The position numbers and the translations under genes were made by a program. The notes under the pieces are model-generated. The model searched no databases and was not told the DNA's origin. It was given only the letters and a program-made list of their open reading frames with translations. From Cenococcum geophilum (taxonomy: Eukaryota), in assembly GCA_050273025.1 (NCBI GenBank), contig CP158635.1:20708001-20772000 (forward strand): a DNA stretch of 64,000 nucleotides, given 5' to 3'. Within the stretch, counting starts at the first letter, position 1. The number at the start of each line of letters is the position of its first letter. Shown here in pieces: positions 1 through 64,000 of the stretch.

Positions 1-1300
1 CGTCAACCTAAACCACAACGCGCACGGTTAAAACATCACGGTTAAAATCGCCAAAATCCTCAAATTCGGCACTCCGCCGCACGAAAAATCGGACGGGAAG
101 GCCCTCCCGTACAGGGTATATAAGCCCTTCTTTAATTTAGTGTTAAAATACATTAAAACTGCCCTTAAATAGCCCTTAGGAAAGAAACTAGAAGAGACCT
201 TTACGCGTCTTAAACGCCAAACAGAAGCTATAAAAAAACGCAGTAGATTACATTAAATATAACTAAAAGACAGCTATACCCCCTACCGCACAAAGCAGAA
301 GCCCACAGTTAGCCGTTTAAAGCTGGGCGAACGTTGCTGCAGCCGCACCACTACCCCCGTCCGTATAGTCCCGCCTCTTACCTAGCGTTACTCTAACGCT
401 AGTAGCACCGGAATACCGATATATAGTTATTAAATTTAGTAAGAAGGTAGACGCGGAGCTTCTTTAGACACTTAAAGAGCCTTATAAAAACATTTTAAAA
501 AAACTAAATAACGCGTTATCTAAATTGGGAAACGCTTTTATAAATAAGGCACGGATCACCGCGCCACGGATCCTTAGGTTAGGAGACGTCATTATTTTTA
601 CAGAAATACTAGCGCAGGTAGATGACTTGCGTAGATACGGAGATAAAAAGACCTTAGGGAGAAGTGCTTAGGTAATTAAGCCTATATACGGAGTAGTTAC
701 ACATAATATACCTATACGTTTAGTTAATAATATAGAGAAGGAGGCCGTTATTAGGAAATTTAAGCTAGAAAATTAGAGAGTACTTAGTAGTTATAGGATT
801 GTTAGCTAGAGGTGGCTTAGGCCCCTAAAGGAGAAGTAAAGAGATGCCTCTTTAGTGCTAGAATTTAAGACTATACTAGGTGCAAATACTACGATATACG
901 CGGAGGTTCTTTACTAGGATAGTACCTATAAGAAAACTAAAAGGTTTAATAGAGCCTACCTAGTAAAGCGATGTTTTAAATGCTACTATTACGGATATAT
1001 AGGAACCTAATATTGTAAACAAGAAATATGCGGAAGATGCTCCACTTAAGATTATAATATAAAAAAATACAAGGCTAACTAGTAGAAGTGCACCCTCTGC
1101 TAAGGAAAGTATAACTCCTAGTTACTAACCTGTCCTAAATATAAAAAGGAGACAATTTATATAGAGAAGGTAAAAGTTAGACTCCGTGTAAACCTATACT
1201 AGCCTAAGAACCTAGTATATATTATACTAGGGCTATTAGAAATAGGGAGTCGAATTAATAGCGAGCTAAGCTCCCTACCCCTATTAGCAATACTAAATAT

Positions 1301-1726
1301 TATAACGGAACTTTGTAGCAAGTACTACGATGGGTTTGTTATTGGGCTAGGTGTATAGGTATTATAAGTAAGTCAATAACGTAATAATAACTAGTAGAGT
1401 GGTTGCCTAATAAATTAACTCCAATTATATTCTAAGAATTACTATAAGGAAAGAACTATCTAATATAGGGACTATGGTCCTTTAAATACATAACCGTACT
1501 AACTGCTAGGAAACCCTCCTTATACGTAAGGTACGTGTGCTTTATCTACTCTATTATAGATTATATAAATTATATAGATTATATAGATTACATTATATAA
1601 CTCGGCTACTATTCCTTGTTATATAGTTCTATTGGTTCCATCCTAGACTATATTTATATTAACTAACTAGCTTCTTCTAACTTCTCTCTAAGTAGTCGTA
1701 ATATTGTACTTAAAGCGTCCGTAATA
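1301..1726 (-). repeat. 3' LTR of Gypsy A
   Basis: Direct repeat of 22328-22749 and 59552-59975, adjacent to the PPT. Confidence 0.95.
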
Positions 1727-1834
1727 CCATCTCCCTCCTCTTTATCTTCGTCCTTAAAGATTCTAAATATCTCTAAGTCGTTTATTAGAGGTGTAATATC
1801 CATCTAATTAATTTAGTTAATATTGTTACTTATT

Positions 1835-3090
1835 ATACCTAAAGTAACTTCTCTTTCTTCTATAGCCTATCGTGCTTATACTATCGCCGTAGTGTTATTA
1901 CTAGGTAAAATAATACTATTTCCGTGTTCTTGTTATGCGAAAAAGGGGTTAGTCTATATTGCTGTCATGCGATGCGCTACCCATACCTACGGTATAGGCT
2001 GAAGAGCTTATAAGACATTCCAACCGGCAGCCTGTCCAGTCGCAAGACACTACTGCTACCTTTTTAATGGTTTATATGGTCGAGTAGGTTAGGCTTAGGC
2101 ATAATAATATATCTCACAACTACCCGGAGATTAGTATTTAATCTAGTACAGGGTTAAGCATTTACGAGTACGGGACAGCCTAAGCGACTGCACTGCCTGT
2201 AGTTGAGTGCGGGGTATCGCACGTGCTTGCTAGAAGGTTACCTTATAGCTTAATAACTAGTACTTGTGGGTACTAGCGGGGACGCCTTACGATTGCAGCT
2301 AGGGTGCTATGGGTAGCTCGCGCGCTGCGTGGCCAAGACCACCTAGCGAAAGGCTAGCTATTTATCGTAGTCTAGGCGCCTAAGGACATGCGCCCTAGGA
2401 GGGGGTGCAGTTATTATATAATGCGCTACCTATACCTACGGTATGGGCTAGAGAGCTTATAAGACATTCCAACCGGCAGCCCGTCCAGTCGCGAGACACT
2501 ACTGCTACCTTTTTGGTGGTTTGTATGGTCGAGTGGGTTGGGCTTGGGCATAACAATTGCGCTAGCGAGTCCTTTATCTTAGCAACCGTTCTTTTATTTA
2601 AAGTGCACTAAAGCAAATATTTATTCGTCCTATAACGTTCGCTTTACTTCTAACGCTAAGTATACGCGTCCTATAACTCTTAATAGTCTTTAAGTTCCCT
2701 AAGTAATTTATTATAAGGTCTTATGTTTAATCTACTACTACGAAGCTTAATAGTAACCTAGCGTAGGCTTTTACTAAGCTTAAGCGTTCTTAAAATACGG
2801 AATAGAAGGCCTTAAATGCTCACATCGCAGCGTCTACTTAGCTGCTTTATCTTAAGAAAGTACGTAAGAAGGTCCGTTTTAAGGAGTGGAAACTTATAAA
2901 ATAAGGTCTGCAGGAACTTAGTAATAAAAGAACTAACTTTCTTCCTATAAAGAGAACAACTTTAAGTAGTTTAGCAGTCGCTCTTCCTAGGTCCCCCTTA
3001 GGTGACTTATTTTTTAGCAATCCTTTTTTATTAATATTACCTAACCTATTCTCTTCTAATACTCCTATACCTTTCCTATAGCGTTTTTTA
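1835..3090 (+). pseudogene. Antisense six-Cys (Zn2Cys6-like) + coiled-coil gene of Gypsy A, split by TRIM-1
   Basis: De-RIPed MPKVTSLSS...PCSCCAKKGLVCIA[TRIM]LASPSS...C..CTKANIRSSC; collinear with the copies at 57689 and 60084. End approximate. Confidence 0.7.
1963..2555 (+). mobile_element. TRIM copy 1 (593 bp)
   Basis: 144-bp terminal direct repeats 1963-2106 and 2412-2555 (TG..CA); purine tract GGAGGGGG before the 3' repeat; TSD ATTGC; empty site visible in the paralogue at ~60205. Confidence 0.93.
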
Positions 3091-3831
3091 AATTTTTTAG
3101 TAGTTCTAAGGTAGTCTTATTATAGCCTATCTACTTTACCTTATACTATATTTTATTATTAACGTCCTTATAACTAATAATCTTTAAAACTTACTATTTG
3201 TCTTCTTCTTATCCTTTATACGTGTCTGCCTTATAGACCGGTGGCTTAACATTCCCGTATACTAGCTTTAGCATTACAATATACTGTATAGGGTAGATTC
3301 TTATTTTGGCTGGTAGGTTTAACTTAAACGTAACTAGTAAAATCCTCTATATAATTTTAAAAGGTCCTAGTCTAACGTAGTCCAACTTCTTACTTAGTTG
3401 TTAACTCTTGAAATTTTTATATAGTAGCTATACTTTATCTCCCTCCTTAAGATCTAATCCCTTAAATCTCTTAGCGTTATAGTACTTTTTTATCCTTTGC
3501 TATACTACCTTTACTATTTCCGTAAGGTTCTTATAAAGATTTATTAATGTCTCTATTCTTTACTAAATATAGTAATAATAATATTCTTAGTTTATATCTA
3601 TAATTCGCCTTAAATAGTAAAGTACCTATTCCTTCTTAAGGTGTTGCATTGTATATAAACTATATAACTGGTAATAGCGATACCCAATTATTCTATACGT
3701 AATTAATATAGTGCCTTAGATACTGCTCTAGTGTCTAATTTAATCTTTCCGTTTAACCGTCTATCTGCGGATAATATGCGGTAAAAGTTGCTGCTCTAAC
3801 TCCTTACTCCGCTAAGAATACCTCCTAAAAT

Positions 3832-6800
3832 TGTTAGGCCATAGAGACGTACTAGCCGTAACCGGCTTAGCGCAGGCGAGGCGCAGGCGAGGCGCCTACA
3901 AAAGGTAGTTGCCCCGCATTAGAGAACAGCAGAATTTAATTCTATAGTTCTACTTTATCAAGAACTAGATACTCTTTGCATTCCGCTACTATTATTACGT
4001 TACTATATACCCTAAGGGCCTTGGCGTCCTAACAGTACTAAATTCTTATCCCTTTTCAGGGGTAGTGGCCCGACAACACAGCAGTCTGCTAAGGCCACGA
4101 CTACATAGCGGCAACCCTCTGTCGAGAAGACGACCTATATTTATTAACTATATTGCAGCCTATCGACCTAATGGCGAGACGAGGGCGTACTAGCGCAGTA
4201 CGTACTACCGAGCCTGGGGATTAGCCCTAGGATAACATAGGCGAACCTATATCGTCCCAGACAGAACCGGAAGCTATAAATAAAGGGGATATATAGAAAG
4301 AAATATAATAGCTAGAAAACGAGAAGCTATAACTCCTAGAGCAAAGAAAACTATACTTACTTAGGGAAGAGGTGGAAGTGCTAAAACGGCGTTAACGCGG
4401 CAAGGTGACGTCGACTTCCGTTCCTAACCTAGATCTACAACCTTAAACTATCCTATTAGAGTACTTAGATCGTAGCCAGATGCGTCCAAACCTTAAGCGG
4501 AAGGCTACTAATATAATAGGCGCTCCGTTAAAACGGGCCGTTAAAATAGAGAAGATTGCTCTATATTATAGTAAGACTATATAAGAGCACCAAGACTTCC
4601 GCGATAGCTTAAAGCTAGCGTTCCGCCTAGAGTATAACGGCTTCGCGGATAAGAATACTAAAGTCGCGTTTACTATATAATATATAAAGGGGACTAACCG
4701 AACCCTTTAGCTGTAGTATAAAGATAACCATCTAGATACGTAGTTTACCTAGAAGGAGCTAATAGAATTCCTAATTAACTAAATTAAAAGTCCTATTAAT
4801 TGAGAACTCTATATAGCCCTAATATATATAAGGGCAATGCAATGAACTAATTAACCTATAAACGAGTTTGCTGCTTACCTAACCTCCTTAAAAGTATAAA
4901 TTAATCTTTCCTATAATGTAAAGCATCTAATAATACACCTATTCGCGAAGCTACGGCTAAAGCTACGGCTTGCGGTTACTAACTATTAGGAGTTTCTATA
5001 AACTTAAAATTAGCTAGTTTCCCTAGCTGCCCTATTAGAGGAAAACCAGAAGAGCGCGAGCGCCCTATAGGCTAGAAGCAATAGGCACGCCGTAAACTTG
5101 AATATAAAGACCACCCTATTAGGTAACTTAGGGAAAGCGGACTTTAAAACCACCGCTAGCGACGTAATAGCGGGGCAAAGCAGTACTGCTAGGGGTTTAA
5201 CCCAACCTAAGGGGAACTACAAAAATTGTGGCAAGCTAGGATATTGGTGGCGACAGTGCCTAAAGCTATAACAGTACCAGCCGCAGTTAAGCAGTGTAAA
5301 CGCCATCTTAACGCTAGGAAAAGGCAGGCGCCCTTAGAGCCCCTTATACCTATAGGGCGTAAGCTACTACTAGATTATAAGGAAGCTATTACTATCTTAG
5401 GAGAAGTCCTATTTAAGTAAACCTAGAAGGAGACCTCAGTAATGCTTAATCTCGGCGCCGAAGTAAATGTAATTAATTAGCGATTTGTAATAGAGTGTAA
5501 CTTTAAGACACTAGATATAGAATTACCTACCTACTCCTAGTTAAATAAAACTTAGGTATATTGCTATAAAGCCTATAAGGTACTATTAAGGATAAAGAAT
5601 AACTGGAGCAGGATAAGGGAAGTAACCCTTATCTGCTATAGAATGGCTAACGCATCCCCTACTGTTACCCTAGGTATGCTAGGGTTAAAGAAGGCCCGAC
5701 TTCTTATTAATTATAAGGCGAAGGCGTGGTAATAGAAGCTAGACGGCTTATCCCTATTGCTATAAACCCCTAAGGGTTTCGCGGAGTCTCTCTAAAGGGA
5801 ATCTAGGGTCTTCGCCCTAGTAATTACTGGATTAATGCCTAGTAAATAAGATAACGGTAGCTTGCCGGTTCTTCCCCCATAGTTAAAAGAAGCTAGCGAT
5901 GTCTTCTTATATAAGGAAGTAGGAAAGCTACCCCGATACCACTAGGGCGACTATACTATTGACCTAAAAGAGGGACAGAAGGTCCTGTATAGGCCGCTCT
6001 ATAACCTCTTAGTTAAGGAGCTAAAGGTACTAAGGGAGTACTTAGATAACGCCTTAGCTAAAGGCTAAATCTGACTAAGTACTAGTCCCGTAGGGGTACC
6101 TATCCTATTTATACCTAAAAAAGATAGGAAGCTGCGGCTCTATATAAACTATAGAGGCCTTAATAAGGTGACGATTAAAAATTGTCTCGTACTACCATTA
6201 ATTAGTAAGACCTTGGACCGCTTAGTAGGTTCTAAGATCTTCACTAAATTAAACCTAACGAATGCGTACTACCGCCTTCGTATCCGTCGGGGCAATAAGT
6301 AAAAGACGGTGTTCCGTACGCATTACGGCCACTTTAAGTATTTAGTTTTGCCTTTTAGGCTAACTAATAAACTAGCGACCTTTTAGGGCTATATTAATTG
6401 GGTCTTATTAGGACTAGTAGACGTTTTCTATATAGTCTATTTTAATAATATTTTAATTTTCTCTAAAAATCTAGAGGAATACTAGCGCTACGTACTAGAA
6501 GTGCTATATAGGTTATAGTAATATCAACTATATGCAAACCTTAAGAAGTGCAGGTTTGGCGTATAAGAGGTTAAGTTCCTAGAATATATTATTAGTCCTA
6601 AAGGCATAGCGATAGATCCTAGCCGGGTAGAAGCTATTACTAAGTGGGAGAGCCCTTAATCCTATAGGGATATCTAGGTCTTCTTAGGTTTTGCTAACTT
6701 TTATTACTAGTTTATTTATAAGTATTTTACTATTATAAAGCCTATTACTAATCTCCTTAAGGGAGTAAAGAACGGCTGTAAAGCTAGGCCTCTCCGTTAG

Positions 6801-9800
6801 CCTAAAGAGGCGGAGTAGGCGATGCGCTAGCTTTGCGACGCCTTTACGACGGCGCCGCTTCTATAATACTATACGCCAGGCTTACCGACCCGGTTAGAGA
6901 CTAATGCCTCTATACAAGGCCTAGCAGTAATTATATTATAGCTATTTAAAGGTAGTCTTTAGCATCTAATAGCCTTTTAGTCTAGGAAGCTTTCGCTAGT
7001 AAAGCGTAATTATAAGACCTATAATTAGAAGCTACTAGCTATTATAGAGGCTTTTAAGCATTAGAGACACTATATTAAGGGGCTATTAAGCCACCTAAAA
7101 GTGCTCACAGACTATAATAATCTAAAGGGTTTTATAAAAGTAAAAGCCCTTAATAAACGGCAAGCTAGGTGGGCTATAGTATTAGCTACCTATAACTTTG
7201 TTATTAAGTATAGGGCGGGAAAAACGAACCCCGTAAACGCGCCGTTAAGGTAACCCCTAGGCGCAGGGGGTCCGCTAGAAGAAGACACTATACTACTATT
7301 GCTCTAAAGGACTTTGGGAATATAGGGCCACTAACTTAAAGTAAAAGTCCTATTAGGTATATAAGAAAACGAGCCTTTTATAAAGGTATCGTTTTTACGG
7401 CTATAAGCCGGCAACCTAACGGCGGTACGCCTAGGCTATATAGCATTACAGTTTGACTAGGCAACCTATATATATGCTATTAAGTAGCGTATAACGAGGA
7501 CCTAAGTTAGAGAAGCTAGTACTTAAGAGAGTGCTTATAAGTCTAGTACGGAAACAGTTATTAAGCTTATTAAAGGACTTTAGACTAAAGATAACTTTAT
7601 ACTGCAAAAGCGCAGTAATAGTATAGATACTGCAAGACGCCGTTAACGCGCCCGCTTAAAGCTAGTGTGGTAGTTTAATTCCGCTAGACTACTTTGTTAC
7701 CGCGGGAGGCTATATATACCCCTAGACCCAGCGGTTTATACAGAACTCCTATAGATCTACTACAATAATGCCCTAGTTAGGCACTTTAGTAAGAAAAAGA
7801 CTCTAAATCTACTTTTATGTAAATACTACTAGCCTAGTATAAATGCGGACGTTATAAACTATATCTTTACCTATAATTTATGCCAATGTATATATACGCC
7901 TTAATATCGCCCTTATGGCGAGCTCTAAGCGCTGCTTTACCTAGACTAGCTGTGGCAGGAGATTATAATGGACTTTATTATAGGCCTACTGCCTAGTAAA
8001 TAAGGCAATAAGGTATATAACGCAATATATATAATAGTCGACCGCTATACTAAGATGGCCTTATATCTGCCTATAGTAAAAACTATTACTGTAACAGAAC
8101 TTGCGGATCTCTTCCTTAATAAAGTAGTACGCCGTTTTAGAGCCCCTAGGGGGATTATATCTAATTACGGTAGTATCTTTATTAGTAAGTTCTAGTTAGA
8201 GCTATACTTTACTATAAAAATTAAACGTAGGCTAAGTATAGCCTTTTACCCGCAAACTAATGGGTAAATAGAACGCCAGAACTAAACCTTAGAGTATTAC
8301 CTCTGTGTGTTCTATAACGAAAAGTAAAGTAACTAGGTAGGCCTCTTATTGCTAGCTAAATTCGCCTATAATAATGCTAAATATAGTAAGACGGGTATAA
8401 GCCCGTTCTATGCCTACTATAGGTTTTACCCGCGTCTAAAATACGAGGTTAAGGCGGACAATAGTAGTTCTATTCTAGCCGCCTCTAAAAGGATTAAAAG
8501 GATATCCCTTAAACGTAAAGCGCTGGTGAAACGCTAGAAATACGCTACCGAGGCGTAGGTAAAATACTATAATCGTTATTACTAACTACAGATATATAAA
8601 GTAGGGGATTTAGTCTTGCTATTAACTAAGAACCTTAAACTAAAAAGGCCTAGTAAGAAACTTATAGCACGCTTTATTGGACCTTTTAGTATAGCTAAAT
8701 TAGTTAGAAAGTAAGCATACTAACTATATCTACCTACGTCTTACCGTATCCACCTAGTGTTTTATATTAGCTTACTAGAGCTATATAAATAACGTAAGGG
8801 CACTACTAGAGACCCTTTACTAGGGCTTATTAAGCTAGACAATTAAGCGGACCAAAAGAACTAATATAAGGTAGAAGAAGTGCGTAGAAGAAAGGGATAT
8901 AACTAGACCCTACAGTACCTGGTTAAGTAAAAAGGCTAGCTAAAAGAATATAACGAATAGGTCTTAGTAAAGGACATCGATAAGGACGCAAAGAAGATAT
9001 ATAATAGTTACTTTACCCTAAGGGGTAAACGGAAAAGAAAGTAGGTAGAAAAATAAAAAAACTTTTAATTATAACTAAGGTTACGCCCCACTAGTGGGGT
9101 AACAACGGAATAACGGCGGAGTGACGGTAATACGCTAATAGAAATATAGATACTCTACAGCTCCATTAAATCCTCCCTTTCCTCCCCTCCTTCCTTATCC
9201 TCCTCACCCTTATCCTCCTCCTTTCCCTCCTCCTTATCCTCCTTACCCTTATCCTCCTCCTCTCCCTCCTCCTTATCCTCCTCACCCTTATCCTCCTCCT
9301 TATCCCTTACAATGGGAGGTATATTGGCCTATAGGTACTATTAGCATATACTATAACGGCGAAACACCTGCGCTACGACACGTACTAAAGCGCGTATTAT
9401 GTTAAGAATTCCTTTAAGAGTATAACGGATGGCCTATAATTCCTGCACTTAGAGTAGGGGAAAGTCTTCGCCCTTTAGGCGCTGGCGGAGACCGTGCTTG
9501 GCGCCGGTGTGCACTAAGGCCTTAATATCCTTTGTAAAGGACTTCTAGGCGGTAGCGACGCGAGCGTTAAGGTTAGCTATGTCCCCGCTAGTAACCTACT
9601 AGCGCTTAGCCCTATTAATAAAGGCGAGTAGCTTATTTAGGCGGCTATGGAAGGCCTTAGGGACCTAGTCTGTTAGCCATTAGAACCTAAACTAACGCAC
9701 TTAGACGTACTGGTTGACACGACTTATTTAGTTATTAGTAGTACCCATAATTGTAGTTGGCCTGCTTACTATAAGTGGCCCGCTTAGCAGTAGCTATACG

Positions 9801-10455
9801 CTTAGTATAATAGAGGCAGATTAGTTCTAGCAAAGCTAGGGGAGCAGCTTGCGAGCGGTGTAGGAGCTTTGACGGCGCCTAGCAGGGTTAGCGACAGCTA
9901 TAAGCTAATATAAAAAATACTTACGGAAGACTCGTAAGCAGGCGAACTGACGGCTTAGCGCTTGCGATTTATAATTAATTAGAAGTTATAAAGAAGGCAA
10001 GTCGCAGGCTAAACGAATTAAAATGAAATTAGAAGGGAAATCTAATGTCCTACCTAGGTGGGAACTCCTACCTTTATAGATCTCTATAAGGTCCTATTAT
10101 TATATTATTCTATTATTACATTGCCCTATTATTATATTATTTAATTTACTTAAATTTATTAAAAACTTTTTATTTAGAGAAGGGCAATAATAGCACTCCT
10201 ATTATATAATAGCGTCGGCTAAGGACAGCCGCTTAAGAAGGGGGGGGGTAATTATTAGGCTATAGAGACGCACTGGCCGTAACCGGCTTAGCGCAGGCGA
10301 GGCGTAGGCAAGGCGCCTACAAAACGTAGTCGCCCCGCATTAGAGAATAGCAGAATTCAGTTCTATAGTTCTACTTTATTAAGAACTAGATACTCTTTGC
10401 ATCTTACTACTATTGTTACGTTACTATATGCCCTAAGGACCTTAGCGTCCTAACA
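3832..10455 (+). mobile_element. Full-length Ty3/Gypsy chromovirus-type element (family C), RIP-inactivated
   Basis: 203-bp LTRs 3832-4034 and 10253-10455; TSD AAAAT; PPT AAGAAGGGGGGGGG ~10235-10248; gag knuckle CKNCGKLGHWWRQC-like ~5218; protease LDSGAEVN-like ~5445; RT VYLDDILI-like ~6436; RNase H, integrase, chromodomain YLVKWKG ~8916. Confidence 0.95.
9155..9972 (-). pseudogene. Four-exon antisense gene in Gypsy C: six-Cys cluster, helical middle, acidic D/E tail
   Basis: Minus-strand introns 9879-9924 (GTAAGT..GCTAAC..TAG), 9665-9710 (GTACGT..GCTAAC..TAG) and 9329-9385 (GTACGT..GCTAAT..TAG). Splicing keeps one frame: MNRKRQ...EPIC-x2-C-x11-C-x7-C-x2-C-x6-C-QP|VP...EEDEGEE (several Cys inferred from RIPed TAT/TAC). 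Confidence 0.8.
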
Positions 10456-12656
10456 AAAATACTATTATAAATCTTAAATCTCTATCCAATACGATCTTAC
10501 TTAGTACTCTATATTTTATAAACACTTCCTTAATATAGATTTTAGCGATATCTTCTACTAATATCTCTTCTGTACACGCTATAAAGTATCCCTACTTTAT
10601 AAGCTTATCTACTATTACTAAGATCGCGTTATAATCTTGTCCTATAATAGGATCTTTTAATTTTAGCAACTTTATAATAAAGTCCTATAATATAACCTCC
10701 TATAGTCTCTCTGGTATTTTAATAGGTTATAGCCCTCTATATAGCTTATACTTTATTAGTTTATTCCTTTAGTAATTTAAATACTCTTTAGTAACCTTCC
10801 TAGCTATTTTTTAAATTCTGTTAATAATATACTCCTCTTAGAGTCTTAATACTAAGCCTATAGCTCCATTATGTCCTTAAGTTAGTCCCTTATAGAAATC
10901 TTCTATAAAGTGCTCTGCTATACTTTTTAGGATATACTTTACTTCTTGGTTTTCATATATATCCGTTTATAGATATTTTAGCTATATTTTTAAAATTCTC
11001 TATACTTAAAAGCTTTTTAGTAACTTATAAACTTTTTCTAACTTATTTTCTTAAGTTATTATAATCTTTAGATAATTATACCTAATTAACCTATCTATAT
11101 CTTTTTGCAGTAAAGCCCCTAATGGCTTCTTATTATTTTATAGTTTAGCCTTTTAACTTAACGTATCGGCCCGCGTATTGTCTATACCCTTAATATACTA
11201 AATCTTAAAATAGTATTCTATAAGCATCTCTGCCTATCTAACCTGTCTTTAATTAAGTTCCTTTATTATTAGAAATCCTATTAAGTTCTTATAGTCTATC
11301 TTAACTATAAATAGTTTTTCTATACCTTATAAGAATGCTCTTTATTTCTTTAATACTATAACTATACCTAATAACTCCTTGTTATAGATATTATAGTTTA
11401 ACTCTAGTGGTATTATCTTCCGACTATAGTATACCACTAAATGCTATCTATTTAGATATTTCTATATAAAGTATACCCTTAGTATAAAGTCTAATATATC
11501 TATTTCTATAACTGTTTCTAAACCTAGTTAATAGATCTTAAGAACTGGCTCTTAGGTAAATAACTCTTTAACTTTTCTAAATAACTCTTATTATTTCTTT
11601 CCCTATACCTATAGTTCTTCTTTTTTTATTAATCGCGTAAATAGTTTAATATCCTTTAACTATTACGCTATAAACCTTCTGTAGTAATTGCAAAACCCTA
11701 AAAATAATTTTAACTATATAACGTTCTCTAGTTCTTACTAATTTACTATAGCCTTAATCTTCTTTAGATCTATACTAAGTTGGCCTAGTTTAATAATAAA
11801 TCTAATAAAATTAGTCTTCCTAGTAAAGAACTCGCATTTTTTAATTGCTACTAGCATCTGTTCTTCTTATAGTCTCTTTAAAACCTATTTAATATATTTT
11901 CTATATTCTTCCTTAGTTATTAAGTAGATAATAATATCGTTAAGATATACTATGATAAATTTATCTAAGTATTCTCCTAATATATTATTAATACGCTTTT
12001 AGAATATTGCTAGTATATTTATAAGCCCGAATTGTATAATTAATAGTTTATATAGTCCTTCCTTTAACCTAAAGGCTGCCTTCCATTTATCGCCTTCCTT
12101 AATTTTAATTTAATAGTACGCCCATCTTAGATCTATCTTTATAAAGATTTACGCATTACCTATCCTATCTTAGATTTTGCTAATTAAGGGTAAAGGATAC
12201 TTATCCTTTCTAGTAATGCTGTTTAACTATCTATAGTTAATATACAGCCTTAGCTTGCCATTTTTCTTTAGTATAAATAGTACTGGATAACCCGCTAATA
12301 ACTATAATAGTCTAATATATCCATTTTATAAGTTCTCCTAGATAAACTCTTTAAGTACTCTACCTTCTTCTTTAATAAGCTTATAGATTAGAAAAAACCT
12401 TAAACTCGTTCCTTCTTCTAACTCTATTTTATAGTCCTACGCTATATACTCTAACAACTTTTCACTTTCCGGTAACTATAACTTTTTGCCATACTTATGG
12501 TATCTCTTTAGTATATGGCTTAGCCCTTTTTCTATTTCTTTATAGGTTGTTCCTACTTAGTATTATACTAACTTAGTTTATTATCGCATTTTACGGCGTT
12601 AAGTATCTCTAATATTAACTTAACCTATAACCTAATTAATCTTTAAATTGTATTTC

Positions 12657-13251
12657 TGTCATGTAATGCGCTACCTATACCTGCGGTATAGGCTAAAGAG
12701 CTTATAAGGCATTCTAACCGGCAGCCCATCCAGTCGCAAGACACTACTACTACCTTTTTAGTAGTTTATATGGTCGAGTGGGTTAGGCTTAGGCATAATA
12801 ATATATCTTGTAACTACCTGGAGGTTAGTGTTCGATCCGGTATAGGGTTGAATATTCATGAGTACGGGACAGCCTAAGCGACTGCACTGCCTGCAGTCGA
12901 GTACAGGGTATCGCACGTGCTTGCTGGAAGGTCACCTTATGGCTTAATAGTGCTAGTACATTTGGGTACTAGCGGGGACGCCTTACGATTACAGCTAGGG
13001 TGCTGTGGGCAGCTTGTACGCTGCGTGGCCAAGACCACCTGGCGAAAGGCTAGCCATTTGTCGTAGTTCAGGCGCCTAAGAACATGCGCCCTAGGAGGGG
13101 GTGTAGTTGTTATGCAATGCGCTACCTATACTTACGGTATAGGCTAGAGAGCTTATAAGGCATTCCAACTAGCAGCCTGTCTAGTCGCGAGACACTACTG
13201 CTACCTTTTTGGTGGTTTGTATAGTTAAGTAGGTTAGGCTTAGGTATAACA
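12657..13251 (+). mobile_element. TRIM copy 2 (595 bp)
   Basis: 144-bp terminal repeats 12657-12800 and 13108-13251; TSD ATTTC/ATTCC (one C>T); same family as 1963-2555; empty site at ~63700. Confidence 0.93.
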
Positions 13252-13938
13252 ATTCCTGTAACTAAGGCATTTCTAATACTGCCTTATTATTCCCTAATAG
13301 TAATATATTAAAAGACATCTTAATCTATCTCCCTTTAATAGTTATCTAAATTGGTCCTATTTTAAGATTAATAATACCTCCTCCGTAGGCTATCGGATCT
13401 CCTAAAATTATTACTAATAAGTAAGAATATTCCTTTTTCCTATATGGTAACCCTATTTTTTTTTTAACTGCTACTAATAAGATATGGTTCCTTATTGCTC
13501 TACTATCTATTAATGCCTTAAACTGTTAATCTTGCCACTTAACTTATAAATTTAGGTATTATTCTTAAATTCCTTTAAGGGTTTAAGGCTCTACTACTAG
13601 TTTCTTTTAGTCCTATAGGCCTCTACTTTTCCTAACTATTAGCTGCTTAATCCTATTTATATTTAGTCTAACTTAGGCTAATACTTAATTCGCTTTTTAT
13701 CTTTAATATATTATAAATATATATTCTTAGGACATTCCCACTACTATCGTCCGTTTAGGTATTCTTCCGTAAGAAATCTTCCTAGTTAAAGTATTAAGTC
13801 CCCTTATTCTTAAACTTCTACTAAGTGCCAACTATATATATACTTAGCGTTTTAATATTTTGCCTTATTTATTAACTAATATATCCTTATTAGATATTTT
13901 TGGTTCCTATCTTTAAGTACTTTATATATATTATACGC

Positions 13939-16900
13939 AAAGACACCTAGTATATTACATATTAAAAAGCGCCCAGCGTTAAAACCTAATTATTCTATAT
14001 ATAATTAATAGGAGCTCTTGCTGCACCCGGCTTAAAAAGACTAAAACTAACCAAAAGAACCCTAAAAAACACCTAGAGAATCCCCCTAAGATGTATATAT
14101 CGTAGGGGAGGCACACATCAAACGACGGTAGCTCGCACTCGCGCGCGACCGCTAGAACTACGCCTAGTAATGGCCCTCTACAATAAAGACGGGCGAATAC
14201 TACACCATAAAGCGGAAATACCTCTATTAAGAAGGCATCTAACAAAATATAAAGCCTATTGGACGCATTTAGTATCCAAAATTGCGGGGGAGTAACCGTT
14301 AGCTATAACAAACTAATGCAGCTAGTAGAATGGCTCCGCCAGTCTAGCGAACCTTAGGCGCCCCTTTAGCAAACCCTTAATTAAATCCTCCAACAGCTAA
14401 GCAAAATTAAAAATAAGTATAACCCCCCTTTACCGGCGAACCGCACCTAGGCTGCCGTAGCTGCGCTTTTACAGTATAGGGAACCTACCCCCCTTAAGTT
14501 AATAACTAGGTATATAATTATAATATAACTAAATATAAAATAAGTAGAGGGGCTTAGGGGATAATTAGAAATAGAAGTCCTTATAGAGATACGCAAAGAG
14601 GTCTATAACGCTGTTGTAGTCCGACACCTTAAGAGCGAAGACATTAGAGTTACCCTAAAGGACTAATAGGCAAAGGAATAAGCCGTAAGGGTAGGGGATA
14701 GGCTAAGAGAATGTATTAGTATAAAAGTACTCCGCGAGGATTACCTAGTTAAGGTCCTAGCGGTTCCTATAAGCCTTAGGGTAGAAAAGGGACGCTAGGT
14801 GGATAACACAGCAATTATATAGGAGATAGTAAGATAAACGGAACGCCTTATACTAGGACTCGAAATTACCTAAATCCAATGGCTTTAACAGGAAAATGTA
14901 AACTAAGCATATAATGAGAATAATAAGAGGATATAAGGGTCGCCGGAGACTCGCTAGGGAGACGCCGGACGAACGCATAGCTCCCTTATTGTTAGCATAT
15001 ATATACTAGGAATGTAAAAACTCCTTATCTAAAAAGGAATAATTATAAATGGCCTTATATATAATATAAGGCTCTATAACTACAGACTACGCCTAGAATG
15101 ATGCTATTGCTATATATAATAGGGACATACCTAATCTATATGCGCAGTATAGGTGTGCTGCGGCCACTGTATAGGCCCCTACGATACGAGATATTGCTTA
15201 AATCAAGACTAAACAAAATGCGCGAACTGCCACTAAAGCATATATAAGGCGTGGGAGAGAGAAGACTGCATTAAATATAGGAGACGGAAGGTAAGGGCTT
15301 AATAGCTGCGGGAATAACTGCACGCTAGATTATATAAATGGAAATAACAGGCGATAAGCTAGGGGGACGTAGGCGCCTTCCCAGCGTTTCCTACTTTTAA
15401 TACTGGAGGGCTAGGCTAGCCATCCTAAGCCTTAACGGGCCAGAAGCGACGCTGTGCGACATTACTAGACCGATTAGGGATATAAGGGTCACAGGGGACA
15501 TAAGGAAGAGGACGCCCCGTAGGAAGACCCCTATGGATAGCGATAGTAGGCTTAAGACTAGGACAATTAAGAATTAGACTTAATGCGGCAAATATAATAT
15601 TTGCAGCCGACCTATAAAGGGCATATAGCCGACTAGTAAGAATAGGGGAAGAACTGGTAACAATAACAGATTTAGATATAGAAGCGCTAATAGGAACATA
15701 AAACACGGGAATAAAAAGCTCTATATAAAATGAGTAGTAACTAGGGTGTAGATATAAGAGATAGAAGCTTTAAATATCCTAGAGAAAGTGGAAATAAAAG
15801 AAGTGAGGAATAAAGGAGAGTTAAAGGACCCTTGCCGGGGGTCCGCTACCTATCCATTATATAGTATAACTGCGGCAATACAAACCACCGCCTTGTAAGG
15901 CCCCTACTAGACAGTCTAGACTTAGAGAAATACTATATCCTTACTATATAAGAACCGTATTACAATACCTTTATATAATTAATATACTGCCCCTGAGGAT
16001 TCTAGCTCCTATATAAACTAAAAGTAGCTATATACGTATGCTTTATAATTAGCAAGGCTATTAGCCTGTCCTTATAGTTATAGCAGGCAGTTAACCTAGA
16101 TATTGCAGTTATAATAATCTAAATATATAGGGGACCGGTACAAATTATTAATATATATAACCCTAGGGTCAAAGGGGTCCTATAAATAGAGAATATTATA
16201 TTGGTAATAAGCTTACTGGAAACCGAAGGTATAGAGTCTATCCTATTAGGAGACATAAACCTCTACTACCCGTGGTGGGGGGGTATCTATATTACTGCAG
16301 ATTAATAGTTAGAGTGCCTACTAAGAGCTATGGATATCTAGGGCCTTAAGCTAGCCACCCCCCTAGGAGCAATTATATGGTAATAAGGCACCGCCAAAAG
16401 CATAATTGACCTCATATTTATAGACGAAGGCCTATACTAGAGACTTAAAAGGTGCAACCCTAAAGAAGAATGGGCACTTACCCTAGACTATATCCCTATC
16501 TAGATACAGCTAGACCTAGATACTAAAGCGTAACTAAATAGAAAAAGATACGTAATAAGGAAGCTTAAGACAGACAGTTTTCTTAATGCAGTTAAATAAC
16601 AACTCTAAAACCTAGAAGAAATCCACCTAATACTAAATAAGCGAGGCTTATTGGCCACCCCTAAGGAAATCGACCAAAGACTAGAAAGGATCCAGGCAGC
16701 GATTAAAAATAGGCTGGAAGAGCACTGCCCGATCTTAAAACCGGGCCCCTACGCGCGATACGTATAGTCTACATAATGTGTAGTTCTGGTTACCAGCTAA
16801 TGACGAGTAAGAAGGAAATATATAAGTAGCTATAACCCTAAAGACGAGAGACGATATAAAGATATAAGAAACTAGCTAAAGAATACCCTAAAAAAAGAAG

Positions 16901-19546
16901 CAAGGAATAACTGGAGACGGTTTATAAACAAGTATACTTCTAACCCGAGCCTCCCCCATAATAAGGGCCTTTGGGCTATAGCAAAATGGGCAAAAAAAAA
17001 GGCAGGGCGCCTAGTAGAAGACCTACACCTACTACCCCTACGAAGAGTAGGAGAATTATAGGCTATAAACGATAATAATAAGAAGGCAAAGATCCTTATA
17101 GAAAGGTTCTTCCCCTAACCGGCTTTAGTAGACCTTAGTAATATTACGGGCGAAACACCGGTGACTTACCTGCGGGTCGACAGCGACATAATAATAGAGG
17201 AAATGGCTAGAACTATTAGCCGCCTTTTAAACAATATAGTACTAGGACTAGATAGGATTCTAAATAAGGCCCTAAAAACCTGTGGGCCACTTATAGTACC
17301 TTGGCTTATAGATATAGCTAGAGTATGCTTTACTATAGGCTACTACCCGCGACTTAGAAGATCTATAATAACGGTTATCCTATAAAAAAAAGGTAAAGCA
17401 GATTACTTAATCCTAGGAAGCTACTACCCTATTGCCTTAGAAAACACCCTTAGTAAGATCTTAGAAAGGGTAATAGCGGAACGTATAGTAGACACGGTAG
17501 AGGAACACGCCTTACTACTACAAAGCTAAATAGGGGCAAGAAAGAACCGCTTAACACTATTAGCACTTACGCTACTCGCTGCTACCATTAAATCTACATG
17601 GGCGATGCGAAAGGACTTTATAGTATTAATGCTTAGCCTAGATATTAGTGGTGCCTACAATAATGTACCCTATAAGCGTCTCCTGTATATCCTTAGGGCA
17701 AAGGGCTTCCCAGAATAGATTATATAATTTGTCTAAGGGTTTATAGGCTAAAAAGAAATATTACTAGTCTTTAGCGGATACTAGAGCCCCCCTATTACAG
17801 TTATAACAGGAATACTATAAGGATTACCCCTCTTACCTATACTCTTCCTTTTCTTTATAAGCAACCTGCTTAACTCCTTTAAGAAAGGGGCGACCTAGGG
17901 GATAGGCTTTATTAACAACATAAACCTAATTATATATAGGCTAATAGCCGCAGAGAATTGTAGAACACTAAAGAAAGCCTATAATACTTATATAGAATAG
18001 GCAAAACGTTATAGAGTCCAATTCTTACCAGAGAAATACCAGCTAATCTATTTTATAAGAAAACGTAACCAATCTATAGATCTCTAGCATATAATTCGCA
18101 TCTAAGGCTTTAGGGGTTAACTAGTTTAGGGCCTAAGGGTATTAGGAGTATGGGTAGACAGCAAGCTCTAGTGGAGCGCATATACGGCATAAGCGGCCCA
18201 TAAAGGCTAAGCATAGTTCATCGCTTTATCTAGGATTGTTAACTCTATATAGGGTCCATGCTTCTAGAGGTCACGCTTACTATATACAGCAGTTGTCCGG
18301 CCAACTATAATATATAGATCTAGTATTTGGGCCATTAGAGAAACTAAGAAGGGCCCCCCTAAATTACTCCTTAAACTACTTTAAAAGGTCTAAACAGCCT
18401 GCCTTTAAAGTATCATAGGCGGGTACAAGCGAACGGCCACAGCACTGCTTAAGAAGGAATCCAATATTCCCCCCCTATAGTTATATATTAAAGCCGCTGT
18501 AATATAAAGGACGCAAAATAAACGCAACTCTAATGTTATAAAGTACATTAAGACACGCCTAAGTAAACTATAGAGGGACCCTAGGGTGCCCCGTAGGAGA
18601 ATAAACCAACAACTCTAAAGTAGGGAAGAGATATTAGAGAAATAGGTAAAGAAAGCAGAAGAAGAATAGTGCCGCTTTAGGGCCTAGGCCTATATAGAGG
18701 AGGAAGGGAGACGTGTAAGAGGTTAGCAAAGACAATAGTAAGACAGAGAAAGGAGCTAAAGTAGAACACATAAGAATGCCGGGAAACTATCTACCGTAAT
18801 GCAATACTAGTTAGACTAACGCTAGAGAGGCGAATAGGAGTTAAAGGTATAGAGGCTGACTTAGGCAAGACAAACCTAAGCTATAGTATGGTTAACGCTA
18901 TAGGGGGTAAATACCTAAGGGCTCTGAGAAGGCCTAATAAAGGCAGAAAACATAATAGTAACACTTTTAAGAACAGGAATAATAGGACTAAAAGATTGGC
19001 TTTACTAGGTGGGTGTCCTAGTAGGTAGCCTAAGATGCGAATATAGCTGGCTAAGATAGACACCAAAACACGTAATACTGCTATGCCCCCTACGCACTAA
19101 TTAAGAAATAATGCTCTTAGCAGCTAGCATAGAGAACTATAATACACTGCTTTTAATATAAAAAGGCCTTAAGGCGGTTACCTAGTAGCTTATTAGTTAA
19201 AATATACTAAATTAGTTCCGGGTTGCAAGGGAAATAGTAATAGAAGGCAAGGGGGCGAGCAGCAGGTACCCCCTAGTAACTCTACAGTAGTAGAGTAATA
19301 GTTTATGATACTAGCGCGTCTATAGGCTTGTTACGGCAGCAGTGGTTCCTAAGGAGGTTAAATAGTAAGGTAGTAGAGCACTATAGGCGACTCGCAGGCG
19401 CTAAGTAGGCGAGTCCTAAAAGGCGGGGAGATGGATTACGGGGTTTTCTCATTTTTCTTAAATAGAGTTTTCTCCCTATATGTAAATAAGGAGTAGTCCA
19501 TATGGGCCCAATAGGGATCTAAATCGGACGTTAAGCAATAAATTAT
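13939..19546 (+). mobile_element. Tad1-like LINE (LINE-2), apparently full length, RIP-inactivated
   Basis: 14-bp TSD TATATATTATACGC at 13925-13938 and 19547-19560; ORF1 CCHC knuckles ~15100-15260; APE LGDMNLHHPWWGG-like ~16246; RT GFVDD-like ~17905; C-terminal CxC..H..C ~19037-19090; AATAAA at 19537. No RNase H seen. Confidence 0.92.
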
Positions 19547-22327
19547 TATATATTATACGCATTATCTATATATATAATCTATGCTAATATATAATATGCT
19601 TAGTACCTTAGGTTAACTCTTAGCTTATTTTTATCCCTAAGTTTAAACCTTTCTTGTATTAATTTAAGCGTTATAACTTTATTTACTAGTACTAAAATTT
19701 ACCTTTTACTTCTCTAGTCCTCTAATTACTCCTTTAGATCCTTTAATATTATAATTAAGGCTTCTTTAATATGAGTTATAGCTTTTTTTTATAATTAGGT
19801 GGTCCTAAATAACTTTTTCGTCCAACTATATATAGAAATCTTCCTACTTATTATTATGTTATTGTCTATACCACTTTTAGTATAACCCCTTAAGTATATA
19901 CGGCTTATCCGTAAGGAAGTATTTTCTTATTACTGCGTTATAACAGCCCTTTATGTGTCGTTCCTTAAACCTAGTTAAAATCCCTAAATCCTCTTCTTAT
20001 TCCAGTTTAGTAAGCCACTTAGCTCTTAGTGTGCCTATCTTAGGCCTATTAGTAACCTTTTATATAAATACTCTATCCCTTATACGTCCTAATATGCTAG
20101 ATCTCTTATCTAGTTTCTATTCTTACTATACAGCAATTCTTACTCTAAATTCTGCTATAGTTTCTCTTTTTTTGCGTCTTATAAGTAAATCCTTAAAGTT
20201 TTCTTGCTTCTTAATCTTGGTATTAAACTTTTAATCTTTAAGCTAAACCTCTTATTTACTTAGTAGGTCCTCTAGGTTTATATATTTATCTTCTAATCTA
20301 ACTGCTATTTATATTATAGATTCTCTAATCTATAACAAAGCCTCATACTTCTTATTTATAGGTGTCCTTATTTATACTCCGAATTCTTAATCCCTTAGAT
20401 TCTTTAATCCTAAGCTTACTTCTAACTTAAGCTTTACTCCTACCTTAGTCTAACTAAGCGTCTATAGTGTTTTTATCTTATTTTAAGAGTTTTAAATTTT
20501 ACTTATCTTATCTTAAGAGTCTTATGCCTCTAGGAATTTCTGTCCTAAGCTTATTTATATATCTCTAAACTAAGCTACTACTCTGCTCTATTAGTTGTCG
20601 TCTATTATAGGTCCTTAAGCTATCCTTATTCTATCTTTAGAATCTTAAATCTCTCTTATCTCTTCTTAAAAGTCTTAAGCCTTTGGCCTTTTACCTTTAT
20701 TAAGTAATAAATTAGCACTAGCAGTCGTCTACTTACTTAATCTCTTTAAGATACTCTTCCTTTTATCTTATAAAGCGATAAATGCCGTATCCAACAGTAT
20801 TATAATGCCCGTTACTAAACCTTGCTCTATAATAGTCTTAGTCTCTGCTTTTATAGTTACGTTATTAAGGTTTAAATACCCCTAGTTAGTTCCTTTATCT
20901 TCCTTACCGCTATTAATTAATAAATACTTTAATTCTATTGTTATTATTACTAATTATTGTCCGCACGTTACTATAATATCCTAATTTAGCTTATAGAGTT
21001 AATCTTATTTTTTATCTAACTCTTTAGTTCCTCTAAGTCCTCTTAACTCTAGCTTTTATAGCCAATAGCTTGCGCCATACTTAGCGTCTTTATAAATTTA
21101 GTATGCGTTATTATAATAAAACGCAAAACTTCTAATTAAATACTCTTTTATTCCTTATAGTACACTATTATCCCTTTATACATATGTGTTGTCTACTATT
21201 AGTCTAGTTCCCTTTATTATATAGTAACTCTAACCATCTTTATAATCCCTCGCGAAGTAACCTTATTTTCCGTAATTTATATAAGCTCCGTCTCTAAACT
21301 ATTAACTTTGCTATAAAGTCCGCCTAAATATCTTCTGCTGCTAAGATCCCTGGTTTAGCCTTTGCTCCTTAATCCTATAATTACTAGATCCTTAACCTCT
21401 AGGTTTCTATAGTTTCTTACTTTATCTCTTATAGGTTTCTTTAGTACTACTTAGGTCTATTAGCTCTGCGCTATACTATAGTTTTTAACTTAGCTTTAGT
21501 TATTATATACTCTACGCCTTATATAACTATAGAACTCTATCCTAACCTCTCTTAGCCTGTTCCCTTTAGTAAATCCTATTATTAATCTTTATTACTTAAT
21601 CTATTAAATCCCTTAGGGTATCCGCATTTTTTATTAGAATAATTACGTCCTAGACTTTAGCCTTAAGTCCCTATTTATACTATGCTATAAGCGCCCTATT
21701 ATTCCACTTAACTTATATTACTAGCGTTTAGAACTACGTTATATACTTAATTGCTAAGGTTTATTACGTAATGTCTTAAAGCTTTCTTTCTGCTATAGTC
21801 GTTGCCTTTAGATCTCTAAATATTTATATTAGTCGCTTTATAAACCCCTTTTAACTTAAGAATATAAACCATACGTCCTAATTGGTGGTTATTATTCTAT
21901 TAGCCTGTATCTCTATAAGGTAAGATTTAAACTATTTAAGTGCCTTTCCTAACAGGAATAGCCCTATATACGCTATTTAATCTATAGGTATTACCAGCTT
22001 TGCTCCTTCCTATGCTACCTTAAAATACATTTGCGTAAGGAATTCTTTAAGCTTTAATCTCTCTCCTAAGAATCTTTTAATTAATAGTAACTTAACCTTT
22101 ACTACGCCTATTCCGTTAATCCTCTATTTAAGTATTACGTTATTCTCTATTAACTAGTTAATTATCTCTTATAACTATCTAACCGTTATAGGTTGTTGTA
22201 AGTTAGTGTCTACTATACTAGTATCGCCTCCTAACCTTAAAGTAGTTGCCGCCGTTAATGGCGTTATAGTAGCTGCTTTTGGTAGCATATTGTTTGACTT
22301 ATTAAAACCGTAACTAGGTAGTAATTA

Positions 22328-22749
22328 TGTAACGGAACCTTATAGTAAGTGCTATAATATGTTTATTATTGGGCTAGGTGTATAGGTATTGCAAGTAAGT
22401 TAACAACGTAATAATAACTGGTAGAGTGGTTGCCTAACAGATTAACTCTAATTATATTCTAAGAATTACTATAAGGAAAGAACTATCTAGTGTAGGGACT
22501 GTGGTCCTTTAAATATATAACCGTACTTCTAGGAAACCCTCCTTATATATAAGGTACGTATGCTCTATTTGCTCTATTATAGATTATATAGATTTTATAG
22601 ATTATATAGATCGTATTATGTAACTTGGCTACTATTCCTCGTTACATAGTTCTATTGGTTCTATCTTAGACTATACCTATATTAACTAACTAGCTTCTTC
22701 TAACTCCTCTCTAAGTAGTCGTAATATTGTACTTAAAGCGTCCGTAATA
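22328..22749 (-). repeat. 5' LTR of Gypsy A
   Basis: Direct repeat of 1301-1726, followed by TSD AATAT. Confidence 0.95.
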
Positions 22750-25680
22750 AATATAGCAAATAGCATAACTAGAATAAGACTAATGGAAGTAGACGGAATA
22801 TAAAGATAAAAGAGACTAGTAGAGGGCTCTGTAAAAAGCCTAAAAGAAAGAGCAATATAAGAAAGAGAAGTAAGTAGGATAGTAAGCGCTAAGAGCTTAT
22901 AAAGAGACGTATTACCGATTTGTCCCAAGCTAAGTAAATATATTACTATTAAACTAAAGTTTAGTAAAAAGAAGACGTAATATCTAGCTATAGCTGTAGC
23001 CGAAGTAAACAATAAAGCCAAATATAGGAGGAGGTAATTAAGGTTAAAATAGATAAATAGGCTAATATTAAGGATAATAGCTTAGATTTTAGCTAAAGCT
23101 CTTAAAGCTCCTAGTACTCTATAAGGAGCTAAGGCAAAGCTTATACACTATAGATAAATATCTTAGGTCGTTCCTAATAATAGACAACCTAGGTATCTAC
23201 ACTATTAAGGTACTATAATATAATATAGAAAAGAGCTACCTATAAATATAAGAGCTCCTTTGGGATAAATAGACGTGGTAGTATAATATACTAGCTATAT
23301 AGGAAGTATAGCGTAGCGAGAGACTAGAACGGGACCTCCCTATAACTACTAACCTAATTAGTAACAGATTCTACTTATATTAACCCCCCTATTTAGGGAC
23401 GAGAGTGTACCTTTTTATTAACAGAAGCATTCTAATTAGATATCTCCGTATTACGGACTATAGACAAAACCTAGTTATAGTATTAATTATAAATTAAGGA
23501 GAATACTAGCAGCATATAATTACCGTATTTAACGTCTATAACTTAAACCCCCTCCTACTATATAATAGGCTAGACGGGCTCCTAAGGGGCTATATACTCC
23601 CAAAACTAAATAATGCCTTAAGAAGAATAAGAGGACCAAACTATAGCACTATAGTAGTTGGAGACTTTAATCTCCACTACCTTAGATAGGGAGGGCCTAA
23701 AGCTAGGCCTAACTGCAGAGTAGTAGTAGAATACCTTATTAAGGTAATAGAGAATAATGAACTTAAACTAAGCTTTAAAACAGGATTAATTATAAGGCTA
23801 GCTAAAGGAGTAGGTATAAACCCCTCTATAATTAATCTTAGCCTTATTACTCCTAATATGGCTAACCACCTAATTTAATTAAGGGTTAATATGGAACTAG
23901 ATAAAGGATCTAACTACCTCCTAGTTAAGACCGTCTTTAGATATTAATTAGAACGAAATTAGAAGCCTATATAGTAAATCTTTAAGAAAATAAATAAAGA
24001 AATATTTTATAATGTGCTCTAAAAGCTACCTAAAGTACTACTAACCCTACCATAAGATTAGATTAATATAATAGTTGTTAAAATTATTGATATACTTATA
24101 AAGGCCATGGAACTGTCTATACTAATAGTAAAGATTGGCCCAAGATCCGAACCAGGATAAACGGAAAAATGTACTAAAGTAATTAAAGCAGAGAGAAGAG
24201 TATAAAGACACTATAATAGGTTCCTAATAGAAGAGAACTATACCGTATTATAGATAGTAAGGAGAGAAAAGACTAAAGCTATTAAGAAGGCTATAAGAAC
24301 GGAATATAGAGATAGAGTTAGTAAGGTTAAGGACATAAAGGGACTATAGTCCCTATATGCTTACGCTAAAAGGAGGAATATTATAAGGACTATATTTACA
24401 CTAGATATTAGAGATGTAATAGGTACCCTATAACGTACGGTAGAAGAAAAGACAGTAGCCCTAAAAGGCTCTTTCTTCCCTATACCGCCTATAGTAAATC
24501 TAAAAGATATATACGAGTACTAATATCTAAACCTAATATAAATCCCAGAGATTATAATATAGGAAGTAGAAGAAGCTATTAGAATAACTAGCCCGGATAA
24601 GGCACTAGGGGAGGATTAGCTCCTAAGCCGTGTACTCTATAAAGCCATTTAGGAACTAAAAGAACTACTTACCTGACTTTTTAACTACTGCCTTATAGTA
24701 AGATACTGCCTAGCACACTTTAGAAGATCTATTACGGTAGCACTCCGAAAACTAAGGAAAGGGGACTTTAAAAACCCTAAGATATATAGACTAATTGCCT
24801 TACTAAATATAGTAGGAAAAGTAATGGATAAAGTGCTTGTAAAACGGCTACTCTTTATAGCGGACGCCTACGGCCTCCTACTATATACCTATATGGGTGG
24901 AAGAGCAGCAGCCGGTTATAAATACGTAGTACACCTTCTCCTAGAGAAGATATATGCGTTATAGCAAACGGGAGAGGAAGATATAGTAAGCTTATTTATA
25001 CTAGACGTAAGCGGAGCTTTTAATAACGTATTATACTATAGGCTTATTTACTACCTCTAGAAACGAAGAATACCTACCCTAATAGCTAAGTGGATTAGCA
25101 GCTTTCTTATAGGAAGATCTACCTACATTAAATTACTAGAAGGCATATTAAAAAGATTCCCTACACTAATAGGGATCCTATAAGGCTTACCAATATTACC
25201 AATTCTCTATCTATTTTATAACGCTAACCTTTTAGATATAGCTATAAATAAGGACGGGTTCAGGCACGGACTTATTACGGGCTATATTAATAATATAAGC
25301 ATTATAGTAAACGGAAGAACTATAGAAGAAATAATAAAGACGTTAGCGATGCTGTATAAAAGGGCGGAAAAATAGGTAAACTAGCACGCCTTAGTATTCA
25401 CACCACAGAAATACAAGCCTATACACTTTATCCCACTAAGAAAAAAAATATTAGAGAAGAATAGGAAGCGCCCGCTAGTACTCTAATTAAAGAATGGAAG
25501 GATATAGACAATCTAGCCAACTATAAAGGCCTAATACTTAGGAGTTATTCTAGACAACTAACTCTCCAGAAAGGTATACTTAGACTACGTCGTTAAACGA
25601 TTAACGGGCTAGCTTATATGCCTATCTAGCATCGCAGGATCTATATAAGGCATTATAACCAGATATATAAGATAGCTATA

Positions 25681-28600
25681 TCCCTTACACCGATATCGTC
25701 CTTAGAGGTGTGGCCCGTGCACGCGATTAAGAACATCGACTTCCTCGCGTCAAGTCGTAAATAGATAACTTTATCAATTAAATACACCACTAAAATGGTG
25801 CGTAATTATATATCCAATAACACTAATCTTGTACAGCCTACTTAATATACTGTTTCCAAAAATTGGGTCGTAAAAAGCCACTGCTTTGGGCTCTAGCACT
25901 TCCTCCTTTCGAGAGCTCTCGTGGTGCGGCAGAATAACTTACCTCCCGTGTATGCACCTCACAGGCTTGCGGGTAACAAGGCCGACAAGCTTGTCTAACA
26001 AACAAGTTGTCGGGCCAACAATATCGGTCGATAAGCAACAACAACAGAACAAGTTTTCTAAAAATATCTTTAAAATAAAAATTATATCGATACTAAGGAC
26101 TATAAGATATTTATTTTAAGGAATAAAAGAGTAGATTTTCTATATTATATAATAAAGAAGCTATAATAGAACACTTAAAATTCTTTAATCTGCCCAATCC
26201 TTTACACATTCAGTCTCTTTAAGTATTTTTATACTTATTGTTATACGATCCCATAGAATTCGACGTTAAGAGCCTAAAAATACTCTCTCTAGCTTATTGC
26301 TTATTCTAGGAATTAAGAGAATCTTAATTATAAGGAGCGAGAGCCGTAGAAACCTAAGACGCTAAGATAATTAACTCCACCAATTAATAGCTTTTATACG
26401 AACTCTTAAACTTATCCTTGCTTTATAGACGAGTAGCCTATAAGCCTCACTTACAAATAGCTCTTTAAAAGACAGAGAGCTCTTCTTTATCAACCTCCGG
26501 CCTACCCCTTTAGGCATTATACGACAGAGTAGTATCTGGAGATAGCGCTTTATCGCGGAATCTCTCCTAGAGCTTTCATATAATATAGAGCTGCTTCTCT
26601 CTAGTAGTACCTATCCTATTATTTTAATCCTTTAAGAAAGCCATATAACGTTTAGGATTCAAAATCCAAGCAGCTAGATAGTATGGAGATTTTAAGAGCT
26701 TTTTTATATACTTTTTAAGCTTTTCCTCAGCTTATACAAGGCAAGGAAGTATAAAGTTATCCTTGCTTAAAGAAGCTAATTCCTAAAAAGAAAGAATTAG
26801 TAAAAGAAACATAATAAGAAGTTGTATAATAAACCCTTATTATTTAAATAAGCTCTTAAAGAGTATTAATTAATTCTAAAACTCTTTCTAATATTATATA
26901 ATCTCCCTAAAGAAAAAGAGTTATATTATAGAAAGCTTTAAGGAAGTTATAAATCGTACAAAGCTAAATCTAGTCATCTATTATAAGAACATCCGCTTTT
27001 AGAATATCTTTCTTATAGTACTTAACATAGAGTTAAAGCCTAGCCTTTACCTAATCCTCTAGAGCCACTAATAACATATTAAACCAGCTATTCCATCTTA
27101 TACAATTATTAAGAGAAATAACTTTCTTAGCTTTGCTCTTAAACTATATTATACAATTTACTAAAGAATAGATATAAACAATATTATTATAAAGCTTTCC
27201 TATTAGTCCTATAATTTCTTAAATATTTTTACCCCTTTTATCTAACTTGTCTTTTTAAAACAAGGGTTTCATCTTTACTTCTCCTTTTGCTAGCTTTTTT
27301 ACTTATTATATAACTTCTTCTTCTAGTTCTACGGCATTCTTTTTCCCCTTTCCCCTCTTTCTAATTAGTGTCTTTATTAGTACCGGCTATTATATAACTT
27401 CGTCCTCACTTTTATCCTCTTCCTCCTCCGCCTTCTCCTCCTCCTCCTCCTCCTCTTCTTCTTCTTCTTCTTTCTTATCCTCTTTATTATACAACGCCAT
27501 AAGCTTTTTATACTTCTTTAAGGTAAAAAGGAAGGCCTAAACAATAAGATTAATAACATGCCCCTAACAGCAAATTCTTTAATACTCCGCGTTCTAGGAA
27601 ATCTTATATCTTAGCGAGAGCTATATAGCAATCATACAACATAGAACGTCATTTAAGCCCACATTATCGCCAACAAGAGCTCTAATCTTTATTTTAATTC
27701 TATACAACTCAAGAACGGGTTAAAGTGCCTCCTATTAATCCTTACCACTTTAACTATGCACTATACAAAGGCCAATTAAGATGTTTTAATATTAATCCTA
27801 AATATTAAGGAAGCTTGCGCAGATTCCAAGTATAAGAGAATAATTAGGAAAGGTCTAGATATTAACCGCAAGGTGGATATTTATCTTTACAGACTAAAGA
27901 ACTCGTTATATAATATCCTGGCTTTTAGTAAAGTAGCTATAAATCCAATCCATAATTGTTAAGTAGTATATTAAAACGATATTAAGATTCGCTGCTTCTT
28001 GGTTTAATACTTTAACAAAAGTATAAAACTCTAGCCACTCAACACATAAGAATAGAAGCCGTCGTACAATAATAAGATCCAGAAGTGTTTGTTTAATAAT
28101 ACCCTTCTCCACTATACGACATAGAACCTCGCCCTTAAGCCCCTAAACCTCTCCCTTTACTAGAAGCTTTTTATAGAGTACTTAAATTAATTCCTTTCCT
28201 TTATCTCGTACTATTATACAAGACTCATTCTCTTCCCAGCTCCATATTATATCGTGCATTCTTTTAAGATAGCCACAAAGCCCTATTATTAAGGCATGCC
28301 ATCCTTCTAGATTATCTAGAAAACAGTATTTACAGAGGTATCTCTTCTTTATACAAAGCTTATCTTCTTTAATAACCTCACAAGTATATTAGTAAATTAA
28401 GGAGAATTTTATAGAACCTTCTTTTATACGACTTATTAAGGTTAAACCTATATTAGTATCAGCGCTTAAAAAACCAGAATAAGTATTACTATCAAATTTA
28501 TCAGATAGAATATCACTCTAATTAGCCATTTTATCCTTTATATAATAAAGAAAGAAGAAAAAGATTAAAAAAGTAGAAATACCAAGCCTTTATTAGAACA

Positions 28601-28744
28601 ATTGTTCCGACAAAGGCTTGTCGGGCCAACAGCTTGTTTGTCGAACAATTGTCGGACAAGAACCTTATCGACCGCAGGCCTGGCACCTCATTAATTGGTG
28701 CGCACGGGCCACAGCTCTAAGGACGCAGTTATCGGTGCAAGGGA
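25681..28744. mobile_element. Tc1/mariner-type MITE (~335 bp), split by hAT-1
   Basis: Imperfect ~45-bp TIRs TCCCTT(A/G)CACCGATA..CGTCCTTAGAG.TGTGGCCCGTGC; TA duplicated at 25679-25680 and 28745-28746; LINE-1 ORF2 rejoins across it. Confidence 0.88.
25962..28682 (-). mobile_element. hAT transposon (hAT-1) with transposase pseudogene ~26200-28529
   Basis: TIR CAGGC(C/T)TGCGG; exact 8-bp TSD GCACCTCA (25954-25961, 28683-28690); minus-strand TRWNSW-like ~27090 and IPGMSDKPERVFS-like ~26275-26320; subterminal CCGACAA repeats. Confidence 0.93.
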
Positions 28745-31700
28745 TACTACTATAGTTATACCACACATGCTATATACAGCCTCCTACTAGTATATACCGA
28801 AAGGAGGACGCGGGTTTATTAAAAGAGCTAAATAAGTCTACTTGGTGCTTATAAGGATCTAATATAGAGCGCTCTACCTTATAATAGGAGTGTTTTAGCC
28901 ACAGCCAGAGCTAAACTAAAGGTTAATATACACATCCTACCTATTAAAGTCGCGCTCTACTACACAGTGGAATCTTCCCTAAATTAAATTAGGGGCTCAC
29001 CACTATATAATAAAATCCTATAACTAAGAAGATCTGCCCCAACTAAATATAAATAGTATAGCCTACTCCAGAAGCTAAAAAGTAGTATTAGGCCACGCCT
29101 TTTAGAGGGAATACTACCTATAGAGGAGATCCGCCTAGAGAGGCTCTGCCTATAGGTCGCACCACTATATACCTATATTACTAGGGATAAAAAACAGTAA
29201 GGTAGGAGTATAACTAGATTATATAGGAAGCTAAGGACAACCTAAGACACTTCCTAGCGTACACTAATAGAAGCGAAATTAATAGGGAGGTTAGAGCGTT
29301 AGCATATATACCTTAATTAGGAATAAAGGCAACCAACTATATAGGGATAAACTAAGTTAGTAGTATATACGTAGGAGAGCTAAGAGGCCTCTAACTGGCC
29401 CTAGACTTAGCACTAAAATATTCACTACTAATTAGAAAACTTATAATATTTACGGATAGCTAAGCGGCAATTTAAGTAGTGGTAAAGCCTCGGAACTAAT
29501 TAGGATAGTATTTAGTACATAAAATAAGGTAAAGGCTTTTAGTAGTACAGATAATAAGTATAAAAGTTATAATATACTAGATCCCTTTATACGCGGAGAT
29601 TAAAGGAAATAAATAAGCAGATATCTTGGTAAAGTAAGTAATAGGATAAAGAAAGGAAGGGATAGAACAAAAGGCCCTTACCTTCCCCTCCCTATAAAGC
29701 CTATTAGCGGTAGTAAAAAGAACTATAAAGGCCCAAATAGAGGCACACTAGGAGAAGGAATGGGAAAATAGTAAAACTAGAAGGGAGCTATATAAACTAG
29801 TACTAAAGATCTTAAAGCAAAGACTTAAGATATATAACGACCTACCAAAGGCGCTCTTGGCTATACTTACCCAGATCTAAACAGGAAAGGCAGCTCTAAG
29901 AAGCTACCTCTACAGGATTAAACGTGCGCCCGACTTAAGGTGTATATACGGGGATAAATAGACTGGACAATACGTCCTAGTCAAATATCCTAATTTTAAA
30001 GAACTAAGGAAAGAAATATGGCCGCATAATAGCTAACCTTAAAGCATTTAGAAGATCTTAAACGAGATATAGTTAGTAAAGAAGGCAGCAATCTATATAG
30101 TATAAATAGGCCTCCTAGGGCAGTTTATGGAGGCCAGGAACAGACTAGAAGTGACTACTTAAGTTTCTCTTAACGGCAGACACGTTACGTATGATATTGG
30201 CGGAAGACGGATAGCATTACGGTAAGAAAAAAGGCCCGTAAAAAAGGCCCGGCTTCGACATGCAGTACAGAACGGAGGTATTTCGTGTATTCACTACTTT
30301 TTAATTATTTGATTTCGATCATCTTTTGATTTCAATCATCTCCTTTATATAGGAACTTACCCTGCTTGTATATGTCTTTATAATTGCATTACGACGGCGT
30401 TCTTTTCTAGTTCCCTTACATTATAGACGTTTACTTCTCTTTTAGGCACTATATACTTATAGTACGTAGTAGATAGGCAGACGAGGGCCTTACGGAATTA
30501 CTGCTGCAGGTAAGACGGGTGATTACCTAAGACCTACCTCTGTAAAATAGAAGACCCGGCATGGCGCCCTTAAGGCAGCTAAAACGGTGTATGATTTCAA
30601 AAAAAAAACCCCCCCTCTCGCGAAGCAAAAACCACTATATAAAATGTTATACAGGATGTCTCTTCCAGTGTTAAGCTATCGATTCGCAAGGCCTCGGGCG
30701 CCCATAGAGCACCCAGATCTACCATTAGACACCGTCTTGCTGGCCGTCTCCCACGATATAAAGCCTACCCTAGTTTATTGCATCCTTTATAAGAAGAGCA
30801 AATCATTAAATAGATCAACAAATGCCAATCCTAGGGACTTCCGTTAAAGGTTAATATGCTCTTAGAAATAGCTTATTCCCTTTTAGGAAAAGGCCAAACT
30901 ATAGGCAAGTATTAGGGGCAGAGATTTATTTAACGCCACGGTCTTAGTATTATATTAAGTTATTAGCTTAACTACTAGAGAGCTTGGAATAATAATTTAG
31001 TAGTTATACGTAATTGGTTTAGGTTCTTCCGTGCCGTTTGTAAGTAATATTAAGTTAAGCATTTAAAATTTATTAGCAACTTTGACGAGAAGGGGGTAAT
31101 GCTAGGCCTTACAGCGGTGGCCTGGGTAATTATATTAGGCAAGACATATAGGGAGAGGTTAAAAATTGAATAGTTATTGTCGACCTAAATCGGAGTTCCT
31201 TACTACCATTATAATACTGTCTAACGACCTAGATCGTCTATACGAACTATATCTTAGTTGTCTCTCAACTTATAACTAAATGTCTTATTAAATATCTCAT
31301 TACCTATTTTCTATTACCTATTTTAACTTAGTTGTCTAGACCTACCTAATGTATATAAAGAGCTTCTAGAGCCCTTATTAATAGACAGAGTTCTTATTCC
31401 TAATTATCCGTTTAATAATTATATACCCGGGCTGTCTACTATATTATCTTAATTATAGATAACCACCCACAATAACTTCTTAATAAGAAACCCCTCCCGT
31501 TATTATATTATCCGTTATCCTTATAAACCTAAATAATTAGAACAAATGGATTAAGGTTATTAAGTTAAAAGCGAATAACAATTATCTTTAGAAGTATGTC
31601 GACTTATTAACACCTAAGGCCGATCTGCTATAGCTTAAAGAACCTATTTAAGCCTTACCTAAGGATACCAATATCTGGGGGAAGATAAAGCTCGTGGACC

Positions 31701-32790
31701 TAGATAAGGAGGAAAAGAAGGAGCTCTATACGCTTAAAGCCGACTATAGGGACAATATAAAGCTATATAGAAAATAGCTGTTAGCTCTTAATATATTGCG
31801 TAGCCATATTATAAGCTCCATCTTACATACCTACCTTATCTATATATTTAAATGCACTACTACCTATAATGTCTTAATGACTCTTAAGCAGAGAATTGCT
31901 CCAACTAATAGCGCTTAAAAGCTTTAACTAGCTACCTAGTATATAAGGCTTAAGAAAGCGCCTTAGAACTAGGACTTTATAGTCTAGTTATAGGAGTAGG
32001 AGACGGTATATACTAAGTATAAGGAGCTAAATCTATCTAAGGTAAACGGTAATTATTTAGTAAAAGACTTTATATATATAGTTAATTCTATTATACCAAG
32101 CTAGTTAGAATATTAGAAGAATTAGCTTAAAAGGCTTAAGTAGAAAAAGAAGACGCTTCCTACCCTCTTTAAACTAGTTAAAATATACCGAAACCACCGT
32201 TATACGGAGCTTGCCTAGAAGGGCAAAATATTATAAAGATCCTTTAGAGTGACCTTTAAGGACAAGTCGCCGAATTTAAAGCCTAAATTAAAGCCTTAAT
32301 TGTTAGTAGATAAATAGAAAAAGGAAAGGCGACCGCCGCTAGAGTACTTATACGGAAAATATTACTACTTTAATAAGTGCTAGTACATTATAGAGTCGAT
32401 TCCTTACCCATCTTAGCTTATACTAAGTAATAAAATTTAGAAGAAGATAGATAAGAAGACCGCTAATATAACGCCCGAAATTAAGGCTTATATTAAGTAA
32501 ATTAAAAAGGATAATTAAGCTAATAAAAAGGACGATTAAGCTAATAAAAAGCTAAAGAATAGTAACTAGTAGAGCTCTTAAGAGCCCTATAGAAACATTA
32601 TAGTTTATTATATAGGACCCTATAATACCGCTTCCAATTACAGGCTTTATAATAGTGTAATTCTTAACTTAAGAACTAGCCTATACGTCTTTAACGATAA
32701 AGCTAGATTTATTAGTGATATTAAGCCCACGTTAGAACGTGTCTATATAGGCTTATATATAGAAGAAATCGTAGGCTATAGGACAGCTAT

Positions 32791-35700
32791 TATTGGTTAC
32801 ACAAGGGGATATCACGTAGCTACGGTTCGTAGATAGTATAATAATTGTTCTTCTTAATTATTTCTTAAAGAAAGGGGTGAGGAACTTAAGGTTCCTTACC
32901 ACGCTAGTGCCGCGGCGGCACGTGACGGCAACTTGCCGCACGTAACGGCAACTTACCACATATGGTGGCAATATACCTCATATAGTAACCACTTGCCTTT
33001 ATTCCCAACACTAGCAACTCTTCTTTTATAGTTGCTATCTATATATATATACCGCTTAACTAGCGTAATAAATATTAATCCTTTTTACTTACTATTGCTA
33101 TTGTAATATAAGTCTCGCTATCCTAAAATTTGCCTCTTAGCACGTGGTGCTTTCTTACTTAGAAGTTATAGGTAGATATTATATTCGGAGGGCCGCCAAG
33201 GCGCTAGTAGTAAGCGAGCCAATAGCGATTTTCTATCCCGGGAATGGAAAATCCTAATTAGCTAGGTTAAGTTAGGGTCTATAAAATGTCATACTCCCCC
33301 CTTTAAAAAAGTCTTGGTAAGAGAATCTAACTAATTAGATAACTTTAACCGCCGGTTAAAGTTCCTAGACATCTTAAGACCTTACGTAACTAAGAAATTT
33401 TTAGGGACTCCCTTTTAACCTAACCTTTAACTCGTATATATAGAGTATTTGTATTAATAAACGTCTCTAGTGCCTTATTTAGGTTCGCCTTTATTATCGC
33501 ATCTACCGGGTTATCTTGGCCATTAATTTATTAAATCTTAAAGAGTTCTTAACGCTTATAGGATTGCCAAAGTGCCATAATATTAATTATAAGGCGCTTC
33601 TCTTTCGTAGTACTAAGCTTAACAAAATACTCGTAGAGGGAATATAAGTTAGTATACACGATTATAGGGATAATAGGAAGTTTGAGTTAATCTATAATTA
33701 TCTTTAGGGTAGTTCCAATTATAATTGCTATATTAACTCCGCTAACTATTCCATATATCTCTAACGCTAAAACACTTTAGGTAACGTGCTTGCTCTTAGT
33801 TAAGCTCTAATAGATAAGATTACTATAAATTATAAAGTTATTCTCTCTAGTAAATTTATTCGCGATAATAATCTTATATCCTAACTAGGAGCTAAAATCT
33901 TTATTATTTATAAACGATCTATTAATAAATACAAAGAGCTTAGCGGTAGGAAGATTAATAGGTACGTAGAGTAGTCCCCAATTAAGGTAGTTTATTTACT
34001 AGAAAAGACGTTTATTTAGGGCAAGAACGTTATTCTTAGTTAGTTCCTAGTGTTAGGTAGTAATAAAGAGATTAAATAAAGCCTTAGGTTAATAGATAGA
34101 AGTAATATAAGCTCCACGAGCGCGTTGCTTTACGTATCCTTACTTTAGGGAATTAATATTAATAACGTCGATCTTCTTACCTTAACCCTTCTGGCGTAAA
34201 GTAATAGAATCCTTATTTAGGGAGAGGATGCATCTATTAAAGAGTAATAGTGTTATTAAATTAAGCTTTTCTTTTAGCTTTACTATAAGATTTACCTTTA
34301 CTAGCTTATCTTCTTTAAGAGCTAAGAATTGGTTGTCCCCTAAGATAATTATATTATTAGTTTATATGCCAATAATTCCGAATAGAGTTCTTGTAGTTAT
34401 AATAAGGAAGTAGGGATTAAATATAAAAGTAGTTATTAAAAGCTTCTCTTTATAGTGCTTACTATAGGTAGCCCACTAGTGAGTTCCTACCTCTACAATT
34501 CTATATAATGGCTTAAGCACAACTATAATCGTATCTTTAGGATACTAGTAGCGAATTTGCTCCGGAAGGTATACCAATATTAAGCGCTAAAGGTGCGTCT
34601 CTAATTAGGTGTAGGCTTAAGTGATATTTTATAAATAAACCGCCATTCTATTCTTTATTAAGGAGGGAGCTAGCGCAATAATAACTTGCTAACTAGCTCG
34701 TTAAATTATAGGAGATTGCATAAGAATTACCTCCTTACCATTATTATTATAACCTTAGATAATAAGCCTTAATTTCTTAAATAGGGCGTTAGTAGCTTTG
34801 CCTTTAATCTTATTAACCATTTTTAACTTAAAGATGCGAACTTTATCGAACTTAGTAGGGTTATACTTCTTAAATTTAAAGACTCCTCTTGTAATAAGAC
34901 CGTTAATCTCCTGCTTATTAGATGCTTGGAAAGGAGCTCCTAGGGTTATAATACCACCTTCCTTTTAGAGCTATTTTGCGAGCTTAAAGTTAGCCTTCTC
35001 TTTAGCTGTTATAAAGGCCATTAATAACTTAACTCTATTCTTAATGGCGGTAATAAATTATTCTTTAAAATTAATAAGATGTTAGCGATTTTGTAATCCC
35101 TTTAGGTAACCTCTACCGCGTCGTGGTTGTGGCGTATCTACTACAATTATATTGGGATTATAGTCGTCTTCTAAAGCACGTTAATTGTGGTTCTCTTCTA
35201 AGGCATCTTTTAGGGCATCCTATAAAGGCTTAGAATTGTTATCTTTATAGTAAGGCTTAATAATAGTTAAATAGAATTAAGTGGGTCCGTAAGGCATCTA
35301 AATAGTATAAGTTTAACTATTAATTATAATAAGTTAATATAGGCCTAACCATCCTTCCTTTTTACGCTATACGCGTACTTTAGACTAGAGTAGCAGATTA
35401 AGCGTAGTTAAGGTATTTAGGCCATTTCTTATTCCTAGTGCGTTATTAACCTAGCGTATAGCGTAAAGATATCGCACCTCCTTTATTGCCTTGCGAATAG
35501 CCTTAGCTTATTATACAACGAAGGGAGATAGTAGAGAATCGTTAGTCATTTAAGGGTAGGCGCTAAAGACTAGTAATATAGGTACGAGTTTATCTAGGCC
35601 AGCGGAATCGTTAATAGCTTTAACAGCTATTTATAAGGTAAGTTCTTTACTAGCGTCCTTTAGTTTTAAAGAGATAATCTTATATACGCGGCGTAATGGC

Positions 35701-38700
35701 GTATAATATCGCTCCACTTTTCTAATACTATTATACGCCTTAATAGGGACTTCCTTAACCTTAATTGCCATTGCCTTTATCTATTGTCGGAACTCTATAG
35801 ATAAGAAGTTCTTTTCTATATTATAGACAATTTAATTAGGGGGTTCTAGGTAGATATTAATCTAGTATAATTAAAGGGTATCCTATATATTCCTAGCTGA
35901 TATATCCTTTAAAAATCGTGCGGCTTAGAAAGAGGTTAAGAAGTTAATAACTTGGAGTACTGGCTTGCTGCTAAGATATATAACGTTGACGATAATATAA
36001 AAGTTAAAGTCGTAGTTATTTTTAAGGGTAAACTTAAATCGGCCAGGGGACTTCTGGTTTATTTAGTAGTAATAGTAGTACTTTATAAGATGCTTAATTG
36101 CCTTAACCTTAACTTTATAGCCTACTTGCTAAAGAACCCTAAGTAATTAATGAATGGATAGGTGGCCAAAACAACGGTGTAGTTGGCATAATTCCGACTT
36201 AGTTAAGTGGCTCTAAGTAATACTCTTTTCTAGTTAATAAAGGAGCAACTAGGGGTAACCCTACTTACGCATAATAGGCACCCAATTGTCTCTCTAAATA
36301 AGTATATTCTTAAGGTTATTAAGCCTAATGCTTAATTTATTTATATCTTTAATGTAAAATAGAAACGGAGTGTTTATAGGAATAATATGGAAAGTGATAT
36401 ATCCTAAGGGGGTTTGGACCCTAATTGTACTAAGAGAGATCGTAGTACCCTTGCTAAAACGAATCGTATATTGGCCTGCCGTTAAATAGTTAATCTAAAC
36501 AGAGTTATTAAGCTGCTAAAGAGCTCGAACTTAAGGTTCTCCTACTATAGATACTCCTGCGGCTCTAGTATCTGGCATAATACTATAGAAGACATTCGCC
36601 GAGTATTTGTCGTTAAAGGAGAACACGAAGCTCTCCTTTAGCTTATTAAAGATATCTAACTTTGTAATAGAATGGAGCGTAGATTAGTTATTAAGAATAG
36701 TAACGGTTTATATGCCATCTACCTTACTATACTTAGTGAAGTATTGGTTAGGAGAGTAGTTCTTAATTTCTATATCTATAAGGAGCTGTTCGGTCTTATT
36801 AACCTTACCCTTAAGATCTTCTACGCCTTTATATTAAACTAGGAAGCTTTAGAAGTAGGCCGCAGTAACCTTATAATTTTTAACGTTTCTTATACTTTAA
36901 CGGAACTTATTATATACCTCTTTTCGCTTATTAAGGGAGTGTCTAGTTAACTAGTAATTTGGCTTCTTATAAACGTAGTACTTCTTTTAGTAATTACTTT
37001 AAAATGAACCTCTACAAGGACCTCTATAATTACCTCATAGTCGACGTTAATTGTACCCTTTACTATATTCCCTACCACGGCCACTATATATTTAATTAGT
37101 CTAGTTATAATTATATTGGTTAGGAACGCTTAGTTAGGTAGGGCTTTCGGTATAAAGCTGTTAAGATTCTTATATTTGCATCGCAGTACCTACGGTATCC
37201 GCCCCACGGACTATTCGCTTACGCTCATAGTCCTACGCAGCTCAACGGAACACCGAGCTCAACGGAACACGAGCCCCACCACATGATTTTAAAGCCGTAG
37301 ATTTCTACGTAGGCTACATATATACAGAAATCCTTAGTGGAGCACCTTAAGCAATAGCCTAGCTACAATCCTGCTAAATATTACGAGTCTAAGGCCTCTG
37401 CACGTTGTGTAGCGTCCTCCTTTACCTGCTTTTTTACCGTATGTACAGCCACCCTACCTACCTTCTCTGCTTCCTTTTGAACTTATTATAATACTTTAAG
37501 CCGTCCATCTACTGCAGATATTAAGCCTCCCTTTTAAATAACCCGTTAATTAGTCCTTTAACGCTTTGCGCGGGCGTGTACTACTACCTATATTAAATAT
37601 AGGTCCCCCTCTACTAATAAGTAAAGCACGGTATTCTTCCTAGCGCTCTTGTAAAGTATTAATAAAGGGTTCCTTACCCTATTAGGCTGCTTAATAATAA
37701 AGCTGCGAACCCGGTTTATCGTTATCTACAAGCTGCGCGGTATATTAGGTTTGTGGCACTACAGGTTATAGCCGCGGTAGTTATAGTATTGTCAGTAGTG
37801 GCGTAGATAGACACACTACAGCTATTTAACGTCGCAATCTAGTTAATATAACCTTAGAATTACATAAAATAAGGCTAGTCTTTGCCCATCCTAATAGGAT
37901 AGATAAGGATTTAAATGTAGTTGTATTTTGTTTAAGAAATCTCTTAGTCCAGTCGCGTCTAAGAGTAGGTGGTTCGGTGCCGTTAGGCGCATAGAGCTTA
38001 AGGATACGCTGCGCGCAATTATAGACTTAGTGGAACAGCGCGCCGACTCTAAGGCGGTCCATTTAATCGATATAGGATAGGAGCATAGCCTCCTAGTGTT
38101 AATTAAGCATCTTATTACTACTAGGCCTCTGCATCTTACTCTTAATACTATTAACGCGGTTATAGACATGTTTAAACGGCGCATTATATAGGTGGGCTGC
38201 CAATTAAATATTGGGTGTTTTTATGCGTAATAACTCACGAAGTGCATCTTGCACGCGTATCCCAATAATTTCGGATTCTGTAGGCATGGTTGTGGTGATT
38301 TAATTGTATAAGGAAATAGGTAAGGCTTAATCTTGGGTACACGTTCCGTTGAGCTCGGTGTTCCGTTGAGCTGCGTAGGACTATGAGCGTAAGCGAATAG
38401 TCCGTGGGGCGGATAAAGCGTAGCTTGGTATATACTCCTTTAAACGTGTCTATAGGTTTATATAGCGCTAAGTTATACTTAGAAATGCTATAGCATGCTA
38501 AGATAACCTAGTCCCTTAGGCTATTCTTATTTTAGTAAGTTTTAGTAAATCCGCGTTAGATTTTTTTAGAGTTTATTAAAGAGTAGTTAAAGGCACTCTA
38601 AATAAGTCTTTATTAGGTTAGAAGTAATAACTCTCTAGAATATAGTCTCTCGCCATTTAGATATATAAAGTTAGCAATTCTTATTAGTCTTAAAGTGGGC

Positions 38701-40120
38701 TCTGGTAAGCTAAAGCATTATATTAAAGCTATAGTTTTTACCTATAATATAGTTGTAATAGAATATTGCTACCCATCCCTTTAACATAATGGAGAAAGCG
38801 TAGTAGTACTAGTGGTATTAAATTCTAACCTTGTTGCAACAGTTATAGAAGACCTATAGTTTTGCTCTAAGTATGTTATATAATTCTCCTTTAAACTTCT
38901 TCTCTTTATCCAAATATACCTTTATTAGATTCGTAACTTCTTATAGTAAAGGGTTACCGGTTAGCTAGAGTAGAGAAGCTAGAGGTAGTAGAGGTAGAGG
39001 ACAAGTACCTCTAGGTGGGAGAGTACCTCTAGGTAGGAGAGTAGCGTTCTAGGGGTTTTATTCTAAATTAAAGTTGCCTTTTAAAGAATATAGGTTAATT
39101 TTAGGTTTCTATAGTTAACGTATAATCTTAGCTTCCGTCTATACTAGTTCTTCTATACTAGTAATAACGGTCTAAATATTACTAGCAATTAGGTTACTAT
39201 TTTTAGCAACGTATACCCCGTTCCTATAGAGGAAGTCTTAAAAATCCTAAACAATATTAATATTGCTAAGTGCCTAGGTATTAGTGGTCCATCCTATAAA
39301 ATCCTCCCTAAAATATTCCTACAGCTGTATATCGGCGTAGTGTCTACTTTAGTAAAATATAATATGGTGTAGAAGAAAGCTATTAACTTATTTTACGGTA
39401 TAAGTTGTTATATTAAAGGTAAATTCGTCCCAATTTTTATTAATAAGTTTCGCGTATAAAGCTACCCCTAGTAGTAAGGAGTCTTCCTAGTCGTTTAAAG
39501 TAGGCGTAGCCATGTTTTTAGAGGGAGGGAAGTGTTATTAGTGTAGGGATTGTCGTTTGGTATGCGTTTGTAATATATATTTGTCGTTTAGTACGCGTTC
39601 GTGACGTATATTTGCGATTATAGGGCTTAGGACCAGTTCTGGCCTTAAATCGCGAAGACTCGTAAAGCGTATTGTTCTGCGTAATAAACGCAAGAATCCG
39701 TAATCTTAGAAAGGCTTAGGACCAGTTCTGGCCTTTAGATCCTTAGATTTATGGAAGAGTTCTATTTAAGGTTTAGGACTAGTTCTAACCTTAAAAGACA
39801 GCTTCCTTTAGCACGAGTAGTACTGGTACAGTGGCTTATCTCTTCTTAGTGGAATACCTAGCTGCTCTATAGTATAACAGTGAAGTTAACTACTAATTAG
39901 TGTTGGTTATATAAGGGGATATTACGTAGCTACGGTTCGTAGATAGTATGATAATTGTTCTTCTTAATTGTTTCTTAAAGAAAGGGGTGAGGAACTTAAG
40001 GTTCCTCACCACGCTAGTGCCGCGGCGGCACGTGACGGCAACTTGCCGTACGTAACGGCAACTTACCATACGTGGTGGCAATATGCCTTATATAGTGACC
40101 ACTTGCCTTTATTCCCAACA
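32791..40120 (-). mobile_element. Ty1/Copia element (Copia-2), GalEa-like
   Basis: 220-bp LTRs 32791-33010 and 39901-40120; TSD GCTAT; minus-strand integrase HNSIGKVERYHAPLRRAY-like ~35690-35735, DITQAYTQS ~34605, RT GMQTDDT-like ~34350. Clade call is from memory of fungal GalEa motifs. Confidence 0.9.
37198..38413 (-). mobile_element. Internally deleted Fot1/pogo element (1216 bp)
   Basis: Perfect 71-bp TIRs (37198-37268, 38343-38413); TA TSD; minus ORF from ~38288 MPTESEII...psq/CENP-B HTH-like; no DDE core seen. Confidence 0.9.
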
Positions 40121-42857
40121 GCTATAGTTATAATTAACTACCCTAAAGGGAAGAGATAGATATAGCTCTTAGAAGCAGCCTTTATACTAGGCTTCTATAC
40201 TAACTTAGTATGTTTTAATAAACTTAATAATAAGGGGGCCTACTAGAACAATAAAGAGAACCCTTTCTTCTATAGCTATAACGAGACATATACCTACTAT
40301 AGCCGCCACTATAGTTAGAACACGATTAAATATAATAAGCTAAAAAAAGACTTACCAGAGGCTTTATTTGCGACTTAATTAAAGCCAATAAAGCATTTAT
40401 TAAAGCCTCTACTAAATTAGGCAGAAGGCTATATATAGTACTAGCGATTAGGCCATATAGGAAAAAAAGCGATTAAGTAACTACCTTAGTTAGTAACGGG
40501 CGCGATTTTAAAAGGCCTAATAATAGTAGAATATAAATTATATAGAGTAAGTAAAGCTTATAAGGTAATATTTAGAAGACCTTTAACTTGGTTAACGGTT
40601 TCTTTCTATAGAATTTACCTTAATTTAATACCCAGAATAGTCGTATTTAATAGTAATAAGTACGCGGTATACTTCCTTAATAACGTAACGCGAATAAATA
40701 AGGTAGAGATAATGGCTAAAAAGTCGTCCCTTACCTAAATTATTATTAATTATTATAATATTATTAAATAATAATACGGCTTTAAGGTAGCCATTATTTA
40801 TATAGATAAAGAGACGTCTCTTATAGGCGAATTTAAGGAATAGGTAACTAAATAAAAAATTACTCTTAAAAAATAGTACCTAATACTTAATTATAGAACG
40901 GTCCAGCGGAATAATCTAGGGGGGTAATTATATAAAAGGCTTAGTATATAAGAATTAAAGCCCATTTATCAGAGGAGCTATATCCTAAAGTCTATAAAAC
41001 AGCTACCTATTTACTTAATTAAACGCCTAGCAGAGGACTTAGGTAGTAGATACCTTTTAAAAAAATCTAGTTAGCTATAGGTATATTACCACTAAAACTA
41101 AATATAGGCCACCTACGAGTCTATAGCTATAGGGCCTACCCTTTTAAGTATAATATTCTACGCCTAAACAAGTTTGCGCTAAGGGCCTATATAGGATATT
41201 TAGTAGGATATAATTCGGCAAATATATTCCAAATCTATATTTCTAGCTAAAAGAAAGTTATTAGAATAAGAGACATAAAGTTTAATAAGCAGTTACTCTA
41301 TAATAACTTACAGCCAAATCTTATAAATATACTCCGAGTTAAAACTAACTAAATATTGGAAATAATTAATATCCGTTAAATATAGGATCTCTAAGATAAA
41401 TTGGAATCGTTATCTAATAAAAGCAATAAGACTTAAAATAAGATTCGAGTTAACACCAAAGAAAGACAATAGATGGATTCTAGTGGAAATTAGGAAGAGC
41501 CTAATATTAAAAATAGCAAGTAATAAGATTTAAGCTCTAAAGATAACTTAGCTTTAGGGCTTCCTACCCTAAATAAAATACTAGAACCTAACTTACCGGA
41601 GCCTTTACTACTATCCTTAAATACCTCAGCAAAGAAGCCGTACTATATTATAGTTCCAACTAATAAAGCTAAGCTAAAGAAGAAGATTAATGGTAATATA
41701 AGAGAGTAAAATATAGTTGAGGGAAAGAGACTTAAAGGACGATTAAAGATCTATATAGGCTTTCTTGCTAACATTACCAACTAGAGCCTTCTAGCTTAAA
41801 GATTAGCCTTTAATATAGGGCTTACATTTTATAAAAAGCTATACCGCGATTAGCTCCTACCGCCGCCTAGAAATTAGAAGGAGCTTTAAGGACATTAATA
41901 TAAGGAAGAGTTCGCGGCTACTGCTTAGAAAAAGTACATAGACCTTTAAAATTAAGGAACGTTTTAAGTTGTTAATAAGACAATCCATATTAAAACTGTA
42001 CCTATTATTTAGGTATTTACCTATAAAACTAATATTAATATATAAGGTAATCTATAAGAGTTAGTTTATAAGGATACCTATATTGCAAATTTAGCAGGAA
42101 GATCGTTTAGAGCTTTAATAGCAATAGTTGTAGTATTTAACCTAGACTGCTAGCAAGGTAACGCTATTAATGCATTTATAAATAGCGTAATTGATAAGGT
42201 TATATACATTAAATGTCTAGATAGATTTTTAATTAAAGGTAAGTGCCTACTACTTTAGAGAGCGCTCCACGGATTAAGGCGATTACCTCTGCTATAGCAC
42301 GGTAACTTAATAATAATACTAAAAAAGGAAGGCTTAAAGCTAGTAGCGGAGGAGCCTTACCTATATTAAAACGATTAGCTAATAGTCTTCTTCTATATTA
42401 ATAATATTACAGCTGCCTATAGAAAGAAAGACCTACTTATACTCTAAACCTTTAAGGAGCACCTTATAAGAAAGTACAAGATAAAGGACCTAGGTAACCT
42501 TACTTAGTTCTTAAGAATTTAAATTATCTATAACAAAAAGAATAGGAAGCCCTAGCTTAGCTAGGACTCCTATATTAATAAAATTATAATAAGCTTTAAA
42601 GTTAAAGACTATCGCAAGATATATATATTAATGGGCATTAAGGAACTTAAGCCTAATCTAGAGTAAGCCTTTAAGTAGGACACCTATACCTATTAAAGGA
42701 AAGTCGGATCTATACTCTATATAGCTAATATTATTTATTTAAATATAGTAAGAATAGCAAGCAAGCTATTAAAATTCTTATAAAATCTGTTACTAATTTA
42801 CGACGTAGCTACTATAAGGGTAATTACCTACCTTAATTAAACTAAAACTCTTACAAT

Positions 42858-43101
42858 TGTCACGGGACTCACACGTTCTCACGTCTCTACGCGTTTTGAC
42901 ATTCTTAACCCGTGCTCACGTTCGCCCCAAGACACCTACGCACGTTCCTCTACAACCCCTATTTATACCCATACCTAACCTATTCTATTTCTGCATCTAA
43001 ATGTCTTTATATTAACCACGCATAGTTACGCGTACGTAGCCTTCTTTAATTACTACCCCGTTTAGTACATTGTATTCTAGCTTATGCCCACTTCCGTAAT
43101 A
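42858..43101. mobile_element. Solo LTR (244 bp)
   Basis: TGTCACGG..CCGTAATA (RIPed CCGTGACA) termini; TSD ACAAT; no partner in the window. Confidence 0.88.
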
Positions 43102-43163
43102 ACAATTAAGTACTTAAAGGAGAATATAATAAACTAGATCTTTATAAGGGCAAGTAATATATT

Positions 43164-44645
43164 TATCGGTATCACCCAAGTGTACTTGATTGGCCTATTA
43201 ACTGATGAATTGATTCTTGTCTAATAGGTACAGAAAGCAGAGGATCGTAAGGATCGCAGTGCCTAAGTAGGGGGCTGATTAGTCACCATAAGGATGACTA
43301 ATCAAAGACACGTAACCACATAACCTCTGTCCATATATTCCGACACTGGCAGTTCTTTCTTTATGCTTGTAGTGCTGCAGGAAGGCAGCAAGGCAGCAAG
43401 GTAGCAAGGTGTCGGTTTAGCTGGAGGTAGAAGCAGTAAAGGTCTGTTCGGGTGGTAGTACGGTATCAGCGGCGGTAGTGATAGTGGTCAAGCATAGAGC
43501 TTGTCTATCAGTCGGTCGGTTGATCGTAGGCGTATAGGCACGATCATTCGGTCGGTAGATCGCAGGCGTATCGGCGCGATTAGTATCGTAATAGCAGGCA
43601 TAGCGGCGCTATCAGTTTGTCGATGGTATGTGGCAGTACGGTGCTAGCGTCAGGTGGATTGCAGGCGTAATGGCACAATCGTTTAGTCGGTAGACCTCTA
43701 TCCTAACGAAGCTTGATCCTTTGGACGACGACATCCCCAAACGTGCTTATAGAGGGTAGTATTCGAGGATAGGGAGCGCGCTGGCGTTATAGGCGCGCTG
43801 TTGGACGTGGTATTCGACGTGGCAGATCTGCAAGGAAGCAGACGGTGTCGGGGTTATAGGGGGTGCTGCTAATGCTGCTGGGTTGTGGGATGCTGCTGGC
43901 GCTGCTAGATGATGGTTTGCTGCTGACGCTGCTGGATAATAGTTTGCTGCTGACGCTGCTGGGTTGCTGTAACGCTGGTGTACTGCACGAGGCTGTTGGG
44001 TATTGGTTTGTATGCTATGACGCGTACTGGGTAATGGTTTGCTGCTGAGTTGCGTAGCTGCGCTGGGGTACTGCGTAAAGCAGTTGGGTAGTTGGATGTT
44101 GGGTGCTGTAAAAGCTGGTGTGCTGTGTACGGCTAGAGCGCTGCCGTAGTACTGCTGGGGTAGCTGCTGAGGTAGCTGCTGAGGTACTGCCCGAGGGCTG
44201 TTGGACGTTTGGTGCTGTTGAGCTGGGGGTACGGCACTCAGTGAAGAGGTCGTACTAGGGGTTGATTTGCGTGCTGTAGAATGTCTTGTGCGTTGCGTAT
44301 TTGATAAATATTCTAAGCTGGCTGGGGTTGGATGCTGCCGGAGCTGCTGGGTGCTGGTTTTGCTGCTAGGTACTGGATTGCTGCTTGCGATCGAACAAAG
44401 CTGCTGGGGCGGCAGTGAACCTTATTGCTCTATAGCCAACCGGTGAGGTTAACTATTGATTAATGTCAGTATCACCTAAGTGCACTTAATTGGCCTATTA
44501 ACTAATAAATTAATTTTTGTCTAATAGGTACAGAAAGCAGAGGATTATAAGGATCGCAGTGCCTAAGTAGGGGGCTGATTAGTCACTATAAGGATGACTA
44601 ATTAAAGACACGTAACCACATAACCTCTGTCTATATATTCCGACA
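43164..44645 (-). mobile_element. Non-autonomous LTR element (1482 bp), GalEa-like termini
   Basis: 182-bp LTRs 43164-43345 and 44464-44645; TSD ATATT; GC-rich interior with Q/P/S-rich low-complexity minus-strand reading and no pol. Confidence 0.9.
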
Positions 44646-45657
44646 ATATTTTTTAGAGATAATCTAGTTAGTAAAAAGAGTATAGAAGGCTATCTGTTTA
44701 CCTTGTTTAGAGGATTAATTAACTAGCAATTAACTAAGCAAAGATTAGTAATAAAGTTAAGCACTAAAGTAGAGCTTCTAGCCCTGTTACATACGGCTAC
44801 CAAGTTAATTTAGTGGCAGCGATTCTTTAAAGAAGTCGGATTTAATACTAATAAGAAGTAAGTAATCTATTATAATAATATATAGATAATTCAACTACTT
44901 ACTAAAAGCGACGTTAAGCTTAATACTAAGCTCTAATACGTTAATATTTATTACTACTAGCTCCGCTAGAAAGTTTATAAAGAAAAGATTAATATTAAAT
45001 AGGTTCCTACTGAGGATATAATAGCAGACGGCTTAATAAAGGCTCTGCCTTATTAAAAGCATAAGGCGTTTATTTAGTAATTAAACCTTATTAATATAAA
45101 GGATCTAATTAATTTAATTTAAATAATATTTGGATAGAGTAAGTATATAGAGGATTTTCCTTAACTTAACACCAAATTAGTATTATAACTTTTTAGAATT
45201 TCTATAGCAGCCTAGAGGGCCCTATGTAGCTAGGGGGGTATATTAACCTAAATTGGAGTTTTTTACTACTATTATAATACTATCTAACGACCTAGATTAT
45301 CTATACGAACTATATCTTAGTTATCTCTTAACTTATAACTAAATGTTTTATTAAATATCTCATTACCTATTTTCTATTACCTATTTTAACTTAGTTATTT
45401 AGGCCTACCTAATATATATAAAGAGCTTCTAGAGCCCTTATTAATAGACAGAGTTCTTATTCCTAATCGTCCGTTTAATAGTTATACAGCTAGGCTCTTA
45501 TAAGTCAGTATATATTATTAAAAGGATTTACGCTAATAGCTCTTTACTACCTACCTTCTTAATTTAAAAGGCGCAAGCCTACCTAGAAGAATAGTATTAA
45601 ATTAGTAAGTAAAATAAGGGCCTTTGTAAATATATATATACTACCTCCTTTAGTAGG

Positions 45658-48118
45658 CAGTGTGGTCAGTAATAAATCTTATCGCGATAAGATCAATCGA
45701 TAATCATTTATCGCTTATCACTCGCTTATTTCAATAATTTTGATAATATCTTGGCACACCCCACTATAGAGAAAAATATTAAATCTCTTGGTTTCTTTGT
45801 ATATTATATACAATTATGGCTTCAGAAGCTAATTCCTCTCTTCTTACTAATACTCTTGACTTAATTAAGGACTTTAGCACACAACGAGAGAGGAATACAA
45901 GGTCCGCAGTTTATGAATACTCCTATAAACCGAACGCCAATGAGCTAGAGCGCGATAGAAATGGCCGGAAGCTTATCTACTGCTCTAAATGCTCGTACGG
46001 CGGATTATTAACTACTAATCTCCGGAATTACCTAAAGTTGAGGCATTAAATTATTATGGAAGTAAGCGATAGTAGTACCAAAGTCGCAGCATACGAGAAA
46101 TTAAAGTAACTCTACGACGAAGCTTCTGCCCAGAGTAATATAACTAAGTTTAATTCCTATGTACTAAAGAAGATTCTTAATAAGGACGTTATTAAGTAGG
46201 CTCTTCTTAACTTAATTATTATACATAATCTTCCTTTCCGGGCGGTTAAGTGGCTAGAACTCTATGTACTCTATCAGGCCCTAAATCCGGAATCAAGAAG
46301 CTATATCCTAGCATCTTATGCAACTGTTGCTAAAATAATCAATAATTTATTCTAATTATAAATGGATATCGTACGGAAAAAGCTCCAGTCTGCGTTAACA
46401 AACATTTATCTTACTGTTAATATCTGGACCTTACTAAATAACTACCTTCTTCTTGCGATCTATGCTTACTTTATTAATAACTAAAAGGAGTAAATAAAGG
46501 CTCTTCTTGCTTTTTGCACAGTAGCTAGTCATAGTAGGGCAGACTAATAGGATGCTCTACTTCTAGTTCTAAAGAACTTTAGAATTATACGAAAGCTTAG
46601 AGCTATTATTGCCGATAACTCCGGTATAAATAACACTCTCTACCGTACAATTAGTCAGTGTCTCCTTAAAGATAAATATATTAAATGGGATCCCACGCAA
46701 TAGCGGATCCGTTGCCAAGGCTATATTATTAATCTTACTGTCCAAGCATTCTTATTTAAAGATGTTATTGACGTTAAGCAGATTAAGTCATACGAAAAGG
46801 ATAAGAAGAGCGGGGAGGAACTTAGTGAAAAGGAAAAGAAGGATAAGCAAGACGTATTTTAGCGTATGGGTATACTTGGCAAGCTTTATAATATTATCAT
46901 CCACATACGCTCCTTAGCTGCACGTACGAAACTGTTCGTAAGCTATACGGGGAGAAGGATTCTACTTAATAACCGTACGCAATAAAACAGCTGGTTTTAT
47001 ATGCTTATTATAGCGCTTTAGTATAGGAGTGCGGTTAACAAGTATATGGAGGAAAACTTATTAACGCTCCTAAAGGACAGTCTTACTCCACAAGACTAGT
47101 AACTACTTCGCATAATATTAGAGTTCCTTACACCCTTTAAGAAAGCAACTTAGAAATTATAAGGTAATAATGCAACGCTTAACCAAGTGCTTCCTATAAT
47201 AGATATTCTTATTAAGCATATAGACAGGGCTCTTGTACATCTATCCGCATTTCTTACTTGCAAAAACTAACGCTATAATAGAAACTACATCGTGCTAATA
47301 AGGCCTTTGTTTCTAGAATCAATTATTACTAGGTAAAGTTTAATAAGTACTACACAGAAACTAATAGGTCGCCTCTTTATACAACTGCTCTTATTCTTTA
47401 CCCTAAGCGTCGTACGAATTATATTAAGAGATATTGGCTAGAGAAGTGGCAGAAGGACGCCTTGTTAAGGGTTAAGAACCTTTAGGAGAAGTACCGAGAT
47501 AAGCATGCAGTTTCTGTATTATACGAGAAGGAGCCTAAATCTAAGACACAGGAAGAACAGCTTAACTTATTTAATCGTATCAAGCGGGATATCGATAATA
47601 AGTATACCCGTCCAGCAAGCCAGGACAAGTACGAGGATTACTGTTCTGGAGAGCCGTATAACCCTAAGGTTTCTGCAATTCAGTGGTAGGCGCAGGAGCA
47701 GCAACAAAAGCGTTGGCCACGGCTTTTAGCATTTGCATTCGAAGTTCTATCAATTCCTACAATAAGCGATGACCCTAAGAGAGTTTTTTCTGGTAGGCGT
47801 TGTATAATATCATGGGAAAGAATAAAGCTTAGAGTAGAGACGGTTGAAAAAACAGAGTGCTTAAAGAGTTGGTATCGAAGTGGGGTCTTAAAGGGGGGAA
47901 GTGGCTAGTGTTAACACCTACACGAACCGTGCACTACCTATACACGGACCTACTACCAATTAATAATTATCAATTATCAATCCTAACGGAATAACACTAG
48001 ATTAGGCCAGTGTATTGCCTAGATAACGTAATATAGATTTTATTATAATTATTTCAATCAATAATGATCAATTATGATAATTTTATCATTTATTATTGCT
48101 TTATTATTGACCACACTG
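45658..48118 (+). mobile_element. hAT transposon (hAT-2) with transposase pseudogene 45816-~47908
   Basis: TIR CAGTGTGGTCA; TSD TTAGTAGG/CTAGTAGG; BED-finger start (ORF 45816-46049, YCSKC); RIRCQGH-like ~46705; probable intron ~47236-47281; SIP.MSDDPERVFSG-like ~47750-47795. Confidence 0.93.
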
Positions 48119-49685
48119 CTAGTAGGTAAACGGATAACTCCTTAGGTCTATATTATATTAAATATTATAATAAATATATAAGACACCTTATAAAAGATTC
48201 TAACGGTAAAATATAGTAATATTGCCTACTTTTAATAGATAATTATTCGAGCCACTTTACCTGGCAATTTGTTAAGTATGTGCTTGCGTATAAGATTATC
48301 CTAGTAACCCTACTACCTTATTTGACTTATAAGCTTCAACCACTAAATGTAAGTTGTTTTGGGCCACTTTCTCACTACTATAGGAAATAAGAAGATGGCC
48401 TCTGTCGATATGGCCACTTAAGCGTCAATAAGGAATATTTTTTAAAGCTCTACCTAAAGGCGCGCATACAGGCATTTACCTACGATACGATCTGCAGCGC
48501 CTGGAAAGCTATAGGCCTTCTACCTTATAATCCTACTGCTGTCTTAAAGACTTTTACCTATATAGAGCCAGTGTGGCTAACAGTTAGCGTCTAGCGAGCT
48601 TCGCTGACTGACTGTACTAATTAAATCGCTCGCTGTCTACTTGCTGGGTATATCTATACGCTAACTATACCGCTGTTAGCGCGCTTTCTAAATTAAGTAA
48701 TTTATATAGATTTAATAGAGTCATAGAGCCAAATCTTAGATTTTTAACAGCACCTCTATATGTACAAATATTGACGTTACCCGATCTTAAATCTACTCTA
48801 ATTAACCTTATATAGTGTTCGGACATTGTTAGATTTAGTCGCCACGCCACGCAGGCTTTAAAGAAGTTAGTAGTGACGTTAATAGTAAGAATTTGGGTTA
48901 GGTAGTTAAGTGGGCTCTATAAGCTTTATTTTAAAGTTAGATTCTGTTAGGTAGAGAGCTTTAGTAAACATACCTCTCTTATTTAGTGTTTCTACTACTA
49001 TATCTGGCCTATAGCTAGTAAGATTAGTATTTAAATTTATTAACCAGGGCGTAATTAGGGCTCCGTTAGAGTTAATACAGTTAATTAAGCTGCTTAGTAG
49101 AGGGCCTTTAGGTAGCCACTATTTCTAATATTAGTCTGCTTTAACTGTATCGGCTAAAAGCCTATTGCGCTTATTAATAACGATCTTCTTAGCTTAACTA
49201 AAAGCTCGCTTATATATAGAGCTTATTGCTAGTATAGAGAATAGATCTAAAGCGATCTTGGCGAGAGTTAGATAAAGGATTTAACTAGTGGTAAGCTACT
49301 AGTTAAGAAGATCTGGAATGACGTTGCTTACTTTACTACTATTTTTATTACGGATCTTAACTAGCTTAAGGCCTACCTTATAGTAGTAATTAAGTTTAGC
49401 AGTAAACTTAATTTACTTTTATAAGCGTAAAGTGTGTTGCATTTTCCGTAGTAATAAAAAGGTTGATATTAGTAGGCGAACGCGTTTATAGACGCGACAG
49501 GGAATTTAGAGAAAACTATACTATTTTATATAAATATCCCAGGGGTTTCCCGCCCGGATTTTAGCCGAAGATCTTAGATCCTTAATCTTTACTAAAAGCT
49601 TTAAAATACTACTAAATTAATCCTTTCTTACCACCTATGCAGCGAGCTGTTAGCTCGCTGCAGTCTTACTACTAATTAACTATTA

Positions 49686-50329
49686 TTATCTTAGGTGCCT
49701 TAGACCCTCGTTAAGGAATTACCTCTTACTTTATAAATATTATACAATTCTATTATAAAAATTTGCTAAGGAAGGTGCCGTATGTAAGCAATCTAGCCAT
49801 TTAGAGTATATGTAAGGTAATTCCTCTTTAAGGGTTTAAGAGAAAATAGGCGCGTTTTATACCCTTATACCTTATAGTTTCCTTATACTTTTAAGATAGA
49901 ACTTCCCTATTATAACTTATTTTTCTCTAAGATTAGGTAAAAAAGAAGTTATAGTAGTGGGATATAATTAAGGTTCTAATATAGCTAGTTAGATTAGCCT
50001 AGTTTAAAAAAAATAAACTTTAAGGCTATATATTAACCCCTAATATATAGGCTAGCTAATTAAATTAATTAGAATATATAAGAAGAAGAGGTTGTAATTT
50101 AAGTGCATTAATAACTATAGCTATAGCTGCTAAATTGGCCCTATTATAGCTGCTTAAAAATAATATATGTTAAAAAAGTGGGCTAGCTTATAGTAAGCAC
50201 ACGCCTATAATCTCTTAAACGCTATATAGAGGATTTTATTAGGTTATATAGAGCTAAGAATTAATAGGAAGTTATATAAAGGGGTAGGCCTACTAATTAT
50301 CTATAAAGCGGCTAAGGCACCTAAGATAA
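49686..50329. mobile_element. MITE family M, copy 1 (644 bp)
   Basis: TIR TTATCTTAGGTGCCTTAG; 8-bp TSD AACTATTA/GACTATTA; homologous to 52251-52946 in inverted orientation. Confidence 0.85.
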
Positions 50330-50354
50330 GACTATTATAACTATATACGCTAAC

Positions 50355-51905
50355 TTTTTTTTTATTTTTTATTTTTATATCCGTTGTATTATACTACGTA
50401 TAATACTGCGCATGCAGCCTCTAGGCTATGGCGCTATAGTTCTATATACATGAATCCTTCCTAGGCAGCTTAACATGTACTAGTAGCTAAGTGGACACTC
50501 TGGCCCGTTTTAAATACTAGGGGGAGCTCCTAGCCTATTGGTGTTTTGTCCTGATATCTTGCTTACTATGGTCTAGTTTATGCCAAGAAAATCGCACTAA
50601 GGAAATCCTGGCTCTTTTATCTATTTCTGCCGTATTCTGCCATTCCTAGAGTAGAAAAAGCGCTCTAAAAGAAAGATTTTTATTAAATAGTTTTGCACTT
50701 AAGAATAAGAGGCGTTACAATAGCTTGCTAGCTTGGAAGCAGCTACCAATTACCTAAAGCGACTTTTTATCCTGTACCCTATCTCTTCTCCTTGCTAAAG
50801 AAATGGTTAGGGAATTAGTAATTAATAGGTACTCTCCCCAAAAATAACCTACTAATGGTATTTTATAAGGGCGAACCTCGTTACGTAAACCCACTCCCAT
50901 AGGAAAATTTTCACGAAGTTGTCTTGTATAGGGTATAAACACCAATTCGCCTATACACCTTAGATTTAACGTGCTAAAGTAACACGGGCCGGCCCCTTCC
51001 CCTCCCCCACTATAGCCACCCCTATCTGCGCATCTGCGGTACGCCTATAGTGCGGTATTGTATGGTATGTTGTGGCGGTGGTGGCGGTTGTGGTAGAGGT
51101 CGTCTGCAGCGCGATGGCCGTAGACAGGTTGTGGAGAGGTCGTCTGCAGCGTGATGGCTGTAGACAGGTTGTGGAGGTCGTCTGCAGCGCGATGGCTGTA
51201 GATGGTAGAGGTCGTCTGCAGCCTGATGGCTGTAGACAGGTTGCGAAGGTCGTCTGCAGCTTAATGGCTGTAGACAGGTTGCGAAGGTCGACTGCAGCCT
51301 GATGGCTGTAGACAGGTTGCGAAGGTCGACTACAGCCCGATGGCTGTAGACAGGTTGCGAAGGTCGTCTGCAGCCCGATGGCTGTAGACAGGTTGTGGTA
51401 GAGGTCGTCTGCAGCTTGATGGCTGTAGACAGGTTGTGGTAGAGGTCGTCTGCCGCTTGATGGCTGTAGACAGGTTGTGGTAGAGGTCGTCTGCAGCTTG
51501 ATGGCTGTAGACAGGTTGTGGTAGAGGTCGTCTGCCGCTTGATGGCTGTAGACAGGTTGTGGTAGAGGTCGTCTGCCGCTTGATGGCTGTAGACAGGTTG
51601 TGGTAGAGGTCGTCTGCAGCTTAATGGCTGTAGACAGGTTGCGAAGGTCGTCTGCAGCTTGACGGCTGTAGACAGGTTGCGGAGGTCGTCTGCAGCTTGA
51701 TGGCTGTAGACAGGTTGCGGAGGTCGTCTGCAGCTTGATGGCTGTAGACAGGTTGTGGTGGAGGTCGTCTGCAGCGTAATGGCTGTAGACTGGTTGTAGT
51801 AGAGGTTGTGATGTGTCTGGTATTTGGCGTCTGGTGACGTGTCCGTAGGGGCTATATAGCCAGGGGCGTCCTAGCGACGACGACGGAGGAGCGAAGGGGG
51901 AGACC
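50355..51905 (-). mobile_element. Non-autonomous poly(A) retroposon (SINE-like, 1551 bp) with internal hairpin array
   Basis: TSD TATACGCTAAC(T) at 50344-50354 and 51906-51916; interrupted poly(T) 50355-50376 = minus-strand poly(A); no RT or endonuclease motifs seen. Confidence 0.8.
51087..51809. repeat. Tandem array, about 18 units of mostly 38 or 41 bp, each with a hairpin
   Basis: Unit GGTC-GTCTGCAGC-ttgatg-GCTGTAGAC-AGGTTG(TGGTAGA/CGAA). Confidence 0.95.
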
Positions 51906-52250
51906 TATACGCTAACTAGCTGCTAGCGATACTGCCTATTAGCTATACTATATAGAGCCTTTTAAAAGCTAGGATATAGGGGAATTAAATATACTTACTA
52001 CTTTACGTACTCTAAAGACGCTAGGAACTATAAAGGAAATTAAATCTTTATATAGTTGGATCGACGAATTAGCAACCGCGCGACTTAACGGCCTACTTAA
52101 GACTCTAACTTAATGACGTCTTAAAAAGCCATTTAAAGCTTTAATAGGCTTCGCGACCGACTCCTATATCTAAAGGGAAGAAAATAAGAAATATTAAAGC
52201 CCTTGTATTAATAAGAAGTTAAGTAGGCAACTCCTTAGTAAGGGTAGAGT

Positions 52251-52946
52251 TTATCTTAGGTGTCTTAGCCGCTTTGTAAATAATTAGTAGGCCCGCCCCT
52301 TTATATAACTTTTTACTAATTCTTAGCTCTACGTAACTTAATAAATCCTTTATAAAGCGTTTAAGAGCTTATAGGCGCGTGTTTAGTATAACTTATATAC
52401 CATTTCTAACGCATATTAAATTTAAATAGCTATATTAGGGTTAATCCAGCAGCTATTACTATAGTTTGCGATGCATTTATATTACAATCTCTCCTACTAA
52501 TATATTCTAATTAATTAAACTAGCTAACTAACGTATTAGGGGGCGAAGTATAGCCTTAAAGTTTAAAGACGTGTTTTTAAACCTATATTTACTTAACTAA
52601 CTATATTAGAACCTTAATTACATTTTATTACTATAACTTATTTTTCCCTAAGATTAGGTAAGCCACCCTTTATTATAGCTAAAAAGTAGCTTACCTAATC
52701 TTAGGGGAAAATAAGTTATAGTAGGGAAGTTTTATTTTAAAAATATAAGAAAACTATAAGGTATAAGGGTGCAAAAAGTAACTATTTCCCCTTAGACCCT
52801 TAGAGAGGAGTTGCCTTACACATGCTCTAATTAGCTAGATCGCTTGCGCACTGTACCTTCCTTAGTAGGATTTTATAACAGAATTGCATAATATTTATAA
52901 AGTGAGAGACGAATTCCTTAACGAGGGTCTAGGGCACCTAAGATAA
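52251..52946. mobile_element. MITE family M, copy 2 (696 bp)
   Basis: TIR TTATCTTAGGTG..CACCTAAGATAA; exact TSD GGTAGAGT (52243-52250, 52947-52954); the pogo frame GRV|L rejoins across it. Confidence 0.87.
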
Positions 52947-53711
52947 GGTAGAGTCCTTAGTTAGGAAGATGTTGATTGATTAAAATCTAAAGATCTATAG
53001 AAGCAGGAGGCCTCCGCATAAAAGTTAACTTAAAGGGAGTATAAGGAAGGAACGACTTTACTAGAGCTTAACGTTGCTACGTTAAGCAGAGCCGTTCTAA
53101 ACCTTAGTAAATATAATTAGAATTAGGCCCACCTCTCTTATATATTTGGGTGTGATCCACAGCCTGTAAATAAGTAGATTAATAGGTTGTTGATCTGGAA
53201 AGGGACGTCGTAGGAATATAGTAGCCGCCTATGCAGTTAGTCGGCATGTGGGATTACATTACCACTAAAAGGTAGATAAATTAATTCAAGTAATATTACG
53301 ATCGAAATAGTAATATAAAAGCTTTAATTTAGCCTACTTAGAATCTATATAAGCTCGTTGTTGATTTTATTATAAATTGATCAAATATCACCTATATATG
53401 GCTCGCTAGGTAGGGTAGCTCGCTTCCTAGTTAGCTATAGTGCTACGTTATAAGCTCCTTAGGCTTGTAGCCCTTTCCCTCTCTTTATCGGTTGGTCTCT
53501 ATATAAGGGTATTGCCCTACCCTACTCTTTGCCATATTGTCCTCTTTTATTAACTCTCCTATAACTTATACTCGGCTTACCTACTCCCTACTATATACCC
53601 TAGCAATATACCTTATAGATATATTATTATAAAATATAAATTAGATTTTTAATAGAATCTTCGTGGATTTTAGACTAAAACTTAACTAACTACCCATATC
53701 TATCACATATC

Positions 53712-53731
53712 GGGGGGGGGGGGGGGGGGGG
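53712..53731 (+). repeat. G20 homopolymer
   Basis: Directly visible. Confidence 0.9.
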
Positions 53732-53949
53732 CAATTTAGCTTAGTTACGACTCGAGTAAATATAAGGTTAGAGCTACCCCTACTAATAACGCGCCTGAAC
53801 CCCGCACGAGGTCGCGCAGTAACCGCCCCCAAGTACCTTCGCACGCGATTTTAGGCGAAGGGGTACATAATATATATTAGATCAGTACTTCTAAACGGTC
53901 GCGTAATGTTACTCTAAATTTACAACACTTAAACGCGCTCTACTCCTAC

Positions 53950-54188
53950 ATTAAGGCGTCTTAGTTACTGTAATACAGTCCTATATTAAGACGCCTTGGT
54001 TACTAAAGTATAGTCCTATATTAAGGTGTCTCGGTTACTATAGTATAGTCTTATATTAAGGAGTCTTAGTTACTACAGTAGTCCTATATTAAGGCGTCTT
54101 AATTACTACAGTGCAGTCTTATATTAAGGTGTCTCGGTTACTATAATAGTCCTATATTAAGGTATTTTAGTTACTATAGTAGTCCTAT
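53950..54188. repeat. Tandem repeat, 7 units of 33-35 bp
   Basis: Consensus ATTAAGGCGTCTTAGTTACTACAGT(GC)AGTCCTAT with transition-type variants. Confidence 0.92.
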
Positions 54189-54200
54189 AATAAGATAGTA

Positions 54201-55350
54201 AAAAGGAACACTAAAATCGAGATCCGACCCATACGGTCCTATGGGGGTTCCTTTCCGTCTCATCTTGTCCGCATGGTCAAGCTGGGAGAGAGGATCTCGT
54301 CTGTTACTGATGCAGCAGCGTTACGTTGTGGCTAGAGGGGGCCTTTAAATACTTAACCCTTGACGCCGTTAGAATAGCAGAGTTTTTATAGGCCTTGGCG
54401 CCAGACCAGTTAAAAAGATAACTCCAGAAAAGCGACTTCTGCACCCCCATGCGGTAGAGCCCGGGAACCTGGCAGCTACTATTAATGTTCTATTTAGATC
54501 GTGTTAATAAACTACTAGAGCGAACGCAGAGACGCGTATACGGCTGCGCAGCGCCTGCGCAGCGACGTCGTGGTGGTGCAAAGATTTTTCACTAAGGGGT
54601 AAGCCTCAGCAAAAAAGTTTAAACACCGCTACTACGTCTCTAATGTATATATTTGGACATTAAATCGACAAGTATTATCCCTTCGGCGTACCCCCTCCCT
54701 CCTATAAATACTACATACACCGTATAGCATCTATACATATATATAAGCAATCCGCGCCCTAAGCGTAGCAGAGGCCCCCTATTTTAATATTATCCGGTAA
54801 CCTAGGTATCTAGTTATAGGGATTAGGCCCCCTATTAAATACTAGATTGTCCTCCTATACCTTATAAATAGGTGCAAGGGCCTGGGTTTAGGCCCTAGGG
54901 CAAAAGTGATACTAAGTTATATATACCCCGTTATAGAAACCCTTTAATAGAGGAATGGATAAGAGACTTTAGTATGCAGGCCCAGGCGGAACGCAAGTGT
55001 TATCTATTAGGAGATATTTACAGGAGACTTAGAAAAGGAGCTAGGGATAGGCACACGACTTAGATAAGCAATATATAAATATAGCAAAGATGGTTCAAAT
55101 AGCAGATGGAGTAAGATAGGTATTTAGACACTCCTATGTAAAGGGAGTCTCAAAGCAGCAACCTAACAGTGTTTTTCCTCCCGTTAATATAGTATGGATG
55201 TTATCTGGAATATTACCTCTCACGTCTCCCCTAGGGGTTTTTTGTACACTTAAAAATAGGGTTTTTCTCAGTAAGGAGGTTTTTCCTATAGGAATTAGTC
55301 TGTGTGGACCCATTAGGGGGACTAGGTCGGACGGTAAATTGAATCTTATA
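54201..55350 (+). mobile_element. Non-LTR insert (1150 bp) with LINE-2-like 3' tail (SINE-like or degenerate truncated LINE)
   Basis: 15-bp TSD TATAATAAGATAGTA (54186-54200, 55351-55365); 55296-55337 resembles the LINE-2 3' end 19495-19534. Confidence 0.78.
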
Positions 55351-55395
55351 TATAATAAGATAGTATTATATATATATATATATATATATACTGCT

Positions 55396-57160
55396 TAATA
55401 CAAAGCCTTTCCCTTCCTTTCCCTCCCCCCCACCCTAAGGGCTAGTAGTTAGATATTCTTATAAAGCTAATTTAAAAAACGCTGGCTTCGCAGCTACTCT
55501 AGCTAGTTAATAGCCTATCTCTTATCTTTTGCTATACTATCTTCTACGCGCCGTTTTATATCCTTAATTATCCTATAGCGACGGCTATAAAATATAGCCT
55601 CGCTATTAACCTAGTAGCGCGCCCCCTAGTAGCGATTAAGAGCTTTAATTAACGGCCTACCTGCTAGCCCTAAAGTCTACTTAACCTAAAGCTAGAACAC
55701 TAAATTACCGCCCTAATGTATCTTATATTTCCTTAGCGGCGCTTATAGGTTAAGAATAAATAGGAGAGGTAGTTAAGTATTTGCTTGCGCCTACGCTAAT
55801 AAAGGTAGTATAGATATAGTAAATAGCTAAGTGGGCGGTGTAGATATTAGCTATATGGGGGGTATAAATATAGTAAATAGCTAGGCGGGTAGTGCGGGTA
55901 TTAACTAGGTGGGTGGTGCGGATATAGTAAATAGCTAAGCGGGTAGCGCGGATATAGTAATCGTTATAGTAGACGGCGTAGGCCTACCTAAAGGTAAATA
56001 TATGGACTCTATAAGCCCTATCTAAATGCCTATCTTTCCTTACTAGATTTATATAGATATAGGTATAAATAATACTAATAATTTTTCTATTTTACTAAGG
56101 CGTTCTAAGATTATATATATATATGCAATTAAACCCCTTTAATCTCTAAGATTGCGGCCTTATATTTTAGCTTAGCTACAGCCTTATAGGCGGGCCAGTA
56201 TTTCCGTATTATTAGCTTATTTAGCGCAACTATATTAGCTAGCGAGCTTTCTACTTATATAGTAAACCTTTAGTACTCCTCGCAGCTAAAGAGGGAGTCC
56301 TTTTATAGGGGGTAGAGCGGGAACTGCTTATATAAGATTACTAAGTCCTATAATAGGATTACCCTAAGTATATAGAAGAGGTGTAGAAATTTTAAGCCTA
56401 TAAGGTTAAGCTGTATAACCTTATTATTGGCCCTATCTAGGTAGTAGGTCTCTATATATTTTAGCTAAACATTAGTCTTAGGCTATATATTTAAATAAAG
56501 GGCTTTTTCCGGCACCTCTTATATATAGGAAAAAAAGTAGCCCTTTTTTTAGGAAGCTAGCAATTAACCGTATAAATGTATAGGGTAGGTAGCTAAGGTA
56601 GGCTCCTATTATCGCGTCTATATTCTAGCGTTTAGCCTATTTAATTTAGGTCTCCTTAACGCTACTAAGCTTAGTATACCGGACGCTCTGCTTATAGGCG
56701 CTATAGGTTTTCTCTTTTAAGGAAATCCCTACTCTCTAGAATATCTTCTTATTCTATTTAAACTGCATATAATAGCTTAACGGCCGTTATAGTATTTTAA
56801 TACTGCTAAGGAAAATATATAGGTTATAGTAGTCCTCTAGCTACTAAAAGGATAGAAAGCCTTTAGTACCGTTTTTACCGTAGTAGTTAAAGAAGTAAAA
56901 GGATATTATAGAGAAAGGGTAGAAGATAGGGTTAGCGTTCCGTATATAGCCTATATACTTAACCTTGCTATACTAGTTCTACTTCCCCTATATTATTAAT
57001 ATAATTATATATAGCGTTAGCATATCTAGCTTAGGCCCTTTATTCTCTAGTTTAATAAAAATAAGGTTAGTAAGCTAAACGTCCTATTTACTCTCGCCCT
57101 AGGTAATAGTAGTATAGCCTAAGAAACGGGTTAGAAAACGGTAGCTATATAGACCGGATA
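55396..57160 (-). pseudogene. Crypton (CryptonF-type) tyrosine recombinase C-terminal half + GCR1_C domain
   Basis: Minus strand de-RIPed EKTHSARKQSVRHAELGGVEETQIRRAGRWNTDAMTGAYLSYLP..FMRSIAGF (~56550-56715; HxxR, GRW, catalytic Y) and FYSRRR.II.DI (~55565-55595). The 5' part is displaced by the Gypsy at 57161. Confidence 0.85.
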
Positions 57161-59551
57161 TATAATAAAGCCTTATAGGAAATACTACGGTAGACTTATT
57201 AATGGGCTGGGTATATAGGTATAGAATAGTTAATAACGTAAATATAACTAGTGGAGTAGTTGCCTAACAGATTAACTCTAATTATCTTTTAAGATTTACT
57301 ACTAAGAAAGAGAAACTATTTATAGAGACCGTGTGTCTTTAAATATATAACTCCTTCCCATAGTAAAGGGTTTAGTACGTTAGTACATTAGTATATTAGT
57401 ACGTCGCGTTTCTACGTTCCTACGTTCCTACGTTCCAAACTTGTAATGTAACTAGCTATATAACTTAGCTACCCCTTATCTTATAGCTTAATTGGTTCTA
57501 GCGCCTCCTATACTATCTTAACCCACCCATTTATATCTATTTTTAGTAGTTATACTACTACTAATATAAAGTCCGTAATACTATCCCCCTCCTCTTTATC
57601 TTTATCCTTAAAAATATCTCCTATCTCTAAGTTGTCTACCAGAGGTATAGTATTCCTGTTTTTAATTTAATAACCTTTATTATTTTTAATACCTCCTATT
57701 AGATCCTCTGCGTCTAATTATTATAACCAGCTAGTAATATTTATTCTTTTACTTGGTAAAGTTATACCGTCCTATTCTTATTATACGGAGAGGAAGTTAG
57801 TATATATTGTAATTACGGCTCCGTCTAGTTACTAACCTTCTTCCTATACTAAATGTACGTGAGCGAACATATAGTTATCCTATAATGTTTAATCCGTCTC
57901 TAATACTAAGTATACGCGTCTTATTATTCTTTATAACTATTTAGTTCCTTATTTAATCTATTCTAGGGTTATATATATTAATAGCGGCCGAAAGACTAGA
58001 GAGTAAGCTAGCTAAGGCCCTTACTAAGGTTTAGCGTCCTTTTAATAAGGCATTTTAGGCTCTAAAAGCTTAACTAGATGCTTATGCTCGCTTAAGCCAT
58101 TTAGTAAAGGTTCGTAAAAAGGTGCGCTTAAAGGAGCTGCGCTTAGTAGAGTAAGGTCTATTTAAACTTAAAACTAAGGAGACTGAAAAGGATTTTAATT
58201 AAGAAGAGGCGGAAATAGCTTATACGCTAGTGGTAGATACCTTAGGTAATCCGGCTCTTCTATTACCTTTAACTAATTCCTTTATCTTTAGCTCCTTCTT
58301 AATATTGCCTAACCCGTTTTCTTTTAATACTCCTATACCTTTTCTATAGTATTTTTTAAATTTTATAGTAGTTCCTAGGTAGTCTTATTATAGCCTATCT
58401 ACTTAACCTTATACTATATTTTATTGTTAATGTCCTTATAACTTATAATCTTTAAAACTTACTATTTGCCCCCTTTTTATTCTCTATACGTATCTGCTTT
58501 ATAGATTAGTAGCTTAATATTTCTATATACTAGCTTTAGTATTATAATATACTATATAGGGTAGATCTTTATTTTAGCTAGTAGGTTTAGCTTAAATATA
58601 ACTAATGAAATTCTTTATATAATTTTAAAAGGTCCTAGTCTAACGTAGTCTAACTTCTTACTTAGTTATTAACTCTTAAAAATTTTATATAGTAGCTATA
58701 CTTTATCCCCCTGCTTAAGATCTAGTCCCTTAGATCTCTTAGTATTATAGTACTTTTTTATTCTCTCTTATACTCCTTTTACTAATTCTATAAGGTCTAT
58801 ATAAAGATTTATTAATGTCTTTATTTTTTCTTTAGCTATACTACTTATTTTCTTCGCTTATTATAGTAATAATAATATTCTTAGCTTATATCTATAATTT
58901 GCCTTAAATAGTAATATACCTATTCCTTTTTATAGTGTTATATTATATATAAACTATATAATTAGTAATAATAATACCTAATTTTTTATGCGTAATTAAT
59001 ATAATATCTTAAATACTATTCTAGCGTCTAATTTAGTTTTTCTATTTATCTATCCGTCTATAGATAATATATAATAAAAGTTACTACTCTAACTCTTTAT
59101 TCCATTAAGAATACCTCCTAAAATACTACTATAAATCTTAGATCCCTATTTAATATAATTTTACTTAGTGCTTTATATCTTATGAATACTTCTTTATTAT
59201 AGATTTTAGTAATATCTTCTACTAAGATTTCTTCTATGCATACTATAAAGTAGCCCTATTTAGTTAACTTATCTACTATTACTAGAATTATATTATATTC
59301 CTATCCAGTAATAGGATCTCTTAACTTTAGTAACTTAATAATAAAGTCCTATAATATAACTTCCTATAGTTTCTCTAGTATTTTAATAGGTTATAGCCCT
59401 CCGTATAGCTTATACCTTATTAGTTTATTTTTTTTTAGCTATCTAGATATTCTTTTATTACGTTTTTAGCTATACTCTAGATTCTATTATTTTTTTTAAA
59501 GTCTTAATACTAAGCCTATTACTCTATTATATCCTTAAGTTATTCCCTTAT
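57161..59551 (-). mobile_element. Gypsy (A-related subfamily E): 3' LTR, antisense gene, chromodomain/integrase; interrupted at 59552
   Basis: LTR 57161-57580 similar to but diverged from the A LTR; PPT complement ctatccccctcctc; interior collinear with A. Confidence 0.88.
57689..58355 (+). pseudogene. Antisense six-Cys + coiled-coil gene of Gypsy E
   Basis: De-RIPed MPPVRSS...VMPSCSHCTERKLVCIVITAPSSRQPSSCTECTRANMRSSCDV; same intron position as the 60084 copy. End approximate. Confidence 0.7.
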
Positions 59552-62500
59552 TGTAACGGAACCTTGTAGCAGGAACTACGATAGGCTCATTATTAGGCTA
59601 GGTGTATAGGTAATGCAAATTAAAGTTAACAACGTAATAATAACTGGTGGAGTGGTTGCCTAATAGATTAACTCTAATTATATTCTAAGAATTACTATAA
59701 GGAAAGAACTGTCTAAAGTAGGGACTATGGTCCTTTAAATACATAACCGTACTTCTAAAAAACCCTCCTTGTATATAAGGTATGTATACTCTATTTACTC
59801 TATTACGGATTATATAGATTATACAGATTATACAGATTATATTACATGACTTAGTTACTATTCCTTATTATATAGTTTTACCAGTTTTATTCTAAACCGT
59901 GTTTATATTAACTAACTAGCTTCTTTTAACTCCTCTTTAAGTAGTTATAATATTATACTTAAAGCGTCCGTAATACCATTTCCCTCCTCTTTATTTTTAT
60001 CTTTAAAGATCCTAAATATCTCTAAGTTATTTACTAGAGGTATAATATCCGTCTAATTAATCTAGTTAATATCATTACTTATTATACCTAAAGTAACTTC
60101 TCTTTCCTCTATAGCCCGTCACGCTTATACTATTGCCGTTATACTATCTCTAGGTAAAATAATGCCGTCTCTGTGTTCTTATTGTGCGAAAAAGGGGTTA
60201 GTTTATATTACGCTAGTAAGTCCTTTATCTTAGTAACCCTCTTTTTATTTAGAGTATACTAAAGCAAACATTTATTCGTCCTATAATGTTTACTCTATCT
60301 CTAACGCTAAGTATACGCGTCCTATAACTCTTAATAGTCTATAAGTTCCCTAAGTAATTTGTTATAGGGTTTTATATTTAATCTACTACTACAAAGCTTA
60401 ATAGTAAGCTCTTAAGTGCTCTTAATAAGTTATACTAATTGTAAGAGGCGGAATAAGAGGCTGCGGCTGCTTAATAGCATGCTCTTAAAACTCGTCTTCT
60501 GGCCTCTACTTATCTTCTATATCTTAAATAGGTTCGTAAAAAGGTTTGTTTTAAGGAGTAGAAACTTAGTAATGAAAGGATAAACTCCCCTGCGAAGGAA
60601 ATAAGTCTAAATAGCTTGGTAACTGCTCCTCCTAGGTCCCCCTTAAGTGACTTATTTTTTAATCCTTTTTTATTAATACTGCCTAACCTAATCTCTTCTA
60701 ATACTCCTGTACCTTTCTATAGCGTTCTTTAAATTTTCTAGTAGTTCCTAGGTAGTCTTATTATAGCCTATCTACTTAACCTTATACTATATTTTATCGT
60801 TAATATCCTTATAACTAACGATCTTTAAAACTTGCTATTTATCTTCTTCCTATTCTCTATACGTATCTACTTTATAAACTAGTAGCTTAATATTCCTATA
60901 TACTGGCTCTAGTATTACAATATACTATATAGGGTAAATTTTTATTCTAGCTAGTAGGTTTAACTTAAATATAATTGGTAAAATCATTTATATAATTTGA
61001 AAAGGTCCTAGTCTAACATAGTTTAACTTCTTACTTAGTTGTTAACTTTTAAAAATTTTATATAGTAGCTATACTTTATCCCCCTCTTTAAGATCTAGTC
61101 CCTTAGATCTCTTAGCGTTGTAGTACTTTTTTATTCTCTGCTATACTACTTTAGCTATTCTTATAAGGTTCTTATAAAGATTTATTAATATCTCTATCCT
61201 TTACTTAGCTATGCTACTTGTCTTTTTTACTTAATATAGTAATAATAATATCCTTAGCTCGTATCCATAATTCGCCTTAAATAGTAATATATCTATTTCC
61301 TCTTATAGTGTTATATTATATATAAGCTATATAACTAGTAATAATAATACCTAATTGTTTTGTACGTAATTAATATAGTGCCTTAGATACTGTTTTAGTG
61401 TCTAATTTAATCTTTCTATTTAACTATCTATCTATAGATAATATGTAGTGGAAGTTATTGCTCTAACTCCTTACTCCGCTAAAAATACCTCCTAAAATAC
61501 TACTATAAATCTTAGATCTCTATCTAATATAATCTTACTTAGTGCTCTATATTTTACAAATACTTCCTTAATATAGATTCTAGCGATATTTTCTACTAAT
61601 ATTTCTTCTATATACGCTATAAAGTATCCCTACTTTATAAGCTTATCTACTATTACTAAGATCGCGTTATAATCTTGCCTGGTAATAGGATCTTTTAATT
61701 TTAGCAACTTTATAATAAAGTCCTATAATATAACCTCCTATAGTCTTTCTGGTATTTTAATAGATTATAGCCCTCTATATAGCTTATACCTTATTAGTTT
61801 AATTTTTTTTATAATCTAGATATTCCTTTATAACCTTTTGCGCGAGGTTTTAGATTCTATTAATAATATACTCCTCTTAGAGTCTTAACACTAAGCCTAT
61901 AGCTCTATTGTGTCTTTAAGTTAGCCCCTTATAGAAATCTTCTATAAAGTGCTCCGCTATACTTCTTAGGATATACTTTACTTCTTAATATTTATATAAT
62001 ATCTCCTTTTCTAAATGTTCTAACTATTCTTCTAGTTATGCTTTAAAGATCCTTTATACCTAAAAGCTTTCTAGTAACTTATAAACTCTATCTAGTTCCT
62101 CTTAAGTTATTATAATTTTTGGATGATTATACCTAATTAATCCGTCTATATCTTTTCGCAGTAAAGCCCCTAATGGCTTTATATTATTTTATAGTTTAGC
62201 TTTCTAACTTAAAGTATTTACTTATATATTATCTGTTCCTTTAGTATACTAAATCTTAAAATGGTATTCTATAAGCATCTCTGCCTATTTAACCTATCTT
62301 TAGTTAAGTTCCTTTATTATTAAAAATCCCGTTAGGTTCTTATAAGCCATCTTAACTATAAATAGTTTCTCTATACCTTATAAGAATACTCTTTATTTCT
62401 TTAGTCCTGTAACTATACCTAATAACTCCTTATTATAGATGTTATAGTTTAACTTTAGTAGTATTATCTTCTAACTATAGTATACTACTAGGTGCTATCT

Positions 62501-64000
62501 GTCTTAATATTTTTATATAAAGTATGCCCCTAGTATAAAGTCTAATACATTCGTTTTTATAACTATCTCTAATCCTAGTTAATAGATCTTAAGAACTAGC
62601 TCCTAAGTAAATAATTCCTTAACTCTCTTAAACAGCTCTTATTATTCCTTTCCCTATACCTATAGTTTTTCTTTCTTTATTAACCGCGTAAATGGTTTAA
62701 TATCCTTTAACTATTTCGCTATAAACCTTCTATAGTAATTATAAAACCCTAAAAACGATCTTAACTATATAACGTTCTCCGGTTCTTATTAATTTACTAT
62801 AGGCTTAATCTTTTTTAGATCTATACTAAGTTGGCCTAGTTTAATAATAAATTTAATAAAATCGGTCTTCTTAGTAAAGAACTTGTATTTCTTAATTGCT
62901 ACTAGCATCTATTCTTTTTATAGTCTCTTTAAGACCTATTTAACGTGTTCTCTATATTCTTCCTTGGTTATTAAGTAGATAATAATAATATTAAAATATG
63001 CTATAATAAATTTATCTAAGTATTTTCTTAATATATTGTTAATACGCTTCTAGAATATTACTAGTGCGTTTATAAGCCTAAATTATATAACTAATGGTTT
63101 ATATAGTCCTTCCTTTAACCTAAAGGCTACCTTTTATTTATCGCCTTCCTTAATTCTGATTTAATGGTACGCCTATCTCAGATTTATCTTTATAAAGATT
63201 TGCGCGTTGCCTATTCTATCTTAAATTTCGCTAATTAAGGGTAAAGGATACTTATCCTTTCTAGTAATGCTATTTAACTACCTATAGTCGATATATAGCC
63301 TTAGTTTACTATTCTTTTTTAGTATAAATAGTACTAGATAACTCGCTAATAATTGCGATAGTCTAATGTATCCCTTTTGTAAGTTTTCCTAGATAAACTC
63401 TTTTAATACTCTACCTTTTTCTTTGGTAAGCTTATAGATTAGAAAAAACCTTAAACTTATTCCTAGTTCTAATTCTATTCTATAGTCCTATACTATATAC
63501 TTTAATAGCTTTTTACTCTTCGGTGACTATAGTTTCTTACCATACTTATAGTATCTTTTTGGTATATAGCTTAGCCCTTTTTCTGTTTCTTTATAGGTCG
63601 CTCCTACTTAGTACTATACCATCTTAGCTTATTATCGCATTTTGCGTTATTAAGTATTCTTAATATTAACTTAACCTATAACCTAATCGATCTTTAGATT
63701 ATATTCCTATAACTAAGGCATTCCTAATACTACCTTATTATTTCCTAATAGTAATATATTAAAAGACATTTTAACTTATTTTCCTTTAATAGTTAACTAA
63801 ATAGGTCCTGTTTTAAGATTAATAATACCTCCTTTATAGGCTATTAGATCTCCTAAAATCGTTACTAATAGGTAAAAATATTCCTTTTTCCTGTATGGTA
63901 ACCCTATTCTTTTAACTGCTACTAGTAAGATATAGTTCCTTATTACTCTACTATCTATTAATACCTTAAACTGTTAATCTTACCACTTAGCTTATAAATT
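59552..64000 (-). mobile_element. Second Gypsy family A copy (3' LTR to protease), running off the window
   Basis: LTR 59552-59975 matches 1301-1726; interior collinear with 1727-13540 but lacks the TRIM and Gypsy C inserts. Confidence 0.93.
60084..60732 (+). pseudogene. Antisense six-Cys + coiled-coil gene of Gypsy A copy 2 (one intron)
   Basis: De-RIPed MPKVTS...PCSYCAKKGLVCIALASPSSRQPSSCSECTKANIRSSCDV; intron 60313-60367 restores the frame into W...LDELRQLQEAEQEAAAAQQ..RLLRLEQVRKKVRSKERKL. End approximate. Confidence 0.75.

Follow-up and report, generated by a model that had tools for sequence, protein, structure and literature searches.

The window, the whole 64-kb stretch of Cenococcum geophilum DNA that was analyzed, contains a RIP-mutated Ty3/Gypsy chromovirus, the features of which are listed in Table 1. 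The TG..CA ends of the LTRs, the 5-bp target duplication, the polypurine tract (PPT) and the order of reverse transcriptase (RT), RNase H, integrase and chromodomain are those of a chromovirus, and in further copies of the host repeat the two flanks of the element adjoin directly. Pfam domains RVT_1, RT_RNaseH, Integrase_H2C2 and SH3_Tf2-1 were detected in the pol of the window, together with a weak match to the Chromo domain (E = 0.073). We found 110 pol homologues at E ≤ 1e-10, and the chromodomain (PF00385) was present in nearly all of the pol homologues listed. The gag-pol gene is a single frame without a frameshift and contains 100 stops in 1640 codons, and 19 of the 20 differences between the two LTRs are transitions. 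No second copy of the element was found within the 64-kb window.

On the strand opposite gag-pol, between the end of pol near position 9044 and the PPT at positions 10234-10248, lies an antisense gene of four exons (9972-9155, minus strand). An earlier reading, made from the letters of the window (hereafter, the sequence-only reading), had placed three short antisense introns and a single frame in this interval, and this was borne out. The intron signals are canonical, and excision of the three introns yields a product of 669 nt in a single frame, with 8 internal stops in 223 codons, compared with 14 and 27 stops in the other two frames.

Table 1. Features of the chromovirus and of its antisense gene (window positions; a dot marks a feature without strand)
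Feature	Positions	Strand	Basis or remark
Target-site duplication AAAAT, left	3827..3831	.	Identical 5 bases at 10456-10460
Ty3/Gypsy chromovirus, whole element	3832-10455	+	LTR pair, target duplication, PPT, pol domains
5' LTR, 203 bp, TG..CA	3832..4034	+	Partner is 10253-10455
gag-pol reading frame, RIP-inactivated	4101..9044	+	Pfam domains and homologues
Exon 4, stop codon 9155-9157; short conserved P-I-V-R, then acidic low-complexity tail	9155..9328	-	Open 57-codon frame directly past the acceptor
39-nt tandem repeat, 3.1 copies; codes the acidic tail	9185..9307	.	Length differs among copies in DNA runs
Intron 3, 57 nt, GTACGT..TGCTAAT..ATAG	9329..9385	-	Donor, branch and acceptor signals; L004 equivalent
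Exon 3, 93 codons, 5 stops; helical region	9386..9664	-	Similarity to L004 exon 3 and P0118
Intron 2, 46 nt, GTACGT..GCTAAC..CTAG; two codons past the last Cys	9665..9710	-	Equivalents in L004 and L006
Exon 2, 56 codons, 2 stops; carries the six-Cys cluster	9711..9878	-	Similarity to L004 exon 2, P0118 and the family profile
Cluster remnant, C-x2-C-x11-C-x7-C-x2-C-x6-C	9717..9818	-	Codons TGC, TAT, TAT, TAT, TAC, TGT
Intron 1, 46 nt, GTAAGT..GCTAAC..CTAG	9879..9924	-	Donor, branch and acceptor signals
Exon 1, 16 codons, 1 stop	9925..9972	-	First codon ATA; start codon inferred, absent
A+T-rich spacer, upstream of the antisense gene	9973..10233	-	GC 0.29
Polypurine tract	10234..10248	+	Purine run stopping 4 bases short of the 3' LTR
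3' LTR, 203 bp	10253..10455	+	Partner of the 5' LTR
Target-site duplication AAAAT, right	10456..10460	.	Repeats the left-hand 5 bases

Taken literally, the frame starts with ATA and contains 8 internal TAA or TAG stops, and two of the six cluster positions carry Cys codons. The other four carry Tyr codons (TAT three times and TAC once), each of which is one G-to-A step in TpG away from TGT or TGC. Because of these four Tyr codons, the stops and the ATA start, the six-cysteine protein is a de-RIPed reading, which intact relatives bear out. Two of the stops, both TAA (one each in exons 2 and 3), stand opposite Ala and Val in the relatives, changes that RIP alone cannot account for. The window copy is dead and cannot make the protein; with its start codon missing, 8 stops in the frame and four Cys lost, its expression cannot be shown. 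In a raw RNA run (X21, organism B; library strandedness unknown), 20 reads were found over 1956 bases, all of them less than 95% alike and none with a joint. The four Tyr codons are not among the 40 places listed of the 374 that differ among other copies.

We found that two metagenome elements, L004 and L006, carry the gene at the matching place and on the same strand as the window. In L004, pol extends to position 6862 and the antisense gene occupies positions 8057-7235; this element has itself decayed, its exon 3 containing one in-frame TGA and its pol frame 36 stops. A library-wide phmmer search with exon 2 of L004 gave eight matches at E ≤ 1e-3, six of which contained the cluster, and one of the six database proteins with the cluster was annotated in the MAG of a lichen fungus. 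The eight relatives considered here are the L004 ORF, the L006 exon and the proteins P0114, P0115, P0118, P0119, P0120 and P0121. The exact spacing C-x2-C-x11-C-x7-C-x2-C-x6-C was observed in five of the eight, and the other three depart from it by a single residue in one loop or by the absence of one Cys. Cys occupies all six positions in L004, P0115, P0118, P0119 and P0121, and where the six Cys are kept, identity across the family is 27-55%. The spacing proposed for the window by the sequence-only reading is therefore that of five relatives, although only two of its six Cys codons are literally present. The outcomes named in advance as speaking against the proposal, relatives that retain Tyr codons or stops in place of the Cys or that are missing the ORF, were not what we observed.

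The exons of the window were compared with those of L004 by global alignment. Exons 2 and 3 gave z values of 7.8 and 8.1, respectively, and in each comparison none of 1000 shuffles scored as high; the PIVR of exon 4 is common to L004 exon 4 (z = 2.4), and exon 1 showed no similarity to L004 exon 1 (z = -0.7). The MNRKR N-terminus that had been proposed amounts to a guess. A Cys-domain profile built from seven relatives, with the window left out, matched window positions 9878-9738 (minus strand) with an E value of 2.5e-4, which ranked third of 12,558 ORF pieces, and the next unrelated ORF piece had an E value of 0.13. In BLASTP comparisons with P0118, exon 2 matched at E = 3e-5 and exon 3 at E = 3e-7 (P0118 residues 170-228), and the two matches are consecutive stretches of this single protein. 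The search for un-RIPed relatives that had been recommended thus yielded relatives with the cluster, whereas tblastn and phmmer comparisons of the window with the L004 exons gave nothing better than E = 0.3; the similarity between the two is visible only by global alignment with shuffles, by the family profile and by pairwise BLASTP. A word-based protein search with exon 3 of the window gave no match.

We also compared the introns. Those of L004 are 44, 46 and 65 nt long, and the equivalents of intron 2 in L004 (7815-7770) and L006 (691-646) both measure 46 nt and lie right after the cluster. This post-cluster intron is conserved in position and length across the window, L004 and L006. In the protein alignment, the 65-nt intron of L004 is at the position of intron 3 of the window (57 nt), and the 44-nt intron and intron 1 are two codons apart; L006 has no intron there. 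In the unspliced ORFs P0115, P0119, P0121 and P0114, the second residue past the last Cys is Val, or Ile in the case of P0114, which is RIP-like; this is what translation of a GT donor would produce. P0118, which is annotated as a eukaryotic protein, continues directly into the homologue of exon 3.

Since RIP enriches CTAA and TAG, intron signals and a frame could arise by chance in RIP-rich sequence (TA, TAG, CTAA) that was never a gene, and a loose intron pattern is indeed frequent (0.64 per kb per strand); the frame is also rich in stops and has Tyr at four of the 'Cys' positions. However, across the two strands of the 64-kb window, 128 kb in all, the strict donor, branch and acceptor pattern starts at 4 positions. 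Three of these lie inside the 818 bases of the antisense gene and represent two distinct introns; the remaining one is at 31830-31763. Moreover, exons 2 and 3 match un-RIPed relatives exon by exon at the same place, and the 46-nt intron is common to L004 and L006. A chance origin is extremely improbable and, in our view, already refuted by the alignments of exons 2 and 3, the family profile and the BLASTP matches to P0118. The three antisense introns are real signals.

We set the distribution of the gene against a 64-row tree of pol sequences. On this tree, the window falls together with L001 and L004 (support 99), and L006 then joins them (support 93); the gene is carried by three of the four rows of this clade, namely, the window, L004 and L006. 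L001, the nearest pol relative of the window, has no such gene in the 1.3 kb after pol. No gene of the window's family was seen in L001, L010, L005 or L003, the last of which is without flank. L018 contains a different Cys-rich antisense ORF. The highest identity of the window pol on the tree is 48%, and the gene has been kept among elements that differ at about half of their pol residues. The antisense gene is thus conserved among related elements rather than a one-off insert; it has long resided in the element, and its presence follows the pol tree. The proposal of an element-borne, spliced, antisense accessory gene is supported.

Host genes typically contain introns, the annotation of P0118 is that of an ordinary hypothetical protein encoded on a 3.4-kb contig, and the nearest ESM Atlas look-alikes fall into clusters (157, 63 and 77 members) of hypothetical proteins from Ascomycota that have no Pfam family. 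These observations would suit a host-gene fragment that was captured once by the element family (transduction) and is carried as a passenger without a role in the life of the element. However, a passenger of this kind appears improbable given that the gene sits at a fixed place in elements with such divergent pol, that its presence tracks the pol tree, and that the Cys positions, the intron place and the intron length are conserved. An ancient capture as the origin of the gene is compatible with our main reading, namely, that this stretch is very probably a RIP-killed copy of a real third gene in one clade of fungal Ty3/Gypsy chromoviruses.

It is an established principle that introns persist when the genomic RNA is their antisense strand, and because this is the case here, the introns of such a third gene would survive retrotransposition. 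The promoter of the antisense gene is presumed to lie within the A+T-rich spacer (9973..10233, minus strand); in live copies, the gene would be transcribed from its own promoter, either in this spacer or in the 3' LTR. One could also suppose that the antisense RNA itself is the product that matters, through double-stranded RNA or siRNA control, and that the frame is incidental. Non-coding antisense transcripts of LTR elements are known, and a role of this type is discussed for aORF-3R in passages of PMC7264820. However, conservation in the window's family is at the protein level, as the six Cys are kept at the low identities given above, the frame is maintained across three introns, and the exon-3 similarity is visible in protein space only, blastn having found nothing; a purely RNA-based role is therefore very improbable.

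The antisense layout is already known from brtn of Boty and from the antisense aORFs of plants. HBZ of HTLV-1, an animal retrovirus, is likewise an antisense, spliced accessory gene near the 3' LTR and encodes a bZIP nuclear regulator; its likeness to the window gene is by analogy and concerns layout only. A passage of PMC7264820 mentions the antisense promoter of HTLV. According to passages of PMC8365987, PMC4227169 and PMC7264820, brtn of Boty (Zhao et al. 2011, Virology 417:248) is an additional gene of a fungal chromodomain Gypsy element, located after pol and before the 3' LTR and running opposite to gag-pol. The gene of the window is alike in layout; if BRTN carries the same cluster, the window gene simply adds one more member to the brtn family. 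In plants, aORF-3R genes lie antisense between pol and the 3' LTR, for example, in maize Grande (gene23), rice RIRE2, Silene Retand and Phaseolus PvRetro13, and passages of PMC7264820 describe them as conserved within families, of unknown function, suspected of a nuclear or regulatory role and, as far as these passages go, without clear similarity to other proteins. The gene of the window, like those of L004 and L006, has the aORF-3R layout, from the pol stop to the PPT and 3' LTR and opposite to gag-pol. The plant genes belong to another kingdom and have no known sequence relation to the window's family, which, unlike them, has a conserved six-Cys cluster and three introns. The role of antisense extra genes in LTR retrotransposons is described as an open question in PMC7264820, in the passages concerned with them. 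A literature search for Gypsy elements with a Zn2Cys6 gene in antisense, with most subscription journals outside its coverage, returned one unrelated paper and no fungal case beyond Boty.

The Zn2Cys6 domain (PF00172) has the spacing C-x2-C-x6-C-x5-12-C-x2-C-x6-8-C, holds two zinc ions with its six Cys and recognizes CGG-type DNA sites as a dimer. Membership in this family, which the sequence-only reading had suggested, is not shown: the window and all eight relatives have x11 in place of x6 as the first loop, and none of the eight reached the Pfam Zn_clus gathering score of 21 bits (only P0121 was listed, with 10.2 bits and E = 0.89). Exon 2 of the window had no Zn_clus match, and the family profile gave nothing at E ≤ 10 against PDB sequences. 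The remaining loops fit PF00172 (x7, or x8 in L006, then x2 and x6), and the second half of the cluster has the canonical GAL4-type spacing C-x2-C-x6-C. As in the GAL4-type domain (GAL4, LAC9, Pho7, Leu3 and Hap1), the six Cys form two C-x2-C..C halves, and the order of parts is akin to that of GAL4-type proteins, which are also fungal, with a basic stretch, the cluster, helices and an acidic tail. Two AlphaFold models of low confidence (pLDDT 58.7 and 60.2) each place a short helix after each C-x2-C. On the domain model (pLDDT 60), Foldseek returned a single row, 1aw6 GAL4(Cd), with E = 9.7 and probability 0.04, and VIA-align returned nothing at Z ≥ 2. The cluster thus differs from the GAL4-type domain in its first loop, its Pfam score, and the lack of a PDB sequence match or a confident model, and the evidence does not establish that it is related to the zinc-cluster regulators of the GAL4 type.

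An intron-less antisense gene is carried by ten elements (L023, L030, L032, L034, L037, L045, L046, L057, L061 and L062), which form a separate pol clade with support of 100. Like the gene of the window, it belongs to related elements, in which it has the same location and strand, and it encodes a small protein with six invariant Cys followed by helices. Unlike it, this sister-clade gene has the canonical Zn2Cys6 spacing (C-x2-C-x6-C-x8/9-C-x2-C-x6/7-C), a long coiled coil and no introns. The best PDB rows for the sister-family profile included LAC9 (E = 0.013), GAL4 (0.022) and Pho7 (0.11), with Leu3 and Hap1 also among the best, and five of the ten members matched Zn_clus at E ≤ 1 (best 17 bits against the cut-off of 21). 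When the two families were aligned by hhalign, all six Cys were paired with one 5-residue gap, with a probability of 0.8% and E = 0.066, and the profile-profile similarity was not significant.

On this evidence, we weighed whether the window's family encodes a true GAL4-type Zn(II)2Cys6 transcription factor, which would act as a DNA-binding dimer and activate genes of the element or of the host. The two Cys halves with their canonical second half, the helices placed by both models, the sole Foldseek row, the gene of the sister clade with its PDB and Zn_clus matches, and the hhalign pairing of the Cys are all in accord with such a factor. However, the defining first loop differs in every member, no relative reaches the Pfam cut-off, which even the canonically spaced family falls short of, the hhalign and Foldseek probabilities are low, the latter from a model of pLDDT 60, and no clear coiled coil follows the cluster in the window's family; a true GAL4-type factor thus seems rather unlikely. 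It is conceivable but doubtful that the cluster derives from a Zn2Cys6 domain of the GAL4 type, the first loop being five residues longer. We consider it unlikely, although worth stating, that fungal chromovirus clades encode their own antisense zinc-cluster DNA-binding regulator, in an intron-less canonical form in one clade and a derived form with a large loop and three introns in the window's clade, both descended from one captured host Zn2Cys6 factor and both acting like an accessory transactivator of a retrovirus, or as an integration-steering or anti-silencing factor.

As for the third gene proposed in our main reading, its six Cys probably bind zinc. More tentatively, the product might be a small nuclear factor that binds nucleic acid or chromatin and regulates the expression or targeting of the element, in the manner of an activator with basic, zinc-cluster, helical and acidic parts. 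The conserved six-Cys, probably zinc-binding domain provides a concrete hypothesis regarding zinc content, DNA or RNA binding and nuclear localisation, and the conserved introns provide a direct read-out of antisense expression. The window itself contributes a dead copy only, and it illustrates that RIP-degraded copies can be decoded correctly once intact relatives are found.

In the proteins of the family, the conserved cluster is followed by approximately 90 residues predicted to be helical and by a variable low-complexity tail. For the helical part, VIA-align returned generic helical hairpins only (best Z = 5.9). A CENP-S or histone-fold match of exon 3 (E = 0.14) was rejected, as the intact relatives do not reproduce it. 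The acidic tail that had been described for the window was confirmed, with D or E at 29 of the 57 residues of exon 4; in L004, the tail is Pro-rich and then acidic.

The host element is a Ty3/Gypsy chromovirus inactivated by RIP. Its LTRs differ at 20 positions, 19 of which are transitions, and its TA/AT index is 2.0; since indels are absent, reading frames within the element can be used as a signal. Pfam matches in gag-pol were obtained for RVT_1, RT_RNaseH, Integrase_H2C2 and SH3_Tf2-1, together with a weak chromodomain match (E = 0.073). No second copy was found within the 64-kb window. In DNA read runs of two organisms, contig pieces 80–99% alike numbered 3427 (run X1) and 3204 (run X6), and in X1, 317 of the 332 changed places were transitions, which points to many RIP-diverged copies. 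In both runs, contigs connect position 8705 directly with 9459 and omit the 753 bases between them; the end of pol, exon 4 and a portion of exon 3 are thus missing from some copies.

Between pol and the polypurine run, the minus strand carries three short intron-like stretches, as the sequence-only reading had claimed (Table). Across both strands of the 64 kb, the strict donor/branch/acceptor pattern has only four starts: three (two distinct introns) fall within the gene stretch and the fourth lies at 31830–31763. A looser pattern is frequent (0.64 per kb per strand), and therefore the weight rests on the strict form only. An origin of the intron signals and the frame by chance appears unlikely. 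Splicing yields a product of 669 nt in one frame, as proposed, but this frame begins with ATA and contains eight internal stops (all TAA/TAG, zero TGA); the other two frames contain 14 and 27. Exon 1 includes the N-R-K-R of the proposed basic start MNRKR, the initial Met being replaced by the ATA codon. The six-cysteine cluster was recovered in its spacing, which is exactly that of the metagenome locus L004, but not in its residues, because only the first (TGC) and last (TGT) codons encode Cys and the middle four (TAT, TAT, TAT, TAC) read Tyr. The acidic tail was confirmed: 29 of the 57 residues of exon 4 are D or E, and the exon is encoded by a tandem repeat whose 39-nt unit occurs 3.1 times. 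Since the literal window sequence is not an open gene, the protein originally proposed is a de-RIPed reading.

Coordinates of features of the host element and of the antisense genes in the window and in locus L004
Sequence	Feature	Position	Strand	Remark
Window	5' LTR	3832-4034		203 bp, TG..CA ends
Window	3' LTR	10253-10455		203 bp, TG..CA ends
Window	Target duplication	flanking both LTRs		5 bp, AAAAT
Window	gag-pol	4101 to ~9044		one frame; 100 stops/1640 codons, zero frameshifts
Window	Polypurine run	ends 10248		directly ahead of 3' LTR
Window	Intron 1	9924-9879	-	46 nt, GTAAGT..GCTAAC..CTAG
Window	Intron 2	9710-9665	-	46 nt, GTACGT..GCTAAC..CTAG
Window	Intron 3	9385-9329	-	57 nt, GTACGT..TGCTAAT..ATAG
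L004	Exon 1	8057-8034	-	ATG start
L004	Intron 1			44 nt
L004	Exon 2	7989-7816	-	C-x2-C-x11-C-x7-C-x2-C-x6-C
L004	Intron 2	7815-7770	-	46 nt
L004	Exon 3	7769-7488	-	one in-frame TGA
L004	Intron 3			65 nt
L004	Exon 4	7422-7235	-	Pro-rich, then acidic

Searches for un-RIPed relatives recovered a gene of the same structure, and its conservation, at the same place and on the same strand. Among 110 pol homologues at E ≤ 1e-10 (top identity 45%), 16 were aligned and 76 metagenome loci were fetched with them. One of these, L004 (53% GC), is without RIP, but its pol is decayed (36 stops); its gene, modeled by eye, lies directly after pol and shows Cys at all four positions where the window reads Tyr. 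We aligned each window exon globally with its L004 counterpart and compared the scores with those of 1000 shuffles of the window exon. Similarity was pronounced for exons 2 (z = 7.8) and 3 (z = 8.1), whose scores were reached by 0/1000 shuffles each; for exon 4 (z = 2.4, P-I-V-R common to both) and exon 1 (z = –0.7), 22 and 827 shuffles reached the score, respectively. A Cys-domain profile built from seven relatives, with the window left out, and searched against 12,558 ORF pieces detected the window at 9878–9738 (minus strand; E = 2.5e-4) and locus L006 (3e-5), the following piece having an E-value of 0.13.

Using L004 exon 2 as a phmmer query against 1.84 billion representatives (E ≤ 1e-3), we obtained eight hits, six of them with the cluster. 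The complete pattern is present in P0115, P0118, P0119 and P0121; the first Cys is Tyr in P0114, which has a RIPed appearance, and the last Cys is Trp in P0120. The other two hits, P0116 and P0117, are long repeat proteins and were set aside as spurious. P0118, a hypothetical protein of 230 residues from a Pleopsidium flavum MAG, has a basic, AT-hook-like N-terminus, and its exon 3 homologue continues directly from the cluster. In pairwise BLASTP, window exons 2 (E = 3e-5, 16/47 identical) and 3 (E = 3e-7, 18/59 identical) matched consecutive parts of it. A role for the antisense RNA alone seems improbable to us beside these protein-level matches. The database protein P0113, from the same contig as L004, starts inside intron 2 and reads the in-frame TGA of exon 3 (7488–7769, minus strand) as Trp; as the product of prokaryote-style gene calling with a different genetic code, it is not independent evidence.

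The introns are conserved. The post-cluster intron, two codons past the last Cys, measures 46 nt in the window, L004 and L006 (691–646), and intron 3 occupies an equal alignment position in the window and L004; the L004 counterpart of intron 1 is two codons off and L006 is without it. In ORFs called without splicing, the post-cluster point is occupied by Val (P0115, P0119 and P0121) or by Ile (the RIP-like P0114), which is what a GT donor would give; beyond it, these ORFs no longer resemble each other or P0118.

In a FastTree phylogeny computed from 64 composite pol rows of 1024 columns, after removal of 12 loci that filled <700 columns, the window grouped with L001 and L004 (support 99) and then with L006 (support 93), nested in an eight-row clade (support 99). 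L006 has the cluster with a second loop of x8, and its contig ends overlap (1–154 = 7514–7668, 99% identical), which places the gene again directly after pol; the contig thus closes on a single element that is tandem or collapsed at the LTR. In L001, the 1.3 kb after pol show no gene of this family, and its similarity to L004 ends just beyond pol. A one-off captured passenger appears an unlikely description of the gene. At the same place in another clade, a second, intron-less antisense gene (174–223 codons) encodes six invariant Cys with canonical spacing (C-x2-C-x6-C-x8/9-C-x2-C-x6/7-C) followed by a coiled coil; the 10 loci carrying it form one side of a support-100 branch.

The proposed Zn2Cys6 (PF00172) identity was not borne out: Pfam searches of eight relatives of the window's family reached no cut-off, Zn_clus being touched only by P0121 (10.2 bits versus 21; E = 0.89), and a search of PDB sequences with the family profile gave zero matches at E ≤ 10. 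AlphaFold models had low pLDDT (P0118, 58.7; domain alone, 60.2). Both contained a short helix after each C-x2-C, that of P0118 also three post-cluster helices (residues 144–162, 167–192 and 200–227), and from these low-confidence models the fold searches returned a single Foldseek row, GAL4(Cd) 1aw6 (E = 9.7). In the canonical-spacing family, Zn_clus was matched at E ≤ 1 in 5 of 10 members (best 17 bits, under the cut-off), and the best PDB matches of its profile were LAC9 (0.013), GAL4 (0.022) and Pho7 (0.11), with Leu3 and Hap1 lower. Aligned with hhalign, the two families correspond at each of the six Cys across a single gap of five residues, but at a probability of 0.8% (E = 0.066). The six-Cys domain of the window's family is likely to bind zinc, and a GAL4-type origin is possible.

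Introns antisense to the retrotransposed RNA survive retrotransposition. In live copies, the gene would most likely be expressed from its own promoter on the antisense strand, and its introns would persist because the retrotransposed RNA carries their antisense strand. The encoded small protein would combine basic, helical and acidic portions, bind zinc and act in the nucleus as a regulator of the element. Boty carries an antisense gene, brtn, between pol and the 3' LTR (Zhao et al. 2011, as cited in PMC8365987, PMC4227169 and PMC7264820), and plant elements have antisense genes there as well (PMC7264820); the window gene has the layout of brtn. Our literature search, incomplete in coverage, found no paper that describes, for Gypsy elements of fungi, an antisense gene resembling a zinc cluster; for the window's family, the present analysis adds the precise x11 spacing, the intron of 46 nt and the agreement between gene presence and pol phylogeny.

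Several further observations were made. In L018, a member of the eight-row clade, the Cys-rich antisense ORF after pol (4461–4754, minus strand, and downstream) is of yet another, third type, with a similar terminal C-x2-C-x6-C and far longer loops ahead. A short ORF piece at window 60066–60230 (plus strand) weakly matched the canonical-spacing family over its N-terminus and first C-x2-C (A3 profile, E = 0.0095); the minus strand may hold another RIPed sister-clade Gypsy element at this site. The host element is inserted in another repeat: 3700–3831 and 10456–10500 match two uninterrupted copies (58993–59164 and 61367–61538), from which the empty site and the duplicated 5 bp can be read. A direct repeat of ~600 bp (1957–2556 and 12651–13252; 88–89% identity, 10.7 kb apart) brackets the element and may derive from an older element around it, as the LTRs or other portions of the latter. 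G+C islands (0.41–0.55) with strong positive GC skew occur at 43001–45000 and 51001–52000, the rest of the window having 26–43% G+C.

What the first reader, a model, noticed from the sequence alone, without database searches (positions are those of the whole stretch)
50355..51905. Non-coding poly(A) retroposon carrying about 18 tandem hairpins
Seen: a 1551-bp insert in hAT-3 with an 11-12-bp TSD and a minus-strand poly(A) tail, the marks of LINE-mediated target-primed reverse transcription, yet no RT or endonuclease remnants. On the minus strand it has a ~95-nt GC-rich head, the hairpin array, a G-rich tract (~50990-51025) and a tail loosely resembling the LINE-1 3' end (TGTA.ATAGAA..GCGCC..AGGC.GC..AACGG.). 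Inference: an unusual SINE-like family or retrocopied structured RNA whose hairpins could be multivalent protein-binding sites or small-RNA precursors.
Basis: partly seen in the sequence, partly recalled or inferred. Interest (0 to 1): 0.8.

Follow-up and report, generated by a model that had tools for sequence, protein, structure and literature searches.

The report
Fungal SVA-like repeat retroposon family
This is one copy of a young, non-coding jumping RNA in a fungus that borrows a LINE's enzymes through a shared tail and is laid out like the primate SVA elements, with repeats at its start and a variable array of small hairpins in its middle.

Summary
In detail: a 1551-bp minus-strand insert with an 11-12-bp TSD, a 22-nt poly(A) and exactly 18 hairpin units. 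It belongs to a dispersed family in a RIP-mutated fungal genome (207 tail-motif and 183 head-motif matches, controls 0). Layout: 1-16 pyrimidine-rich 5' monomers, a short head, 4-28 hairpin units, a ~500-nt body, then ~115 nt that are 97% identical to the 3' end of an intact APE-RT-RNase H LINE (941 matches). That LINE is not the one in the window. Head, array and body do not align to it, there is no tRNA/5S/7SL head, and T-runs argue against Pol III. Relatives are transcribed, mainly from the element's own strand. The layout parallels primate SVA/LAVA without homology. The hairpins are short, carry an A-C mismatch and covary weakly, so small-RNA precursors are unlikely; the body shows better covariation. 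Side finding: a 1.75-kb RNA starting with an HDV-like ribozyme fold is fused to the 5' end of truncated copies of this element and of three LINE families, like Magnaporthe WEIRD/MINE chimeras. Verdict: new variant of LINE-dependent retroposon; hairpin function unshown.

The parts
50344..50354 (.). Target-site duplication, left copy (11 bp; 12 with the adjoining T)
50355..50376 (-). Poly(A) tail, 22 nt with two interrupting T; same junction in all 30 first loci
50377..50492 (-). ~115-nt 3' tail shared with the partner LINE (92-98% identity); three predicted stem-loops; inferred RT recognition site
50493..50985 (-). Non-repetitive body of unknown origin; T4+ runs; predicted helices with compensatory changes, e.g. 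50821-50856 and about 50698-50759
50986..51022 (-). G-rich tract
51023..51095 (-). C/A-rich linker with unpaired GCAGA-type motifs; length varies 62-264 nt between subfamilies
51096..51806 (-). VNTR of 18 units (34-41 nt), each a 9-bp stem with an A-C mismatch at pair 5 (A-U in one unit), a 6-nt loop and a C/A-rich spacer
51807..51875 (-). Head, with a TATA-like palindrome at 51850-51861; head motif found 183 times in the genome
51876..51904 (-). One 26-nt pyrimidine-rich 5' monomer (1-16 tandem copies in other members); inferred initiator or internal promoter
51905..51905 (-). Extra G that matches neither monomer nor TSD (possible copy of the cap)
51906..51916 (.). Target-site duplication, right copy
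48569..51950 (.). Host: hAT-like non-autonomous DNA element (CAG-starting TIR, 8-bp TSD); context, not part of the retroposon
49686..50334 (.). ~650-bp MITE-like insert beside the target site; a second family member lies inverted at 52251-52947; context only

Best explanation
A non-autonomous, non-coding retroposon family of the 'stringent' SINE/LINE type with a composite, SVA-like layout. Shown: it is dispersed, young, poly(A)-ended, TSD-flanked, RIP-marked, transcribed in relatives, and ends in the same ~115 nt as a protein-coding LINE of the same genome. Inferred: RNA polymerase II starts at G residues in the 5' monomers (internal promoter); the LINE's ORF2 protein recognises the shared 3' stem-loops and inserts a copy by target-primed reverse transcription; template switching shuffles head, array, body and tail between subfamilies and renews the tail from LINE RNA; the monomer and hairpin arrays change length by slippage. 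The hairpin array most likely acts as a variable-length, sequence-tolerant domain that tunes RNA level or RNP loading, as the SVA VNTR tunes mobility, not as a Dicer substrate; this last step is the least certain (about 0.4 for a functional role, against neutral expansion).
For: Family: 40 of 40 scored matches are long dispersed copies; element-specific motifs 207 (tail) and 183 (head), reversed-pattern controls 0. TSDs: 22 of the first 30 loci have a distinct TSD adjoining the head; 5 of the 7 cassette-fused ones have one further out; an automatic search gave 9-17-bp TSDs for 51 of 71 distinct copies, a few probably spurious. Partner: 9 of 16 fetched LINE loci are one family, 6.6 kb with TSDs, ORF2 1362 aa open with APE, RT and RNase H, 941 3'-end matches; both of its tail variants also occur in the retroposon (21 and 3 of 71 copies; 43 have their own variant, 4 unclassified). 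Not Pol III: 5-6 T4+ runs in each of 5 subfamily consensuses, no Rfam match to body or head at E<=10. Pol II-like starts: 18 of 25 TSD-bounded type-A copies begin at G of three adjacent GTC triplets out of 26 phases, 3 of 25 have an extra G; L023 carries 42 nt of L038's upstream flank including its TSD, a 5' transduction. Young: transversion divergence 0.0001 and 0.0005 in the two largest clusters, C>T at CpA 11.3% against 0.5-3.4% elsewhere. Expression: 1115 raw reads of run X21, first mates about 18-20:1 on + in the deepest bins (RNA on the element's strand if the library is of the usual type); contigs of three more runs cover head to tail while the multi-copy flanks have depth 0-4. Body structure: 17 pairs with two-sided changes against 9.9 +/- 1.7 in shuffles (0/500) and 2-4 in slid controls, two of them transversions that RIP cannot make.
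Against: Mobilisation by this LINE, the polymerase and the start sites are inferred, not assayed. Only 16 of 150 scored endonuclease loci were fetched, so head and body could come from an unsampled LINE. X21 reads are all under 99% identical, do not cover the head and run into a different leader at 51802 (175 reads); over the last ~110 nt the strand bias reverses or vanishes. Contig runs cannot show strand or level. The body alone does not fold better than shuffles (z = -0.54), and the structure tested was predicted from the same 20-row alignment, with each compensatory change probably one or two events. The array folds better on the opposite strand (-343 against -201 kcal/mol). TSD microhomology blurs 5' starts by 1-3 nt.
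Confidence: 0.8

Rival explanations
1. An internally deleted LINE (SIDE/NARTc type): head, monomers and array are the 5' UTR, and the body the 3' UTR, of an older or unsampled LINE that later took the present tail.
For: Tandem 5' monomers are a LINE trait (rodent L1; recalled). An 8-nt GC motif lies 30-45 nt from the 5' end in both the partner LINE and most heads (noticed after the fact, and absent from the window's own sub-lineage). A 48-nt, 71% match between body and LINE 3' UTR appears at E 0.9.
Against: The 540-nt body scores within shuffle range against three partner copies and similarly against six other LINE loci, at DNA and protein level. Head and array have no match to the partner beyond low-complexity pyrimidine runs.
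Confidence: 0.13
2. Processed copies of a single functional host non-coding RNA that once acquired a LINE tail.
For: The body has compensatory changes and the family is present in RNA runs from many studies.
Against: Many subfamilies with their own diagnostic changes each have several copies (15 tail clusters among 64 copies); a dispersed copy served as source of another (L038 to L023); no Rfam match. Selection for transposition explains the structure equally well.
Confidence: 0.04
3. For the hairpins only: they are a neutral by-product of tandem slippage of one small inverted repeat, or the conserved thing is the GCAGAC sequence (RNA or DNA site) and not the fold.
For: An A-C mismatch of RIP type (TG to TA) is fixed in most long units and was amplified with them; unit number ranges 4-28; at pair 7 of short units the excess of Watson-Crick pairs is small (CG 303, TA 106, TG 104, CA 109) and the counts are not independent; unpaired GCAGA motifs recur downstream of the array in all 33 copies listed.
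Against: Two unit types with different loop and stem length (9+6+9 and 7+4+7) both keep a stem, with five standard pair types at pair 7; every TSD-bounded copy that keeps its head also keeps units.
Confidence: 0.45
4. For the hairpins only: precursors of small RNAs.
For: Units are predicted to fold (-8.7 kcal/mol, z -3.9 for the commonest) and the RNA is present.
Against: Stems of 6-9 bp with a mismatch are far shorter than the ~20-bp duplex that Dicer needs (established knowledge); spacers are C/A-rich and cannot extend them; two other unit variants are no better than shuffles (z -1.9, -1.7). Small-RNA reads were not examined.
Confidence: 0.07

Closest known systems
SVA and LAVA 'VNTR composite' retrotransposons of hominoids (PMC7353768, passages read)
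   Same: Non-coding, LINE-mobilised, 1-2.4 kb; 5' pyrimidine-rich tandem repeats, a central VNTR of similar unit size (34-41 nt here, 36-50 bp there), a 3' unique domain, poly(A), subfamilies that differ in VNTR make-up, forms with a foreign 5' part.
   Different: No sequence relation, no Alu-like or HERV-K part; 26-30-nt monomers instead of hexamers; VNTR units are hairpins; the 3' end is shared with the partner LINE, which is of the APE-RT-RNase H (Tad/I-group) type and not L1; fungal host.
Mg-SINE/MGL and SINE2-1_BG/Tad1-24_BG fungal SINE-LINE pairs (PMC3747384, passages; PMC2104539, parts 1-2 of 5)
   Same: Non-autonomous element that shares its 3' end with a fungal LINE.
   Different: Those are listed with tRNA-derived heads; here there is no tRNA match, several T-runs, and large tandem arrays.
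Eg-R1 / BG_Non-LTR elements of Blumeria (PMC6022598, passages)
   Same: Fungal SINE-like, no A/B boxes, internal poly(T), Pol II transcription proposed.
   Different: Eg-R1 insertions lack a genomic poly(A) and use an AAUAAA signal; no VNTR or LINE partner is described in the passages read.
EhSINE1 of Entamoeba (PMC2996970, abstract and section 14)
   Same: No tRNA head, ~70 nt shared with the partner LINE at the 3' end only, variable number of internal 26-27-nt repeats.
   Different: Shorter, one to four repeats, no hairpin array or 5' monomer array described in the parts read.
Sadhu elements of Arabidopsis (PMC2848041, passages)
   Same: Non-coding, ~0.9 kb, poly(A), 7-16-bp TSD, 5' polypyrimidine patch, transcription from near the element's start.
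   Different: No LINE-shared tail or known partner, no VNTR.
WEIRD/MINE chimeras of Magnaporthe (PMC2104539, parts 1-2 of 5), for the fused 1.75-kb cassette
   Same: Full-length non-coding RNA joined in the same orientation to 5'-truncated LINE or SINE copies, whole chimera flanked by a TSD.
   Different: Here 563 3'-end motif matches against 33 chimeras; partners from three LINE families plus this retroposon; the 5' end is an HDV-like ribozyme fold, and the word 'ribozyme' does not occur in that paper (search listing).

Membership tests
LINE-mobilised non-autonomous non-LTR retroposon | 3' poly(A) at a fixed junction | tested here: met
   30 of 30 first loci
LINE-mobilised non-autonomous non-LTR retroposon | Variable-length TSDs, different at each dispersed copy | tested here: met
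   22 of 30 at the head; 51 of 71 by automatic search, 9-17 bp
LINE-mobilised non-autonomous non-LTR retroposon | No RT or endonuclease of its own | tested here: met
LINE-mobilised non-autonomous non-LTR retroposon | Partner LINE with the same 3' end (stringent type) | tested here: met
   ~115 nt, 92-98% identity, 9 LINE loci
LINE-mobilised non-autonomous non-LTR retroposon | Mobilisation in trans by that LINE | not testable with these tools
   needs a retrotransposition assay
Classical SINE (Pol III) | 5' head derived from tRNA, 5S or 7SL RNA with A/B boxes | tested here: not met
   no Rfam match at E<=10; an A/B-box-like pair inside the body was not supported
Classical SINE (Pol III) | No internal T4+ terminators | tested here: not met
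   5-6 runs in each of 5 consensuses
SVA/LAVA VNTR composite | 5' pyrimidine-rich tandem repeats of variable number | tested here: met
   26-nt monomers, 1-16 copies; analogous, not homologous
SVA/LAVA VNTR composite | Central VNTR of 36-50-bp units varying between copies and subfamilies | tested here: met
   34-41-nt units, 4-28 per copy, two unit types
SVA/LAVA VNTR composite | Alu-like domain and SINE-R or L1-Alu 3' domain | tested here: not met
   no SRP/7SL match in Rfam; the 3' end comes from a fungal LINE
SVA/LAVA VNTR composite | 5' repeats and VNTR set mobility | not testable with these tools
   shown for SVA in PMC7353768; needs an assay here
Internally deleted LINE (SIDE, NARTc, RIME) | Shares 5' end and overall sequence with the autonomous LINE | tested here: not met
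   only 16 LINE loci compared
WEIRD/MINE-type chimera (fused cassette) | Full-length 5' RNA with fixed ends joined to 3' partners truncated at many places, one TSD around both | tested here: met
   30 loci: 9 this retroposon, 8 partner LINE, 8 two other LINE families, 2 cassette (one probably mis-parsed), 3 unassigned; TSDs
WEIRD/MINE-type chimera (fused cassette) | No solo copies; single cellular source gene | tested here: inconclusive
   source locus not found; a 298-nt part is 65% like the region upstream of ORF2 in LINE locus L101
HDV-like ribozyme (fused cassette) | Nested double pseudoknot P1/P1.1/P2/P3/P4, G-U first pair, catalytic C in J4/2, cut site at the element's 5' end | tested here: met
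   descriptor 15 hits in 2.48 Mb, all at cassette 5' ends, 0 in shuffles; 27 cassette starts at or next to G1
HDV-like ribozyme (fused cassette) | Rfam family threshold | tested here: not met
   RF02682 29.5 bits, E 0.0005, gathering 44; RF00094 26.1 bits, gathering 50; nothing in a 60-kb search
HDV-like ribozyme (fused cassette) | Self-cleavage | not testable with these tools
   needs an in vitro assay

The most novel reading that the evidence does not exclude
Fungi evolved, independently of apes, a VNTR-composite retroposon in which 5' monomers supply a renewable Pol II promoter with no CpA/TpG targets for RIP (type-A monomer) and a hairpin array plus a folded body act as a multivalent scaffold that captures LINE proteins; and the same genome's WEIRD-like passenger RNA owes its fixed 5' end to a self-cleaving HDV-like ribozyme, which would explain what such RNAs are and why they end up on truncated retro-inserts.
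Probability: 0.3. Interest if true: 0.85.

Novelty: new variant of a known kind. Interest (0 to 1): 0.64.

Why it matters
VNTR composite retroposons are described as specific to hominoid primates (PMC7353768). A fungal family with the same order of parts but unrelated sequence would show that the layout is a repeated solution for parasitising LINEs, and it comes with an apparently intact partner LINE and a short shared tail, so the role of 5' repeats, VNTR and tail can be tested in a simple organism. It also shows a non-coding retroposon spreading under RIP. The ribozyme-headed cassette gives a testable handle on the open question of what WEIRD-type RNAs are and how such chimeras form.

Tried and rejected
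tRNA-derived segment in the body: an A/B-box-like pair was seen by eye, but Rfam gave nothing at E<=10 and ARAGORN at a lowered threshold gave only noise. Hammerhead or other ribozyme in the head: no Rfam match, no fold better than shuffles (z -0.08). Body as decayed ORF2 end or 3' UTR of the partner LINE: scores within shuffles. Tail as the 3' end of the window's own LINE: not above chance. Different LINE tails on different subfamilies: of 16 head-bearing loci chosen because they were not in the listed tail matches, those with a complete 3' end that stayed in view had the same tail; three of the first four (L343, L345, L346) were interrupted or decayed, and part of the output was cut. Exact empty site: 11 host copies align only to 48569-49430, so their right ends were not compared; one diverged copy gave a near-empty site. 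Protein product: only repeat-derived frames; a non-AUG peptide as in Eg-R1 is not excluded. Earlier scan findings were not available.

Full report
Observation. The insert is as described: 50355-51905, minus strand, 11-12-bp TSD, 22-nt poly(A), and 18 tandem units of period 38/41. The whole window has the dinucleotide signature of repeat-induced point mutation (TpA/ApT 1.3-2.2), and G000 is 178 Mb in 7 contigs, so the host is most likely a filamentous ascomycete (inference). The insert sits about 35 bp from the right end of a hAT-like element (CAG-starting TIR, 8-bp TSD; no transposase was looked for), next to a MITE-like insert, all inside a larger element. One diverged host copy has the target motif once and no insert (L152/L164).

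It is a family. All 40 scored matches to the full insert are long dispersed copies. Motifs specific to its tail and head occur 207 and 183 times, with 0 for the reversed patterns; these are lower bounds because RIP erodes motifs. All 30 first loci end in poly(A) at the same place; 22 have their own TSD at the head, 7 carry a fused 5' cassette (TSDs found for 5 with longer flanks) and 1 lies in an AT microsatellite. Across 71 distinct copies an automatic search gave TSDs for 51. The two largest clusters (19 and 16 copies) differ almost only by transitions, mostly C to T at CpA (11.3% against 0.5-3.4%), and some copies have 0-1 differences from their consensus: recent spread followed by RIP. Of 121 metagenome loci from a two-unit pattern, 56 are family members and add subfamilies.

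Anatomy. 5' to 3': tandem pyrimidine-rich monomers (26 nt, 1-16 copies in type A; about 30 nt, 1-4 in type B), a ~70-nt head with a TATA-like palindrome, a VNTR of 4-28 hairpin units, a C/A-rich linker, a G-rich tract, a ~500-nt body, a ~115-nt tail and poly(A). Type A units have a 9-bp stem and 6-nt loop, type B a 7-bp stem and 4-nt loop; both share the outer six pairs and can occur in one array. Tail blocks are mosaic between subfamilies, which points to template switching or conversion (inference).

Partner LINE. Of 16 fetched loci around LINE endonuclease hits (150 scored), 9 belong to one family of 6.6 kb with TSDs and an ORF2 of up to 1362 open codons with APE, RT and RNase H domains, the layout of Tad/I-group fungal LINEs (established knowledge; no tree was built). 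Its last ~115 nt plus poly(A) match the retroposon at 92-98%, and its 3' motif occurs 941 times. Both LINE tail variants recur in the retroposon. Nothing else aligns: the body scores within shuffles against the partner and similarly against six other LINE loci. The LINE in the window is a different family with a different end.

Transcription. Five consensus bodies each have 5-6 T4+ runs and no Rfam match, so Pol III is unlikely. Of 25 TSD-bounded type-A copies 18 begin at a G in three adjacent GTC triplets and 3 have an extra G, as expected for capped Pol II starts in any monomer, although microhomology with the target could add to the bias. L023 starts 42 nt upstream of L038's insertion site and includes its TSD, so a dispersed copy was transcribed from its flank and re-inserted. 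Twenty of 24 listed runs hold the body or part of it, 17 of them half of its words or more. I laid 4. Raw reads of X21 (about 12% of the run read, 1115 laid, none at 99% identity, so a relative) are strongly one-sided over body and array, which fits sense RNA in a usual stranded library; they do not cover the head, and the bias reverses near the poly(A). Contigs of X1, X2 and X10 cover head to tail while the multi-copy flanks have almost no depth; contigs do not show strand or level.

Hairpins and structure. The units fold locally, but on the expressed strand most long units carry an A-C mismatch of RIP type that was amplified with the array, the opposite strand folds better, and covariation at the one variable pair is weak. 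Short imperfect stems are poor Dicer substrates (established knowledge). A tolerant scaffold or promoter-modulating domain is plausible by analogy with SVA, where deleting VNTR or 5' repeats cuts mobility (PMC7353768, passages), but neutral expansion is about as likely. The body, in a 20-copy alignment, has 17 pairs with two-sided changes (shuffles 9.9 +/- 1.7, 0/500; slid controls 2-4), including G-C/C-G and A-U/U-A swaps that RIP cannot produce. The structure was predicted from that alignment and the copies are related, and a single body does not beat shuffles, so this is moderate support.

The fused cassette. Some copies are preceded by a 1.75-kb sequence with fixed ends (386 first-look candidates for its 5' end, 563 matches to a 3'-end motif with 2 in the control). 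In 30 loci it is joined to this retroposon (9), the partner LINE (8), two other LINE families (8, three at one shared junction), itself (2, one probably mis-parsed) or unassigned sequence (3), at many truncation points. This is the pattern of Magnaporthe WEIRD/MINE chimeras (PMC2104539, parts 1-2 of 5 read). Its first ~85 nt form an HDV-like ribozyme by descriptor (15 hits, 0 in shuffles), the 5' ends of 27 copies fall at or next to the predicted cut site, and Rfam's HDV models match below their thresholds. HDV-like ribozymes are known at the 5' ends of several LINEs and SINEs (PMC6765202, passages). The window copy has no cassette.

Comparison and novelty. It works like a stringent-type SINE but fails the Pol III definition; it is laid out like SVA/LAVA but is not a member; Eg-R1, EhSINE1 and Sadhu each share part of the picture (PMC6022598, PMC2848041, PMC3747384: passages; PMC2996970: abstract and section 14). 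Nine searches of the open library (terms on fungal SINEs, tandem repeats and hairpins, Tad LINEs, HDV-like ribozymes, WEIRD/MINE, SVA, and a guessed host genus) showed, in their listings and the passages read, no description of such an element in fungi or of a ribozyme in WEIRD. Subscription papers, Repbase, Dfam and supplements were not seen, and automated repeat libraries may already hold the sequence without describing it. Verdict: real, a new variant of LINE-dependent retroposon with an SVA-like layout; mechanism of movement well supported by sequence, role of the hairpins open. Interest 0.64.

Noticed in passing
L034:1500-3235 (minus strand); also L031-L037, L105-L134: 1.75-kb non-coding cassette starting with an HDV-like ribozyme fold, fused 5' of truncated copies of this retroposon and of three LINE families; about 560 3'-end motif matches; WEIRD/MINE-like. 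Source locus not found. Its 3' end reads ...CCTG and is usually followed by C, which resembles the ribozyme's own first letters; coincidence or head-to-tail origin was not tested.
   Followed up: partly
L089, L093, L095, L098 (G000 C7, C5, C4, C5): Abundant 6.6-kb LINE with an open 1362-aa ORF2 in a genome otherwise heavily RIP-mutated; copies up to 99.5% identical; L092 has a long 9-nt tandem expansion inside ORF1.
   Followed up: partly
L023 and L038: 5' transduction: L023 carries 42 nt of L038's upstream flank; L038 now has 16 monomers and L023 one, so the monomer array changed length after or during the event.
   Followed up: partly
L112, L115, L117 (and probably L124): Cassette joined to another LINE family at the same junction in several loci, suggesting a chimera that itself spread.
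   Followed up: no
window 50355-50470: In run X21 the strand bias reverses or vanishes over the LINE-shared tail, possibly antisense RNA from LINE 3' ends.
   Followed up: no
window 49686-50334 and 52251-52947: Two members (76% alike, inverted) of a ~650-700-bp MITE-like family; the second has a long internal hairpin at 52616-52736.
   Followed up: partly
window 51876-51904 and array units: The monomer's GTCGTCT is the reverse complement of AGACGAC in each unit, so head and array could pair or share an origin; the type-A monomer has no CpA or TpG.
   Followed up: no
window 43700-44450: Region with little RIP signature and a 224-aa stop-free frame on the minus strand among short tandem repeats.
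   Followed up: no
window 53944-54194: Another tandem array (period about 35, 7 copies) and, at 37196-37268/38343-38415, a perfect 73-bp inverted repeat pair.
   Followed up: no
L244, L266, L252 (metagenome loci): Older-looking subfamilies have few hairpin units and a long C/A-rich linker with 8-nt tandem repeats and unpaired GCAGAC motifs.
   Followed up: partly

Follow-up and report, generated by a model that had tools for sequence, protein, structure and literature searches.

What is the six-cysteine gene that lies antisense to pol in Gypsy retrotransposons of this locus, and does it encode a protein of use to the element? The 64-kb stretch of DNA analysed here (the window) contains three Gypsy/chromovirus copies with pol on the minus strand, each accompanied by such a gene on the opposite strand. 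The gene consists, in order, of a six-Cys domain (C-x2-C-x6-C-x13-C-x2-C-x8-C), a 55-nt intron and a long helix, and in nearly all copies it sits between the 3′ LTR and the chromodomain. The position, antisense orientation, Cys spacing, 55-nt intron, helix-rich last exon and three copies named in the original prediction were all confirmed. RIP has degraded all window copies of the gene.

In the E-type copy, which reads on the minus strand, the 3′ LTR (57158..57584) was placed by blastn against both LTRs of the full-length E copy L190. The antisense gene follows on the plus strand with a 58-nt upstream intron (57645..57702), the six-Cys motif (57773..57883), in which one of the six residues is still Cys, the 55-nt intron (57912..57966) and the last exon up to the stop (57967..58349), which was located by tblastn with the database protein P0271 and encodes the long helix and an acidic, Pro/Ser tail. 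The E-type pol is represented by its integrase and chromodomain end (58340..59551, minus strand), which is cut at 59551 where an A-type copy inserted. This second copy has a 424-bp 3′ LTR (59552..59975, minus strand), whose U3 carries a 9-bp tandem repeat near 59806-59845, and a polypurine tract (59976..59995, minus strand) seen as the purine run adjoining the inner end of the LTR. Its antisense gene, on the plus strand, comprises a 54-nt upstream intron (60040..60093), a six-Cys exon (60162..60312) with the short-form ATG at 60162 and the motif at 60174-60284, of which two of six Cys remain and which contains two stops, the 55-nt intron with a RIP-altered donor (60313..60367), whose junction agrees with P0271, and a last exon with the long helix and tail (60368..60722), which carries deletions. 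The A-type pol (60720..64000, minus strand; RT, RNase H, integrase and chromodomain, with Pfam RVT_1 and RT_RNaseH) overlaps the end of the antisense gene. This end had been put at 60732 and over the pol stop, whereas the family-wide stop maps to 60720-60722, and the gene ends over the last codons of the chromodomain, the pol stop being hidden by RIP. The third copy, also A-type, has its 3′ LTR at 1303..1726 (minus strand) and its antisense gene at 1791..3081 (plus strand; introns 1791-1844 and 2662-2716, start 1835, stop 3079-3081), interrupted by a 593-bp insertion (1963-2555) that separates Cys3 from Cys4.

The genome is heavily affected by RIP. The three window copies retain 2, 1 and 2 of the six Cys, so that the motif cannot be read there literally as first described, and SSRQPSS, which was said to be kept, occurs in none of them. 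The motif was deduced by allowing for RIP and is visible in other copies. When Cys or Tyr was accepted at each position, the spacing was matched twice in the window (57773 and 60174), compared with 0.065 matches expected and a maximum of one in 200 residue shuffles. Across 145 copies, 868 of the 870 cells in the six Cys columns are filled by Cys or by Tyr derived from it through RIP. A word-indexed search with one RIP-altered exon gave no match.

The 55-nt intron has the same length in all 139 complete copies; a 70-nt form in E was a threshold artefact, the length being 55 nt there as well. The upstream intron, overlooked in the original prediction, is present in all three window copies and encloses the long-form start codon. 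Hence the proposed gene starts at 1835, 57689 and 60084 are start codons, but they lie inside an intron, and those at 57689 and 60084 are RIP-altered. Among E copies, the upstream intron has a GT donor, with the branch motif in 31 of 31 and AG in 22 of 31. P0271, one intact database protein with six Cys and without stops, represents the spliced form of the antisense gene, since both introns are absent from it, removed at the predicted sites. Its residues 6-31 match the LTR end and spacer, which places the 5′ end inside the LTR; the molecule type of the underlying record is unstated. P0023 was rejected as evidence of splicing, as it joins the Cys domain to the helix without the predicted junction, probably by deletion. 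No intron-loss copies were found among the inspected single-frame genome matches to P0271 (Cys-to-tail candidates or their neighbours at 11 of the 12 loci); these keep the intron and show small indels. Four RNA runs, each holding at most 4% of the searched words, contained no reads joined at either intron, and a raw RNA run had no exon reads, with zero depth over 59993-60580. We infer that the 3′ LTR contains an antisense promoter from which a spliced mRNA is made; the transcription proposed from this LTR agrees with one record, the LTR-derived start of P0271, while the RNA reads lent it no support.

With the domain order RT, RNase H, integrase and chromodomain, the host element is a Ty3/Gypsy chromovirus. 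RVT_1 and RT_RNaseH score above the Pfam cut-off in the window pol. Chromo stays below it in the window copies, which are too decayed to score, and relatives lie above it for SH3_Tf2-1 and Chromo (L092) or Chromo (L103). In L137, L167 and L176, TG..CA LTR ends, a polypurine tract and 5-bp target duplications are visible. First-look candidates for the element number 3400-3800. When loci were selected on integrase alone, 29 of 30 (26 by motif) had the antisense gene. Of 80 metagenome loci selected on the gene, 73 have integrase/chromodomain pieces on the opposite strand and none has them on the same strand; LTR pairs were found at 42 of the 69 metagenome sites with enough flank.

A and E had been regarded as independently diverged subfamilies. 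However, they share gag-pol, with 0 of 385 integrase columns differing, and their differences are confined to the LTR and the antisense gene; judged by sequence, these two form a swapped cassette on a common gag-pol. Within the element, the LTR and the antisense gene diverge fastest and are exchanged together; in almost every full-length comparison, divergence peaks in the helix exon. Each of the two main U3 repeat types pairs with one of two N-terminal types of the protein, in 56 of 56 copies for one and 37 of 40 for the other, whereas the integrase type lacks such pairing to U3 type. This coupling may be plain linkage over about 300 nt among kin. Both U3 types have the same commonest Cys-core type (48 of 52 and 22 of 40), a pattern that a lock-and-key between Cys core and U3 would not predict. 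HAP1-like CGG-N6-CGG targets in U3 were ruled out, as CGG pairs show no excess (0-2 per family).

Selection on a protein, as originally suggested, was assessed independently of RIP by counting only transversion columns. By codon position these number 12/6/30 in the Cys exon (p=5e-5) and 20/19/42 in the helix exon (p=6.5e-4), while the intron is flat; A versus E alone gives 10/4/19 and 7/13/27, respectively. The third-position excess shifts phase across the 55-nt intron. Of eight shared last-exon length classes, seven preserve the reading frame. Combined, the RIP-independent tests, the in-phase length variants and the intact spliced P0271 show that the antisense gene evolved under protein-level constraint. 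Third positions of the Cys exon are also pol-frame third positions, and only the helix exon tells the strands apart. The integrase positive control was powerless (12 of 388 columns varied), and over the final 50 codons the counts tend towards the pol frame (7/6/14, p=0.13).

Elsewhere in the window, the family C antisense gene (six-Cys motif at 9717..9818, minus strand, first Cys at 9818) runs antisense to a plus-strand Gypsy at about 5900-9060. It shares position and orientation with the A/E gene and, as predicted, looks unrelated in sequence: its spacing is C-x2-C-x11-C-x7-C-x2-C-x6-C in 25 of 25 loci, and profile comparison with the A/E gene detected no similarity. The RTs of the two lineages are 36% identical. 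The notion of a recurrent accessory module is supported by this second, unrelated Gypsy lineage, whose six-Cys gene has another spacing, and by brtn. An antisense extra gene of this kind is already in print: secondary sources credit Zhao et al. (2011, doi 10.1016/j.virol.2011.06.020) with describing brtn between pol and the 3′ LTR of Boty/BcGypsy1, a chromodomain-bearing Gypsy, in Botrytis cinerea and Sclerotinia sclerotiorum. Boty consensus sequences are reported to agree in the centre and to differ at their ends (bioRxiv 2022.03.07.483234), and what antisense extra genes do in LTR retrotransposons is acknowledged as an open question (PMC7264820). Going by description, brtn resembles the gene studied here in being antisense, in lying between pol and the 3′ LTR and in residing in a fungal chromodomain Gypsy. 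BRTN reportedly contains C-x2-C-x9-C and C-x2-C-x8-C motifs, its transcription is said to have been shown by RT-PCR, and a transcription factor role is said to have been proposed; Cys3 is placed differently, with x6/x13 in the A/E gene versus the x9 reported for BRTN. The accounts of brtn consulted contain no mention of two introns with an in-intron start, selection tests or cassette exchange, and the present case seems to add selection evidence, an exact gene structure and a natural intact protein to this fungal precedent. By location, strand and protein conservation, the antisense gene fits the aORF-3R class, which includes brtn.

Fungal Zn2Cys6 regulators possess a Cys6 cluster followed by a long helix. 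The antisense protein has in common with the Zn(II)2Cys6 domain (Gal4/PPR1/HAP1; PF00172) the two C-x2-C halves, the x6 first loop, a Pro shortly before Cys4 and the long helix, but differs in its 13-residue middle loop and in lacking an activation or middle homology region. Pfam Zn_clus scored 15.5 bits at best, and also 13.6, against a cut-off of 21, with no match for P0271. The basic recognition residues between Cys2 and Cys3 are missing (KEGLV/EKKLV-type loops), whereas 14 host Zn2Cys6 domains carry RxRKxK there. Profile comparison with these host domains gave a weak likeness (48%, 17 columns), in which half of the motif aligns. On sequence grounds, the antisense protein is not a Pfam Zn2Cys6 member. 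DUF3716 (PF12511), which PMC8232023 places in the Zymoseptoria REP9 transposon, shares six Cys over a 37-residue span, the C-x2-C-x8-C end and the transposon association, but its spacing is x9/x10 instead of x6/x13. It scored 15.4 bits against a cut-off of 22 (hhalign 1.4%), and a full-length match was weak (E=0.018, one of 30 members); homology to the A/E gene was not detected. DUF3716 is also found in other repeats of this genome, and ten such loci examined had no pol match nearby.

The helix was modelled with a pLDDT over 90, the Cys domain at a low-confidence pLDDT of 43-57, and the homodimer-with-zinc prediction scored 0.11. Foldseek gave no match, VIA-align returned generic helices only (Z under 7), a PDB sequence search with the profile found nothing, and one with P0271 gave PPR1 at a non-significant E=4.4. 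The ESM Atlas provided leads only, namely bacterial hypotheticals (0.76) and unnamed Ascomycota clusters (0.85, 0.83 and 0.78). There was no named protein among the matches listed, no relative among viral contigs, and no non-element homologue among the best own-genome matches examined.

As a candidate function, to which we give slightly less than an even chance, the antisense protein would regulate the LTR of its own element. The mRNA from the antisense promoter would be spliced: removal of the first intron would lead to a start 3-4 codons ahead of Cys1 and a product of about 188 aa, while its retention would allow the upstream start to add about 25 aa that form a basic helix. Zinc would be bound by the six Cys, the 60-residue helix would mediate self-association, and the protein would act in the nucleus on the U3 tandem repeats of its own LTR, whereby transcription of its own lineage is switched on or protected. 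Such a role would account for the joint movement and rapid divergence of U3 and gene on a common gag-pol backbone. It is supported by the Cys6-then-helix architecture, by the joint LTR/gene exchange and by plant antisense genes proposed as nuclear regulators (PMC7264820), whereas the Zn_clus miss, the absent basic residues, the lack of CGG excess, the unconfident Cys fold and the lack of RNA reads count against it.

The same missing recognition residues, together with the helix exon as the usual peak of divergence and the heavy RIP of the genome, would suit an accessory protein acting through proteins or RNA, either in counter-defence (RNAi, methylation, heterochromatin) or as a Gag/integrase cofactor, with helix change reflecting a host arms race. 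We consider this unlikely, if worth serious weight, as divergence peaks at third positions, indicating age or exchange instead of amino-acid diversification, and the co-travel of U3 and gene is left unexplained. A smaller chance falls to self-limiting control, in which the protein represses its own LTR like HBZ, or the antisense RNA feeds silencing and the protein is secondary. The antisense transcript does overlap the end of pol, and HTLV-1 hbz has the same geometry, antisense with a 3′ LTR promoter (PMC7264820 and PMC11963269). These sources describe Grande gene23, RIRE2, Retand TRP28 and HBZ as antisense between pol and 3′ LTR, family-wide, with their own promoter and presumed to be nuclear regulators. 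The plant proteins and HBZ are unrelated to the fungal gene in protein and lineage, and serve as analogy only. Protein-level selection in two exons indicates that the protein matters, and the thousands of candidate loci likewise speak against self-limitation.

Two further explanations appear highly improbable. The antisense frame could be the shadow of a long C-terminal pol extension on the sense strand, as all near-fixed pol-frame stops from chromodomain to LTR have a RIP-precursor variant (114 pooled A-type copies) and the intron, constant at 55 nt in the family, measures 55, 130 and 133 nt in relatives, in one phase to which the search was limited. As a sole explanation this is largely refuted, because variation in the helix exon is greatest at the third antisense position, corresponding to the second position of pol (42 versus 19), the phase switches at the intron, P0271 is spliced, fixed stops occupy 3.2% of the pol-frame codons where the two genes overlap, against 0.8% in true pol, and another minus frame is nearly as open. 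Similarly slim is the prospect of a captured host gene fragment, a passenger without benefit to the element; its introns and Cys6 motif resemble a fungal nuclear gene, with partial likeness to host Zn2Cys6, but selection acted while the gene resided in the element, nearly all integrase-picked copies have it, and the matches listed or examined above include neither a named protein nor a non-element homologue.

Extending the preferred reading of an LTR regulator, it is conceivable, though doubtful, that fungal chromoviruses repeatedly acquired swappable U3-plus-gene cassettes, each encoding a six-Cys/coiled-coil factor that fits the repeats of its own LTR, alternates between two forms through retention of the start-containing intron, and serves its lineage as a specific trans-activator or in anti-silencing. 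If so, these retrotransposons would count as 'complex', and their circuit would resemble that of Tax/HBZ or VANC. VANC of Arabidopsis VANDAL DNA transposons is an element-encoded anti-silencing protein that co-evolves with the tandem target motifs of its own family; it differs from the six-Cys protein in belonging to a DNA transposon, in its domain and in having a reported anti-silencing role. The antisense gene may explain the thousands of copies of one family under RIP, and the allelic LTR/gene pairs on one gag-pol backbone permit a matched-versus-mismatched test. The gene also points to one class of fungal Cys6 proteins labelled 'hypothetical' as transposon-encoded.

The window consists of nested, decayed fungal transposons, with TpA/ApT values of 1.5–1.7 in related loci. 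It contains three minus-strand copies of a Gypsy element: one of A-type from 1303, broken by several insertions; one of E-type from 57158, which is cut at 59551 by an A-type insertion; and this inserted A-type copy from 59552, which sits inside the E-type copy. The LTRs of the element are about 425 bp long; it also has a polypurine tract, and its insertions show target duplications of 5 bp. Its RT and RNase H domains score above the Pfam cut-off. The chromodomain exceeds its cut-off only outside the window, in relatives that have decayed less. DNA searches of the own genome gave 3400–3800 first-look candidates, of which 40 were scored per search.

The gene antisense to pol, situated between the 3′ LTR and the chromodomain, is a real feature of this element. 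The original prediction described three copies with the spacing C-x2-C-x6-C-x13-C-x2-C-x8-C. When Tyr is permitted in place of Cys, this spacing is found at 57773 and 60174 (expected 0.065); the motif of the third copy, from 1303, is interrupted by a 593-bp insertion. The window copies retain only one or two Cys, so further copies had to be examined for the motif. The 223 raw sites reduced to 171 distinct ones, of which 145 were analysed (12 clusters of at least five; 26 excluded). In this set, which was partly gathered by protein similarity and is not fully unselected, all but two of the 870 cells in the six motif columns (868) are Cys or Tyr. Among 30 loci chosen by integrase alone, one of them a window copy, 26 carry the motif and 29 some part of the gene. 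Integrase or chromodomain pieces lie within 2 kb on the opposite strand in 73 of 80 metagenome loci; three of the others are too short, four have no such pieces and none has same-strand pieces.

All 114 A-type copies have both a stop within the 55-nt intron and the terminal stop. At the donor of this intron, 11 of the 145 copies have GT and the other 134 AT, with GT kept in four less mutated relatives; the acceptor AG occurs in 133 and a canonical branch motif in 60. Profile searches (168 representatives, 850 near-length and 14 longer proteins) returned nearly exclusively unnamed, RIP-damaged ORFs. The intact database protein P0271, a single JGI record on a 1423-nt contig, has all six Cys and no stop; its residue at the junction is the one that removal of the 55-nt intron would give, and it ends as the predicted gene does. 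Its residues 6–31 align to 57565–57645 (LTR end and spacer), and the alignment resumes at 57701. The gap is a second, upstream intron of 58 nt in E and 54 nt in A, with GT in 141 of 145 copies by strict count and a branch motif in nearly all. The two exact intron removals imply that the contig, a single record that states no molecule type, is probably RNA-derived; the spliced joint was absent from the reads of the four RNA runs examined. The start codon proposed originally sits inside the upstream intron, and once this is spliced out the first Met lies 3–4 codons ahead of Cys1. The upstream exon is probably untranslated, because its frame differs between A and E. Both the long-form and short-form starts occur across clusters, and the stretch between them shows a third-position excess (8/3/17) consistent with a longer, intron-retaining form, a signal that the pol frame could also yield. 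In three related loci (L091–L093), TpA/ApT is below 1 and CpG loss replaces the CpA pattern, which hints at a different host or a different mutational regime; the intron of L091 is 133 nt long.

A and E differ in 0 of 385 integrase columns, compared with 33 of 211 and 47 of 199 in the two gene exons. Across full-length copies, the distance of E to an A copy is 0.005–0.06 over gag-pol and mostly 0.10–0.17 over LTR plus gene; one further copy, L178, lies at 0.00–0.02 over gag-pol and at 0.086 in the helix exon. The "subfamilies" are therefore allelic versions of a U3-plus-gene cassette that sit on a common backbone. The U3 carries 8–9-bp tandem repeats of several types. Among 108 A-type copies (12 copies of small U3 clusters excluded), N-terminal type goes with U3 type in all 56 copies of one main U3 type and in 37 of the 40 copies of the other, counts behind which stand few independent events, and linkage can explain them. 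Integrase type varies independently of U3 type, and helix and Cys-core types are found on both sides of the U3 division.

This kind of gene is already known: brtn, an antisense gene of Boty-like elements, was reported by Zhao et al. 2011, as cited second-hand in PMC8365987 and its preprint, PMC4227169, PMC5987419 and PMC7264820. Boty variants that differ only at their ends are noted in bioRxiv 2022.03.07.483234. HTLV-1 hbz, antisense with a 3′ LTR promoter, is treated in PMC7264820 and PMC11963269, and DUF3716 in the Zymoseptoria REP9 transposon in PMC8232023. A literature search that lacked most subscription papers and Repbase turned up no account of this Cys spacing, of the two introns or of selection acting on a gene of this kind, which is weak evidence of absence. 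The protein runs from the Cys6 domain through a helix of about 60 residues to an acidic, Pro/Ser-rich tail. This layout resembles Zn2Cys6 regulators, but the family tests did not place the protein among them. Structure prediction gave no confident fold for the Cys domain, and membership of DUF3716 was rejected by cut-off and profile comparison. The antisense gene of family C, an unrelated plus-strand Gypsy lineage, has a different Cys spacing and no detectable similarity to the A/E gene, as would be expected if such genes were acquired repeatedly or diverged very long ago.

RIP causes transitions only, and for this reason only purine/pyrimidine differences were counted. Between clusters, which are akin so that variable columns are non-independent events, the counts at codon positions 1/2/3 are 12/6/30 (p = 5e-5) for the Cys exon, whose third positions coincide with those of the pol frame, and 20/19/42 (p = 6.5e-4) for the helix-coding portion of the last exon; the intron is flat (4/5/4). 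A versus E alone gives 10/4/19, 7/13/27 and 2/3/2 for Cys exon, last exon and intron, respectively. The third-position excess shifts phase exactly as the intron predicts, and 7 of 8 classes of shared length variants leave the last exon in frame, compared with 3 of 8 for LTR repeats. Together, the excess in both exons, the phase change and the length variants bear out the proposed selection on the antisense protein. The last 50 codons tilt toward the pol frame (7/6/14, p = 0.13), and the integrase control, with 12 of 388 columns variable, has no power. That the gene is a mere shadow of pol is very improbable, and we give just as little credence to a passenger.

Gene structure and selection being observed, we tentatively rank an LTR-acting regulator ahead of all rivals. 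The promoter and isoforms of the gene are inferred, as are zinc binding, dimerisation and the target of the protein. Protein-level counter-defence or a cofactor role is a possible but distinctly less probable reading, and a self-limiting repressor or antisense RNA is more doubtful again.

In pooled A-type copies, every stop in the pol frame at 59975–60720 (minus strand) has a RIP-precursor variant, as far as a point some 120 nt into the 3′ LTR. The length of the intron preserves the phase of this frame. Pol may extend beneath the whole antisense gene; this frame gives no clear third-position signal. The family C gene (about 9070–10000, minus strand; 25 loci; 166 first-look candidates) reads C-x2-C-x11-C-x7-C-x2-C-x6-C, with a helical middle and a long acidic tail. 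A RIP-decayed repeat family with DUF3716 (L191–L200; 55 matches, 47 above cut-off) had no adjacent pol match in 10 loci, and its flanks match the window at 32803–33287, 39899–40118 and 53725–54195. The 593-bp non-coding element, at 1963–2555 and about 12651–13254, represents two insertions into one Gypsy copy. It is TRIM-like: its ends are TG..CA, it contains a pair of direct repeats, each about 140 bp long, and it has a target duplication of 5 bp. Remnants with CCHC knuckles at 300–1260 and about 15100 are presumably LINE-like ORF1, and DDE transposase-like remnants at about 30150–31200 and 26300–27400, from translations judged by eye, we take to be pogo/Fot1-like on the plus strand and hAT-like on the minus strand. 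GC-rich tandem repeats at 43747–44421 and 50966–51904 were spared heavy RIP and contain long low-complexity ORFs.
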